From contig CAWJTV010000039.1 of the NCBI GenBank assembly GCA_963845755.1, positions 288,001 to 352,000 of the forward strand: a DNA stretch of 64,000 bases, written 5' to 3'. Shown here piece after piece: positions 1 through 64,000 of the stretch. Under the pieces are notes generated by a model. That model worked only from the letters and a program-made list of their open reading frames with translations, made no database searches and was not told the DNA's origin. The translations under genes and the position numbers were made by a program. This DNA is from an uncultured Planctomycetota bacterium (lineage in GTDB: Bacteria > Planctomycetota > Planctomycetia > Isosphaerales > Isosphaeraceae). Numbering within the stretch: the first letter of the stretch is position 1; each line of letters begins with the position of its first letter.

Positions 1-1
1 C

Positions 2-1489
2 CGGATCGATGCGCCGGACTACAAGTCAGCCATCTCGCGGGCCTTTCAACCGACTGAGGGTTCGCAGACGTTCGACTTCGCGCTCCGGACGGCCAAGGGG
101 CTTTCCGGGATCGTCCTGCTCCCGGACGGAAAACCTGCGGAAGACGTCGAGGTCGTGCTGGCGACCAGTCCGAATCAGTTGACTTTGCGGTCGGGCCGCT
201 TCCATAGCGTTGTGAACTCTCCAAAGACGGTGACCGGCCCCGACGGCCGGTTTGACTTCCCGGCGCAGCAGGGCTGGTTTTCCCTCATCGCCCTGAGCGA
301 TGCCGGTTATGCCGACGCTTCGTCCGACGCGTTCGCGAAAACCGGCAAGCTCGCGCTGCAACCGTGGGGAAAGATCGAGGGCGGGGTGCGGATCGGCGCG
401 CGGTTCGGAACGGACCAGGAAGTGAGCTTCCGTCCGATCCGGTCCGAGCGTCGGGCCGGAATCCTCGACTACGGCTACTCGACGCGGACCGACGCGCGGG
501 GCCTGTTCCAGTTCGACCGGGTCATCCCGGGGCGAGGGGTCGTCACCCGGAGTGTGATCACGGAATACGCCGGGGGCCTCACGTCTCACATGCCATGCTG
601 GCCGGAAGAGGTCGAGGTCAAACCGGGCCAGACGGCCCGGGTGACGGTCGGCGGCAAGGGCCGGCCGGTAATCGGCCGGGTCGTCCTCGATGGGACACCC
701 GAATCGCCGGTCGACTGGACGCAGAACGAGCCAGTGACGATCTACGCTCCCACCGGTTGGTTTGCGGCGCACATCGACAAAGACGGCCGGTTCCGGATCG
801 ACGACGTCACGCCAGGTTTTCACAATCTGGAACTCCGCGTCAACCCACCTCCGAATGTCCGCTCTGGCGGTCCGGGGAAGATGATCGGACGATTGAAAAA
901 GACCTTTACCATGCCCGAGATCCCCGGCGGCCGGTCGAACGACCCGTTCGACCTGGGGACGATCACCGCCAAGCTCTTCGCGGCGATCAAGGTCGGTGAG
1001 CTTGCCCCCGATTTCGACGTCGAGCGGATCGGCGTCAAGGAGAATGGTCTGAGAGTCAAGCTGGGCGCCTATCGTGGAAAGCTGGTCCTGCTCCACTTCT
1101 GGCAAGCCTGGGAGGGACAGAATGATATGTCCATACTCGAGGAAGTCCAGGCGACCTTCGGCAAGGACACGCGGTTCGCGCTGATCAGCCTCGCCTGCGA
1201 TAAGGACGCCAGGCAGGCCGAAAAGACGATCGGAGAAAAGAGGCTGGGCTGGACGCACGGTCTTGCCGGCGAGCTCCCTTTCGGGGTCAGCGGTCGCTAC
1301 AAGATCGAAGGGATTCCGAACGCGTCCGTCTATGGCCCCAACCAGAAGTGGCGGCGGGTGCCCCTGACGTTTCTGATCGGCCCCGATGGGCGAGTGCTGG
1401 GGCACGACCTGAGCGGGCGCGACCTGGAGGCCGTCCGCAAGGCGCTGGAGGATCCCAAGCTCTTCGCAACCAGGTCGGGTTCTCTGTAA
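2..1489 (+). CDS. 5'-truncated carboxypeptidase-regulatory-like repeat protein with C-terminal redoxin (TlpA-like) domain
   Basis: Frame open from base 2 (RIDAPDYKSAIS...). Repeated 'TGPDGRF/TDARGLF/IDKDGRF' motifs. C-terminal 'GELAPDF...YRGKLVLLHFW...PLTFLIGPDGRV' thioredoxin-like fold. Confidence 0.8.
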   Translation, partial: RIDAPDYKSAISRAFQPTEGSQTFDFALRTAKGLSGIVLLPDGKPAEDVEVVLATSPNQLTLRSGRFHSVVNSPKTVTGPDGRFDFPAQQGWFSLIALSDAGYADASSDAFAKTGKLALQPWGKIEGGVRIGARFGTDQEVSFRPIRSERRAGILDYGYSTRTDARGLFQFDRVIPGRGVVTRSVITEYAGGLTSHMPCWPEEVEVKPGQTARVTVGGKGRPVIGRVVLDGTPESPVDWTQNEPVTIYAPTGWFAAHIDKDGRFRIDDVTPGFHNLELRVNPPPNVRSGGPGKMIGRLKKTFTMPEIPGGRSNDPFDLGTITAKLFAAIKVGELAPDFDVERIGVKENGLRVKLGAYRGKLVLLHFWQAWEGQNDMSILEEVQATFGKDTRFALISLACDKDARQAEKTIGEKRLGWTHGLAGELPFGVSGRYKIEGIPNASVYGPNQKWRRVPLTFLIGPDGRVLGHDLSGRDLEAVRKALEDPKLFATRSGSL

Positions 1490-1618
1490 GGACGAACAAG
1501 AGCGACCGGGGAGTTGATCTGGACACGAAGTCCGCCGATGATGGTGGCGATGGCCGGGCGGTCGGCGCCGCCGATGAGCCTCCACAGTCAACCATCCTCG
1601 ATATGAGAGATCGACATC

Positions 1619-2946
1619 ATGTACAGGCGGTTTTCCAGCGCACTCGTTGTCGGACTGGCCATGGTCGCCGCGGCGGCTGCCGCGCCGGGCCGGGCGGAAA
1701 AGGCGTCTTCCAACGGGGACTTCGTCACCCTTTTCAACGGTAAGGACCTCTCCGGCTGGCATGGCGTGGAGACCATGGACCCGCGCAAGTTCGAGGCGAT
1801 GAGCGCCGAGGAGAAGGCGAAGGCCCTGGAGAAAGGCGCCGCGGATGTGAAGAAGCACTGGCGCGTCGAGGATGACGCGATCGTCAACGACGGCCAGGGC
1901 GCCTATCTGACAGCGGACAAGGACTACGGCGACATCGAGCTGAAGGTCAACTTCAAGATCGGGCCCAAAGGGGATAGCGGGGTGTATCTCCGCGGGAATC
2001 CGCAGGTCCAGATCTGGGACTTCACCGAGAAGTCCTACGGCAAAATGGGAGCCCTGAAGGGCTCGGGCGGTTTGTGGAACAACAGCGCCGGGCGCCCGGC
2101 AAGGATCCCTCGGTCCTGGCCGACAAGCCCATTGGCGAGTGGAACACGTTCCGGATCATCCAGGTCGGCGAGCGAACCACGGTTTATCTCAACGACAAGA
2201 AGGTCGTCGACCACGCGCGCTGGGAGAACTTCTGGACTCGCAAGCTGCCACTGGTTGCTCGCGGCCCGATCCAGCTCCAGACCCACAATCACCCGATCTA
2301 CTGGCGGAATATCTCCGTCCGCGAGATCCCCCCGGACGAAGCCGGCAAGATCCTCGCCGAGCATGGCGCCGAGGGCTTCCGCTCGATATTCAACGGTGAG
2401 AACCTCTCCCAGTTTGCCGGGCCGATCGAGAACTACGAGGTGGTCTCCGGTGTCCTGAAATGCAAGCCGCACAAGGGGGGGACGATCTACTTCAATCAAG
2501 AGCTCACCGACTTCGCAGCGCGGGTCGAGTTCAAGCTACCCCCCGGCGGCAACAACGGCCTGGCGATCCGATACCCCGGCGGTCATGCCGACACCGCCTA
2601 CCACGGCATGTGCGAACTCCAGATCCTCGACGACGGCGCCCCGCAGTACGCCAGGTCGCTCGACAAACGCCAGGCGCACGGCTCGGCCTATGGCATGGTC
2701 GCCGCCCACAGGGGTTACCTCCGCCCGGTCGGCCAGTGGAACTTCCAGGAAGTCACCGTCAAGGGCTCGAAGATCAAGGTCGAGCTCAACGGCACCGTGA
2801 TCCTCGATGCCGATCTGAGCCAGGTGAAGGAGTTCATGGCGAACTCGCCCCATCCGGGCAAGGATCGGTCTTCCGGATACTTCGGCTTCGCCGGTCACAG
2901 CGATCCGGTCGAGTTCCGGAACGTATCGATCAAGACCCTGGATTGA
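1619..2946 (+). CDS. Secreted tandem DUF1080 (3-keto-disaccharide hydrolase-like) protein, frameshift near 2095
   Basis: Signal peptide. Two domains: 'LFNGKDLSGW...DSGVYLRG...GEWNTFRI' and 'IFNGENLS...NNGLAIR...GQWNFQEVTV...VEFRNVSIK'. ORFs 1619..2458 and 2074..2946 join. Confidence 0.85.
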
Positions 2947-2994
2947 AGCGCCCAAACGGTTTGACGATCTTCATTCCGACGACAACAGCCGGGA

Positions 2995-3019
2995 GCGGTC
3001 CCGGTCATAACGGGACCGC
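2995..3019. terminator. Hairpin between convergent genes, possible terminator
   Basis: GCGGTCCCG-7nt-CGGGACCGC perfect 9-bp stem. No clear U-tract. Confidence 0.3.
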
Positions 3020-3085
3020 CCCCCGACGGCACACGAGCTGCCGAGCCAATCCTGGCTGGCTGCTTCGGCGTGTTTCTGCGATTCC

Positions 3086-6000
3086 TCACTTCCGCCGATG
3101 CCCCATAGGCACCCCGCGTCTCGGATGGAGGGATATCGTCAGGTCCCTGAGACGGTCCTGAGCGAGCAGGGCATCGATCAAAGCCGGGTGCGCCGGCTTT
3201 CGCGCTTCGGTCGATCGGCCCGCGCTGGCCAGGTCCGTCCGAGCGTTGCCGGCGACCTGGAGCTGGACCCGTTTCGAGAGGGCGAAGGGTTTGCTCGGAG
3301 TCAGGATGACCGTATCATCCGCCGAGTCGTAGACCACCGAGCGGAGTGCGATCGTCTTGACGTTTCGGGCGGAGGACGAACTTCCCTTTGCGCGGACGTC
3401 AGGCGATAGAGACTCACTTGCTGGGCTTCGGTCGCATCGACCGGGCCGCTGAAGGTCACGAGGATCTGGCTCACGAGGTTCCGCTTGTTGAGGATCGCCT
3501 GGACGTCGGTTGTGGACGCCAGGACCGGAGAAGGGGGCACGCTGACCGTCGCGGTGGTGCTGTCGCTGACGGTATTCCCCTGGTTGTCTGACAAGCTGAT
3601 CGAGATCGGGAACGTCCCCGGGTTTGCGTAAACATGCGACCCGAAGACCTCGAAGGTTCCTCCGCCCTCGGGTTGGAGCGTTCCGCTGGATCTCTGGCCG
3701 TCGCCCCAGCCGATCGTCGCGGTGAAGTCGGCGGCCGTGGCTTGCTGAACCGTGGTGTGGATCGTGGCGACCGGAACCGTGAAGGCGCTGCCCGCGGTCG
3801 CCTTGACCGCAAGGGGAGGATCGGTCAGCACGGGGACGGTCATGTCGACGAAGTCGGCGACGACGGCGGAACTGCCGGTCGGCGTGTCGATGGTGACCGT
3901 GGCCTGAAACGCCTGGAAGACGTCCGTGACGTTGCTGTAGGTGTGGCTGCCGGTGACCACGAAGACCGTGCCCGCAGGCGAAGTCCCTTCGTAGCTCACC
4001 GTGCCGTCATCGGGGCCGGTTGAATCGCCCCAGTCGATCGAGGCCTCCGTCCCCCCGGCGAAGTCCTCGGGATCCGCGATCGGGGCGGTGTCCGTGAACG
4101 TCGCGACCACAACATCACTCAAGGGCTCGCCCTGGGTCCCGGAGATGGGCGCGGATTGCGCGATCAAGGGTGCTGCGCTGACGCTGGCGCTCCCCGCGTC
4201 GGCGGTGGGGCTATACCCTGGCGTGCTCACGGCGACGCTGAACGTATGGGACCCCGGCTCGTCGTAGGTGTGGGTGCCGAGGACGAAGAAGGTGGGGTTG
4301 CCTGCGGAGTCGTTGGCCCCTTGAACGATCGTGCCGGCCGACAGGGAGCCGTCGCCCCAACTGATCGTGGCCGAGAAGTCGCAGTCGCAGCCGGTCTCCG
4401 AGCTGTCGTCGCCCGAGAATTTCGCCACCTCCACGCTGAACGAGTTGCCCGCGGTGATGACCGGCGAGGTTCCGAGATTGAAGATCGTGATCGAACTGGG
4501 GGGCGTGGGCGTAGGCGTAGGCGTTGGCGTGGGTGTGGGCGTCGGGCTCGTCGGGTGGACGGTCATCAGGGCCAGGTCGTCGACGACGGCGGCACTGCCG
4601 TCCGGCGTCTCGATCGTGACCGTGACCTGATACTCTTCGGCGGCACCGTCGCTATCGCTGTAAGTGTGCGTGCCCGTGACCTCGAAGTCCGTGCCCAGGG
4701 GCGAGGTGCCCTGGTACTGCACCGTACCGGTGTCGGGGCCGGTGTCGTCGCCCCACTCGATCGTGGCCGTGGACCCGGAGGCGAACTCCGCGGGGTCGTC
4801 CATGAACTCGGGGTCCGTGAAGGTGGCGACCACCGTGCCGTCGGGCGTGTTCGCGGGCAAAGGCTGGCCCAGCGTACCCGCGATCGGCGCCGGTTCCGTG
4901 AGGAGGGCCGGGGCGTAGGCGATGGCGATGCCGCTCGCCGAGATCGGGGCATCCCCCTGGGCGCTCACGTAGACCGTGAACGTGAACTCGGGATTCGACT
5001 CGCCGTTCGCTTCGTCGTAGATATGGGTCCCGACGACGTAGAACGTGGGGTCCCCGCTCGTGGGGTCATCGGCCCCCTGGATGATCTCCCCGGCTGTCAT
5101 GTCCGGGCCCGACGCGCCCCCGTCACCCCAGTCGATCGTGGCGCCGAAGTCGGCGGGCGTTGCGTTCGGGTCGTCGCTTTGGAACTCGCCCATCTGGTCG
5201 GTGAACGACTGGCCCGCGGTGATGAAGTCTCCGTCTTTCTTGTCCAGGGCCTTGGCATTCTTCGCATCCGGCTTCTGGGAAACCGTGACGGTTCCCTCGG
5301 CCATGGCGGATTCGAGCAAGGGTGCGCCCTGGGTGGCGGTGCCCGCCTTGGAGATGTTGACCGTGACGACATAGGGCGACGTGCCCGTCGTCGCTTTGGC
5401 GTAGTCGTGGCCGCCGGCATCGGTGACGATGAAGCTCTGACCGGACTGGTTGGCCAAAGTGATGGTGCCCGCGGAGAAGGTACCGTCCCCCCAGCTAATG
5501 GTGGCCGCGTAGTCGCCGACATTGGGATCGGGTGCGTCGTCGGTGAAGGTCGCCACGGGTCCGGGGTACGCTACGCCCACGATCGCCGTGAACCTGCTGA
5601 ATGTCGCGTGCAGCGTGGGATTGGAGACCGCGACGTTGCCAGCCACCATCGCCGATTCGAGCAAGGGTGCGCCCTGGGTGGCAGTAGCGAACTTGGCGAT
5701 GGTAACCGTGACGACATAGGGCGACTGGCCGGTCGTCGCGGTGGCATAAACGTGCCGCCGGCATCGGTGACGATGAAGCCCTGACCGGATTGGTTGGCCA
5801 GGGCGATGGTGCCGGCGGAGAAGGTGCCGTCCCCCCAGCTTATGGTGGCGGCGTAGTCGCCAAGGATGGGGTCAGGGGCATCGTCAGTGAAGGTGGCGAC
5901 GACTCCGGCATAGGGCACGCCCACGATCGCCGTGATGCTGCTGAGGGTGGCGTGGAGTGTGGGATCGGAGACCGCGACGTTGCCGGCCACCATCGCCGAT

Positions 6001-9000
6001 TCGAGCAAGGGTGCGCCCTGGGTGGCAGTGCCCGTTTTGGTGATGTTGACCGTGACGACAAAAGGCGACTGGCCGGTCGTCGCGGTGGTATAAACGTGCG
6101 CGCCGGCATCGGTAACGATGAAGCCCTGACCGGATTGGTTGGCCAGGGCGATGGTGCCGGCGGAGAAGGTGCCGTCTCCCCAACTAATGGTGGCGGCGTA
6201 GTCGCCAAGGATGGGGTCAGGGGCATCGTCGGTGAAGGTGGCAACGGTCCCGGCATAGGGCACGCCCACGATCGCCGTGATGCTGCTGAGGGTGGCGTGG
6301 AGTGTGGGATCGGAGACCGCGACGTTGCCGGCCACCGTGGCCGTTTCCAGCAAGGGTGCGCCCTGGGTGGCGGTAGCGGTCTTGGCGATGGTGACCGTGA
6401 CGACAAAAGGCGACTGGCCGGTCGTCGCGGTGGTATAAACGTGCGCGCCGGCATCGGTGACGATGAAGCCCTGACCGGATTGGTTAGCCAGGGCAATGGT
6501 GCCGGCAGAGAAGGTGCCGTCCCCCCAACCAATGGTGGCGGCGTAGTCGCCAAGGATGGGGTCGGGAGCATCGTCAGTGAAGGTCGCGACGACCCCGGCG
6601 TAGGGCACGCCCACGATCGCCGTGATGCTGCTGAGGGTGGCGTGGAGTGTAGGGTCGGAGACCGCGACATTGCCGGCCACCGTGGCGGTTTCGATCAGGG
6701 GTGTACCCTGGGTGGCCGTGGCCGTCTTGGTGATCGTGACCGTGACGACAAAAGGCGATTGGCCCGTCGTCGCGGTGGTATAAACGTGCGCGCCGGCATC
6801 GGTGACGATGAAGCCCTGACCGGATTGGTTAGCCAGGGCAATGGTGCCGGCGGAGAAGGTGCCGTCCCCCCAGCTAATCGTGGCCGCGTAGTCGCCGATG
6901 GTGGGGTCGGGGGCATCGTCGGTGAAGGTGGCGACGGTCCCGGCATAGGGCACCCCCACGATCGCCGTGATGCTGCTGAGGGTGGCGTGGAGTGTGGGAT
7001 CGGAGACCGCGACGTTGCCGGCCACCGTGGCGGCTTCGACCAAGGGGTTGCCCTGGGTGTCGTTGGCCGTCTTGTTGATCGTGACCGTGACGACATAAGG
7101 CGCCTGGCCCGTGGTGGCGCTGGTGTAGAGGTGTCCGCCGGCATCGGTGACGATGTACTGCTGACCGGACTGGTTGGCCAGGGCGATGGCGCCAATGGTC
7201 GTGGTCCCATCGCCCCAATTGATGGTGGCCGCGTAGTCATTGAGATTGGGGTCGGGTGCGTCGTCGGTGAAGGTGGCGACGGCCCCGGCATAGGGCACAC
7301 CCACGATCGCCGTGATACTGCTGAGGGTGACGTGGAGCGTGGGGTCGGAGACCACGACGTTGCCGGCCACTGTGGCGGCTTCGACCAAAGGGTTGCCCTG
7401 GGTGTCCGTGGCGGTCTTGATGATGGTGACCGTGACGACATAGGGCGCCTGGCCGGTGGTGGCGCCGGTGTAAACGTGCCCGCCAGAATCAGTGATGATA
7501 TATTGCTGACCAGATTGGTTGGCCAGGGCGATGGCGCCAATGGTCGTGGTCCCATCGCCCCAATTGATGGTGGCCGCGTAGTCATTGAGGTTGGGGTCGG
7601 GAGCATCGTCGGTGAAGGTCGCGACGACCCCGGCGTAGGGCACCCCCACGATCGCCGTGATGCTGCTGAGGGTGGCGTGCAGCGCGGGGTTGGCAACCGC
7701 AACGTTCCCTTCGGCTTCACCAGATTCATCCAAGGGGTTGCCCTGACTGTCCGTGGCCGTCTTGGTGATCGTGACCGTGACGACATAAGGCGCCTGGCCG
7801 GTGGTGGCGCTGGTGTAGAGGTGGCCGCCGGCATCGGTCACGACGTAGCCCTGTCCAGCCTGGTTGGCCAGGCTGATCCGGCCGGAGGTCACATCCGGAT
7901 TGGTCGGCGTCCCGTCTCCCCAGTTGATCGTCGCCGAGTAGTCGCCCAGGTTGGAGTCCGGGGCGTCATCAGTGAAGGTGGCGACGGCCCCAGCGTAAGG
8001 CTCGTCCACGATCGCCGTGATGCCACTGAGCGTCACGTGCAGCGTGGGATTGGAAATCGTCGCGGTCCCTTGCACGGTGACGGTATTACTCGTGCCGTTC
8101 TGGGTGATCGTGACCGACAGGATGTCGGGGGGCTGACCCGTTGTGGGGGTGAAGTACGTGTGGATCCCCGTGACGAGGTATGTGGTCCCGGTCGCGTTGG
8201 TCTTGGTGATCGTGACGGTGCCCGTGCCGTCGGAGGAGGTGTTCGAGCTCCCATCACCCCAATCGACGGTCGCCGTGAAATCGCCGGCAACCAGCGGGGT
8301 GTTCGTGTCCGTGAAGGTGGCGACGACGCCGTTGAACGGCTGCGTGGCGAACCCGGTGATGTTGGTGATGGTGGCGGTCACCGGGGCTGGGATGACGGTC
8401 ACCGACTCGGATGTGGCCGAAAGGCTGCCGATCAGGCCGCTCGTGCCGCCGTCGGGCGCCGCGGTGAATTCCAGGAACTCCCCGGTGGAGGCGGTGAATA
8501 AGAGACCGTGGAGGCCATCGTTCACGAGCACCGCTCCGGTGTTGTCGGCAAGGGCACCGAGGAACTGGCCGGTCGTCGGATCGAAGGCGTCGATCTGGCC
8601 GTTGCCCGTGTTGGCCACGATCAGGTCGCCGCCGTACGGGCCAAAGTCGCTCGGGGCCAGGGCCAGGCCCCAGGGTGCATCCAGCGGCGACCCCTTGATG
8701 AGCTGCTGGATCAAGGTCCCGTCGGGCGTGAACTCGTCCACGAAGCCGTCGCCGAGCTGGGCCAGTGCCGTACCTGCGGTCGCCCCTGGCTTGGCGAACG
8801 TCACATACAGATTGCCGCCGATGTTCTGGACATTGTAAGGTGCGAAGCCGGCCGGTAGGTTGGGGTCCGTGAAGGTATTGGTCAATAGGGTCCAGTCCGG
8901 GTCGTTGGATGTGCTCACCGGCTGGAATTGACCGTTGTAAACTTCAATCTGCCCACTGTGGAAGTTCGCCACGTACAGCAATTCCTGATTGCCGTCGTCG

Positions 9001-10658
9001 GCGATCGCCAGGCCGGTGTAGACGGCGTCCGACGTCGCGTGATTCAGCGCGATGACCGCAGTGGGAGAGCCGGAGCCGGGGAACTGGCCATTCCAGCCGG
9101 AGATGGTCCCATCGAGGGTTGCGAACAGGAAGGCGCTCGGCTGGCCCTTGATGGCGAAGCGGGACGTGGTGTTGGAAACGATTCCGGTGGGTGAGCCCGT
9201 TCCCTTTCCCGACGCGGGCGGGATGACGACCGGCGGCTCCTGGGGCGTGGTGCCGTTGGGGCTGGCGTACGAGGTGACCACCCCGGATTCTTCGTCCGCG
9301 ACCCAGGCCAACCCCAGCTCGCCCGCGGTAATTCCCCAGGGGTTCACCAGGTGGGAATCCGTGCCCTCGGCGCTGATCGACGAGTTGTTCGAGACGAGGT
9401 TGACCTGGGCGACGCTGCCGGTCGTCAGGCCACCGCCGCCGACATCCGAAATCGTCACCGCGATTCCCGAGATGGAGTACGTGTCGGTCGTGCCGAGGTC
9501 GGTGATGGTGGTCACCACCGAGTAGGAGCCGGCCTGTGCGTAGGTATGAGTCCCGTTCACCTGGAACTGGCCGACGCCGTCCGCGGTAATCGTGCCGGCC
9601 GTTGGTGTCGTCCCATCGCCCCAGTCGATCGTCGCGACGAAGTTGGCCGGCTTCGCCTGAGAGTCGTCGTCGGCGAAGGTGGTGGTGGCGTAGGTGAACG
9701 CCGTGCCGGTCGTCGGAGTGGCGCCCGTCGAGGTCGTGACCGTCTGGCTCACCTGGGTGAGGGGTTGATCGGCCTCGTTGGAGACGTTGACGGCCAGGAA
9801 ATTCGAATAATGGATCGGTGCATTGCTGCCGATCGCGATCGTTCCCGACCCGGTGGCCGAACCGCCCGTCACGCTGACTGGTCCCTGGTCGTTGGCGTTG
9901 ACGTTGAGCGTCCCCAGGGCATTGCCGCCCGTGATCGTCAGCGACGAGAGGTTCGCCGCTCCGAAGAGGATGAGCGATGGCTCCAGGTTGGCGATCTGCG
10001 TGCCCGAGACGAAAACCGTCCTGGGACTCGTGTCGCCCGAGTCATTCACGGTCAGCGCCGTCGTGCCGGCCGTATTGGTGATCGACAGGTTTCCGGAGAT
10101 ACCCTGAGCCCCGCCCGAACCGCCCAGCGTGACGGCATCGGCGTTCCCCGGCTTGTTGTTGAAGATCAAGCTGGTCGAGGCCCCGACGCTCGAGATCGTG
10201 GCTGTATCGTTGCCGGACTGGAGAGTGATACTGACTGAAGAGACATATGAGGTTGTCGTTGACATTTTGATCGAACCCGGGCCAGTGACCGCGGTCGTAC
10301 CGCTGCCGGTCCAACCGTCCGCGATTGCGCCCGGTCCCAGAGTGATCGTCTCGTTCGCATCGCTGGTGAACGTGTACATCAGCGTGCTGAAACCGTCGGC
10401 GCCGTCGGTGATGACGGTCGAAGTCTTGACGGTCAGGCCGTCGGTCACGGCGGCAGAGCCCGTATAGGTCAGCAAGCCCTTGGTCGGGCTGCCGGCAGTG
10501 TTGTTGATGTCCAGGAGCGCCGTCGCGGCCAGCAGCGTCCGATCCTCGAGGGGGTCGAAGAACAACGAACGTCGTTTCCGGGGATTCGGGCCGTGGCCCA
10601 TCCAGCGACGGAGTCTGGGCTTCACGGCGGCGCGGTACGTGGGTGTGTGCATCATCAT
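3086..10658 (-). CDS. Giant (~2,500 aa) extracellular protein: planctomycete export motif, TIGR03118-like domain, many PKD/Ig-like repeats; frameshifts near 5755 and 3390
   Basis: N-terminal 'FDPLEDRTLLA'. 'NPWGI...SPTGIV...FLFATLDGTISGW...FAPYNVQ...DAPWGLALAP' domain. Recurrent 'VATFTD...ATIxWGDG...HxY' modules and a (TP)n linker. ORFs 5571..10811, 3301..5664 and 3086..3337 are continuous in content. Confidence 0.85.
5280..8045 (-). repeat. ~8 tandem copies of a 345-bp (115-aa) coding repeat
   Basis: Anchor CTGAGGGTG-like motif at 5597, 5941, 6286, 6631, 6976, 7321, 7666, 8026 (periods 344, 345 x5, 360). Confidence 0.9.
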
Positions 10659-11088
10659 TTCTCCGTTTCGAGGAACCGAGTAGTCAAACCCGTTGAGAAC
10701 GACGCGGTCCGTGTCGCGCGCGGCGCGCTTGATCCTCGGCCTCGGTCCGATCGAGGAACGCTGTGAGATTGGCTGGTTGTTGCGCGGCGTCCGGGGCCCG
10801 GCCGAGGTCATCGCGCCGGCCGCGTGAAGGTACGCTCTCCCTGGGGTAAGCTCCCTTTGCGCCGGATGTGTGACAGGGCGAAAGGGAATTTATTCCAGGA
10901 TGGCACATCGGACTGGAGATCGCATCGGACCCCAGCGGGCTGTTCCGTTCCGGCCGGTGAATCCGTGGGAGAACGACCGTTCCAGCCGCCGAACGGCTTC
11001 ACTGGCAGGCGGAGCCGGCCCGGTTCCATCCACCAGTTCGGATGGTCACCCACGTCGATTGGCGCACAGTCCCGCTGATCTCACGGCG

Positions 11089-11784
11089 TCATGAGCGCGC
11101 ATGCGACGGGTTGCGTTTTTTCAGGTCGCGCCTGATCCCGTGGCTGATTCTACGCCGCCAGAGGGAGAAGCCGAACCACGAACTCGCCAGGCCGACGGCC
11201 AGAATGAACCAACTCGACGGTTCGGGCACGGAGGCAAATGTGATGTTATCGAAGACCAGTTGGAGGTTCCCGCCAGTGAAGACCACCGATTGGGCGGTGC
11301 CGGAAAAGAGCAAGGTTTCCGCGCCGGAGAAGAACTCGTTCGATGGCGGAAGCAGCGGTAGCGTTTCCTGGGCCAGCAGGGTCCCCGTGCCGTCGAGCCC
11401 GCTGTAGATGTTGACTGTCGCGGTCCGGCCGATGGCGATGTCATAAAAGACGAGTCCGGTCGAGAAGCCGCCGGAGACATCCATCGTCATGGACAAGGGC
11501 TGGCCGGCCCCGATTCCTGTGTTGCCGAGCAAGAGCACCGTCGGCGGCGAGGGATCGCCGGGGAAGGGTGTCTGTCGTACCAGCGCCAGGGCATTCGAGG
11601 AGAAGGTGATCCCGTAATTCGGACCGGGACCGCTCCCCAAACTGCCGGAACCGCCGTTGTAGTAGTCATCCACTTGTTCGAGATTCCGGAGCCCTTCGAA
11701 CGTGAGCACGGGCTCCGCCATGGCATTCCCGGACCCGAGAAGCCATGCCAAGGCGACCAGGATGTATCTTCTCATAGCGTTCAT
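11089..11784 (-). CDS. PEP-CTERM sorting domain protein
   Basis: Signal peptide (…GNAMA|EP). C-terminal 'VPEPSSWFILAVGLASSWFGFSLWRRR'. Confidence 0.9.
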   Translation of the reverse strand: MNAMRRYILVALAWLLGSGNAMAEPVLTFEGLRNLEQVDDYYNGGSGSLGSGPGPNYGITFSSNALALVRQTPFPGDPSPPTVLLLGNTGIGAGQPLSMTMDVSGGFSTGLVFYDIAIGRTATVNIYSGLDGTGTLLAQETLPLLPPSNEFFSGAETLLFSGTAQSVVFTGGNLQLVFDNITFASVPEPSSWFILAVGLASSWFGFSLWRRRISHGIRRDLKKRNPSHARS

Positions 11785-12104
11785 CCCTGTGTCCCCGCGA
11801 TTCCCAAACTGGAGATGAGACGGATCGTCGTAGAACCTGGGAGGTGTCTCATCGCGGATTCGGAAGCTTCTACGATGGTCCAGGCGCTGTTGTGACGATC
11901 GTTTGTCTTCAATCTATCCCGGTGAGATCCCGAATTCCCTCAACACCATCCTGGGATTTAGCGTAACCCGCATGCGCGATTCAACTACGGATCGGCAGCA
12001 TTCCGAACGATCTGCGAACCAAATATCATCATGTCGATGGCGATAATCGAGGCACGCCGAATCGCGCAATCCCTTAGGTGAGACGCCCGCATCACAAGAA
12101 TGCC

Positions 12105-12992
12105 TCACCCCAGCCCGATCGACCGTAGATACTCATGCGTCCGCCGGGCGATCGGCAACGGCTTGTCGAAGGGGGCCGGGTACATGTCCTGCTCGACGGT
12201 CGCCCAGCCGTCGTAATCCGCCTCGCGGAGTGCGTCGCGGAAGGCGATGAAGTCCACGGTGCCGTGATCCGGCTCGCAGAACATGTCGTTGCCCACGGCG
12301 ATGGCGAACGGGATCCGCTCGCGCTCGACCCATTGCTGCTTCTGCGGGTTGACGCTCTTCAGGTGCAGGTAGCGGATGCGGGCGTGATGCCGGCGGAAGA
12401 AGGCGACCGGGTCGCCTCCGCGATAGGCGTGATGTCCCGTGTCGAAGCAGAGCGAGACACGCCCCGGGTCGGTCTGTTCGAGGAATGCCTCGATCTGGTC
12501 CTCGTACTCGACGTGTGTCTCGGCGTGCGGGTGATAGACCAGTTGCAGACCGAGTCGGCTTGCGGCGAGGTCGGCCGCGCGATGGGTGGTGTCGATCAAT
12601 CGTTTCCAGCCGTCGTCATCGAGTCGCGACGTCCGGGTGGGTTCACCGGTGAACAGGTTGGAATACGTGTCGTCAATCAGCACCATGAACCGGCCGCCCA
12701 GCGCGGCGGCGAGCTCACCGCCGCCGAGCATTTGCCGCTGAAGCTCGGGCCAGACGGCGGGGTCTTCCAGGTGGACCATGGTGAAGGCGGCGGTCACCTT
12801 GAGCCCGCGCCGATCGAGCTCGGCGAGGAGGTTATTCGGGTCCGTGGGCATATAGCCGTACGGGCCCAGCTCGGTCCACTCATAGCCGGCCTCGGCGATC
12901 TCGTCGAGGAACCGCTGCCAGGGTGTCTGCTTGGGATCGCTGGGGAACCAGACGCCCCAGGAGTCCGGCGCGCTGCCAATTCGGATGTTCAT
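12105..12992 (-). CDS. iolE: 2-keto-myo-inositol dehydratase-like (xylose-isomerase-like TIM barrel)
   Basis: 'APDSWGVWF', 'TELGPYGY', 'YHPHAET', 'FDTGHH', 'HLKSV', 'VEQDMYP' motifs. Downstream of iolD. Confidence 0.8.
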   Translation of the reverse strand: MNIRIGSAPDSWGVWFPSDPKQTPWQRFLDEIAEAGYEWTELGPYGYMPTDPNNLLAELDRRGLKVTAAFTMVHLEDPAVWPELQRQMLGGGELAAALGGRFMVLIDDTYSNLFTGEPTRTSRLDDDGWKRLIDTTHRAADLAASRLGLQLVYHPHAETHVEYEDQIEAFLEQTDPGRVSLCFDTGHHAYRGGDPVAFFRRHHARIRYLHLKSVNPQKQQWVERERIPFAIAVGNDMFCEPDHGTVDFIAFRDALREADYDGWATVEQDMYPAPFDKPLPIARRTHEYLRSIGLG

Positions 12993-13094
12993 GATTGGGA
13001 ATTCCTAAGAAAATCGAGAATCTTGAACACGAAATACACGAAAAATGCAAAGAAAAAGAATTATTAAATTCGCTACAATCAATTTGAATTTTTC

Positions 13095-14325
13095 GGTGGT
13101 GTCCTATGGAATTTGAACGCAGTAAGTTCTTCGTGTATCATGGGTTCCTCGACATGACCCCATTTGCTCTGGTCCCAGGATCATGGAGGCACTGCCATGG
13201 AGGATCTTTCCGGCTTCTGCTGCCAGCGTGCGGATTGCCCCGATTACGGCCTGCGTGGGCTCGGCAACCTGTCGGTCTGCGGCACCTACGGCCAGGGCCA
13301 GCCCATCCGCCAGCTCTACTGTCGCACTTGCAAGGCCCGTTTCTCCGAGCGCAAGGGTACGCCGCTGTACCGCTCCAGCTTGCCCCGGGAGACGACCATC
13401 TCGCTGATCGAACATCTCGCCGATCGCACCGGGGTGCGGGCCACCGCTCGACTCCTCGGTGTGCACCGCGACACGGTGGTACGTTACCGCCGAGTCCTGG
13501 GCGAGCACGCCCGGCAACTCCACGACGAGCTCGTGGCTTTTTCCCCCTCGGACGGAAGAGGTCCAGTTCGACGAGAAGTGGTCGTTCGTGTTCAAGAAGC
13601 AGGAGCACTGCGACCCGGGCAATCCGGCTGATGACCAGCATGGGGATTGGTGGGACCACACCGCCTACGATCCCGAGCACAAGCTGGTCCTTTGCGTCGT
13701 CCCCGGGGCGCGTGGGGCCGAGGAGGTCGAGGCCGTGGTCGCCGCGGCCAAGCAGCGGACAGGAGACCACCCCGTGAGGCTGATGACCAGCGACGACTAC
13801 CCGGCGTACAAGGAGGCGATCCTGCGCATCTACGGGAGCGAGGTCACCGCGACGCCGACGGGCCGCGACAGCAAGCGGATGGTGCCTGAGAAGGTACCGC
13901 CGCCGGAGCTGACCTACGCCACGGTCGAGAAGCGGCGGCGGCGGGGTCGGGTGGTGGAGATCCTGGTCCATCTGATCTTCGGCACGCTGGCGGCGCTGGC
14001 CAAGGCGTTGCGGCTCTCGAAGGTGAGCCGACAGGTCAACGTCTCGTTCCTGGAGCGGTACAACGCGACCGACCGGCACAAGAACGCCCGGAAGGTGCGG
14101 AAGACGTACACGTTCTCGAAGGATTGGCGGGTGCACGAGTCGATGACCTATTTTACGATGTACAGCGATAACTTCTGCTGGCCTGTGAGGACGTTGGAAT
14201 ATCGGGACGACGATGGCCGGGTGCGAAAGAGGTCACCGGCGATGGCTGCCGGCCTGGCCGACCACGTCTGGACGATGCGTGAGTGGATCACAATGCCATC
14301 TGTTCAAATTGCGTAGGACACCACC
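13095..14325 (+). mobile_element. Complete IS1-family insertion sequence (1,231 bp)
   Basis: 24-bp terminal IRs GGTGGTGTCCTAtggAATTTGAAC / GGTGGTGTCCTAcgcAATTTGAAC (2 mismatches). 8-bp target duplication AATTTTTC at 13087-13094 and 14326-14333. Confidence 0.92.
13197..14316 (+). CDS. IS1-family transposase in two overlapping ORFs (InsA-like Zn-finger/HTH 13197..13631 plus InsB-like DDE ending 14316)
   Basis: ORF A 'CQRADC...CRTCKARFS...GVRATARLLGVHRDTV'. ORF B 'QFDEKWSFV...TSDDYPAY...LERYNATDR...SPAMAAGL'. Junction at GCT TTT TCC CCC T (13536-13548). Confidence 0.85.
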
Positions 14326-14374
14326 AATTTTTCGTGTATTTCGTTTATTTCGTGTTCAATTCCCGGTGTTTTTT

Positions 14375-16271
14375 TCAGTAATAATACCGCTGGACCCGCC
14401 GGCGATCGCGTTCGAACTCCGCCCGTAGCTCGCGGGTCTTGGCGTCCTGGCTGACCTCGGCCGGAGCCACGTCCCACCACGCTCCACCACCCGGCAGGAA
14501 CCGGTGCTTCTCGGCTTCGACAACGATCACACAGGTCCGCGGCTCGGCGCGAGCCTCGTGTAGGGCCTGGCGGAGCTGCGCGGGCGTCTCGACGTGCCAG
14601 GTTCGGGCTCCGAAGCTCGCGGCGTTCGCGGCCAGGTCGATCGGCAGGTATCCTCCTTCGAGTCGGTTGGTCTCCGGATCGCGGCGCCGGAACTCGTTGC
14701 CGAAGCTGACCCCCGTGCGCCACATCTGGAGCCGGCGGATGCACTGATATCCGTGGTTCTCGGCGAGGACGATCGTGAGCTTGAGACCCTCTTGCACGGC
14801 GGTTACGATCTCGGTCGGGTTCATGAGATACGTGCCGTCGCCGATGAGGACGTAGACCTCGCCTTCGGGTTGGGCCAGGCGGACGCCCAAGCCGGCAGGG
14901 ATCTCGTAACCCATGCACGAGTAGCCGAACTCGATGTGGCAATCGCGTCCGCCGGTGGAGTCCCACAGCTTGAGCAAGTCACCCGGCGGTCCGCCCGCGG
15001 CGCCAATGACGGTGTCGCCGGCCGTCGCTTCGCCGTTGAGCACTCCGATCAGTTCGCCCTGACTCATCGCCTCGCCTTCGTGATGCGTGTAGACCTCGCT
15101 CTGCATCTTCTCGGCCCAGGCACGGCGGGCGGCGGCGACCTCGTCGCGGTAAGCTGGCCGCGGCCGAATCCCGGCCCCAGCGGCGGCCTGGTTCAGGGCT
15201 CGCAAGGCTTCGCGGGCATCGGCGAGGATCGGCAAAGCCGCTTGCTTGTACGCATCGTGGCCGCAGACGTTGATGCTGACGAACCGGACGCCCGGGTACT
15301 GGAAGCACGATTGCGACCCAGTGATGAAGTCGGTCAAGTCGGGTGCCGACGCAGATCACCAGATCGGCCTGCGCCACGATCGTCGCCGAGGCGCCCGTCC
15401 CCTCCAGGCCGTGGCCGCCCAGCGCCATCGGCGAAGCCTCCTTCATCGCCCCCTTGCCGGCAAAGGTCTCGCCCACGGGAATGCCGAGCGCCTCGGCAAA
15501 CTCCTGAAGCTTGCGCCAGGCTTCCGAATAATGCACGCCGCCGCCGGCGATGATCACCGGCCGCTTAGACTCGGCAATCAGCCCGACCGCCTCGCGAATC
15601 CGCTCGGCATCGGGCGGCCGGCGCTCGACCCGCCATCGACGTTCGCGGAAAAAGTGGGCGGGATAGTCGTAGGCGTGCGCCTGGATGTCTTGCGGCAGCG
15701 CGATCGTGACCGCGCCGGTCTCGGCCGGGTCGGTCAGCACGCGCATGGCCTCGGGCAAGGCGGTCAGGATCTGCTCGGGCCGCGTGATCCGGTCGAAGAA
15801 CCGGCTGACGGGGCGGAAGCAGTCGTTGACGCTGAGATCGGCCGAGACCGGGTGCTCGAGCTGCTGCAACACCGGACCCTGGTGCCGGGTGGCGTAGTAA
15901 TCGGAGGGGAACAACAACACCGGCAGGCGATTGATGGTTGCCGCCGCGGCCCCCGTGATCATGTTGGTCGAGCCGGGCCCGATCGACGCCGTGCAGGCCA
16001 GCGTGGCCAGCCGACGGTTCGCCTTGGCGAAGCCGATCGCGGTGTGGACCATCGACTGCTCGTTGCACGGCTGGTAATAGGGGAGATCCTGACCGCACTC
16101 CTCCAGCGCCTGGCCCATGCCGCAGACGTTGCCGTGGCCGAAGATCCCGAACATCGCGGGGATCAGGCGGCGGGTTCGCCCGTCGCGCTCGCTGTACTGC
16201 GATTGAAGGTACTTCACCACCGCCTGCGACATCGTGAGGCGGATCGTTTCGGGGATGGGAGAGGTGATCAT
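14375..16271 (-). CDS. iolD: 3D-(3,5/4)-trihydroxycyclohexane-1,2-dione acylhydrolase, frameshift near 15335
   Basis: 'RLTMSQAVVKYL', 'GIFGHGNV', 'SIGPGSTNM', 'EFGYSCMGYEI' and the TPP motif 'GDGTYLM...N'. Confidence 0.92.
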
Positions 16272-16320
16272 GGTGTCGTACTCCGTTTGCAGTCTGGTGC
16301 GTGTAGCATGCCTCGGTTTT

Positions 16321-16794
16321 CTATGACCTTTCGCTTGCTCGGCTATAGTACCCCTTGATCCCGATGCCGATTGAGTTGAAGTACCGCCCATCGGGGTCAT
16401 CCTCCGACTCGGGCAACACCGGGCGCCAAAGGCTCAATTCGAGGGCCGGGAAGATGTATGAGAAGCCCAGTTCCGGATCAGTCTCGTCGAAGGGAGCCTC
16501 CTGGACGACGAAGGCCACCAGATCGGTCGCAGAAGTATCGAAGACATCCTTGCCGCGATGGAATGCCTTGAAATCGCCTCCGTCTCCTAATTCGATGTAC
16601 TCGACTCGGGGATCGTCGCCCTCGTAGAAGATTTGAAACTGGTTCTTGTGAAAGGCGTCGGTCTCGTAACGGGATGTGCCTCCCTTGCTGAAACAGAACG
16701 GCTCACGGCCCATCGCGCTGCGAGCCTCATCGCGGGACATGCCCAGGCGGACTGGACCGACACCCACTCCGGGTACCACATCATAATTCGTCAT
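16321..16794 (-). CDS. Hypothetical protein (157 aa)
   Basis: Own RBS (GAGGAG) and ATG. 'MTNYDVVPGVGVGPVRLGMSRDEAR'. The track fuses it to the upstream gene only through a frameshift. Confidence 0.7.
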   Translation of the reverse strand: MTNYDVVPGVGVGPVRLGMSRDEARSAMGREPFCFSKGGTSRYETDAFHKNQFQIFYEGDDPRVEYIELGDGGDFKAFHRGKDVFDTSATDLVAFVVQEAPFDETDPELGFSYIFPALELSLWRPVLPESEDDPDGRYFNSIGIGIKGYYSRASERS

Positions 16795-16817
16795 GGCTGA
16801 CGTCTCCTCATTGCCGA

Positions 16818-18021
16818 TCAGGTCTCGGATGTCAACCCGCCGGAAACCCGCCGGTGCAAATCCGCCCGTGCCAGCACATCTGGCCGCAATTTCACCCCGA
16901 GGCCCGGTCCCAGTTCGAAGGTCGGCGCGACCTTCGCGGATCGGCAGTGGTCGATCGAGCAACTCCAGGTAATAGCCTTCATAAAAGCCCCGCACCGTCT
17001 CCTGGATCATGACGTTCTGGACCGCGGCGCAGAGGTGCAGCGACGCAAACACGTTGATCGGCCCGGTGCAGTCGTGGGGGGTGATCGAAAGGTGATACGT
17101 ATCGGCAAGGGTGGCGATCTTGAGCGCCTCGGTGATCCCTCCGGTCCAGACCACGTCCAGCATGACGATGTGGGCGGCCTGCCGCTGGAGGATCTCGCGA
17201 TAGGCGTATCGCGTCATCCGACGCTCGCTCACGGCCTGCGGGATGCGGCTTTCGCGCACCAGGCGGGCCAGGTCGTCGGCGCTATCGGGCTGGAGGAAGT
17301 CTTCCATCCAGACCACGTCATACGGCTCGAGGGCCCGGGCGATCCGCAGGGCACAGTTCAGGTCCCAGCGCGAGTGGCCCTCGATGGCGATCTGCATCCG
17401 ATCGCCGACGGTCTCGCGGACCTCCTTGACCACCCACAGGCCGGCGTACAGATCGTCCGGCGAGAGGTAATTGCCGGGCGGACCGACGGCCGCCCAACCG
17501 GCCGGTCCGGTGTCGTGGGCCAGCCGCAACTGCGGGGCGAACCGGTCCCAGGGCCAGACCTTCATCTGCCGGATGCCTTGATCTAGCAGCGAGCGCACCA
17601 GCTCGCCGGGCCGCTCGAGGAACGCGTCCTGGTCGGCGTACTTCGGCGTGTTGACGCAGGTGTTGTAAATCGGGATCGAATCCCGGCAGCGCCCGCCAAT
17701 CAGGTTATAGATCGGCTGGCCCAGGTGCTTGCCTAGCAAGTCCCAGAGCGCGATATCCAGGGCCGAGAGCGCGCGCATCTCAGCCCCGGCGAAGCCGAAG
17801 AAGTTGGCGTAGGCGAAGAAGGTCTGCCAGTGCCGCTCGCGGTCGAATGCCGATTGACCTAATAGCAGCGGTGCGACGTAATCGTGGATGACCGCCTCGA
17901 CGGCGCCGGGGACGTGATACGTCTCGCCCAGCCCGACCAGGCCGTCGGACGTATGGATCTGCACCCAGATCAATTGAGGGTGCTCGGGGAGCCGAATCGT
18001 CTCGAGCCGGGTGATCTTCAT
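16818..18021 (-). CDS. Mandelate racemase/muconate lactonizing (enolase superfamily) dehydratase, frameshift near 16920
   Basis: 'GLGETY', 'ALSALDIALWDLLGK', 'EGHSRW...WMED...SER', 'PHDCTGP'. Shifted frame gives the expected C-terminus 'ELGPGLGVKLRPDVL...' with TGA at 16818. Confidence 0.85.
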
Positions 18022-18097
18022 GGCGCCTCCTGACGAACGAATACGGCTTGCTCGCGGACGAGGCCAAGACGCGATGCGCGAACAGCGTTCGGCCTTT

Positions 18098-18157
18098 GTA
18101 GGGTGGGTGAAACCCACCAGGATCGGCCCACGTCTCGGTGGGTTTCACCCATCCTGC
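18098..18157. repeat. REP-like palindrome, family A
   Basis: GTAGGGTGGGTGAAACCCACC...GGTGGGTTTCACCCATCCTGC. Related copies at 47903 and 51142. Confidence 0.8.
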
Positions 18158-18930
18158 CCGGATCTCGGGCAGTCTCGAATCGTCTGGACCGCCGCCCGGA
18201 GCATCAGGCTGAGATCGCCGCCCATCGACAGCCAGTTTACGCCGCGCGCGACCCAGTCCGCCAGGATCTCGGGATCTTCGCCGACGCTGGTCCCGACCGG
18301 GACGCCGGCATCCCGGCATCGGGCGATCACCGAATCGATGACGCCGAGTACGTCCGGGTGCCGGGGTTGGCCGGTCAATCCCATCGAGCCGGCCAGGTCG
18401 TTCGGGCCGAAGGCGATGCTCGCCAGCCCCGGCACGGCGAGGATTTGATCGATGTTCGCGACGGCGTCGATGTGTTCGACCTGCACGATCGGCAGGACGC
18501 GCGCATTCGCCTCGCGGCAGAACTCGGGACCGCCCAGCCGGCCGTATTGCGAGGGACGCCTCGGCCCAAACCCGCGGATCCCCTCGGGCGGATAGAGGCA
18601 CGCGGCCACGGCGCGGCGGACGTCCTCCGCCGTGCGGACCATCGGCACGATCACCCCCGCCGCGCCCAGGTCCAGCACCGGCTTGATCAGCACCGGATCG
18701 TTCCACGGCACCCGCACCAGGGGAGCCGCGCCGGTCGCCCGCGTCGCCATGACGTGCCCCTGAACGGCCTCCAGGCTCAGGACGCTATGCTCCATGTCGA
18801 TCCAGAAGAAATCGAACAACGGGCCGAGTGCCTCGGTGATGGTCGGATCCGTCAGCGAGATGACGGTGCCCAGGCAGAGCCTCCCCTGGCGGAGCTTGTC
18901 GCGGAAGGTTTCGGCATGATCCCATGACAT
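18145..18930 (-). CDS. HpcH/HpaI aldolase family protein
   Basis: 'WIDMEHS', 'VRVPWND...KPVLDLGA.GVIVPMV', 'YPPEGIRGFGP', 'FGPNDL'. Confidence 0.9.
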   Translation of the reverse strand: MSWDHAETFRDKLRQGRLCLGTVISLTDPTITEALGPLFDFFWIDMEHSVLSLEAVQGHVMATRATGAAPLVRVPWNDPVLIKPVLDLGAAGVIVPMVRTAEDVRRAVAACLYPPEGIRGFGPRRPSQYGRLGGPEFCREANARVLPIVQVEHIDAVANIDQILAVPGLASIAFGPNDLAGSMGLTGQPRHPDVLGVIDSVIARCRDAGVPVGTSVGEDPEILADWVARGVNWLSMGGDLSLMLRAAVQTIRDCPRSGQDG

Positions 18931-18973
18931 GGGATGGACTCCATGTTGAGACTCGTAGCCTGGCACGCTCGCT

Positions 18974-19354
18974 TTAGACCTCGGGGATCTGCTGTTTCCC
19001 CTGATCGCTCCTCCAACGCTCCATCAGTCTTGCGAGCCCATCCGCATAGTAGGCAACGCGACGGTCGTCGCATCCGGCCAACGACGAGTTGTTCCAACGT
19101 ATTGCAAGTGGCAATAGCAATAAAACGTACGATGAAATCGCGGCCATCATCATCCCGATCGCAGCGATTCCAATGAAACACGCGAACGACAGGAGGCCTG
19201 GGGGAGGCCCCAGGATTGCCTCGGGCCCCCATACCGTAACGAAGAATCCGACTGCCGCGAATATGCCGAAAAGAAGGCACGCGACGAAGAACGGACAACC
19301 GAGCGTCATGATCAAGACGATCGATAGCAGGAGCCTCTTGCGTCCCCTCGACAT
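18974..19354 (-). CDS. Hypothetical membrane protein
   Basis: RBS GAGGTGG. Two long hydrophobic segments. Confidence 0.6.
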   Translation of the reverse strand: MSRGRKRLLLSIVLIMTLGCPFFVACLLFGIFAAVGFFVTVWGPEAILGPPPGLLSFACFIGIAAIGMMMAAISSYVLLLLPLAIRWNNSSLAGCDDRRVAYYADGLARLMERWRSDQGKQQIPEV

Positions 19355-19437
19355 GTTTCCACCTCGATTGATGTACGAAGCCTCGTCCTCCGACACGGAT
19401 CATCGGATCGCCGGGCTGAGCACCGCGGCCGGTAACA

Positions 19438-19920
19438 TCAATCCCAGCGCGCCTGCGGCTTCTGCTTCCACAACCAGATGATCCAATCCACGTTCTTCGG
19501 CTCACCGCCGAAATCCTTGAGCCGGGTCATGCACTGGCCGCGATGGTGCTGGGTGTGCATCGCCACCTGGACCATCGCCTCGGCCACCGTGATGACGCAG
19601 GGCGGATCGGGAAACCAGGGGATCCGAACGGTCCGCGACAGCGCCTCGGCATCCAGGCTCGCCGCGTAGTCGCGCAGCCCGGCGTGAGACGTCCTGGCGC
19701 GCTCCTTCAACGCCTCGAAGGAATCGGGCGGACCGCTCGGCGGACGCCCGGGCTCCTCGCCGCGCAGGATTGACAGGAATCCTTGCTGCACCCCAATGAT
19801 GTGGCCGACGCGCTGGCGCATCTCCTCATGGTCCCGCGCCGGAGACTTCTCCCAGGCATGGAAGAACACGTCGTTGGCCCATTCCGCGTGGTCCACGATC
19901 TCGCGCAGAAACGTAAGCAT
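19438..19920 (-). CDS. DinB family protein
   Basis: 'HAEWAND', 'HII', 'HTQHHRGQ' metal-binding His motif. Confidence 0.85.
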   Translation of the reverse strand: MLTFLREIVDHAEWANDVFFHAWEKSPARDHEEMRQRVGHIIGVQQGFLSILRGEEPGRPPSGPPDSFEALKERARTSHAGLRDYAASLDAEALSRTVRIPWFPDPPCVITVAEAMVQVAMHTQHHRGQCMTRLKDFGGEPKNVDWIIWLWKQKPQARWD

Positions 19921-20027
19921 AGAAGAGCTCCTTGTATCCCGAACGCAACGCACCGACGTCGTCCACCAAGACGGTCGGGTCGTCTCAGCAGGATCGTCTG
20001 CTCCAACACCCATCGACGATCGGCCGG

Positions 20028-21156
20028 TCAAAGCCGCTTCACGAATTCCTTCATCTTGCCTCGCGTATCGGGCAAGCCGAACTTGTGGAACAGGAAGGTC
20101 ACATTCCCCCAGGTCCACGCCGGGCCGCAATGGGCCAGACGTCGGAGGACGTCCTTCTGGAACTCGGTGAGCTCGCTCGCCTGGCGAGGTCCCTTCGGCT
20201 CGTCGAAGGCGAGGTAGAGGATCGCGCCCACCATCGTGATGCTGCCGCTATCGCCCCCTTGCAGCCGACCCAGGCGCATCGAGCATCCGTGGGACCGTCG
20301 TCTTGGCCGCCGAGGCGCCGAGCCGGGCCAATGCGGCGGTCACGGCCGCGACGACGCTCTCGCCGTCCGACCAGGGAATCTGAAGATACACCTCATCGAT
20401 CGGTCCCGGGTCGGCGATCGCTTCCATGAGCCGATCGACGGCCGCTTCCGGTGTGCGTTGTCCGGCGATGCGCGCCAGCGCAATCGCCGCCGCGATGCGG
20501 ACCGGACGCGCGTGGACGGGATCGAGGTAACGCTCGACCAGAGGGCCGACATCACCCCCGCCCGCGCAGGGCAAGCTCAGGAGGATGCTCGCCTTGACGC
20601 GATCGTCCGCCTCGACTTTCAGGCGTTCTTCCACGCGAGGAACGATCTCCGCGGCACGATCGCGGCCCAAAGCTAGCGTGTAGGCGGCGGAGAATCGGAT
20701 TTCCGGTCGGGGATCATCGAGCAACTTCAAGTAAACCGGAGTGCCCGCCACGACGGCCAGCCGGGCCGATTCCACCCATCCCAGCTCCTCTCGGAGTCGC
20801 TCGTCCCATTCGGATCGTTTCCTCTCGTCTTCGAAGGCCGACGCCTTTTCGAGCAAGGGTCCGTGGACATCGAGATAGGAATTTCCACAGGCGAGCGCCG
20901 CGACGTAGACCAGAAGTTCGGCCTTGTCTTGCACGGTCGCCGATTCCAGCAACTCGATCAAGAAGGGGACGGCATGAGACGTCGCCGAATAGACGGTGCC
21001 CTGATGGATGACATTGCTCCACAACGCCGAGCGCGCCTGCTCGCGAGTCCCAGCCTCGTCCGAGGCCAGGTCGCGAATCAGGTCGGGCACATCTTCCGCG
21101 GGACCATAGGCGTGCTCCAGGCTTGACCAATCGATGCGATCGAGTCCTTCCAGCAT
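20028..21156 (-). CDS. HEAT-repeat protein, frameshift near 20275
   Basis: 'LDRIDWSSLEHAYGPAEDVP...HQGTVYSAT..AVPFL', then HEAT-like repeats. C-terminus in ORF 20028..20279. Confidence 0.75.
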
Positions 21157-21518
21157 GGCAGCCTCCACCAGAAAGTCGTCCGATCCGCGATCCGAAGTCG
21201 TGCCACGTCCCACCGATCATGTTAACACGTACAGGCATTCTGCCGATCATGGCGACGCTTTGCAAGGGATTGGAAACCCCGGCCACCGACCTGAGAGGGG
21301 TTTACCAGAGCCCCAGGAGTAGCGGGCCCCGGCTTCTTCCGGTGCCGGCCCGCGAAAAGCACCCGTTATGGAGAGATGGCGGACTTTTGGAGGTGGATTC
21401 AAGTCTGCCGATCGCGATGACGATATGAATTGCAGGGGCGTTTCTGCTTGGTACTTGCGAGGACTCGGCACGGACGTGAAGCGGATGATCGGCGAACGGA
21501 TGGACAGAGGGATCGCGC

Positions 21519-22910
21519 ATGCCCCTAGCGATGATCGATGGGAGTAATCGGACTCCAGATCGTCGAGGCGGGAGGGGTGGACAGAGCACGCTCATTCTCC
21601 TGATGGCGGCATGTCTCTCGTCGGGCTGTGCGAGTTTATCCCCGTTGGTCCCGGCCGCGCCGGAGGCTCCTCGGCCACTGGCGATGGGCACGCCGGAGGA
21701 GGGGCCCGACCGAAACGATCGCGCGGTCGCCGATCGGGATGGATCGGTGATCAAGGCGTCGATGAGCGAGGCGGCGGTGTCCGAGGCTGTCCAGCCTCCG
21801 TCCGAGGCGGTCGAGGAGTCGGCTGCCGCCGCGTTTCCGGATGGGATGAGCGACGACGACGGTCCGCTCTATCGCTACGACCCGATGCGTGGAGCGGCAA
21901 CCTCGCGGGAGCCGCCACCGAACCGCAACCTGACCCTCCGCGAACTGCTCGGGCTCGGCCGTTCGGACATCGCCGACAAGCCCGACATCGTCGACGTGCC
22001 CCGATACCCGCGGCTGCACGACGACCCCCTGGCCCGGTCGCCCGTACCCAGGGCGGAGCGTGACCGCCTGTTCTTTCCGCCCCTGTCGAACCTCATCTTC
22101 GAGCACAATGACGAGCTGAGCGACGAGGGCGAAGACCTCCGTCTCGAGTCCCTCCGCCGCCGGTCGAACTACGACATCACCATGCCCGGCCCCGACACCG
22201 CCAACTTCCCCAACAGCCCGTACACGCTGCCCAAGGGCCGGATCTACATCGAGAACTCGCCCGCGTCGTTCTACGGCAAGTCGCTGGTCTCGGCGGCCCA
22301 GTATAACTGGGAATTCCTGGTCCGATACGGCCTGACCGACAACCTCGAGTTCCGGCTGTTCTCCAGCGGCTATAGTGCCACCATCGGTAAACCTCCGACG
22401 GCGGGCTTCAGCCCGCTTGCCTTCGACCTGAAGTACCACTTCTGGGACGAGAATCGCGAGAAGCACATCCCTGCCGCCGGGGCCGAGATATACATCTTGA
22501 CCCCCTTCGGTTCCCCGTACTTCAATGGCGGGACCCAGCCCTCGATCTCGCTGCTGCTCGACCACTCGCTTCCCTTCGACGTGATGCTGGAACACAACTT
22601 CGGCCTGACCGGCCTCGAGGATACCTTCGGCGGCGCCGTCTATGTGTTCAGCTACCAGTGGTCGCTCCAGCGCCAGGTTTTCAAGGATTTCGCGGTATTT
22701 ACCCACGGCTTCCTGAACTCCGCCGCTCTGCCCCGGCTGCCGATCTTCCAGCGCGACATCCACACGTTCAAACCCAGCGCGGTCGTCGTCGGGGGCGGAT
22801 TCCAGTGGAACCTGTCAAGACGCCTGGCCCTCTTCGGGAGTTACAACGCCGGACTCACCGTGTTCTCCCCGTCGATCGTCGGCCTGCTCGGGTTTGCCGT
22901 TGCTCTTTGA
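21519..22910 (+). CDS. Putative outer-membrane transporter (MetA-pathway/phenol degradation-like beta-barrel) with lipoprotein-like N-terminus
   Basis: 'LSSGC' lipobox. 'PDTANFPNSPYTLPKGRIYIE', 'VRYGLTDNLEFR', alternating aromatic strands. Confidence 0.7.
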   Translation: MPLAMIDGSNRTPDRRGGRGGQSTLILLMAACLSSGCASLSPLVPAAPEAPRPLAMGTPEEGPDRNDRAVADRDGSVIKASMSEAAVSEAVQPPSEAVEESAAAAFPDGMSDDDGPLYRYDPMRGAATSREPPPNRNLTLRELLGLGRSDIADKPDIVDVPRYPRLHDDPLARSPVPRAERDRLFFPPLSNLIFEHNDELSDEGEDLRLESLRRRSNYDITMPGPDTANFPNSPYTLPKGRIYIENSPASFYGKSLVSAAQYNWEFLVRYGLTDNLEFRLFSSGYSATIGKPPTAGFSPLAFDLKYHFWDENREKHIPAAGAEIYILTPFGSPYFNGGTQPSISLLLDHSLPFDVMLEHNFGLTGLEDTFGGAVYVFSYQWSLQRQVFKDFAVFTHGFLNSAALPRLPIFQRDIHTFKPSAVVVGGGFQWNLSRRLALFGSYNAGLTVFSPSIVGLLGFAVAL

Positions 22911-22973
22911 GCGGTCGAACGAGGTAAGATGTTTTCCGCAGACCGTGCCGTCCCCGCTCCTGGAAAGTGCTGA

Positions 22974-24233
22974 ATGTCCGCCACCAGTCACCCGCCCGAT
23001 CCGACCGACGATTCGACATCGCTGCTATCCCGCCGGCCGTATGCGCTGTTCCTGGCCGGTCGGTTCCTGGGCACACTGGCCACCGGCTCTCAGTCGGTCG
23101 TCATCGCATGGGAGGTCTACGAGCTCGCTCGAGAGACTATGTCCCTCGCGGAGGCCGCTTTCGCCGTCGGGATGATCGGCCTGGCCCAGTTCCTGCCGCT
23201 GTTCGCCCTCACGCTCGTCGCCGGTGAGACGGCCGACCGGCACGACCGCCGCCGCATCCTCACGCTCTGCTACGTGGCCCAGGTCCTGATCTCGGTGGGG
23301 CTCGCATTCCGGTCGGCACTCGGGGGCGGGCTGTGGCCGATCTTCGTCGTGGCCGCCCTGTTCGGCTGTGCGCGGTCGTTCTTCCAGCCGACGGCGAGCG
23401 CCCTGGGCCCCATGCTGGTGCCGCTCCGATTACTGCCCCGGGCGATCGCGACCAATTCGCTGGCCGCCCAACTGGCGAGCATCCTCGGCCCCGCGCTCGG
23501 CGGGCTGCTCTGCGTGGTGTCGCCGGTCCTCGGCTACGCGGTCAGCGCCGGGCTATACGCGGCGGCCGCGTCCTGCGCCCTCTTGATTCGGGCCGACACC
23601 CGGCCTCCGATCGAGGCGGCCCGGTCGCGGGTCGCCCAGATCCGGGAAGGGCTCGTGTACCTGTGGGGGAACCAGCTCGTGCTCGGGGCCATCTCGCTGG
23701 ACCTATTCGCCGTCCTGCTCGGCGGCGCGACCGGCTTGCTCCCGGTGTTCGCCCGGGACGTGCTCGCGGTCGGTCCGCAGGGGTTCGGCATCCTCCGCGC
23801 GTCACCGGCGGTCGGCGCCGTCTTGATGGCCACGTATCTGGCCCACCGGCCGATCCGCACACGCGCGGGCATGAAGATGCTCCTGGCCGTTGGCCTGTTT
23901 GGGCTGATGACTGTGGTGTTCGCCTTCTCCCGATGGCTTCCGCTGTCGGTGTTCGCCCTGGCGGTGCTCGGCGGGGCGGACATGGTGTCGGTGTTCACAC
24001 GGCAGAGCCTGGTGCAGATCGCCACTCCAGACCGGATGCGCGGTCGTGTGTCGGCGGTGGCGACGCTGTTCATCGGGGCGTCGAACGAGTTGGGGGAATT
24101 CGAGAGCGGAGTCACGGCCCGGGTCCTGGGGCCCGTCGGCGCGGTGGCGTTCGGCGGGGTCGGGGCGACGGCCGTGACGGCGGTCTGGGGCTGGCTGTTC
24201 CCCCGGCTGCGGACGGCCGATCGGCTGGTTTGA
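22974..24233 (+). CDS. MFS transporter (EntS/MFS_3-like)
   Basis: About 12 TM segments. 'GETADRHDRRR', 'SLDLFAVLLGGA', 'TPDRMRGRVS'. Confidence 0.9.
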   Translation: MSATSHPPDPTDDSTSLLSRRPYALFLAGRFLGTLATGSQSVVIAWEVYELARETMSLAEAAFAVGMIGLAQFLPLFALTLVAGETADRHDRRRILTLCYVAQVLISVGLAFRSALGGGLWPIFVVAALFGCARSFFQPTASALGPMLVPLRLLPRAIATNSLAAQLASILGPALGGLLCVVSPVLGYAVSAGLYAAAASCALLIRADTRPPIEAARSRVAQIREGLVYLWGNQLVLGAISLDLFAVLLGGATGLLPVFARDVLAVGPQGFGILRASPAVGAVLMATYLAHRPIRTRAGMKMLLAVGLFGLMTVVFAFSRWLPLSVFALAVLGGADMVSVFTRQSLVQIATPDRMRGRVSAVATLFIGASNELGEFESGVTARVLGPVGAVAFGGVGATAVTAVWGWLFPRLRTADRLV

Positions 24234-24443
24234 GAACGGATTCCCACGTCCTTCTCTGCGACTAATCCTAAAAGAAATATTTATTTTAACATTTTAAAAT
24301 AATAATATATTATGTATTGGCGTTCCGAGGGGGAACCTTGGGAAAAACCGAACCAGGGAAGACACCGAAAGGCACGTCCGTTTTTCGTGCCCCTGTTCAC
24401 CTTCCCGGAGTCTCCCAACGATCGGGGTATGACCGTGCGGTGC

Positions 24444-25830
24444 TCAGCGTCGCCGCCGCGCCTGGTCGCGCAGGATGTTCTTCTGATTCTGCTTCACCAG
24501 GATCTCGAAGAGGTCGTCCCTCTCGCCGGGGCGGGTCAGGTCCTGGCCCGTCTTCACCACCCCGATGTAGGCCACGCACATCTCGTCGGTCACGTCGGGG
24601 CCATGCTTGACGAGTTGGGGCGGTCGGTGGGGGTTGGCGCGTGCGGCGAGTTGTCGTAGTGGGCCACGATCTTGACGACCGACCCCTTCGGCAGGCGGAT
24701 CGGCTGCTCGAAGGAGTAGGTGTTCTGCCAGGAGGGGTCCCAGTCGGCGATGTGGAGGAGGTCCTGGTTGCGACCGTTCGGGTACGTGACCGACATGCGG
24801 AACTCGCGCCGAGCTGGTGCATGTGAGGGGCGAGTGCGATCGCCTCGAGGTTGACGGGGACGAACCAGGTCGCGCGGACCTCGACGTTCGCGTTGCCGGG
24901 CGCGAGCTTGAAGGTGGAATTCGACACGTTCGCCCACTCGAGCATCCGCTTGACCGGCTTGCGGGCGAAGTGAAGCCCCAATCGCGTGCGGTTGACCTCG
25001 GGCTTCCCGTTGGGGTGGTAGTGGACCTGGAGGATCACGTCGGCCCGGCGGGGCAAGGAGCGGCCGATGCCGTCGGGGAGGTGCATGGCCTCGTTCCCCG
25101 CGGCCCAGCCGCCCAGGTCGCCGGCGATCTCGATGCCGGGCCCCGAGTACGAGATGTAGCCCGGCCCCGGCTCGGCCGTGTCGCGATGCCGGCCGTACGC
25201 GTGGGTGTTGACGAACGCCATCATATGGTGCACCACGCGGCGGTTCCCCGGCCGGTACTCGACCGCCGAGATCGACACGTCGCGCGGGAGGTCCGTGGGG
25301 ATCACGAAGCACCGGTAGATGTCCGGGCCCGAGGCGGGGACCCGGAAATCCTCCGCCATCTCGAGCACGAGGTCCGGCGGGCCCAGCGCCCATCCCTCGG
25401 GGAACCGGGCCGGGGCCGGCATATGCGCCGGCTCGCCCCGCGGGGCGCCCGCATCGGCCCACGCCTCGAGTACGGCGATCTCCTTCGCCGTCAACGAGCG
25501 GTCGTGCTTGAGCTTGGGCCCTACCCCGGCTGTGGGCTTCCAGGGGGGCATCGAGAGGTCTGCGGCCACCGCGGCGATGTCCGAAGCGCGCTTCCGAGCC
25601 TGCTCATATGTCTCCAACGCAAACGGCCCGATCTGGTCGCGGCGGTGACAGCCCTGGCATCTCTGCTGGAGGATCGGTGCCACGTCCTTGGTGAATGTCG
25701 GCGCCCCGACCACTCGAGTCGGTTCTTTGCCCTGACTCACGGGGGTGCCCAGCCAAAGGATCCCTGCTGCGAACCCAATACCTGCAAACCCGGTCCGTCT
25801 TACGGCCGCCCCGATGTGTCGAAACCTCAT
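24444..25830 (-). CDS. Secreted copper type II ascorbate-dependent monooxygenase-like protein with N-terminal CxxCH; frameshifts near 24810 and 24635
   Basis: 'PTFTKDVAPILQQRCQGCH', 'MPPW', Cu ligands 'VVHH', 'HYH', 'PHMH' and 'DEMC' (last in the shifted frame). Confidence 0.8.
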
Positions 25831-26477
25831 TCAGATGGGCCCCCGGCAAGGTGCGGAGAAGTTGCGTCGGACGCGTAGACGACGCAGCCCCTCGGCGGCA
25901 TACCGCCCTCCAACCCCGGCTCGTCGGGTCGGAACTGGGCGCGGCGGCGCGGGCGGATCGTCTCAGCTAAGCTTCGAGTACAAGAAGAGATATCGAATCC
26001 AAATTCCGTGAGCGATCGATCCCTCGGTTCCTTCGCTCCACGCCGTCGAATTCGATAGCGGACGGGCGAACGGACACGGTGGTCAGTAGAGATTAGGTTG
26101 GGAAGGACAGGAGAAGCCCCATGCTAGCATCCCCATCCCAGAGAATCAAATGAATAATCCGTTTTTTTCGCGACCGGCCGAGCTGGCTAGAGAGTCGCCC
26201 TTGGGCGGCTCGTCCGGCCGACAGAGGAGTTCGGGAGCCAATTTTGTGCCGAGGCCATCGCCGGTACTAGCAATATGTATAATAGTATTTACAGATAAAA
26301 ATAATTATTTATGAAATTCTCCGCCTGGCAGAAATGGTTAACACTGGCCCGAGTTCGGGAGGGGATGGAGGGCGTGCTCTTGAGGGCATCTCGGCGCGTC
26401 TTTTGCATTTCCTCGCAGACGGCACGTGAGCGGGCCGATGGTTTCCAATTCGAGCAATGTTCAAGGAGATCTCGATC

Positions 26478-26702
26478 ATGTCGGACAAATCCTGGGGACT
26501 CTGCAAGGACTGCAAATGGTGGCAGATCGAGCCGGATGCCGCGGTGAATAACCTGACACTAGGACTCTGCATCGACGAAAAGCTCCAACCCTACGTCTTG
26601 CGGGTTTCGGGGATCAGCGGCTGCAATCGGTTCCAACCCGGCAAACCGGCCAGGGCCGAAGGGTCGGCGGAGGCGCCGCCGCGTGCGAAGCCGACGCGTT
26701 AG
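26478..26702 (+). CDS. Small four-Cys protein (74 aa)
   Basis: RBS AAGGAG. 'CKDCKWW...GLC...VSGISGCNRF'. Confidence 0.75.
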   Translation: MSDKSWGLCKDCKWWQIEPDAAVNNLTLGLCIDEKLQPYVLRVSGISGCNRFQPGKPARAEGSAEAPPRAKPTR

Positions 26703-26759
26703 CCGCCATTTCTCACTTCGGAGACCGCGAAACCGACGGGGAAACGGATCGGACCGATT

Positions 26760-26906
26760 CACCACAGAGTCACAGAGCACACAGAGAAGGTCCAGATGCG
26801 TCGTGACGTGAGAGAACGGCCAATCGCCCGCTTCCGGCGGATCGGACCGAAACCCAGAATGATTTCTTATTTCTGTATTCTCCGTGTTCTCTGTGGCTCT
26901 GTGGTG
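26760..26906. repeat. Palindromic repeat, family C (CACCACAGAG.CACAGAG...CTCTGTG.CTCTGTGGTG)
   Basis: Inverted arms of iterated ACAGAG units. Single arms also at ~38307-38339 and ~62918-62949. Confidence 0.75.
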
Positions 26907-28742
26907 CGAAAGCCGGGTTCGTGATTTTTTCTCCGCCAGACCTCGACGTGGCCGAATCGAGCCTCGGGCACGTAGTCGCGTCGGATGATCCCGATCACAT
27001 TTTCGAGCTTCATGGCCGGGATAACGTCGCGCTGGCGTGGTTCCCAGACCACAACCGAATCCGCGGTCGCTTCGAGCTGTCTGGCGAATTCGGGGTCGAG
27101 ATCGAGATTGACCCATTGCAACCAGCAGATCCCCGATTCGGCAAGGAAGGGGGAGAGGCGGCCTGTCGGACCATTGAGCGACTCCATCGGGTACCGGTTC
27201 AAGACGTTGGCAACGAAGGTTTCGGGTTGGGTGGAATCGCGGAGATAGCCCAACACCAGACAGTAGGTCTCCCAGGGCGAGAGAGGGTGTGATGCGCCCT
27301 GGAAAGCCTGGAAGCAGCCGGGCGGGGGGTTCGCCGGCATCTTACCGAGGACCAGGGACCGCACCGCCTGGGCGCTGCGATCCAGGTGGCACATCCACGG
27401 TCTCTGGGGCACGACCTCGTAGGCCAGCAAGGCGACGGCAACGACGTGCACCGGCCTGCGCCAACCCACGCAAGGAAATCAACAGGTAGGCGGGGAAAGC
27501 CCAGGTGATCGAGCCAACCACGAAGAGCGGGTGAATGAGATACGTGTGCGGGACCGGGTGAATCGGCCGATAGACGAGTGCCGCGACCCACGCCAACAGC
27601 CAGGTGCGCGCGGTCCCCGTCAACCGCGACGTGCGGCTCAGCGCGAAGATCAGGGTGGTGGCGAGCGGGACATCCGTTCGCCAGTCCGAGCCTTGTTCGA
27701 GGAACATCCTCATCGCACCGGCCGGCGTAACCCGGCTGTAAGGCCCGCCGTAGGCGACCACGCGTAATCCACGAATCCAATCGTCAGTGATCCCCGAGAA
27801 AATCACCGGTGTAAATGCTACCAACGAGAAGAGGCCGGCCCACCCGGCCCACTCGATGACGGTCCATGCTCTTGCCGACCGGCTCGTCCCCGGGGCCGGC
27901 CCGGGTTCGGCGATCGCCGAGGCCAGTGCGGGGAGGAACAGCACGGCATTCGGCCGGATCGCGAACGCCATCGCGGTCGTGAGGGCCGATGCCATCCGGG
28001 ACCAACGACCGGGCCAGGATTGGGACACCATCAGGCCCAGGGCCACCAGGAACGCCACGTGCCAATCGCGCTCGCCGGTGGTCTCGAACGGCTGGCTCAG
28101 GTAGAACTTCAAGAAGGCCAGATAGCCGATCAGCCCCGGCACGGCACCGTCGAGCCTCCGACGGCTCCAGCAGACCAGCACGATCCCCAGGAGCACGACG
28201 CAGCCCGCGTCGAACGCATAGAAGGGTGTGGTCCGACCCCAGCCGAAGATCTTGCCCAGCATCCAGAAGATGTAAGTCTCGCCCGGGAAGTTGTAGGCCC
28301 TGATGTCGCGGTAGGGGAGAATCCCCCGATCCCACGACATGGCGAGCACGGCGAAGGTGTCCTCGTCGCGGCTCCAGGGCCAGGTCAGGTAGTGGGGAAC
28401 CCAGGCCGCCAGGAAGACGCCGCACGTGACCCCCAAGGCCATCGACAACCCTCGGTCCCAGGCGAATTCGGCGAGCGCGTTCATCCCTGTCAGGCCCCGC
28501 CCGGCGCGTCTCCGAAGGTCCCAGGGTCCGATGTTCGATGTGGCGAGTTGCCTGGTGAGGAAGTAGGCCGCGACGAGGGCCGATGCCATGGCTTCGACCC
28601 AACACGCGCGGAGGGGAGCGGGCGTCAACCTCCAGAGCAACCTCGACAGATCCGGGAGGATTAGCAGGACGAAGAGAGCGGCCGTACCCAGGAAGGCGAC
28701 CGGGAGGACCCTTCTCAATCGCGGTCCGGACGTGAGCGGCAT
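26867..28742 (-). CDS. Polytopic membrane protein, GT-C glycosyltransferase-like, frameshift near 27460
   Basis: 'RDEDTF...GILPYRD...NFPG' loop, many TM segments, soluble C-terminal domain in ORF 26867..27469. Confidence 0.65.
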
Positions 28743-28975
28743 GAGCGGCCACCGATGACTTGTCGATCCGACGGCCTCGTGCACCGGGACGCATCCCGCG
28801 AGGGCCATGAACGCGAGCCGTCAACCCTTTCAGCCGATCCGAAGACAAGCGTTTCGACGCGTCTCGTCCCTCGATTCTTTCACGGGGCCTCCGGGTGTGT
28901 CAACCGGAGCGAGATCCACGACGTTCGGCCATTTCGACCCACCCGACAACAGGCCTCTCGTAGACCCCCTGAGCC

Positions 28976-29683
28976 TCATTGGAGACGGGCCGTTTCGGGG
29001 GCATTGGCGAGCCAGTGCGACATCAGCATCACGAGGTGGGTGCCGCACGCGAGAATCTCGCCCGGTTCGGGGTTATCCGGAGAGGGTCCGTCGTACCTCG
29101 GAATGTGGATGAAACCGCGACAGGCCACGCGGTCGCCGAGCTCGTGCATGGCGCGGTAGAAGACGTAGTTGCAGACGTACACGCCCGCGTCGCGCCAGGC
29201 CATGACGTCCGTGACCCGCCCTTGGCCGCGAGCGGACAAATACTCGCGGCGACTCTTCAACCCTTCGTAGAACCAGGGCAGGGGGAGGGTCGTCTCATGG
29301 ATTCCGGGTCCTCCCTCGACGACCTGCTGCGCCGGCAGCGGCGGGGGTAGCTCGCCGATCGCGTCGGGAGAGGGCACGGCCAGGTTCCGCGCGACCAGCT
29401 CGAGGCGGACGAACGGATGGGGGGCCGCGCCGAGCATGAGGAGGGCGTCGGGCGCCCGCTCTTCCACGGCGTCGCGGATCGAGGGCCAGGCGTACCGCCA
29501 GGTCGTATCGAGCCGAAGGCCGACGACCCGGACCCCGGCGATCTCCTTCCCGTGGACGAGGTTCGCCACGTCGTCCGTGGGATTGTTGAAGCAGTCCTCG
29601 AACGGCCCGAACCCGGTCACGAGCAGGGTCTGCAGACGCCCCGCCCGCCCAGGACCGTCGGACGATGTCACCTCGTCATCCAT
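28976..29683 (-). CDS. pcp: Pyroglutamyl-peptidase I (peptidase C15)
   Basis: 'LLVTGFGPF...NP', catalytic Glu ('RLELVARN'), Cys ('DAGVYVCN'), His ('GFIHIP'). Confidence 0.85.
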   Translation of the reverse strand: MDDEVTSSDGPGRAGRLQTLLVTGFGPFEDCFNNPTDDVANLVHGKEIAGVRVVGLRLDTTWRYAWPSIRDAVEERAPDALLMLGAAPHPFVRLELVARNLAVPSPDAIGELPPPLPAQQVVEGGPGIHETTLPLPWFYEGLKSRREYLSARGQGRVTDVMAWRDAGVYVCNYVFYRAMHELGDRVACRGFIHIPRYDGPSPDNPEPGEILACGTHLVMLMSHWLANAPETARLQ

Positions 29684-31969
29684 GGTTCGGTGTCCCCTCA
29701 CGCTTCGGCTGGCTGTAGACGGAGGTAAAATAGTGCCGCTTCCGAGCCTGGATCTGACGCTCGAACCAGGCCGTCATCGCGGCCTCGCTCGCCACGTCCT
29801 CCGGTTTGTAGATCGCCAGGATGGTCCCCTTGATATCCGCGGCGACCTTCTCGGAGGTGGCGAGGTCGCACAGGATCAGTGTCCCCTGGGGGTCCTTCGC
29901 GATCATCAGGCCGAGCTCGATCATGACATTGGGGTTGTAGCCCGAAACGTCGGCGATGAACCGGCGGCTGGTGGTGACGTGGTCGCGGACGTTCTTGAAC
30001 AGGTTCTCGTCGAGGATGTTCTCGTCGGCCCGGACCACCTCCCAGGAGTACGGATCCCGGCCAAGGATCGACTCGATCGCCTTGTAGACGGTGTCGAACG
30101 GCGCACGAAACGGGAGTGCAACAAAGCACTTGGCACGGCCTCTGGTCGATGGGGGCGGTGCCGACTTCGGCCTACGTTCGATCCCTTCGTAGAGGAAATC
30201 GATCAGGTTCCCGATCAGAGGCTCGGCGATTTTCGTGACGGCCCGGGGGAACGGCGACCCGATGATCGCGATGTGCAAGAGCGTCTCGGCTGCCGTGGTC
30301 AAGGTATCGTTCGTGAGATCGTCGGCCCGGGCGGCGAGATGCTCGATCACGGGATGGGCGATGTTGATCAGGAGAGCGTCGGCACTGATGCTGGGCTCGT
30401 TGTTCTCGTCGTCGTCCCGCCCGTCCAGCCCGAGAGCCGGCGCCGACTCCTTGATCAACAGTGCCGCCGGAGGGCCCTCGACGCCCAGCGTGGTCGACGG
30501 GAGAATGCGGAGGTTGCTCTGACTCTTGAGCGCCCGGCCGAGTCGGTTGATGAGCCGGCGGAATGGGTCTGGGATTGGGGGGACGGGCAGCGGATTCTGG
30601 GATTCGTCCTCGGTGACCGGGTTGATGATCGTGACTTGGTCGTCGGCTGCCAACTGCTCGAGCAGGGCCTTCTCCTCGACCCCCTCGCCGACCACGATCA
30701 GCTTATCGAGTCCGCTGGTCTGGCCCATCTGGTACTGACGGGACGACGTAGATGACCCGTTTCCCCGCCGGGTCGTCGCTGGAGTCCGCAAGCCGGATGA
30801 TGTCCGGCCAGGCGTGCTGGCCCGCGGTGGTCTCGAAGCGGTAGTGATCGCGAAAGAGCTGGCGGAGTCGTGGAGAATACTTGGCGTGGACGAGCAGGAG
30901 CGTACGGTGGGTCCGCAAGATCTCCTCCATCAGCCTCGGCTTCTCGCGGCCGACTGTCTCGAGGAAGTCGACGACGTGCCCCTCGGCTTGCTTGCGGATC
31001 TCTTGATAGGCCGCGTCGCGCCGAACCGCTCGCGGTTGATCTGGAGGAGGAAGTGGGGGCTGTCGACCAGGGAGACGATCAAGGACAGGTTCTCGGGAAG
31101 GAAGTCCGGGCGCTGGCAGTCGAGGAAGACTCCCTTGGAGAAGAACGCGATCTTCTGGTTGTAGACATCCTTCAGCTCCTGCCGGGGGATTCCGAGGATC
31201 AGCCGCGTCCGCTTCTCGTCGGGGCCGTCCTTGGGGGCGTCGTCGAGAAGGACGGTGTAGGCCGCGAGTGTGTCCTGGGACTGTGAATTTCTTGAGGAGC
31301 TCCCGCGCCGTCGGGTCGAAGAGCAGCCGCCCTTCTCCCTCCGATTGGGATAGGGCGGCGAGCCAGCGGTGGTGGACATTGACCGCCGGGGCATTGACGC
31401 CGACCGAGATGGGCACCGACAGGAGGGCGAAGTTCTTGCTAATGTATTCGCGGAGCACGGCGTTCTGCGCCGAGGGTCATCGCGGCGTCATCGTCCGGGT
31501 CGAGGTGGAGGACGGCGAGCGTGCCGACCTCGGTGCGGGGGCACCTCGAGAGGTGGTAGGTCGTCGCGTCGCGGTGCCACACGATCCTCCAGCCTTGCTC
31601 ATCCGATGCGGAACGAGTCTCGACGATGATCTTCTTGGCGATCATGAAGGCGCTGAGGACACCGACCCCGAACTGGCCGATGGTCTCCGCTTCTGCGGCG
31701 GGGTTGGGGACGTGGCCGCCGATCTGGGTGAATCCGTTGACGATCACCGATTCGTCCATTCCGCAGCCGTTATCGAGGAAACTGATGGTCTGGCCGTCGG
31801 ACCAGACCGAGATCCGCGGCTCGGTCACGCCCCGGGTGGCGTCGCGCGCGTTGGATACGAACTCGCGGATCGGCGTCTCGGGATCGTCGCTGACGTGCCT
31901 GCGGAAGAGGTAGAGGATCTGCTCGACGTTCGGGATGACTTCCCTCACAGAGGTCCCTGGTTCACCCAA
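29676..31969 (-). CDS. HSP90/HtpG-like ATPase fused to a C-terminal nucleoside-2-deoxyribosyltransferase/TIR-like domain; about 4 frameshifts
   Basis: GHKL motifs 'IREFVSNARDA', 'DNGCGM', 'IGQFGVGVLSAF', 'GT'. HtpG middle 'FLPENLS...LQINRE', C-domain 'LLINIAHPVIEHL'. Then 'CFVALPF...VRAD...IADVSGYNPNVMIELGL'. RBS GGAGGTGAGG before TTG. Confidence 0.8.
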
Positions 31970-32023
31970 TCCTCACCTCCTTCGTTATGGGGGCTTCGTC
32001 GATTCACCTTCGGCGGTGGCGCC

Positions 32024-33223
32024 TCATGGCCAGGCCCGGCACCGGAGCTTGCGGACGGGCTCACAATCCCATCGGCCGAGCGGTCGGTCAGACAGCCTGT
32101 CCCCGGCAATCAGCCCGGCGCAGGCGTCGATGTCGGCGGGGGACATCTGGTACGACGACAGCCGGCCACGAAGCGCATCGAGTGGGCAAGTCCGTCGGCC
32201 ACAAGGCGGCCATCACCGGGCTGCGGGCCGCCGGCTTCCGCGATCTCCCCGGCCAGCGCGCCGACCTCGACGGCCCGGAGCAAGAGGGTCAAGGCCGGGG
32301 CCCCCTCCAGCGTCGCGGCCAGGTCTTCGCAGAGGGCGTGCAGGTTCACCCCATCCCTTGCGAGCACGCCCCAGGCGATCCTCAGGAGCTTCGCATCGGA
32401 AAGCAGAAAAGGATCTCCCTCGCGACGGGCGCTGTGGTCCAACTCGGCCAGGAAGTCTTCCATCTCTCGGCGCGCGGCCGCGACATCGATCGCCTCCCCC
32501 TCGGCGAGCCGTGAGGCGAAACGCGCCAGCCGGATCCGCAACATCGCCCCGGCCGCGATGGCCGTGCTCCACGGCAGGCCCTGGGTCCGAAGGACCTGGC
32601 GCGGCATGCCGGGCCACCCGGGCCTCCGACCCTGGGATGCAGAGGTACCCGAGCACCAGGAACCCCTCGATATGTTCAGGGTGGAGGAGACCAAAGGGAC
32701 GAGACTTGTCCGCGATCAGCTCGACCCCCTTCCGGACTCGTTCGGCCGCCTGTTCGACCTCACCGAGCTGCCGAAGGAACAAGCCCTCGGCGACCTCGAT
32801 CTGGGCCGGCAGATCCTCGCACCCCTCTACGATGGTCCAGTTGCGAGCCTCCTGGATCAGTCGGCGGATATACTTGTGGTCGTCGGAGAGGGTCCGTCGC
32901 AGCACGGTGATCAGGCCGAATTGAGCCCGCACACCATAGTATTTCGCGTGATTTCCTTTCGGCAGCGCAAGTTCGTAGTAGTCTCGAGCCTTCGCGAAAT
33001 CGCCCATGCCGCGATAGGTCTCGCCCAGCAGGACGGCCGCTTCAATGTGCATTTTCGGGTCCGCATGGTTCAGCGATTGCTGAAGGTAGGGTATGGCATC
33101 CTTGCGATGCCCTTCCTGGAAGAAACGGACACCCATCTCGTGGATCTTCTTCGGTTCTTCGCTGTCCTTGCCCGGGCGATCATCGTCGTTCAGGATGAGG
33201 TCATCGTCGTCGATATAAGCCAT
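32024..33223 (-). CDS. Tetratricopeptide-repeat protein, about 2 frameshifts; 3' end uncertain
   Basis: 'AIPYLQQSL', 'LGETYRGMGDFAKARDYYELAL', 'LRQLGEVEQA' TPR-like helices. Continues in ORF 32110..32694. Confidence 0.65.
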
Positions 33224-33296
33224 GGGATGCTCCATCGGAGCCGCGAAGCCGGCGGCGGCTGACTCGCCATGGTGACGATGGGGTTGCGACCGGGGG

Positions 33297-33680
33297 CTAA
33301 TTCCTCTTGAGGTCGATCGGCCTCCATTGATCGTCGACCTGGACCTGGAGGCGATCGGGGCGGAAGAACCGTCCTTCGCGGGCGGTGACCCCCTCTGCGC
33401 GGACCTTCGAGCCCACATACAACGCGAGGCGCTCCGGTTCCACGACGAGGTAAATGACTTTCCCCTTGGGGGTCAACACACCGAGCGGGAGGTTGGCCTT
33501 CGCGGCGACGAATTCTTCATAGACGCGCCAGTCTCCGCGAGCGCCGGATGTGAACTGGGACCTCAACTCGACGAGTCGGCCTTCGACGCGAGGAAGGCCG
33601 AACCCGAAGGCCCCGACGCCGGCGGTGGCCAGGTAGGCCAGGGAGAGGACAACGAGGGCCGTACCGAGTCTTCGCTTCAT
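33297..33680 (-). CDS. Secreted hypothetical protein (127 aa)
   Basis: Signal peptide MKRRLGTALVVLSLAYLATA. Start overlaps the upstream stop (TGATG). Confidence 0.75.
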   Translation of the reverse strand: MKRRLGTALVVLSLAYLATAGVGAFGFGLPRVEGRLVELRSQFTSGARGDWRVYEEFVAAKANLPLGVLTPKGKVIYLVVEPERLALYVGSKVRAEGVTAREGRFFRPDRLQVQVDDQWRPIDLKRN

Positions 33681-34147
33681 CACTCGTCCCCCCGTAGCGA
33701 CGCCGGCCCGGCCGATCCCGAGAGCGGCAGGTCGAAGACGATCCAACGATCTCCCTCCTGGTATTCCAGTTTCAGGGGTGTCAGGCAACGGCCCTCGTCA
33801 TGGCGCAAGCCGGTCGCTCGAATCCGGATCGGACCCTTCGGCCGGGCACGTCGCAGGCGGGCGAGCAGTCTCCCATCGACCAGGAGCAGGGTGAATTGGT
33901 CGCCCGTGAGGATCCCGCCGGGTAGCCCGTGCACGAGCGCCTCATCGTCTCTCCGGTCCATCCCTGCTTCCTTGACGGCGTCCTGTAACGGATTGAACAG
34001 GGCGGCCGCGCTGCAGAGCCGGCCTTCGACGGTCGCTTGAAGGCCGTCGTCGGTGCCGGCCCCGCCGGAGGCCATGCGGACCAGGCCGAGGACCAGCCCG
34101 GAGAGGAGTAAGAGTCCCAGCAGGGAGGGTGGTGCGTACCTCGTCAT
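33680..34147 (-). CDS. Secreted/membrane-anchored hypothetical protein (155 aa)
   Basis: N-terminal hydrophobic helix. ATGA overlap with the upstream gene. Resembles the downstream neighbour. Confidence 0.75.
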   Translation of the reverse strand: MTRYAPPSLLGLLLLSGLVLGLVRMASGGAGTDDGLQATVEGRLCSAAALFNPLQDAVKEAGMDRRDDEALVHGLPGGILTGDQFTLLLVDGRLLARLRRARPKGPIRIRATGLRHDEGRCLTPLKLEYQEGDRWIVFDLPLSGSAGPASLRGDE

Positions 34148-36054
34148 GAGTCCTCTTCCCAATCGCGCAGGCCCATCTTCGCCGCAAGCTGAGCGCGATA
34201 GCCCCGGACCGTCTTGCGAAATTCCTGATCGTCGGGGCGGAGCAGCGTCAGGTAGTGGAGGAAACGGAAGTGGGCGTGACAGAAGTCAAGGGTCATCCCC
34301 TTCTGGGGGGCCATCCCGCGCCGGTAATGGACCTCGGCGACCTGTTTAAGGATCTCTCGTGCGATCGGACCGCCCTTCGCATCCTCCTTCGCCAGGATCA
34401 ACAGGTCAACCGAGTAGATGTCCTGTTCCAACCCCTCCCACGTTGCGAAGTCGGGCTCACCGCCTTCGTCGCGAGCGGCGGCGTCAACGACACGACGGCG
34501 GAACTCGTCGAGGATGTTGGCCCGTTCCGCCGAGAGAAGATCCTGCAACTCGCGGTGTCGGGCCGATGCCTCCACGACCCAACTCTGAAGGCTCTTCCAC
34601 CGTTTCGACGCGATCTCACGCAGTTCCTGACCCTTCGCCAGTGAGTAGGTCGAGAGGCGGTGGAGCCCCTGGGCACGAAGTCGGAAGCCATCCGGCAACG
34701 CGCGGGTCAGGTCGAAGAACCGCTTGGCCTGGAAGGAAGCTCCGTCCTTCGGGTCGGATCGCAGCGCCTCCAGGAGTGCGAGCCTCGCCTGCAAGAGCGG
34801 CGAGTCTCGTGCGAGAACCTGGACGTCCCGGAGCCAGGCGAGATGCAAGACCGGCTCGACCCGGTCCTCATCGCTCAATCGTTGACGGAACCGATCTGAT
34901 GGGTAGAGGCCCCGTTGCAAGGCCGGCTCGACCCAGTCCTCATAGATCAATGTCAGGGCCATGTTCGCCTGGGCACTGGTCTTGATCTTATCGCCGATGC
35001 TCTCCGCCGACAGGTTCACCCAACGCTCCCACGCCGCGGCCGACGGCGCCAGATCCTCGCCCAGATTCCGCCAGCTAGCGAGGCCCACCAGGGGGGGGAA
35101 GTCAACCTCGTCCAGCCCTTGGGACAATCGATCCATGAATCGCTTCCAGAGGGGGACATTCTGCTGGAAGACCGCTTGGAGGACCGCGTACGTTTCGACC
35201 AGCGAGGAAGACTCGTCGAGCCCCGGGAAGGCCTGGCGATATTCCTTCCAGTTCTCTTCCATGTCCTTCTGGAGGGGGGCGTAGGGGAGAGTCAACGTGG
35301 CGCGATCCAACTCCGTCGGGACGTCCGTGGCGCGATACCACTTGCTCATCCCGAGCCGGCGGTTCGATTCGACTCGGATGCGGACCGGGAATCCTTCATC
35401 GGCCCTCTCGGCGAAGATCGTCAACTGCCCGATGAAGCTGGAGGATCCCTTGACGTCCGCGAACCCGGGAGGTCGGGTGTACTGCGAGGCGAGTCGTCGG
35501 TACAGGATAGCCTGACTGGTCAGGTTCTCCGGAGCCAACAGCCATGAGAGGCGATGCGATGGCAGTTGATCATAGCCCTTCGATCGCACGACCAGCGGGT
35601 GCTTCTCAAACCCGGCGGTTGGCGAAGAACCGAGGGCGACCTGCACCGCGTACTGGTCATAATCGCGGAGGGCTCTCCCGAGCTGGGGGTCGAGATACGG
35701 CGGAAAATACTCCAACTGGTCCTGGGAGAACGTCTCGCCGACAAGTCCCGAGATGAAGCCCCGATCGCCCGAGATCACCACCGGCCCGCACGGGCCGCGC
35801 TGAGCCCAGGCCGCAATCCGATGAAGCATGCCGGGCGGCAGCTTGATGAACTTCACGTTCTTCGGCTTATCGGCGTCGGAGTAGACGACAACGAGACTCC
35901 CACGGTCGATGGCAAGGTCCTGGACTTTGCGGACGTCGATCGCGGGATCAACCCGGATCACCAGGCCCGCCCCCGCTCGCCACGCAGGAGCAACGACCAG
36001 GAAGAGGGCGATCGCCCAGAAACTCGCGCGTCGGAAGGGAAAGCTTCGTTTCAT
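34144..36054 (-). CDS. Secreted hypothetical protein (636 aa), helical C-terminal half
   Basis: Signal peptide MKRSFPFRRASFWAIALFLVVAPAWRAGA. Long uninterrupted ORF, translationally coupled to the next gene. Confidence 0.75.
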   Translation of the reverse strand: MKRSFPFRRASFWAIALFLVVAPAWRAGAGLVIRVDPAIDVRKVQDLAIDRGSLVVVYSDADKPKNVKFIKLPPGMLHRIAAWAQRGPCGPVVISGDRGFISGLVGETFSQDQLEYFPPYLDPQLGRALRDYDQYAVQVALGSSPTAGFEKHPLVVRSKGYDQLPSHRLSWLLAPENLTSQAILYRRLASQYTRPPGFADVKGSSSFIGQLTIFAERADEGFPVRIRVESNRRLGMSKWYRATDVPTELDRATLTLPYAPLQKDMEENWKEYRQAFPGLDESSSLVETYAVLQAVFQQNVPLWKRFMDRLSQGLDEVDFPPLVGLASWRNLGEDLAPSAAAWERWVNLSAESIGDKIKTSAQANMALTLIYEDWVEPALQRGLYPSDRFRQRLSDEDRVEPVLHLAWLRDVQVLARDSPLLQARLALLEALRSDPKDGASFQAKRFFDLTRALPDGFRLRAQGLHRLSTYSLAKGQELREIASKRWKSLQSWVVEASARHRELQDLLSAERANILDEFRRRVVDAAARDEGGEPDFATWEGLEQDIYSVDLLILAKEDAKGGPIAREILKQVAEVHYRRGMAPQKGMTLDFCHAHFRFLHYLTLLRPDDQEFRKTVRGYRAQLAAKMGLRDWEEDS

Positions 36055-36297
36055 GGATCTGGTAATAAGGCATGCTTGATTAATGGTCAGCCTTCGACCG
36101 GACCGGCAGTCAACACCGTTCGCCATCCCCGTCGAAGACCGACCCAATCACACGGTCCTTGAACGAAACCTCGGGACATCGCTCGGGCGGGACGGAGCCG
36201 GTTAGCCCCAGACTCGCGAACGGGCTGGAACCGGCTCGTCTTCATTCCTGTTGAACGAACACGCTTCACAAGGTGTCGTCTCAGCTCAAGCGGGTGG

Positions 36298-36858
36298 TCA
36301 GCGCCCCTTCTGGGGCACAAGGCCGCCGTCACGTCGGATGGTAGCAGAACCCATCATCCGCCAGCGACGCGGCGTGAGGAACGGTTCGGTCGAGCCAACT
36401 TCCGGTTTCGCCGTGGCCTTTACACTGGGCTTGTTGCCCTTGCCGGCGGTTCCGACCTGTCCGGCGGTTCCGACCTGTCCCGCGGTTCCGACCTGTCCCG
36501 CGGTCCCGACCTGTCCGGCGGTCCCGCTCCCCGACTTGTCCCGCGGTTCCGACTTGTCCCGCGGTGCCGACTTGTCCGCGGTTCCGACCTGCCCCGCGGT
36601 GCCGACTTGCCCCGCGGTTCCGACTTGCCCGGCGGTGCCGACCTGTCCGGCGGTGCCGACTTGCCCCGCAGTGGCGACCTGTCCGGCGGTCCCGACTTGC
36701 CCTGCGGTTCCGACCTGTCCGGCGGTTCCGACCTGCCCGGCAGTGGCGATCTGTGCTCCGAATGATGCAGTGGTGAGGGTCATAGCGGCCGTCATTGCGA
36801 TGGCGACCGTATGGAATCGTCCGAGATTCAATCCCAACCTGCGGGCTAAATCATCCAT
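36298..36858 (-). CDS. Secreted (TAGQVG)n hexapeptide-repeat protein
   Basis: RBS AAAGGGAG, signal-like 'AIAMTAAMTLTTASFGA|Q', then repeats. Variation between units is mostly synonymous in this frame. Confidence 0.7.
   Translation of the reverse strand: MDDLARRLGLNLGRFHTVAIAMTAAMTLTTASFGAQIATAGQVGTAGQVGTAGQVGTAGQVATAGQVGTAGQVGTAGQVGTAGQVGTAGQVGTADKSAPRDKSEPRDKSGSGTAGQVGTAGQVGTAGQVGTAGQVGTAGKGNKPSVKATAKPEVGSTEPFLTPRRWRMMGSATIRRDGGLVPQKGR
36443..36744 (-). repeat. ~16 tandem copies of an 18-bp unit (ACC GCS GGR CAR GTC GGN)
   Basis: Direct reading. Three units are read out of frame ('DKSAPRDKSEPRDKS') between two indels near 36575 and 36528. Confidence 0.9.
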
Positions 36859-38203
36859 TGGATCACTCCCTTTCATCGTGACGGTACCATTCTGAACCTG
36901 CACGTGCCTGGAAATGCGCGTTCGATACCCCATGTGGCTGACCAACAGGGTCAAACCGACACTCACAACGACGATCCGACAAGACCACGAAACGGAACAT
37001 CCACCGACATGAAGCCGGTAGGTTCGACTCTTGACTACAAGACCGGCTGATCATCTGCCCCGACCAACCACGGCGGCTTCAGACTTCTCAGCGATCACGC
37101 AGACCAGCGAGGTTGTCGCTTACTCCCGATGCCGCGCCGACTCGTACATGCTCGAAGTGGTCGCCTGAAAAGGCGCGGGGTCTCAGGCAACAGCATCTCA
37201 AAGGTGATTGAAAAGTCTCGGACAGATGACAATCGCCCTCGAATGTTTGCAATCTGTCGCACGAGGAGGCCAGCGAAGCCCCATTCTCTCGGCCGCTTCC
37301 AGAGCAGTCATTTAACAGTATAGCGAGAGCCATCTTGCTTTCAAACGAATTCTGGCGAGACTCACGGATTTTGGGGTGGGCCCAACGTCAAGGCTCCGGT
37401 AACGCGACTGCTCTTGTGTTCAGATATCTCAATTCGACCCTGCTTCTCGAGCCCTAGGCAAGCAAGATCCGCCGTTCTTCATCCTCAAGACCTCTTTCCG
37501 ACTTCAGGTGACATCGGGGTCTCGGCGGCCTATACTCGCGAATAACCGCTTTTGATTCGGTTCGCGGGCTTTGGTATTGTTGCGTTCAGGTGCGGGATGT
37601 GGGAACGAAGCCGATGGCCCGACCCTAGTTGAGGATCTTGGTCAGAACATCGTTGGTGATCGCCAAATGTATCGTGTCCCGTCGTCACATCATCTCGACG
37701 CGAACGGGATCGATATGCAGGTTGCCGACCAGGTCCCCCTTTCGGGTCAGGCCACCGCCGAGATCCACTTCCTGTTCGAACCTCTCGAGCAGCCCGCGAT
37801 CGACCACTGCCCTCCCTATGGCTCGGTCTAGCGGCGCTGGCGAGATCGCTGTCGAGGAGACGGCCCTTCCGCTCGATGCGCTCGCCGTCGCTCACCGCGA
37901 CGATCTCTTCCGTCTTCTTCCTTATGGCGCTGCGCGGACGGCTCATACGATAACGCATACCTCGCCCAACCGTCATTTCTGCCATGGTAGCACCCCGGTA
38001 TCGGCAATCCACAAAATGCGGCCGATCGCATCTTGACAGGCGCCCGGAATGGCGGTAGATAGTCCTTCGCGGGCCGATCGCATAGATCGTTTCATGAATT
38101 AAAAACGTATTCGGAGAGTCCCGAATACCACGGGATCCTTGGGCCGATCTCGATCGACGAGTTAGGGCGCCGAACACGTGGGTTGCGGACGGCCCCGGAG
38201 TCC

Positions 38204-38429
38204 GTAGGGTGCTCTGTACTACAAACTTCGAGAGTCTTGTACGCCGAGCACGATTTCATAACGTCTCGAGGTACAAGGGGTTGGGTCGGCGGAAGGCATC
38301 GAAGAATTCTTCTCTGTGCCCTCTGTGACTCTGTGGTGAGTCTCTTTCGATTGGTTGGTTGCGGCTCGGCCGCGCGGTGAGCACCGAAGAGGGCGAGCTA
38401 CGGGGATCGCTGCTCACAGAGCACCCGAC
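38204..38429. repeat. REP-like palindrome family B with a nested family C arm
   Basis: GTAGGGTGCTCTGT at 38204 and TGCTCACAGAGCACCCGAC at 38411-38429, with CTCTGTG iterations at 38307-38339. Confidence 0.65.
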
Positions 38430-38507
38430 GGCCCGTGTGCAACCCAACCGTGAAGCGATCTAATGTGCTGTAGCAATTTGGCTTCTGCAGATTCGAGGAG
38501 TTGTTCT

Positions 38508-38984
38508 GTGTCAGTCAATACCGCCAAGGTCGACGGTCGTCGCAAGCTCGATTACGCGTCGCTCGAAGAAGTGTTGGCCGACGCGGACCGTCTCAGCTCG
38601 GGCCCGGTGAAGGAACTCGGGAATTGGTCTGCGGGTCAGATTTTCGGGCACCTCGCTCTCGCTTACAACGGATCGATCGACGGATTCACGATGACCTTCC
38701 CCTGGCCCCTTCGCATGATGGCGCGGGTCTTCCAGAAAAAGCTGATCAATGGTGCGATGCCACCAGGCTTCAATCTGCCATCCGAGGGCGCGAAGGCCCT
38801 GGCGCCCGGATCAACGTCCACCGAAGAGGGCCTGGCGGATCTCCACGCGGCCGTCGCGCGCCTGCAACGAGAGTCGCATCGTGCCAGACACCCGATGTTC
38901 GGCGATATCAGCAGGGACCAGTGGAACAAGATCCACCTCAACCACGCGAGTCTCCATATGAGTTTCCTCGTCCCATTGTCTTGA
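38508..38984 (+). CDS. DUF1569 (DinB-like) protein
   Basis: GAGGAG plus GTG. 'GNWSAGQIFGHLA', 'HPMFG...W..IHLNHASLHMSF'. Confidence 0.85.
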   Translation: MSVNTAKVDGRRKLDYASLEEVLADADRLSSGPVKELGNWSAGQIFGHLALAYNGSIDGFTMTFPWPLRMMARVFQKKLINGAMPPGFNLPSEGAKALAPGSTSTEEGLADLHAAVARLQRESHRARHPMFGDISRDQWNKIHLNHASLHMSFLVPLS

Positions 38985-39121
38985 GCGACGACGAATGTGA
39001 TATTATATCACTTATGCTGATCGGCAATACGATCGTCGGTCTGGTGACGATCGGCACGCCCGGACCCGGCTACTGACGATATCGCCGCGGGCCCAGAAGC
39101 GGACGCTCACACGTACGCGGA

Positions 39122-40273
39122 TCAATAAACAACCCGCCGCTCCGGCACCGCGCACCCCCAAAGCGCATAGGGATCCGACATCTCATTGATCCCCTCCCCA
39201 TACGGCGAATAGGCCGGCGCGAGGTGCACCACCGCGCACGCTCCCAGTTCCGTCGCATAGAGCCCATTGCGCGTCGGCAGGACCCGGTGCGACATGCTGT
39301 TCTGCGACGGGAACGCGATCGTCTGCTGCGTCTCGATCTTGTCGTACGCGACGCTCAGGCCGACGTCGAACACCGCGTTCAGCGCCATCATCGACGCCAT
39401 CGACGAGCCGAGCAGGAAAATGCGCGCCGGCGCCCCGGGCGACGGGGCGTCCGGCCCGAACCCGAGGTGGATCAATGATGCCCCCATCGCCGCGCCGCGG
39501 TTGATCTGGAACCACTGGATCTGTGCCTTGTCCGTGATCCGCCCGAATCGCCCCTGGCCGCCATGGGAGTCGCCGAGCAGCACGAACCAGACGTTGCCGT
39601 CGGGACCGGGGATCATCCCCACGGGCGTCGAGCCCATCTCGGAGGGCACGGGGATCGTCTTGGTCTTGTCGGGCGAGTCCTCGGGTTCCGAGCGGACGAC
39701 GCGGAAGATCGCGCTCGATTGATCGAGCGTCGCGTACACGTCGCGGCTCTCGGGATGCACGGCGACGAAGATGGGCCGCGGTCCGCACGGGAAGATCGAA
39801 CAATCCGAGGGGCGATCCGGGTTGATTCGCACCACGTGATGGCTGTCCTTGCACGAGGTCCAGAGATCGTCGCCGTCCTCGATGACCACGTGCGGCCCCT
39901 TCGCCGGCGTCGGGAGCGGCACGCGCCGAACCACCTGCGGCGATTCGTCCGGATTCGTGCCCCGCGGATCGATCAGCACCAGCTCCGAGACGAACTGGAG
40001 CGTCGCCCACACGAATCCCTTGTGGCGCTGCGATACGTAGAGTCCGTGCAGGCCCGCGAACGCATCGTCGATCGTGTGTTTCACGGCCGCGATCGGCCGC
40101 CCCGTCGAGGGATCCACTTGCATCTTCACCAGAGCGCTGCCGGGTTGCTGCGAGACCAGGAGCAGCCCGTCGAACGGCGCCACGATCTCGTGCGTCTGTT
40201 CGTCGGCGGGGAGAGGATACTCCGTGGCAGTCTTCAGCGCAATGCGCCCGCCGTGCGAGGACAACGTGGACAT
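39122..40273 (-). CDS. Vgb (streptogramin lyase)-like beta-propeller protein
   Basis: 'THEIV', 'GLHGL', 'GPHVV', 'PIFVA', 'STPVGMIPGPDGNVWF' blade repeats. Confidence 0.65.
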   Translation of the reverse strand: MSTLSSHGGRIALKTATEYPLPADEQTHEIVAPFDGLLLVSQQPGSALVKMQVDPSTGRPIAAVKHTIDDAFAGLHGLYVSQRHKGFVWATLQFVSELVLIDPRGTNPDESPQVVRRVPLPTPAKGPHVVIEDGDDLWTSCKDSHHVVRINPDRPSDCSIFPCGPRPIFVAVHPESRDVYATLDQSSAIFRVVRSEPEDSPDKTKTIPVPSEMGSTPVGMIPGPDGNVWFVLLGDSHGGQGRFGRITDKAQIQWFQINRGAAMGASLIHLGFGPDAPSPGAPARIFLLGSSMASMMALNAVFDVGLSVAYDKIETQQTIAFPSQNSMSHRVLPTRNGLYATELGACAVVHLAPAYSPYGEGINEMSDPYALWGCAVPERRVVY

Positions 40274-40489
40274 GGGCCGCTCCTGCTTGGCGACGGTTTT
40301 GGGACTCGTCCGCGCAACGCGCAGTCCGGCCATGATCTCGCCCGCGCGGTCGCTCCGCAAGAGGGCCTTGTGCCGGCTATCGCACCCGAATTCCAGGCGG
40401 AATGACATGACGATTGACTTGGCCTCGACGAGTTCGGAAGATAGTGAGACTAGGGAATCTGGGGCATGTTGCGGGGTCAAAGGTGGCTC

Positions 40490-43376
40490 ATGAGCAGGCA
40501 ATTACTCAATCGGGGGTTGGGGACGGGGCTTGCGATGTTGCTGTTCGTCGCCGGGGTGGTGGCCCAGCAGCCACATCCAAGCACGACGGACGCCAAGACG
40601 AAGGCTCCGGCCAAACGAGCGATCCGGCCGGAGGATTATGGGGCGTGGGAATTGCTCGGCCTCGCGGCGCTGTCGCCGGACGGACGCTGGCTGGCCTATA
40701 GCATCGCCCGGCCGGACGGCGAGGGGGAGATGCGCTTGCGCATGCTCGCCACACAGGCCACCGAGGCGGTCCCCCATGGTGCCCGGCCGCAGTTCTCGAA
40801 GGATGGGAAGTGGCTGGCTTACACCATCGGCGTCCCCGAGGCGGAACGCGAGAAGGCGGCGAAGACCAAGGAGGCGGTCAAATCCAAACTCGGCCTGAGG
40901 AACCTCGTCAGTGGCGACTCGCTCACCATCGACGACGTGGCAACCGCGGGGTTCAGCGACAACGGCAAGTTCCTGGTCATGCGACGGTACCCGATCAAGG
41001 GGCGCGAGAGCGCCGGCGTCGATATCGTCGTCCGCAACCTCGCCAACGGCGTCAACACCAGTTTCGGCAACGTCGCCAGCTACGCGTTCAACGACCGAGG
41101 ATCGTTCCTGGCCCTGGCGATCGACGCCGAAGGGAAAGCCGGCAACGGCATCCAGGTCTATGACACCGCAACGGGCCTGCTCCGCACGCTGGAATCCGCC
41201 AATGCCAAATACACCGCACTCACCTGGCGCAAGGACGCGGCCGACCTCGCCGCGCTCCGCGAGAACGACCACGGCAAGGAGGAAGATGCCTCGTTCGTCG
41301 TCCTTGCGTGGCGGAACCTCAGTCAGCCGAAGCCGAAGTCGGCGACGTACGACTTTGCCAGGGACGAGACCTTTCCCAAGGACCACCGCGTGGTCGACTT
41401 CGCCGGCCTGAGATGGTCCGACGACGGCCAGACCCTCTCTTTCGGCATCAAGTCCTGGGAAAACAAGCCGGTACCCAAGGCCAAGAAGGACGAGAAGAAG
41501 CCGGACGAACCCAAGAAAGACCAACCCAAGAAGGACGAGCCCAAGAAGCCTGCGGCGAAGAAGTCGTTGCGCGACACGCTGAAGGAGCCGGCGGGGGTCG
41601 AGGTCTGGCACGCGAAAGACGTTGACATCATGCCCCTCCAGAAGAAGAGGGTGGCTCAGAAGAAGCGCGAGAATTTCCTGGCGGCGTGGTGGCTCGACGA
41701 CGGCAAGCTCGTCCCGCTCGGCAACGACCTCACCGAAGGGGTGGTCCTCCTCGAAGGCCAGAAGCACGCCCTCGGCCTCGACAACACGCCCTACGAGCAC
41801 GAGAAGAAGTTCGGCCCGACCGTTCATGACGTCTACCTGATCGACGTCAAGACCGGCGATCGCAAGAAGGTGCTCGACCACCTCAAATTCACCCTCGGCT
41901 CCAGTCCCGACGGACGGTATGTCCTCTACGTCAAGGATAAGAACGTGTGGTCCTATGATCTCAAGGGCGGGACGCACCTGAACCTCACCGGCGGACTCGG
42001 CGTCTCATTCATCAACGAAGAGTTGAGCAGCCTCACCGACGAGAAGCCCCCTTACGGCGTCGGGACCTGGACCAAGGACGGCTCGCACGTCCTGCTCTAC
42101 GACCGCTACGATGCCTGGCTCCTGAAGCCCGACGGCAAGGACCCCAGGCGGCTCACCGACGGCCGCAAGGACAAGGTGATCCACCGCCGCATCCGCCTCG
42201 ATTTCGAGGGAGATGGCGACCGATACGTGCGGCTCGACCAACCGATGTACCTGGCGATCAGCGGCGAGACCAGCAAGTACTTCGGCTATGCCCGGCTCAA
42301 GCCCGGCGAGAAGCGGGAGACGCTCATCTGGAAGCCCAAGGAGATCCAGCGCCTGCTGAAGGCGACAGACGCCGATGTCTATGCGTTCGTCGAGGAAGAC
42401 TACGACGATTCTCCCGACATCTTCGTCGCCGGGGCCGACCTCGGCTCGCCGCGCCAGGCATCGCAGACCAACCCGTTCCAGAAGGATTTCCTCTGGGGTC
42501 GCTCGGAGTTGGTCGACTACACAAGCGCCGACGGCAAGAAGCTCCAGGGCGCCCTCATCTACCCGGCCGGCTACGTGGCGGGCAAGAAGTATCCGATGAT
42601 CGTTTACATTTACGAGCGTCTCTCGGATCAGTTGCACGCCTACAGCACCCCCTCGGAGCGGAGCCCGTACAACCCTTCGGTCTTCTCGGCGGACGGGTAC
42701 TTCGTGTTCATGCCCGACATCGTCTACCGGGCGCAGAACCCGGGGCTGTCCGCGGTGGATTGCGTCGTGCCGGCGGTGAAGAAGGTGCTGGAGGGGGGAA
42801 CGGTGGACCCCAAGAAGGTCGGGCTCGTCGGCCACTCGTGGGGGGCCTATCAGACCGCCTTCCTCGTGACCCAGACCGACCTCTTCGCCGCGGGAGCCGC
42901 CGGCGCGCCGCTGACGAACATGATGAGCATGTCGGTGAGCATCTACTGGAACACCGGCCAGACCAACGCCTGGATCTTCCACGAGAGCCAGGGCCGGATG
43001 GATCGGCCGTTCTGGCAGGACGTCAACACCTACATCAAGAACTCACCGGTCTTCCAGATCGACAAGCTCAAGACGCCGCTCCTCGTGACCTTCGGCGACG
43101 AGGACGGCGCCGTCGACTGGAACCAGGGCGTCGAGCTGTACAACGCCGCCGCGGCTGGCGGGCAAGCCGGTCGTCATGCTGGTCTACCCCGGCGAGAACC
43201 ACGGCCTGGTGAAGAAACCGAACCAGGTTGACTACCATTACCGGATTCTCGAATGGTTCGGTCACTACCTGAAGGGCGAGAAGGCACCGAAGTGGGTGGC
43301 CGAGGGCCAGTCGCACCTCGACCGGCAGAAGGAGCTCGACGCCCTCAAGAAGAAACACGACGGCGAGGCGAAGTAG
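40490..43376 (+). CDS. S9 family (prolyl oligopeptidase/acylaminoacyl) peptidase, secreted; frameshift near 43150
   Basis: Signal peptide, propeller 'SPDGRWLAY', nucleophile 'GHSWG', Asp 'EDGAVD', His 'YPGENHGL' in ORF 43176..43376. Confidence 0.9.
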
Positions 43377-43500
43377 CGCAACTTCCAAACGGGCGCGTCC
43401 CGCGCCCATCGCGGCGGTGGGTTGCTGCGTATGCACGTCAATCGGCACGCAGTTCTTGCCTGTCCCCGGGCGATGTTCTCCCTCTGGCCATCGCCTCCGC

Positions 43501-44325
43501 TCAGACTCCTGCGAACTCAGGGCGAGCCCCGCCTTTGCCAACCAACGTGTCTATGTTCTGTCGCCGTCCTTCCAGGAGCAGACGCCAGCAGGACTGGCTG
43601 GGGTCAACAAGACCCTCGGCGCGGGCGATGTCGATGAATTCCGATGCCCGCATCTGGGATTCCTCCCAACCCTGAAGAGCGTCGTCGGTCGCGGCGTCCG
43701 GCTGACAATAGAGCATATGGTCAAACCGTGCGTAGGGGTGAACTTCTCGATCATGGATATGCACAGTCGGGAAGTACAGGAGCTCCGGGTTTCTCCGGGG
43801 GAATGTGAAAGCCATCGGATGCACACGCCGTGGTTCCCGACTGCCGTGCGCCAGACTGATGACGTCCTCGGACCGTCGTGAGGGGCTCGCCTTCAGCTTG
43901 AAAACGGCGAACCCGAAGTCGCGATACGCCGGCAACCGATCCCAAACGTCTGCCGGAATGCGAAATCGTTCATCGAGTCGACCGAAGTCCTCGAGCCGCG
44001 GGACAAACGAGGCCTCGAAGTCCCCAACATCGTGTACGCGAAGCTTCGGAAGCGACCGTGATTCGGGGCCCCCGCCCCTTGCGAGAACCATCCGGCGCGG
44101 AAAGCCACGACTCATGTCGTCGAAGAACTTCGGATACCGTTGAAGGTTGATGAACGTGACCGCCTCTTCTCCAGGGTTCGGGGGGACAGGCAAGGGTAGC
44201 ACCATGGCGAGGTCAGACGAAGCGGCATAGCTCATACTGTACGCGAGGAACTGCCGGCCATTGGCAGATCGGGCGAAGATGTTCGTTTCTGAGACCAGTT
44301 CAACGGGCTGGGAAAAGCAGCACAT
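43501..44325 (-). CDS. Hypothetical protein (DUF2330-like), last gene after the attC array
   Basis: 'MCCFS...AMVLPLPV...VGDFEASFVP...FGFAVFKL...HPMAFTF'. Confidence 0.7.
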   Translation of the reverse strand: MCCFSQPVELVSETNIFARSANGRQFLAYSMSYAASSDLAMVLPLPVPPNPGEEAVTFINLQRYPKFFDDMSRGFPRRMVLARGGGPESRSLPKLRVHDVGDFEASFVPRLEDFGRLDERFRIPADVWDRLPAYRDFGFAVFKLKASPSRRSEDVISLAHGSREPRRVHPMAFTFPRRNPELLYFPTVHIHDREVHPYARFDHMLYCQPDAATDDALQGWEESQMRASEFIDIARAEGLVDPSQSCWRLLLEGRRQNIDTLVGKGGARPEFAGV

Positions 44326-44381
44326 CGTACAGGGTCCTTTGGGTTTGGTCGTTCACCGATTCGTAGAATGAGGCCACCACC

Positions 44382-44442
44382 GCCGAACGATCGAGATCGG
44401 CAGCCCGCCGAAAGGCGGGTCTGCTGCAACCGAAAGTTAGGC
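44382..44442 (-). mobile_element. attC-like site 1
   Basis: Gene strand: GCCTAAC (contains the stop of 44437..44778)...TGCAGCAGACCCGCC TTTC GGCGGGCTGCCGA...GTTCGGC. 61-bp imperfect palindrome. Confidence 0.8.
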
Positions 44443-44778
44443 CAGCTCTGCCCAATCGCTCGGCAGCCCGGCCAGTTTCTTGGCCCCGACGTTCACCCCC
44501 TCGGCATAGACGACCCGGTCGCCCACCCGAAGCATCAAGGACCGGAGCAAGAGCCAGGGCCAGACACGGACCTCGACGACGCCGGGCCATCCGCCGAGCT
44601 TGAATTCGAACCGGGGCACGAACCAAAACCAGCAGGTCTTGCGGAGGACGGCGCCGTCCACCGACACGTGCTCGAAGCCGATGCCTCTCCCGTCATACTC
44701 AACGACATGAGGGCCATCGGGCAGAGAGAATTCGATGGCACGACGCAGCCAGCCTCGGTGGATGAGTTTCGCCGACAT
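44437..44778 (-). CDS. Cassette-borne hypothetical protein (113 aa)
   Basis: GGAGG RBS just after attC2. TAA stop inside the R'' box of attC1. Confidence 0.75.
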   Translation of the reverse strand: MSAKLIHRGWLRRAIEFSLPDGPHVVEYDGRGIGFEHVSVDGAVLRKTCWFWFVPRFEFKLGGWPGVVEVRVWPWLLLRSLMLRVGDRVVYAEGVNVGAKKLAGLPSDWAELA

Positions 44779-44796
44779 GATTGGTTGGCCTCCGCC

Positions 44797-44856
44797 GCCA
44801 AACGAAAAGTTCAGCGGGCCGCCGCCAGGCAGGTCCGCTGGATCGCAAGGTTAGGC
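44797..44856 (-). mobile_element. attC-like site 2
   Basis: GCCTAAC-5nt-GATCCAGCGGACCTGCC TGGC GGCGGCCCGCTGAAC-TTTTC-GTTTGGC, 60 bp. Confidence 0.8.
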
Positions 44857-45426
44857 TCCGGCCGCCGCTTTGGGGCAACAGAGCCGCAGGAATTCCCCGG
44901 GCGGATCCGACTCCAGGGCCGCCAGCATCGGCTCGCCGAACACCGTCAGCCTGCCGCGCCAATCCGCGCTGACACCGAAGGTCAAGTCCTTGGCGACGAA
45001 GTGCGAGGGATCGCCATCGGCGAGGATCGGCCGTGCCCATTCGTCGCGCGTCGCGGCCGTGATCCCGCCGTGCGGGTCGAGTTCGTACCACACGTGCTGC
45101 CAGTGCTCGATGACCAGGAGCCGCTCCCCGGGCGGGATGCAGCGGCGGAAGGCCGCGAGCATCTTCATCGTCAATTCCGCCTCGATCTCCTCCGCCTTGC
45201 TCGGGACCCGAGTGAGGGGCGTCAGGTCCCAAGTCCGGAAGGGCGGGGGGAATACCGGATCACCGCCGGATCGACCATAGCCGCCGAACTTGGCCGTCCA
45301 GGCGTCCCAGATCGTGTACATCACCTCGATGTTCTCGATCGGGTGCCAGCCGAGTGAGAGCCAATGGCGACCGATGCGATCGAAGTCGGCTCGGTTACGC
45401 GGTGGATCGAAGCGCTGATACCGCAT
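44851..45426 (-). CDS. Cassette-borne DUF2716-like protein
   Basis: 'HWQHVWYELDPH...W..PILADGD..F.A.DLTFG...LTVFG'. TAA stop in the attC2 R'' box. Confidence 0.7.
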   Translation of the reverse strand: MRYQRFDPPRNRADFDRIGRHWLSLGWHPIENIEVMYTIWDAWTAKFGGYGRSGGDPVFPPPFRTWDLTPLTRVPSKAEEIEAELTMKMLAAFRRCIPPGERLLVIEHWQHVWYELDPHGGITAATRDEWARPILADGDPSHFVAKDLTFGVSADWRGRLTVFGEPMLAALESDPPGEFLRLCCPKAAAGA

Positions 45427-45445
45427 CCTGGTACCGCCTCCCGCT

Positions 45446-45506
45446 GCCTGATGCTCAAGATCAGCGGCCCGCCGCCAGGCGGGTCCGCTGCATCGCCTCG
45501 TTAGCC
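45446..45506 (-). mobile_element. attC-like site 3 (degenerate R')
   Basis: GGCTAAC...ATGCAGCGGACCCGCC TGGC GGCGGGCCGCTGAT...GCATCAGGC. Nearly identical to site 4. Confidence 0.75.
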
Positions 45507-45716
45507 GTCGGTGGGGCGCCGCCGCAGCAAATCGAGACGATGCCTCTCGATCACCTCGAGGAGGCGGGTATCCTCGATGTCCCAGAGCGACTGATCGGTT
45601 TGGTCTTCGACCAGAAATCCGAGGTTGGCCAGCAACTGGCCGAACCGAACGTCGGGCGATAGTTGCTGGAGGTCGGCAAGCTTCTCGATCAACTCGTGAT
45701 GGGTCGCTTGGATCAT
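45501..45716 (-). CDS. Small hypothetical protein (71 aa), partner of the upstream ParB-like gene
   Basis: ATGA overlap with 45713..46009. 'PDVRFGQLLANL...LWDIED'. Confidence 0.75.
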   Translation of the reverse strand: MIQATHHELIEKLADLQQLSPDVRFGQLLANLGFLVEDQTDQSLWDIEDTRLLEVIERHRLDLLRRRPTDG

Positions 45717-46009
45717 GGCACTTGGTCTCCGATCTTGGGCTCGCCGGCATAAGCCCGTCGCAGCCTCCCGACGACCTCAACACGGATCGTTGCCCCCGGC
45801 GCCAGCTTGGCGATCCGGGTGGCCCGGGTCACTCCATTGTACAAAACCAGGACGCCGTCGGAAGCCTCGTAGACCCAGGGCGGCGGCATCCCGACAGACG
45901 AAACTCCGAATCGAGCGATCTGGAGTTGGAGTTTGTAGGGGTCCGCACCACTCCGGCGCGTGGGCAGGCGCAGTTCACGAGGATCGACATCGCGGAAGTC
46001 TTGTGGCAT
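45713..46009 (-). CDS. Small ParB/Srx-like domain protein (98 aa)
   Basis: 'VDPRELRLP...MPPPWV...LVLYNGVTRA' resembles the ParB-N 'dGhhR' motif region. Confidence 0.65.
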   Translation of the reverse strand: MPQDFRDVDPRELRLPTRRSGADPYKLQLQIARFGVSSVGMPPPWVYEASDGVLVLYNGVTRATRIAKLAPGATIRVEVVGRLRRAYAGEPKIGDQVP

Positions 46010-46054
46010 GCCCTACTGCTTATCAGGGGATATCCGTCATGGGAGGGTGCGCTC

Positions 46055-46116
46055 GCCTGAACGCTCAAGATCAGCGGCCCGCCGGCAGGCGGGTCGGCTG
46101 CATCGCATTGTTCCTC
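46055..46116 (-). mobile_element. attC-like site 4 (degenerate R'')
   Basis: GAGGAAC...ATGCAGCCGACCCGCC TGCC GGCGGGCCGCTGAT...GTTCAGGC. Confidence 0.75.
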
Positions 46117-46238
46117 GACCTCGCACCGTCGCTCGGCGCGGATCAGCTCGCGAACCTGATCGTTGTCTCTGCTATACCCGCCTCCGAAACACGCTCCTGT
46201 ACGAAGAGCCTCATCGACGCGGGCAAGGCGGTGTTCAT
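46110..46238 (-). pseudogene. Truncated ParD/CopG-like ribbon-helix-helix antitoxin remnant
   Basis: Across one frameshift reads 'MNTALPASMRLFVQERVSE/GGYSRDNDQVRELIRAERRCEVEE' and runs into attC4. Confidence 0.55.
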
Positions 46239-46344
46239 GGTTGCCCTGGTCCGCCTCCCGGCTCCCACATTCATTCGCGCGCTTTGGCGGTTCTTGCCGA
46301 TGAACTGCCAATCGCAACCGGAGCAGCCTGGTTGGACGCGATGC

Positions 46345-46599
46345 TCAGGGCGACATCGCAAACCCGGTCACGAGAGTATTGCTCGGCGTCTCGATGAAAA
46401 CGTTCCAGTCCGTTGTTCCCTCGTAACGGCTTCTCACCGCGAGCCGGATTCTCATGCCAGCGAAGACATGAGGCGGCTCGATGGAACCGAGGACTTCATC
46501 GTCGGTGGCGCTTGCTACGGCAACCGATAACGGTGGCGGCACATCGACCGGGGCGTCACCCTCGTACCATCCCCAGCCGTAGATCGGCTCAAATGTCAT
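46345..46599 (-). CDS. Hypothetical protein (~84 aa)
   Basis: Protein-like ORF 'MTFEPIYGWGWYEG...', same strand as the cassettes. Confidence 0.55.
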   Translation of the reverse strand: MTFEPIYGWGWYEGDAPVDVPPPLSVAVASATDDEVLGSIEPPHVFAGMRIRLAVRSRYEGTTDWNVFIETPSNTLVTGFAMSP

Positions 46600-46669
46600 G
46601 GTTCTCATAGATGATAAGCCACGTCGAATCCGCCAGGAACGGGCGGCTCATCCAATACGGCCCGGATAT

Positions 46670-47533
46670 TCAATCCACGCTCCACCGCCTCGGCGGCGTG
46701 ACCTCGAACCGGCCGGTGGGCGGGCTGAAGCGAACTCCGGTCTGCCAGAGGAGGTCGGGCTGGTGCTTGGCCAGCAGGTATTTCATGACGACTTCGTCCG
46801 AGGGGGGCATGCCGGGGTCCTGGAACACGACGCAGAGGCGCGCCAGCGCCTTGCGCGTCTTGGCGTCCCAGACCTCGATCAGGCCATGCGGCCGCCGGGG
46901 GATGCGGTAATACTTGTCGCCGTTGAGGACGGTGAGGCAGTCGAACTGGCAGAACTCGTGGAATTCCTTGGGCTCGACGACGTCGCGGACCAGCTCGGCG
47001 GCGACCAGCTCGGGCACGCCTTGCTGGTAGGCCGAGACGTCCAGTTGCATGGGCTCGTCCTCGCGGGTCGCCTGCGGCTGGCTCTTGCCCTCGATCACCC
47101 GGAAGATCTCCGCGGCGACGAGCCGGGCATATCCAGCGCGCAAGGCCGGGCTGGCAATGACCAGTTGCGGGAATGACGCCGCGGTGCGCACCACCTCGTG
47201 GGCAAAGGCGGCGGCCTCGCGCTGGAGCTTCTCCATCCAGTAGCGGGGCAGGCGCGACCGGTCGCTCTCGGAGTAGCGGAACGGCCGCGGGCCGACGTCG
47301 GGGACCCGCACCTCGGTCTCGCCTCCGTGGCGATGGAGCGTCCGCAGGACCGAGTCGTACGTCGCCTCGCCGCGGACAAACCGGTCGGCCGCGTCGATAT
47401 GCCCCGTGCACTTGACCCGCACAATCCGATAACTCGGCCGCGCCAGGAAGATCACCTCGCGCGCCAGCCGGTCATCACGGCTCCGGACGTCCTCGACCTC
47501 GATTTCCCAGCGCAGGTATCCCGTGCGAATCAT
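46670..47533 (-). CDS. Hypothetical protein (287 aa), partner of the GG-motif protein
   Basis: High-GC3 codon usage. C-terminal domain 'YYRIPRR...IEVWD...ARLCVVF...PPSDEVVMKYLL'. Confidence 0.8.
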   Translation of the reverse strand: MIRTGYLRWEIEVEDVRSRDDRLAREVIFLARPSYRIVRVKCTGHIDAADRFVRGEATYDSVLRTLHRHGGETEVRVPDVGPRPFRYSESDRSRLPRYWMEKLQREAAAFAHEVVRTAASFPQLVIASPALRAGYARLVAAEIFRVIEGKSQPQATREDEPMQLDVSAYQQGVPELVAAELVRDVVEPKEFHEFCQFDCLTVLNGDKYYRIPRRPHGLIEVWDAKTRKALARLCVVFQDPGMPPSDEVVMKYLLAKHQPDLLWQTGVRFSPPTGRFEVTPPRRWSVD

Positions 47534-47548
47534 GAGTCGCGTCGCTCC

Positions 47549-47615
47549 GGTGTTCCGTGTTCCGTGTTCAGTACTGACACCGTCTCTCAACTGAACACGG
47601 AACACAGAACACTGA
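47549..47615. repeat. Inverted heptamer repeat (GTGTTCM)3 / (GAACACN)3
   Basis: GTGTTCCGTGTTCCGTGTTCAGT...ACTGAACACGGAACACAGAACAC between the two genes. Confidence 0.75.
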
Positions 47616-47849
47616 TCAACCGATCCCACCCTGGATAGCCGGCACGATCAGGATCTCCGTCGCCGTCCGGTCGAACTGGCGAATCGGAGTCGTCTTCCCC
47701 GGACCGTCCAGCCGGAAGGCCAATCGCCCTGCCGTGTAATTCTCGGCGAACGCCGATTCCGCCGCTGCGACCGTCTCGGGCTGGTCCTTGCTCCATTCCG
47801 CCAGCGTCAGGTCGCCATGCCCCGTCTTGAGCAGCCGTAACTTCGACAT
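47616..47849 (-). CDS. 77-aa protein ending ...EILIVPAIQGGIG (ubiquitin/sulfur-carrier-like C-terminus)
   Basis: AGGA RBS plus ATG. 'MSKLRLLKTGHGD...W...FDRTATEILIVPAIQGG-IG'. Confidence 0.8.
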   Translation of the reverse strand: MSKLRLLKTGHGDLTLAEWSKDQPETVAAAESAFAENYTAGRLAFRLDGPGKTTPIRQFDRTATEILIVPAIQGGIG

Positions 47850-47902
47850 TTGTCCTGAATCCTTTGTACTGGGAGACGGTCCGAGCACGGCGTCTGGCCT
47901 TT

Positions 47903-47963
47903 GCAGGATGGGTGAAACCCACCCGGTCGCAGGCCGATTCTCGGTGGGTTTCACCCACCCTAC
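47903..47963. repeat. REP-like palindrome, family A
   Basis: GCAGGATGGGTGAAACCCACC...GGTGGGTTTCACCCACCCTAC. Confidence 0.8.
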
Positions 47964-48228
47964 GGGGTCCTCGGATCGCCTCTTAGTCCTTTGTCCTGGG
48001 TGTTTCGTCCCTGATTCCTGCTCCTTTGTCCTGGGTCCGTGATTGTGGGCGGAGTTCCTTCCATCCCGCAGCCGGATTCTACTCGAAGGCCCGCGCCGAG
48101 ACTACGGGGATTACGCCGTCGTTCGTGGTCCGAGGTGGCTCGACGCAGCCACACTGCCCGCCGATCCGGTCAGGTCACGTCCGGGCTCCCCACGACCGGC
48201 CGGGGATCCGTGACCAACGACAGAACGA

Positions 48229-48354
48229 TCAAGACGGATTGGCGGCCGCGGCCTCCTTGGCCTTCTTTCGTTCCTTCTCCGGCTTGGGACGCCGCTTGCC
48301 GAACGTACCCCGGAAGATCTTGCCTCGCTTGGACCGCCGATCACCCTTGCCCAT
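48229..48354 (-). CDS. thx: 30S ribosomal protein THX (bTHX), 41 aa; not in the ORF track
   Basis: GAGGAG RBS. MGKGDRRSKRGKIFRGTFGKRRPKPEKERKKAKEAAAANPS matches the THX signature MGKGDxxTxRGKIxxGTYGxxRP. Confidence 0.9.
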   Translation of the reverse strand: MGKGDRRSKRGKIFRGTFGKRRPKPEKERKKAKEAAAANPS

Positions 48355-48546
48355 GGTCTGACTCCTCACGTAGGTCAGGCGAGAAAGCCTGAGCTACAAG
48401 TTTGCCGGCGTCGTGAAGTGGCGAGTGGCCAGAAAAAAATCGGTCTCCACTAGCCAGTCGCCACGATTGCCGATTAATATAGGACTGGTCACTGACGTTT
48501 GTCGTTTTCGCAGCACGTCGTCGTTTCGACGGGAGGAGATCCGAAG

Positions 48547-51136
48547 ATGCCCCGTCGCTGGTGGATCTTTCGGGCCGTCGTCGCCATGGGGCTGGTGATG
48601 GCCGTGGGATGTCGAGGCCAGGTCAATCCGGGGGGCCCGTCGGGCCAGCCGGCTGCCGATCGGTCGGTGCCGGCGAACGCGAAACCCGGGCCGGGACCGG
48701 AACAGGCCAACGCCGCACCGAGCCCGCCGGCAAAGCCGGTTGTTCGGATCCGGATCTCTCCCGAGTCGTTCACCATAACGGCAGATGATCCCGGTTTGCA
48801 ACTCCTGGCGGCGGAGGAAACCGAGACCGCCCGCGATCGGACGGCGGAGGTCCGGTGGACGACGGAGCCGTCGGGCCTGGCCGCGATCGAGGCCGGCGGC
48901 TATCTCCGGCCGAAGGCGGCCGGGGTCGTGACGGTCCGCGCCGCGGTGGCCGGGTCGCCGGCGCCGGCGGCGGAGGCGAAGGTCACGATCGAGCCGCGAA
49001 CGACCCGCACCTGGGATTTCGGCGAGGACGTCGTGCCGATCCTGACCCGTCTGGGGTGCAATACCGGCGCCTGCCACGGCCGGCTGGAAGGGCAGAACGG
49101 CTTCCATCTCTCGCTGTTCGGCTACGACCCGGCCAGCGACTACCAGTCGGTGGTGCGCGACGCCGGCCAGCGCCGGCTGTCGCGGCTCGCGCCCGAAGAG
49201 AGCCTCTTCCTGGCCAAGGCGACCGGCCGCGTGCCGCACGTCGGCGGGGCCCGGACACCGTTCGGCTCCCCGGAGCACCAGGCCCTCCTCGCCTGGGTCC
49301 GCGACGGGGCGCCCGAGCATCGCGGCAAGACGCATGGGGCGGTGACCAGCGTCCGCGTCGAGCCGCCCGGCACCGTCCGGATGGATGAACCCGGCACGCG
49401 ACAGCTCCGCGTGGTGGCTGATTATGCCGACGGGCACCGTCGCGATGTGACCCGGCTGGCTTCGTTCAAGGTGAATGACGACATGGCCGCTTCGGTGACC
49501 CTTCAGGGCCGCGTCAGCCTCCTCAATCGCGCCGAGACCGACCTGATCGTGCGCTACGGATCGCACGTCCTGAATACCCGGCTCTCCACGGTGATCAATC
49601 CCGGCCTGGCGTTCGACTTCTCCAAGGTCAAGCGGCGCAACTTCATCGACGACGAGCTGTTCAAGCGACTGGAGTCGCTCAAGGTGCCGCCGAGCCCGCC
49701 GGCCAGCGACGCCGCCTTCCTCCGCCGCCTCTCGCTCGACCTCACCGGCGAGCAGCCCAGACCCGACGAAGTGCGCAGTCTTCCTCGCCGACAAGGATCC
49801 CGAGAAGCGGACCAAGCTCATCGACCGGCTGCTCACGAAGAAAGAGTTCGTCCAGTTCTGGCGCATCAAGTTGGGCGACCTGCTCCAGATCAGCTCCGCA
49901 CGCCAGGGGAACACGGCGGCCCGGTACCAGGTCTGGATCGACCGCTGCCTGGAGAAGAATCGGCCGTGGGACGAGGTCGTCCGGACGCTGCTGACGGCCC
50001 TGGGCGATCCCAACGATATCGACAAGGGCGGGCCGGTCAACTACTGCGCTGGATACCATGGAGCCCAAAGAGCAGGCCGAGCAGACCGCGCAACGCTTCC
50101 TGGGCCTGCGGATGCGATGCGCCCAGTGCCACGATCACCCCTTCGACATCTGGACGCAGGATGCCTATTACGGCCTGGCCGCCTTCTTCGCCAAGGTCCA
50201 GCGCGGTGGGGTGCCGGCCCTGGGATGATGATGGGCCGCGATCGGGTGACGATCAACCCGAAGGGGGAAGTCATCCACCTGCGGACCAAGAAGCCCGTCG
50301 AGCCGCAATTGCTGGACGGCAAGGTGGTGAAGGTCGCGGCCGCCGACGATCCGCGCAAGGCGCTGGCCGACTGGATCACGGCCCGAGACAACCCGTATTT
50401 CGCCCGCGCCATGGCCAACTGGGTCTGGGCGCAGCTCTTCGGCAAGGGGCTGGTCAACCCGCCCGACGATATGAGCCGGTCCAACCCGCCGGTCCATCCG
50501 GAACTGCTCGACGCCCTGGGACGCCATTTCGTGGAGCACAAGTACGACCTCCGCGAGCTGATCCGGACCATCGCCGGCTCCGAGACTTATGGACTCTCGG
50601 GCCAGCCGGTCAAGGGCAATGAGATGGACCGTCGGCTGTTCTCGCATCGGCTGCCGCGCCCGCTCACGGCGCACCAGATGGCCGACGCGCTGGCCCAGGC
50701 GACCAACGTGGCCAATTCGTTCCCGGGCGGTGCCCGCCGCGGTCGCGGCAGTGCCCGCCGCGCCATCGAGATCTACGATCCGGCGACCCCCGTCCCGCTC
50801 CTCGACTCGTTCGGCCGATGCTCGCGGACCACCGCGTGTGCGGCCAGCCCCGCACAGGCCCTGAGCCTCCGCCAGTCCCTGCTCCTGATCGGCGGCGACG
50901 TCATCGAGGGCAAGGTCTCCAACTTGAACGGCTACCTGGCCAGCGCACTGGAGCTCGATCTGCAGCCCGAGGAGCTGGTCGAAAACCTCTACTATCGCAG
51001 CCTCTGCCGGCCCCCAACGCCCGAGGAGCTCTCGCGCTGGTCGGCCGAGCTGAAGCAGGCCGCGTCGCGTCGCGAGGCGGCCGAAGACCTCTTCTGGGCG
51101 CTGCTGAACTCGCGGGAATTCGCGTTCAATCATTGA
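48547..51136 (+). CDS. DUF1549/DUF1553 (PSD1/PSCyt) planctomycete protein; frameshifts near 49780, 50050 and 50215
   Basis: 'GCNTGACHG', 'NFIDDEL...DAAFLRRLSLDLTG', 'CAQCHDHP', 'NPYFARAMANWVW...NPPVHPELLD', 'EDLFWALLNSREFAFNH'. Confidence 0.9.
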
Positions 51137-51141
51137 CAGTC

Positions 51142-51205
51142 TGTCGGGTGGGCGAAGCCCACCGACGCAAGTCCGGTCGTTTTGGTGGGTTTCACCCACC
51201 CGACA
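51142..51205. repeat. REP-like palindrome, family A variant
   Basis: TGTCGGGTGGGCGAAGCCCACC...GGTGGGTTTCACCCACCCGACA. Confidence 0.75.
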
Positions 51206-51236
51206 CCAACTCGGGTCCCATGCTTGGAGATACGTC

Positions 51237-52571
51237 ATGTCCCGGTCATCGAACGGTCCGATTCCGCGGTGTGGTGGCCCGAGCCGTCGCGAGGTCCTGC
51301 GGATCGGCTCGCTGGGGTTCCTGGGTCTGGGCCTGGACGAGTGGTTCCGGCTGCGGGCCCGGGCCGGCACGGAGTCGGGCCCTGCGCCCAAGGTGAAGAA
51401 CTGCATCCTGATCTGGCTCTCCGGCGGCCCGTCGCACCTGGATACCTTCGACCCGAAGCCGAAGGCCCCGGCGGACGTCCGCGGCGAATTCAAGCCGATC
51501 GCGACCTCGGTCCCGGGCCTGGAGATCAGCGAGGTGCTGCCGCGCCTGGCCAAGGTCATGAACAAGGTGACGCTGATCCGGAGCATGACCTCGCCCGAAT
51601 CGGACCACGGCCGGGCGTCGCATCACCTGCTGACCGGCTGGCGGCCATCGCCGGCCCTGGAATACCCGGGGTACGGCAGCGTGGTCAGCAAGGCGCGGGA
51701 GGCGAAGCGCGGGATGCTGCCGCCCTACATCGCGGTCCCCGAGGTGCCGATGTCGGGCTTGAGCGGGTATCTCTCCCCGGCCTATGACCCGTTCGCCGTC
51801 TCCGGAGACCCGAACCAGGCGGGATTCCGGGTCCGGAACCTGACGCCGCCCGACCGCGTGACCCTGGCCCGGCTCATGCGGCGCCGGGATATGGTCAAGT
51901 CGCTCGACGAGTTCGCCCGGGACGTCCCGGCAACGACCCTGACGACCAGCCGCGACCAGTTCTCCGATCAGGCGTATTCGCTCTTGACCTCCGGCGCCGC
52001 GCAAGCCGCGTTCCAGATGGACAAGGAGTCCGACGCGGTCCGGGAGAAGTTCGGGAAGACCACCGTCGGCCAGTCCTGCCTGCTGGCGCGCCGGCTGGTC
52101 GAGGCGGGCGTCTCGTTCGTGACGATCAACGACCGGGGCATGGGGGCGGCCTGGGACACCCACCAGCAGAACTTCCCGACGATCAAGAACACGCTGGCGC
52201 CCCCGCTGGACCAGGGGGTCTCCGCGCTGGTCGAAGACCTCACCGAGCGCGGGCTGATCGATAACACGCTGGTCGTGATGATGGGCGAGTTCGGCCGGAC
52301 GCCCAAGATCAACGGCAACGCGGGCCGCGACCATCACGGCCGCGCCAACAGCATCCTGCTCTTCGGGGCGGGGACGCCCGCGGGCCTCGTCCTGGGCAGG
52401 ACCGACGCCACCGGCGACGTCCCGGTCGATCGACCGGTCACGCCCGCCGACCTGGCCTGGGTCCTCTACCAGAAGCTGGGGATCGACCCGACGGCTAGCC
52501 CGTTCGAGACGCCCGAAGGACGACCCATCCGCCTGGTCGATACGGCCAACCCGCCCCGGGAATTGATCTGA
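51237..52571 (+). CDS. DUF1501 domain protein
   Basis: Tat-like 'SRREVL', 'GGPSHLDTFDPKP', 'LLARRLVEAGV', 'WDTH', 'GEFGRTP', 'GRDH'. Confidence 0.92.
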   Translation: MSRSSNGPIPRCGGPSRREVLRIGSLGFLGLGLDEWFRLRARAGTESGPAPKVKNCILIWLSGGPSHLDTFDPKPKAPADVRGEFKPIATSVPGLEISEVLPRLAKVMNKVTLIRSMTSPESDHGRASHHLLTGWRPSPALEYPGYGSVVSKAREAKRGMLPPYIAVPEVPMSGLSGYLSPAYDPFAVSGDPNQAGFRVRNLTPPDRVTLARLMRRRDMVKSLDEFARDVPATTLTTSRDQFSDQAYSLLTSGAAQAAFQMDKESDAVREKFGKTTVGQSCLLARRLVEAGVSFVTINDRGMGAAWDTHQQNFPTIKNTLAPPLDQGVSALVEDLTERGLIDNTLVVMMGEFGRTPKINGNAGRDHHGRANSILLFGAGTPAGLVLGRTDATGDVPVDRPVTPADLAWVLYQKLGIDPTASPFETPEGRPIRLVDTANPPRELI

Positions 52572-52862
52572 ACCGGAGCGAGGGACCAGGGCCAAACGGT
52601 GCGACGGCCAATGGGGCGAGCGGCGAGAAAACGTCGGTCTTGACTCGCCCCTGGCCCCTCGCTCATCGACCCGACGACACTAGCTACTTGTCACGTGCCA
52701 CGTCCCATGGTAACTCTGGTAGGAGCGCTGGATCCTCCCTCGGTCGGTTCGTATCCCAGATTTTGGCGAATATTTTGAGAAGCCTGCGTGCGGGGCTGGC
52801 CTCCGTCTGGTAAAATGCTCCGACTCGAAACGGTTCCCGCTCACGCCAGGAGTTTAACCGCG

Positions 52863-53222
52863 ATGTCGCAAGGTCCTCGCCGTCATCTCAGGCTTGAAAA
52901 TGTTGACGGAGTGACCGTTGTCAGCTTCGTCGAATCCAAGATCGTGACCGAGGAGAACATCCAGGAGGTCGGCGACCAGCTTTATAGCCTGGTTGAGGAC
53001 GAAGGGCACAAGAGCCTCCTGCTGAACTTCGGGAACGTCCAGTACCTCTCCAGCGCCGCGCTCGGCAAGCTGATCAACCTCAAGAAGAAGGTCGCTGCCG
53101 TCAAGGGCAAGCTGAAGCTCTGCTGCATCCACCCGGACCTTCTCGAGGTCTTCCGCATCACCCGGCTTGACCAGGTCTTCGAGATCTACGCCGACGAGCA
53201 GGCGGCCCTCGACAAGTTCTGA
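52863..53222 (+). CDS. STAS-domain anti-sigma factor antagonist
   Basis: AGGAG RBS. 'LLNFGNVQYLSSAALGKL...EVFRITRLD'. Confidence 0.9.
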   Translation: MSQGPRRHLRLENVDGVTVVSFVESKIVTEENIQEVGDQLYSLVEDEGHKSLLLNFGNVQYLSSAALGKLINLKKKVAAVKGKLKLCCIHPDLLEVFRITRLDQVFEIYADEQAALDKF

Positions 53223-53459
53223 TCGAGCGCGGCGGGATTCGTCGGGTCCCTCCCGAAACGGAAGGATCGAGTCCTCGGTCCGCTTCCCGAATCTCGGGGG
53301 CTTTGCCGTGTGGCTGCGCCGGCCGGTGCACCAACCGCCCATGCGTGGGCCCTTCTTTTCCTCTGCCGGCCCGAACGAGTCCGGATCGCCGCGAGCCACG
53401 GCCCGCGAGATCCTCGCCGGCCGGACTTGAAATCGCCCCGCCGGCCTTCTCCGCTTCTC

Positions 53460-56087
53460 ATGAGTGACCCCGCACTGACCCCGATGATGCAGCAGTATCG
53501 CGAGCTGAAGGCGCGCGATCCCGATGCGCTCTTATTGTTCCGGATGGGCGATTTCTACGAGATGTTCGGCGAGGATGCCGAACGGGCCGCGTCCTTGCTG
53601 GGCCTGGCGCTGACCTCGCGCGACAAGGGGGCCGACGCCATCCCGATGGCCGGTTTTCCCCATCCGGCACTCGATTCCTACCTGGCCAAGATCGTGCAGG
53701 CGGGCCTGCGCGCGGCGGTCTGCGAGCAGGTGGAAGACCCCAAGGTGGCCAAGGGGCTGGTGAAGCGGGACGTGGTCCGGGTCGTGACGCCGGGGACCTT
53801 GACCGACGAGGAATTACTCGACCCCAAGACGGCCAACTACCTGGCGGCCGTGGTGGAAGCCGGCGGGAAGCTGGGCCTGGCCTGGGTCGAGCTGTCAACC
53901 GGCCGATTCTCGCTGGCGGGCCTGCTGCGGACCGAATTGATCGACGAGATCGCCCGGATCAACCCGGCAGAAGTGCTGATCTCGGAGCTGAGCCTGGATG
54001 CGCCCTGGGTCCGGATGCTCCGCGGCCAGCCGCTGGGCGCGGTCACGGTCCGCCCGTCGTGGGACTTCCAGCCCGAGCAGTCGCGCAAGGCCCTGTTCGA
54101 TCAGTTCGGCACGACGACACTGGCGGGTTTCGGCGTGGACGACCGGGGCCTGGAGGTCCAGGCGGCCGGCGCGCTGATGGCCTACTTGCGCGAGACCCAG
54201 AAGACCGCGCTGGGCCACATCACCCGATTGGTCCCCTACCGCCGCGCCGATACCCTGGCGCTCGACGAGATGACCCGGCGGAGCCTCGAGCTGGTCCGGA
54301 CCCTCCGCGAGGGCAAGCGAGACGGCTCGCTCCTGAGCGTGATCGACCGTTCGGTCACGCCGATGGGCGCCCGGCTCCTGTCCGAATGGCTGACGTCGCC
54401 GTTGACGTCCGCCGAACAGATCGCCGAGCGGCTCGACGCCGTCGAGGAGTTGTTCACCCAATCGGTCCTCCGCGGCGACCTGCGGACGATGCTCAGCCAG
54501 TCGTACGACCTGGAGCGGCTGGCGGCGCGGGTCGGGACGGGTCGGGCCACGCCCCGCGACCTGGTCGCCCTGGCCCGGACGCTCGCCCTGCTGCCGAAGG
54601 TCAAGGCCCGGCTCACCGCGCGGGTCTCGAAGCGGCTCAACCAGCTCGAGGCCGCCCTGGAGCTCTGCCCGGAGATCCGCGCCGAGATCGAGGCCGCGCT
54701 GGTGGATGATCCGCCGCTGGCGATCAAGGAGGGCGGCCTGATCCGCGACGGGTATCATCCCGAGCTGGATGCGTTCCGAAACAATGCCAGCGGCGGCAAG
54801 TCCTGGGTCGCCAAGTTCCAGGCCGAGCAGATCCGCAAGACCGGGATCCCCAGCCTCAAGGTCGGGTTCAACAAGGTCTTCGGCTATTACATCGAGATCA
54901 CCAACGCCCAGGCCAGCGCCCGGGGCGCGAATATCCCGAGCGACTACATCCGCAAGCAGACGGTCAAGAACGCCGAGCGTTACAAGACGCCGGAGCTCAT
55001 GGAATATGAAGAGAAGATCCTCCACGCCGAGGAGCGGGCCTTCCAGCTCGAATACGAGCTGTACACGACGCTGCGCGACCGCGTCTCGGCCGAGGCGCCC
55101 CGATTGATCCAGGCCGGCGCGGTCCTCGCCCAGCTCGACGTGCTCACGGCGCTGGCCGAGCTGGCCGCCCGGCATGGTTACTGCCGTCCGGAGATCGTCG
55201 CCGAGCCGGTCTTCGCGGTCGAGGCGGGCCGGCATCCGGTGCTCGACGCCTTGATGCCGCCCGGCGACTTCGTCCCCAACGACATCCGGCTCGGGCCGGA
55301 CGAGGGGACGATCGTCGTGATCACCGGTCCGAACATGGCCGGCAAGAGCACGTATATCCGCCAGGTCGCGTTGCTGGCCGTGCTGGCCCAGATCGGCAGC
55401 TTCGTCCCCGCCCGTCGGGCGCGGATCGGGATCGTCGACCGACTCTTCGCCCGGGTCGGCGCCACCGACGAGCTGAGCCGCGGCCAGAGCACGTTCATGG
55501 TCGAGATGACCGAGACGGCCAACATCCTCCACAACGCCACCCCGCGCAGCCTGGTGATCCTCGACGAGATCGGCCGGGGGACCAGCACGTTCGACGGGAT
55601 CTCGCTGGCCTGGGCGATCACCGAGCACATCCACGACGCGATCGGCTGCCGGACCCTCTTCGCCACGCACTACCACGAGCTGGTCGAGCTGGAGAAGACG
55701 AAGCCGCGGCTCCGCAACGCCAACGTCGCGGTACGAGAGAGCGAGGGCGAGGTCGTCTTCCTCCACCAGATCGTCCCGGGCGGGGCCGACCAGAGCTATG
55801 GCATCCACGTGGCCCGGCTGGCGGGCGTGCCGGACGCGGTGCTGGGGCGCGCCCGCGAGATCCTCACGTTCCTGGAAAAGCAGCACGGCCCCGACCCCGG
55901 CCTGCCGGCCCCCGCATCCGAAGGTCCCATCCGCCGCAAGATCAAGACCGGACGCGCCCTGACCGGCAGCCTCTTCGCCGCGCTGCCGGACCCGCTCCTG
56001 GCCGAGCTCCGCCAGATCGACCCCGCCAGCCTGACGCCCGAACAGGCCCTCGACCTGGTCAGGCGGCTCCGGGAGCTGGCAGGCTGA
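53460..56087 (+). CDS. mutS: DNA mismatch repair protein MutS
   Basis: 'TPMMQQY', 'FRMGDFYEMF', Walker A 'GPNMAGKST', 'STFMVEM', 'DEIGRGTST', 'THYHEL', 'SYGIHVA'. Confidence 0.97.
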   Translation: MSDPALTPMMQQYRELKARDPDALLLFRMGDFYEMFGEDAERAASLLGLALTSRDKGADAIPMAGFPHPALDSYLAKIVQAGLRAAVCEQVEDPKVAKGLVKRDVVRVVTPGTLTDEELLDPKTANYLAAVVEAGGKLGLAWVELSTGRFSLAGLLRTELIDEIARINPAEVLISELSLDAPWVRMLRGQPLGAVTVRPSWDFQPEQSRKALFDQFGTTTLAGFGVDDRGLEVQAAGALMAYLRETQKTALGHITRLVPYRRADTLALDEMTRRSLELVRTLREGKRDGSLLSVIDRSVTPMGARLLSEWLTSPLTSAEQIAERLDAVEELFTQSVLRGDLRTMLSQSYDLERLAARVGTGRATPRDLVALARTLALLPKVKARLTARVSKRLNQLEAALELCPEIRAEIEAALVDDPPLAIKEGGLIRDGYHPELDAFRNNASGGKSWVAKFQAEQIRKTGIPSLKVGFNKVFGYYIEITNAQASARGANIPSDYIRKQTVKNAERYKTPELMEYEEKILHAEERAFQLEYELYTTLRDRVSAEAPRLIQAGAVLAQLDVLTALAELAARHGYCRPEIVAEPVFAVEAGRHPVLDALMPPGDFVPNDIRLGPDEGTIVVITGPNMAGKSTYIRQVALLAVLAQIGSFVPARRARIGIVDRLFARVGATDELSRGQSTFMVEMTETANILHNATPRSLVILDEIGRGTSTFDGISLAWAITEHIHDAIGCRTLFATHYHELVELEKTKPRLRNANVAVRESEGEVVFLHQIVPGGADQSYGIHVARLAGVPDAVLGRAREILTFLEKQHGPDPGLPAPASEGPIRRKIKTGRALTGSLFAALPDPLLAELRQIDPASLTPEQALDLVRRLRELAG

Positions 56088-56248
56088 CCAGTATCCGATC
56101 GTTCCTCGCGACATCCACACAATCTGCGGATGTGCCCTCGCCTGGTCCCACTTTTTTCTCCACCATGAGTCGAGTACAATCATGATCGGTATCGGCTCAG
56201 GCCAAAGGGCCGGTTTTTGTACGGGCAATCCGCGCGAGGGGGTTGGCG

Positions 56249-56551
56249 ATGGATGAGAGGCCGAGAAATGGGCAGTTGACATCCGTCGCTCCGGATCAAG
56301 CAACCCCAGAGACGACCAACCCCTTGGCCGCGATCGCGGAGGAAATCGCGACTTATCGGGCAAAGCTGCCGGAACTGATCGAGCACCAGGGGCAATTCGT
56401 TCTCATCAAGGGAACCGAGATCGTCGGGCTCTTCGACGAGGATTCGGCCGCCATCCGCGAGGGCCGCCGTCGGTTTGGCATCGCCCCCTTCCTGGTAAAA
56501 CGAATCACCGACGTTGAACGCGTGATCTACATCCCCAACGTGGTGATCTGA
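56249..56551 (+). CDS. Small DUF5678-like protein
   Basis: 'EIATYRAKLPELIEHQGQFVLIKGTEIVG...AIREG...FLVKRI'. Confidence 0.7.
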   Translation: MDERPRNGQLTSVAPDQATPETTNPLAAIAEEIATYRAKLPELIEHQGQFVLIKGTEIVGLFDEDSAAIREGRRRFGIAPFLVKRITDVERVIYIPNVVI

Positions 56552-56555
56552 AAGT

Positions 56556-56999
56556 ATGCCGCGACTGGAAGTGCCGATCAGTCCGAGAGGTCCCATCCTC
56601 GACGTGCGACTTTGCGCCGCGACCGAAGATGTGGACGCAATAGCCGCCGCGGGTCGCCTCGTTTCTCCTGCCTCTTCGGTCTCGGGACTCGTGGATACCG
56701 GCGCCGAGATGACCGCCATCGAGCAATCGATCATCGACTGGATGGGCATTCCAGTGATCAATTTCCTCGAAGCGACTTCGTCGGTGCTCGGGGATGAGGT
56801 TCGCATGGTCGGCGTCTACCGGCTTCGGATGACGTTTGGTTCCCTCGAAACCTCGGACGCACCCAGGTGGCGGACGATCTACGCCATCGGTGTGAAGGTC
56901 GTCTCGCCCGGAGCGGTCGTGCTGGTCGGGCGAGACTTGCTGGCGACCTGTCGTTTCACCTATGACGGCCGCAAACGTCGCCTGATGATGTCCTATTGA
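56556..56999 (+). CDS. Retropepsin-like aspartyl protease
   Basis: 'GLVDTGA' catalytic motif and C-terminal 'LVGRDLL...F'. Confidence 0.8.
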   Translation: MPRLEVPISPRGPILDVRLCAATEDVDAIAAAGRLVSPASSVSGLVDTGAEMTAIEQSIIDWMGIPVINFLEATSSVLGDEVRMVGVYRLRMTFGSLETSDAPRWRTIYAIGVKVVSPGAVVLVGRDLLATCRFTYDGRKRRLMMSY

Positions 57000-57182
57000 T
57001 GGCTAACGATCGTGTGCGGACGCTGCGCCTCGCCGATCGTTCTACACCGCTCGCGCGTTGCCAGGAACCCCCGGGCTCGCTTAGTTTAGAGGCATGGCGA
57101 CCGACGAGGCATACCGATCCGGAGTGGGCGCCCATTGTCCTGTTGGCAACGAGATCCCGATTCACGCTGGGTGACTCATTCG

Positions 57183-57716
57183 ATGATTCGTTACTTCCTG
57201 GTCCTTGCGGTCACGGGCGTGTCGTTGATGCTGGCGGACAGCGTCCTGGGCTTCATCGCCGCCAGCGAGCCGTTCGACCCTCACGCGCACGGCCGGACCA
57301 TCCACCTGTTATTCTCGCTCCTGACGATCATCGCCCTGCTGGGCATCCACTCGATCGTCTACACCTACTTCATGGCGACTGCGAAGTGGGCCAAGGAGGT
57401 GGTGCGCGTCTATCAGCTCCCGGACTGGTTCATCGCGCAGGCGACCAAGAACAAGCGGCGGGCGTTCCGGTTCGTCATGGGCAGCATGACGACGATCGCC
57501 ATCGCGACCTGGCTGGGCGGCGCGGCCGACACCCGCGGCTCGGCCTACGCCCTCTGGCACCTGGGTGCCGTGGCGTTGGCCCTGGCCTTCAATCTCGGCT
57601 CGTTCGTCGTGGAATACGGCACGATCGTCGGTCACGCCCGATTGCTCATGGAGTTGAAAGACCGGGCCGACCACATGCGCGAGGAGCGCTACGGCTCAGT
57701 AGGCAGTCGGCAGTAG
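57183..57716 (+). CDS. Hypothetical 4-TM membrane protein
   Basis: Four hydrophobic segments with several His residues ('IHL', 'IHS', 'WHL'). Confidence 0.75.
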   Translation: MIRYFLVLAVTGVSLMLADSVLGFIAASEPFDPHAHGRTIHLLFSLLTIIALLGIHSIVYTYFMATAKWAKEVVRVYQLPDWFIAQATKNKRRAFRFVMGSMTTIAIATWLGGAADTRGSAYALWHLGAVALALAFNLGSFVVEYGTIVGHARLLMELKDRADHMREERYGSVGSRQ

Positions 57717-57790
57717 GTAGTAGGCAGTGAATACCGATCCGAACTGGCCGGTCCCGACTGCCTACTTCCTACTGTCGACTACCTACTGCC
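57698..57790. repeat. Inverted heptamer repeat (AGTAGGC)n / (GCCTACT)n
   Basis: AGTAGGCAGTCGGCAGTAGGTAGTAGGCAGT...ACTGCCTACTTCCTACTGTCGACTACCTACTGCC. Confidence 0.75.
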
Positions 57791-57805
57791 CCGCTGGAGT
57801 CCCCA

Positions 57806-59025
57806 ATGAGACCGCTCGGGATCGTGGTGCTGATCGTGCTCATCGACCTGCTCGGGTTCTCGGTGGTCATGCCGCTCTTGGCCCCGTTCGCGAAGCAGTA
57901 CGGGTTCGAGGAATGGCGGATCGGGCTGTTGTTCTCGGCTTATCCGATGTGCCAGTTGGTGGCGGGCCCGATCCTTGGCCGGCTGAGCGACCGTTACGGC
58001 CGTCGTCCGCTCCTGATCGTCAGCCAGGCGGGGACCGCGCTGTCGTTCCTGATCCTGGGCCTGTCGCGCGACTACTGGATCATGTTGCTGGCGCGGATGC
58101 TCGACGGGGCCTCGGGGGGAAACATCCTGGTGGCCCAGGCCTACGTGGCCGACGTGACGAAGCCGGAGCACCGGGCGCGGGGCATGGGCCTGATCGGCAT
58201 GGCGTTCGGGCTGGGATTCGTGCTCGGCCCGCTGCTGGGCGGCCTGCTGCTGAGCCTGCCGGTGTCCGACGACTGGCGGCTCCGCCTGCCGTTCCTGGTG
58301 GCGGCCGGCTTCTCGACGCTGGCCTGGGTCCTCGTCTTGACCCGGCTGCCCGAGTCGCTCCGGCTCGAAGGCGCCGAGCGAAAGGCTGCGCGCGTCGTGA
58401 GCTGGCGCGGGATCCTCGACACGGTCAAGCTGCCGGGCGTCGGCCTGCTGGTCCTGGTGGGGTTCCTCGGCGTGCTGGGCTTCGCGTCGTTCGAGGGCAC
58501 GTTTGCGCTTTACCTTGGCGGGCGGTTCGGCTGGGACGCACGCTCGGCGGCTTTCGCGTTCGCCGGCATCGGGTTCTTGAGTGCCCTCGTCCAGGGAGGA
58601 TTGATCCGCCGCCTCGTTCCCCGGTTCGGCGAGGCGCGGTTGATCGTCGCGGGGCTGGTCCTGGCCGCGCCGGTTTTGCCGTCATGGCGGTCGCCGAAAC
58701 CGTACCCGGGCTGACCGGCGCCCTGATCGCCCTGGGCGTGGGGCAGGGGGTGTTGAGCCCCTCGGTCTCGGGCCTGCTCTCGCGGATCTCCCCGGACAGC
58801 GAGCAGGGAGCCATCTTCGGGACGCTCTCCTCCGCGCAGACGCTCGCCCGGATGGTCAGTTACTCGGTCGCCAACGTCCTGCTCGGCCGGGTCTCGACGG
58901 CCGCACCGTACTGGTGCGCCGTCGGCATTGACGTCCTGGCCTTGGTCGTCGCGGGTAACATCGTGCTCCAGTTCGGCCGGACGATGATCGAGGCGCCTTC
59001 GGATCGAGCCACCAGCGCCGTGTAG
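57806..59025 (+). CDS. MFS transporter (TetA/DHA1-like), frameshift near 58670
   Basis: 'IDLLGFSVVMPLL', 'GRLSDRYGRRP', 'AQAYVADVT', 'GFVLGPLLGG'. C-terminal TMs in the frame of 57727..59025. Confidence 0.88.
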
Positions 59026-59161
59026 GGTGCTCTGTGAGCACCAATGCTTCTGGTTCTGATGCATTCGAGCCACCAGCGCCGTGTAGGGTGCTCTGTGAGC
59101 ACCAATGCTTCTGGTTCTGATGCATCGATGCCGCTGGATCGGTGCTCACAGAGCACCCTAC
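59004..59161. repeat. 61-bp perfect tandem duplication (59004-59064 / 59065-59125) overlapping REP-like palindrome family B
   Basis: TCGAGCCACCAGCGCCGTGTAGGGTGCTCTGTGAGCACCAATGCTTCTGGTTCTGATGCAT x2, then inverted arm GGTGCTCACAGAGCACCCTAC. Confidence 0.85.
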
Positions 59162-60151
59162 GACTTGGCACTTCGTCGGGTCACGACCTCGTAGTATTGG
59201 CTCGCAAGCTTTTGAATCTGTTCGGCCCCCAGGACTCCCGATGCAAGATGGGCTGGGATCGCCGAGTCCCCCAACCGGGCTCCCGATAGCGCCCCGACGA
59301 TCGCGCCGAGGGTGTCGACATCGCCTCCCAGGTGGATTGCTTCGGAGACGGCCGTTGGCCAGGAGGTTTGATGCTGGAGCACCACCCACAAGGCAGCCAG
59401 GACCGTGGGGACGACAAAGGGCGTGATGATCGGCCGCGAGAACTCGGGCTTCGAAGCCCCGGCCCATGCGATGGCATGAAGGGCCGTCTCCCTGTCCTCC
59501 TGGAGGCGCAACGGAAGGCCCTCGATCAGGTCGGCGAACGTCGCCGCGTAAGGCCGGATCGCATCGGCGATCGAGCGGCAGAACGAGCCTTCATCGAGCG
59601 TCTCGAGGGTGGCGAGCAACTGGGCGGCCTTCGCGATCGCGATGCCGCCGGCCACACTCCGCGGGTCCTGGTGCGTGATCCGCGAGACGTCGGCCACCGC
59701 CGCTGGCAGTCGCTCCGGCTCGCGGAGGAAATAGAGCCCGAGCGCCGCCGTCCGCATCGCCGTCCCATTCCCGGCCTGCCCGACCGGGGCGCCGCAGGTC
59801 GCCCAGTCGCCGGTCTTCAGGAAGGCATTCGCCGCGAATGTGCAAGCCCCTCCCGGCCCGACGACGGAGTGATGCTTCCACAGCGAGGCGATGGAACGGG
59901 CAATATCCGCGGGCGAGAGGTCCCTCTGTCGGACGATGGATTCGATCGTCGCAAGCGTGAGCTGCGTGTCGTCGGTGTACTGTCCGCGCGGGTATCCTTC
60001 GACCTCGGCAAATCCCCGGAGAAGTCGCCTTTCGGCCAGGCAACTGGTGCTCCCAGTAACCCTCGAACGGGGCGCCAAGGGCATCCCCGACGGCGCAGCC
60101 GAACAGACAACCCAGGAATCGGCTCTTCAGGTCGGAATAGGGTTCGGGCAT
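59158..60151 (-). CDS. ADP-ribosylglycohydrolase family protein, frameshift near 60030
   Basis: 'GCLFGCAVGDALGAPFEG', 'YTDDTQL', 'GNGTAMR', 'ITH', 'GGDVDT'. Confidence 0.9.
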
Positions 60152-60218
60152 GAACGACTCCTTGCCGGACCTGTCTGTGAGGCCTGGTTCTGGTCTTCCC
60201 CGGTCCCCCCCCGACTCC

Positions 60219-62737
60219 TCACTTCTCAAGGTCCCGATCCAGATACCCACCGATCCAGCTCGGGTCGGTATAGCCGTACCGCGTCATCACCCGGACAACC
60301 TCATCGCGATGCGCATTGAGGATCTCGACGGCTTCCACGAGCGCCTGGGGACGCAGCCGGAGCAACTCGTTCGTCAGGTAATGTCGGACTTGCTTTCCCT
60401 TCGGGTTGGACTCCCTCGTCATCAGGTCGAAGAGCGTTTTCGCCTTTTCGTCGCCTTCGAGCGATTGTCCGGATGCGATCGTCTTCGCGGCGGCCAGGAG
60501 TCCCTGGGGATCGTTGCTCGACCAGTCGAGGATCGCTGGATTCACGGCCAGCCGATGAACGACCACCTTTTCGGCTTTCCCGTCTCGGTCGTACTCGACG
60601 AGCAATCCATCGCCCCAGAGACGCGCCAGCCAGGGGACGTACCGAGAGACCCACCCCGGCGCCGCGGGCGGCGGGGGCTTGCTGCGATCGGGCGCGTCGA
60701 GCAGGGTCCGCAACGCCCAGGCGCGCGACGCCGCGACCGGGTCGGCGACCGTCGCCACTCGAGCGCCCCTGAGCTGGCTGGGCTCGCTGGCGTACCAGGG
60801 ACGCATCGCGAACAGGAGCCGCGTGAACGACGACGCCTTCGAGTCCTGGGTCAAGAGCCAGACATACGAGAACTGGTCCGTGTCCATCTCCGGGGGCTGG
60901 ATGTCTCCTCGGAATTCACCCAGGGTCTGTAGCTCCTGGAACGTGACGGGGAGGGTCTTGTCGTTGAGGAACCCGACGCGGGCATTCGGTGGAAGCTTAC
61001 GATTGAGGTCCTCGATCACCGGCCCATTGAATGCGTCGTACCAGTAGGTCAGCTCGAACCCGCGCTCCCAGGCCCCGCGCGGGCCTCCGATCAGCTCGTT
61101 GTAATACGACAGCTCATACGGATGGATCCGGATCAACGCGAGTGCCGCCGAGCCCAGCACCAGCCCTGCCAGGGCCGGTCGCGCCTGCCACGAGGAAATC
61201 CGGACGAACCGGGTCAAGTAATCAGCCAGCCAGACCGTCCCCCAACCCGCAAAGGCCGCCAGGAAGAAGAAGGTGGGCAGGAACAGCCGGACGCCGTCGT
61301 GGGCCGGGGTCGGGAACATCCGGATGACCGGCAGACTCAGGAAGTGGATGAAAAAGTAGAACGGGAGCCGGTCGCGACGAATCCTCCGGAGCCCCCAGAC
61401 GATCCCGATCATCCCCGCGCCGAGGATGGCGGCCGGGACCGTGATACCCATCAGCACGAACGCATTGTGCCACGGCAGGCTGAACTCATAGAGCTGCCCG
61501 AAATAGAGGATCTGGATGTCGGGGAGCGACCCGCGCCGGGCGGTGCTGAGCGTGTAATAGTGGGTCAGGCGAGGGAGCGTCTCGACCCACCAGGCGGGGT
61601 TGCCCAGCCAGCCGACCACGGGCCCGAAGGCCAGGATCGCCGTCACGGTCTCGAGCACCGGCCGCTCGACGCCCCAGACCTTGCTCCTGGGGAAGAATCG
61701 ACCCAGCAGGCGCCGGACGACCCAGACCAGGAGCGGGATCGCCAGGATGACCCCGGGCCAGTCGGCGACCGGCCGATGGATGAACAGGTTCGTAAACTGC
61801 GGAAGCGGGAACTGGCGTTGCAACAACTGGATCTGCTGGAACGCCAGGAAGAGCGGCGCCAGCATCGCGCCGGTCGTGAGGAGGCCATCGATCCAATCCG
61901 CCCGGGTCCTGCGTTGTACGCTGACCCGGCCGTCGATCCAGAGAAACAGCGGGAGCAGGACCATCACGGCGGCCATCTTCTCGACGAACGCCAGGCCCAG
62001 CAGGATGCCGACGGCCACGCGCCATCGCCGCGCGTTCGGCTCGTACAGCCCCTTCCAGAACGCCAGGGCCGTCGACGCCCAGAGCAGGAGGCCCGGCGTG
62101 TCGGTATCGATCAGATGCGCCTGACCATACAGCCGGGGCATGAACAACAGCGAGCCAGCCATGACCACGCCCACCCAGGTCCCGTAACGGCGGGCGAGGA
62201 AATGGAAGCCGATCGCGATCGTCAGGGCGAACTCGAGGACCGACGCCATCCGCCGCGCCGGGATGTCTTTCATCCAGTGGCCGAACAGCCCGTACGTGGC
62301 CAGGTTCAACTGGCCGGCCAGCGGCGGATGGAAATTGATCCCGTGCCGGCCGTAAGGCCAGTGATACAGGAGCGTCAAGGGGTCGAACAACTCCCGGAGT
62401 TGGTCCCGCGATCGGACGTGGACCAGTTGCTCCCACCACTGGATCGACATCAACTGACTGAATCGATAGGCCGGCTCATCCCAGGTCAGGCCGAAATCGC
62501 CGACCGTGGGAATCAGCGCGACCAGGGCCAGGACCAGAACTCCGAGCGTCGCCAGTCCCAGCGCCGGGGTGGTCGGGCCGGGAGCGCCTCCGACGATTCT
62601 CGATCCACCGTCGAGCCCCGGACGTCCGCGACCTCGGCCTCCCGCCGAGCGGACGAATCCGCGAGGCGAACCCCATCCGCGCCCGCGGTTGCACGCGGCT
62701 CGGACTCCCCGACCGTTGTGGCCTCGGTTTCGTGCAT
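60219..62737 (-). CDS. Glycosyltransferase family 39 (ArnT/PMT-like) membrane protein; start uncertain
   Basis: 'GLTWDEPAY', 'HPPL', 'HDGVRLFLP', 'HPYELSYYN', 'TYWYD'. N-terminus MHETEATT... probably joined by a frameshift near 62555. Confidence 0.8.
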
Positions 62738-63038
62738 GCTGGTGCATCCCGGTAACGGTTCGCCTCTCCCTCCGCTCAATTATCGAGATGCCTCCGCCTC
62801 GCGAGCAAGCCGTCCTTCCCCAACCCGGCAAGGGAGGTTGGTAGGGTGTTCTGCACGACTCACTTTCGGATTCTTGCTCCGTGTGCCAGATTGTCAGACG
62901 GGACAAGATCGTAGTATTCTTCTCTGTAATCTCTGTGTCTCTGTGGTGAATCTCTTTTGATCCGTTGCGGAGCACCCCACGACCACGGTTCCGCGAAAGG
63001 GACGAAACGAAACACCGGAGGCAGGCCACGCGGGCGGA

Positions 63039-63521
63039 TCAATCCGCGTGCCAGGCGCCGAGGAGACGGCGGACCGTGACCATCTGTCCCAGGTGATAGG
63101 CGTTGTGATCGGCCACGAGCAGGGCCTCGCGGAGGATCGTCTGGCCCTGGCCGTGGGGGATCGGTGCGAACAGGTCCGTCTTCGGGTCCGCGACCAGGTC
63201 CTTCATCGCCTGGAGGTCCGTCCGGAACGCCGCGACACTCCGGTCCCAGGCTCCCGGGTCGGGCGGGGCGTCGCCCTCGGGCCAGTAGCCGGCCGGGAAA
63301 TCGGGCGAGACATGCTTCGGATCGACGCTGAACCGGAGGATGTCCCACTGGGCGATTCGCATGTGTTCGAGCAGTCGCCACGGAGTGTGCGGCAATCCCG
63401 CGACCTGCGCACCGCGTAATCCCGCCGGGAGATCGGCGATCGCTGCCTCGAAATCCAGGTGGGCGTGCCCCCCATCGAGCAACTCGGTCAGATGTTGCCG
63501 GAGCGGGTCGATGGCCTTCAT
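63039..63521 (-). CDS. DinB_2 family protein
   Basis: 'LLDGGHAH', '[15 protein letters not shown]', '[12 protein letters not shown]'. Confidence 0.88.
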
Positions 63522-64000
63522 CAGGGTCGTTCCTTTCGTAGAGCCTGCACCTTTCCGCGCGCACCGTCGATCCGAACGGACGGTAACCGAGGGACCCTCC
63601 TCATTATTGCCATCCATCGTATCCATCCGTTCCATTCGCCTCCAGTCCGGTAAGCGACCCCGGGGTCCTCCTCGAAGAGGTCAGCCCCGGATTCGCGGTC
63701 CCCGGCCCACGAAAACGGCCGGGAGATCGAGCCGAGGATCCGGGGAAAGTCAGACCATCGGCTTTCCACGACCCGGAGGATTTGCGACAATACGCCCGAT
63801 GTGACGCTGCTCCCGCTCGGGCTTCGGCACTGCGGCTGATCGATCCATCCGGGACGACGCCGTGCCCAAGGATTCTTCCCCCCATGGCCGCCGATGCGAT
63901 CCGATGCCCGCGTTGCGGCGCCGAACGACCCGCGAATGCTCCGGAGGGCCTCTGCGCGCGCTGCCTGACGTCCCCTGCGGTGACCGGTAAGACGCTCGGC

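What the first reader, a model, noticed from the sequence alone, without database searches (positions are those of the whole stretch)
29676..31969. Full-length divergent HSP90/HtpG with a fused C-terminal NDT/TIR-like effector domain
Seen: across 4 frameshifts the GHKL N-domain, the middle domain (including the 'INRE' Arg loop) and the C-domain ('LLINIAHPVI') are all present. In the same uninterrupted ORF as the C-domain come a Pro-rich linker and 'CFVALPF...VRAD...FIADVSGYNPNVMIELGL'. Known: this motif set marks the nucleoside 2-deoxyribosyltransferase/TIR-like fold with a catalytic Glu, used as a nucleotide-degrading or signal-generating effector in conflict systems. Canonical HtpG has no such tail. 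Inference: HSP90 dimer closure on a client could switch on the effector.
Basis: partly seen in the sequence, partly recalled or inferred. Interest (0 to 1): 0.7.

Follow-up and report, generated by a model that had tools for sequence, protein, structure and literature searches.

The report
Hsp90–TIR switch in mobile operon
A divergent Hsp90 chaperone fused to a TIR/NDT-type domain sits in a conserved seven-gene cluster inserted into this genome, and likely works as an ATP-controlled switch that cuts NAD+ in an apparently undescribed bacterial defence system.

Summary
The four frameshifts are assembly errors: a near-identical second assembly reads through all four, and rpoB and rpoC are also split in this genome. 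Intact relatives of 723-789 aa share the architecture. All 26 full-length relatives keep the GHKL ATPase residues, and 25 of 26 keep the tail glutamate. The predicted fold is an Hsp90 C-domain plus a TIR/NDT domain; TIR and NDT hits are tied.

The gene is sixth in an operon conserved in six loci: a secreted Gln-first peptide precursor, an unknown secreted protein, two small secreted proteins, a TPR protein, Hsp90-TIR, and a cysteine peptidase. The peptidase is pyroglutamyl peptidase I in 3 of 5 loci. In 2 related myxobacterial loci it is a type-IV-Thoeris-like caspase, with Hsp90-TIR where the small TIR gene normally stands. The operon lies in a 12.9-kb stretch absent from a same-genus genome.

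Best reading (0.55): an ATP-gated NAD+-cleaving switch of a conflict system. Activity, trigger and defence are untested. Two key papers could not be read, so novelty is provisional.

The parts
29676..31969 (-). Gene E: Hsp90/HtpG paralogue fused to a TIR/NDT-like domain; four assembly frameshifts; TTG start with a Shine-Dalgarno-like sequence upstream
   Evidence: intact relatives
31490..31969 (-). GHKL ATPase N-domain (catalytic Glu and Asn at 31867-31850, DxGxG at 31774, GxFGxG at 31681); short lid
   Evidence: Pfam HATPase_c_3 E 6e-11
30570..31470 (-). Hsp90 middle domain with the Arg loop INRE (31040-31029); boundaries approximate
   Evidence: PF00183 E 0.003 on one piece; P0191; Arg in 25 of 26 relatives
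30177..30569 (-). Hsp90 C-terminal dimerisation domain
   Evidence: model residues 1-187 match Hsp90 8oxu Z 12.5; residues 61-184 match the HtpG C-domain 1sf8 Z 9.6
29715..30128 (-). TIR/NDT (DRHyd-type) domain; N-x-x-x-E motif with Glu at 29918-29916
   Evidence: weak Pfam CAP12-PCTIR_TIR E 5e-4, below its cut-off
28976..29683 (-). Gene F: pyroglutamyl peptidase I with Glu, Cys and His motifs present; start overlaps the stop of E; the only PF01470 gene found in the genome
32024..33235 (-). Gene D: all-helical TPR protein of about 400 aa, no signal peptide here; two apparent frameshifts (near 32650 and 32200)
33297..33680 (-). Gene C: small secreted protein (lipobox-like Cys in four relatives, not here); DUF5818/OB-like is a lead only
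33680..34147 (-). Gene B: small secreted paralogue of C; fused to A in L005
34144..36054 (-). Gene A: secreted 636-aa protein of no known family, helical C-half with invariant Glu, Asp and three His
36298..36876 (-). Gene Z: signal peptide, then A|Q-I-A-T-A-G and tandem Q-V-G-T-A-G hexamers (Gln at 36753); start codon uncertain
26167..39111 (.). 12.9-kb stretch carrying the operon, replaced by about 80 bases in same-genus genome G401
   Evidence: G401 C11 73023-74760 = window 24431-26166; C11 74840-76122 = window 39112-40400

Best explanation
This is an Hsp90 paralogue fused to a TIR/NDT-fold domain, sixth gene of a conserved seven-gene operon on an insertion, and it likely acts as the ATP-gated, NAD+-cleaving switch of a bacterial conflict (defence) system. 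Shown: the architecture, the conserved catalytic-type residues, the fold by prediction, the operon, and the absence of the stretch from a same-genus genome. Inferred steps: (1) the TPR protein D acts as co-chaperone or sensor and holds or loads the Hsp90 clamp; (2) a trigger, such as an invader protein or a cue relayed from the secreted parts Z/A/B/C, drives the ATP cycle and brings several tails into an active assembly; (3) the tail Glu cleaves the N-glycosidic bond of NAD+ or a related nucleotide, which either drains NAD+ or makes an ADP-ribose-type signal; (4) the last gene is a swappable cysteine peptidase: a signal-activated caspase effector in the myxobacterial lineage, and a pyroglutamyl peptidase here, which more likely trims the Gln-first peptide from gene Z than kills the cell.
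For: GHKL Glu, Asn, Asp, the Gly motifs and Phe are 26 of 26; the middle-domain Arg is 25 of 26; the tail Glu is 25 of 26; the tail Asn four residues earlier is 19 of 26, Ser in 6. The fold is tied between Cap12-type TIR and MilB/NDT. BcTpr, a MilB-like domain needing N82 and E86 (the same i, i+4 spacing), is a published NADase that makes a cADPR isomer (passages). Genes B, C, D and E are in the same order in 6 of 6 loci, and A in 5 of 5 loci that reach it. In L002 and L025 the next gene is a caspase; the L002 one is 42-48% identical to caspases directly behind small TIR genes on 3 of 3 plasmids opened. A further small gene follows, as on the Bacillus plasmid, and no small TIR gene lies in either locus. 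The genome has a separate canonical HtpG. The family is its own branch (SH-aLRT 99). It is patchy: 0 of 400 other genomes of the phylum, 0 of 60 relatives, and gene A in 0 of 120 family genomes, with an empty site in G401.
Against: No activity, expression or defence was tested. The caspase arrangement is one lineage (two genomes about 70% alike), and could be a neighbouring Thoeris remnant that lost its TIR. The tail does not align with the type IV small TIR (probability 0.2%). The gene here is a single-domain pyroglutamyl peptidase, not a known toxic effector. Four of seven genes are secreted, which is unusual for intracellular phage defence (recalled). Two near-complete relatives (P0010, P0059) end before the tail and P0063 has Ala for Glu; these were not checked for errors. 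No PADLOC model matches well. The shortened lid may impair ATPase activity.
Confidence: 0.55

Rival explanations
1. A peptide-controlled cell-to-cell signalling system. Gene Z is exported and cut to Gln-first hexapeptides that cyclise to pyroglutamate. A, B and C bind, process or import them, the TPR protein D is the receptor (as in Rap-Phr or arbitrium; recalled analogy), F erases or matures the signal, and Hsp90-TIR is the output.
For: A|Q-[VI]-x-x-A-G follows the signal peptide in 4 of 4 loci where the start of Z is on the contig: tandem hexamers in the window and L005, a single copy in L002 and L006. Pyroglutamyl peptidase follows E in 3 of 5 loci and is the genome's only copy found. In a crude genome scan 96 of 1627 signal-peptide-like starts had Gln at +1, none had the full motif, and tandem copies occur only in Z.
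Against: The scan missed Z itself, so the background is rough. The repeats also fit a collagen-like Gly-X-Y pattern (Pfam E 7e-11). No glutaminyl cyclase (PF05096) was found in G000, G453 or G454 (G000 is 88% complete). D matched only generic TPR structures, no RRNPP receptor. The caspase loci keep Z but have no pyroglutamyl peptidase in the genome. No transporter gene is in the operon.
Confidence: 0.2
2. A stand-alone Hsp90-TIR toxin. Closing on a client switches on NAD+ depletion, and the neighbours are incidental cargo.
For: About 60 of the best 150 profile hits are a longer Hsp90-TIR/NDT form on other branches (counted by eye; tree), so the fusion also exists outside this clade.
Against: Gene order is kept at about 30% identity across Planctomycete, myxobacterial and metagenome loci, with overlapping start and stop codons. 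The one long-form locus opened also has a TPR gene two genes downstream.
Confidence: 0.12
3. A dedicated chaperone for the operon's own secreted proteins. The tail is a nucleotide-binding or protein-interaction module without toxic output.
For: Hsp90 domains are complete, and four neighbours are secreted. Non-catalytic adaptor TIRs score alike in the fold search (TIRAP Z 12.3). Bacterial hsp90A co-evolves with secretion systems (passage).
Against: The tail Glu, the RAD motif and the Asp of the IAD motif are nearly invariant. The genome already has canonical HtpG. The caspase sits in the last slot in one lineage.
Confidence: 0.1
4. A decayed pseudogene, or a chance join of two genes.
For: Four breaks in E and two apparent ones in D.
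Against: A second assembly reads through all four breaks in E. Essential genes are broken too. There are 26 full-length relatives with the same fusion.
Confidence: 0.03

Closest known systems
Hsp90-like conflict proteins with HD or calcineurin-like effectors (Nicastro et al. 2023; known to me only through passages of bioRxiv 10.64898/2026.09.30.754977 and 10.64898/2026.10.19.760177)
   Same: An Hsp90-type NTPase proposed as a switch for a fused nucleotide-hydrolysing effector.
   Different: There the effector is N-terminal and the C-terminus is a variable sensor. Here a complete N-M-C Hsp90 carries a C-terminal TIR/NDT domain inside a fixed operon with secreted parts. The paper itself could not be read.
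Type IV Thoeris (TIR-caspase; bioRxiv 10.1101/2024.10.24.620036, passages)
   Same: In L002 and L025 a related caspase directly follows a TIR-fold gene.
   Different: The TIR here is fused to Hsp90 and does not align with the short type IV TIR. The window itself has a pyroglutamyl peptidase instead of a caspase.
BcTir/Tpr of Bacillus cereus (bioRxiv 10.1101/2023.05.26.542521, passages)
   Same: A MilB-like domain with Asn and Glu four residues apart that cleaves NAD+, regulated by a TPR domain.
   Different: The TPR is fused to the catalytic domain there and separate here. BcTir/Tpr has no Hsp90 and no secreted genes.
Cap12/PycTIR effectors and NDT/DNPH1/MilB hydrolases
   Same: Fold (Z 12-13) and position of the Glu; weak profile hits to Cap12.
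   Different: No STING or cNMP-binding domain, and no cyclase gene nearby. All profile scores are below the cut-offs.
HtpG (hsp90A) and the PRK14083 Hsp90 family (equated with hsp90B from recall)
   Same: Three-domain layout and ATPase residues.
   Different: About 125-143 bits against cut-offs of 371 and 455; a short lid; an extra tail; a separate branch.
Longer Hsp90 + TIR/NDT + C-terminal extension proteins (about 690-930 aa; earlier AI note e1-3996591)
   Same: Same tail family on an Hsp90; a TPR gene nearby in the one locus opened.
   Different: Different Hsp90 branch with an extra coiled segment and C-terminal extension. No secreted genes or peptidase slot in the locus opened.

Membership tests
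Hsp90/GHKL superfamily | Bergerat-fold motifs (Glu, Asn, DxGxG, GxFGxG) | tested here: met
   26 of 26 relatives and P0191; window positions
Hsp90/GHKL superfamily | Middle-domain catalytic Arg and C-terminal dimerisation domain | tested here: met
   Arg 25 of 26; C-domain Z 12.5 to 8oxu
Hsp90/GHKL superfamily | ATP hydrolysis and dimerisation | not testable with these tools
   needs purified protein
HtpG (NF003555) equivalog | Score above curated cut-off 371 | tested here: not met
   125.5 (P0001) and 143.1 (P0051) bits; canonical copy elsewhere in the genome
PRK14083 Hsp90 family (NF010683) | Score above curated cut-off 455 | tested here: not met
   129.1 and 120.7 bits
TIR/NDT (DRHyd) superfamily | Five-stranded flavodoxin-like fold | tested here: met
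   predicted model, five strands at residues 203-310; Z 12-13
TIR/NDT (DRHyd) superfamily | Catalytic Glu in the helix after strand 3 | tested here: met
   E274 in helix 269-281; 25 of 26; spatial match to a solved active site not checked
TIR/NDT (DRHyd) superfamily | Assignment to TIR versus NDT subfamily | tested here: inconclusive
   hits tied within 1 Z; PF10137 below cut-off and no PF05014 hit listed
TIR/NDT (DRHyd) superfamily | N-glycosidase activity | not testable with these tools
   assay needed
Type IV Thoeris | Short stand-alone TIR gene (TIR_2/ThsB type) | tested here: not met
   none in L002 or L025; tail not alignable; none in G000 or G453 with this query
Type IV Thoeris | Adjacent caspase-like protease of that family | tested here: not met
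   window has pyroglutamyl peptidase; met only in L002 and L025, judged by likeness to plasmid TIR-caspase operons, not to the tested ThsE sequence
Type IV Thoeris | N7-cADPR production | not testable with these tools
   needs LC-MS
Tiamat | ATPase + DUF3684 + DUF3883 nuclease | tested here: not met
   only weak N-domain hits to TmtA; no such Pfam domains
RRNPP/arbitrium-type peptide signalling | TPR receptor related to Rap, AimR or NprR | tested here: inconclusive
   profile of D finds generic TPRs only
RRNPP/arbitrium-type peptide signalling | Secreted precursor giving a short peptide that binds the receptor | not testable with these tools
   precursor-like gene Z seen; binding untested

The most novel reading that the evidence does not exclude
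A peptide-gated immune switch. A secreted precursor releases pyroglutamyl hexapeptides that report neighbours or cell damage. A TPR co-chaperone passes the signal to an Hsp90 clamp, whose fused TIR domain makes an NAD+-derived messenger, and a pyroglutamyl peptidase resets the input. In myxobacteria the same switch replaces the Thoeris TIR and fires a caspase. This would be a bacterial TPR-Hsp90-TIR-caspase pathway under extracellular peptide control.
Probability: 0.15. Interest if true: 0.92.

Novelty: new variant of a known kind. Interest (0 to 1): 0.72.

Why it matters
Bacterial Hsp90 paralogues have few known jobs, and TPR co-chaperones of Hsp90 are mainly known from eukaryotes (recalled). 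A fixed TPR + Hsp90-TIR pair, wired to a caspase in one lineage, would be a bacterial parallel to Hsp90-dependent TIR immune receptors. It would also make testable how an ATP-driven clamp controls a nucleotide-cleaving domain in one chain. The operon brings three secreted proteins of no assigned family and a possible pyroglutamyl peptide signal. None of this matched a named system in Pfam, NCBIfam or PADLOC, or in the papers that could be searched.

Tried and rejected
Viral contigs gave no true relative: the window's C-terminal ORF and gene A found none, and the family alignment found only weak N-domain matches. So there is no evidence for phage carriage. Plasmid searches found no member of the core family, only the long form on a Pseudanabaena plasmid and ordinary HtpG.

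Genome samples added no new operon. The G453 phylum and class samples gave 1 of 400 and 16 of 400 other matches at 1e-45 to 1e-61; all but one of these 17 rows cover only about residues 4-380 and look like other Hsp90 paralogues, and I opened only L024. Gene A was in 2 of 147 genomes of that order, both already known.

Gene A stayed unassigned: no homologue by word search, Atlas hits under 0.8, a model with mean pLDDT 57, and no clear fold match. This does not show a new fold. Gene C gave unnamed Atlas clusters and a DUF5818 lead at 0.80.

No RNA holder was listed.

Burroughs 2015 and Nicastro 2023 are not held. Nine paper searches listed no paper whose title or abstract start describes this fusion or operon. 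In the texts searched by term, 'HSP90' had 0 hits in Kaur 2020, Kaur 2021 and the TIR-systems survey. No supplements were read, and they could list the architecture.

Rejected: pseudogene, Tiamat, canonical HtpG, and a conserved Pro-rich linker.

Full report
The observation. The minus strand from 31969 to 29676 holds an Hsp90 in five reading segments, and intact relatives align along all of them.

The breaks are errors. A second assembly of a close strain gives P0191, which follows the window through all four breaks (+1, +1, -1, +1), and P0067, which covers the C-domain and tail at 97% identity. A short-read contig lacks the extra base at the fourth break; the run did not cover the other three. 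rpoB and rpoC are split in the same assembly.

The family. Searches returned 9 intact fusions among the 10 closest proteins, and about 20 clusters at 50% identity. I aligned 26 full-length members, leaving out fragments, the N-terminally short P0048, and P0010 and P0059, which end before the tail. The GHKL Glu, Asn, Asp, Gly motifs and Phe were 26 of 26, the middle-domain Arg 25 of 26, and the tail Glu 25 of 26; the lid is 22-27 residues against 32-35. On a quick tree of 90 rows cut to the first 460-500 residues, the 24 family rows form one side of a branch with SH-aLRT 99, apart from the genome's own HtpG. The rows were chosen with the family's own profile, so this is partly circular. About 60 of the best 150 hits (counted by eye) are a longer form with the same kind of tail on other Hsp90 branches. 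An earlier AI note (e1-3996591) had seen that form with a TPR partner, and the one such locus I opened has a TPR gene two genes downstream.

The fold. A model of the last 353 residues (mean pLDDT 81.5) splits into an Hsp90 C-domain (Z 12.5 to 8oxu) and a five-stranded domain. That domain matches SfSTING-TIR (Z 13.0, rmsd 2.4, 118 aligned), MilB (12.4), TIRAP (12.3) and an NDT (12.1), all tied. Foldseek gives SPARTA TIR, TIR-STING and DNPH1. 'NDT/TIR-like' is therefore right and cannot be narrowed further. The closest tested precedent I found is BcTpr, a MilB-like NADase needing Asn82 and Glu86 (passages); the tail here has Asn and Glu at the same spacing.

The operon. Five other loci were obtained: L002 (a Kofleriaceae MAG), L003 (a 'Deltaproteobacteria' MAG of the same order, about 70% alike) and metagenome contigs L004-L006. 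B, C, D and E stand in the same order in 6 of 6 loci including the window, and A in the 5 that reach it. B is fused to A in L005, and C has an internal stop in L003. Gene Z, a signal peptide followed by A|Q-[VI]-x-x-A-G, was seen in 4 of 4 loci holding its start. Starts and stops overlap from A to C and from E to F.

The last gene varies. It is pyroglutamyl peptidase I in the window, L004 and L006, with catalytic motifs present. It is a caspase plus a small gene in L002 and L025. The L002 caspase is 42-48% identical to caspases lying right behind short TIR genes on the 3 plasmids I opened, which is the type IV Thoeris layout (passages). The small gene has relatives behind such caspases; one is annotated DUF1273, and that this is a SLOG domain is recalled. 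No short TIR lies in these two loci, so Hsp90-TIR stands in its place. Against this reading: it is one lineage, the tail does not align with the short TIR, and G454 has a short TIR elsewhere.

Mobility. Same-genus G401 joins window 26166 to 39112 with about 80 bases. The family was not found in 400 other genomes of the phylum or in 60 relatives, and gene A was not found in 120 genomes of the family (many genomes are incomplete). GC does not differ from the genome. L006 has a TIR-WD40 gene and a serine recombinase downstream.

How it most likely works. The architecture, residues, operon and insertion are shown. The rest is inferred: D gates the clamp, the ATP cycle assembles active tails, and the Glu cleaves NAD+ to drain it or to make a signal that the last gene reads or resets. 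GHL proteins dimerise constitutively through the C-domain (passage), so closure alone is unlikely to be the switch. I give this reading 0.55, peptide signalling 0.20, stand-alone toxin 0.12, dedicated chaperone 0.10 and pseudogene 0.03. The first two overlap: Z and F could be the input side of the same switch. Evidence against the peptide model: no glutaminyl cyclase was found, there is no RRNPP match for D, and the repeats are also collagen-like.

What is known. Hsp90-like NTPases as switches for fused nucleotide-targeting effectors are proposed in print (passages of two preprints), with N-terminal HD or calcineurin-like domains. DRHyd and TIR are common conflict effectors (passages of Kaur 2020 and 2021). 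Press 2013 names hsp90B and hsp90C but sets them aside (passages). A survey of bacterial TIR signalling systems has no mention of Hsp90 or peptidase terms other than caspase (term search). Nine searches found no description of this fusion or operon, but Nicastro 2023 and Burroughs 2015 were not held and no supplements were read.

Verdict. A real feature and a new variant of a known kind, with an undescribed operon around it. Interest 0.72.

Noticed in passing
G000:C34 (rpoB 79366-83015; rpoC 565989-572560): Both RNA polymerase genes are frameshifted, so breaks anywhere in this assembly should be presumed errors.
   Followed up: yes
P0068-P0188 (about 60 proteins); L050:7001-11864; L033: A longer, widespread Hsp90 + TIR/NDT + C-terminal extension form. 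On a Pseudanabaena plasmid it lies among TIR, DEAD/DEAH helicase, M67 peptidase, TPR and vWA/AAA genes.
   Followed up: partly
L025:2276-4561: Large protein right after the caspase pair that looks by eye like 3D, peptidoglycan-binding and NlpC/P60-type domains (recalled motifs, not scanned).
   Followed up: no
L006:7938-13129: TIR_2-WD40 gene, apparently split in two, and a serine recombinase downstream of the operon on the opposite strand.
   Followed up: partly
L002:3010-3876 and L049:195-1643: LuxR-type regulator upstream of the operon in L002; a similar-looking regulator beside the lone short TIR gene of G454.
   Followed up: no
window 26457-26702 (+): 81-aa protein with CxxC and further Cys, near the left edge of the insertion.
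   Followed up: no
window 27342-28848 (-): Frameshifted multi-pass membrane protein inside the insertion, no Pfam hit; looks like a glycosyltransferase by eye.
   Followed up: no
window 26490-26920 and 38200-38460: Short elements with many copies in G401, near both ends of the insertion; possibly REP-like repeats.
   Followed up: no
window 39122-40501 (-): Vgb-lyase-like beta-propeller gene, frameshifted, just outside the right edge.
   Followed up: no
window 46670-47849: Ubiquitin-like pair reported by an earlier AI note (e1-8546202); unrelated to this finding.
   Followed up: no
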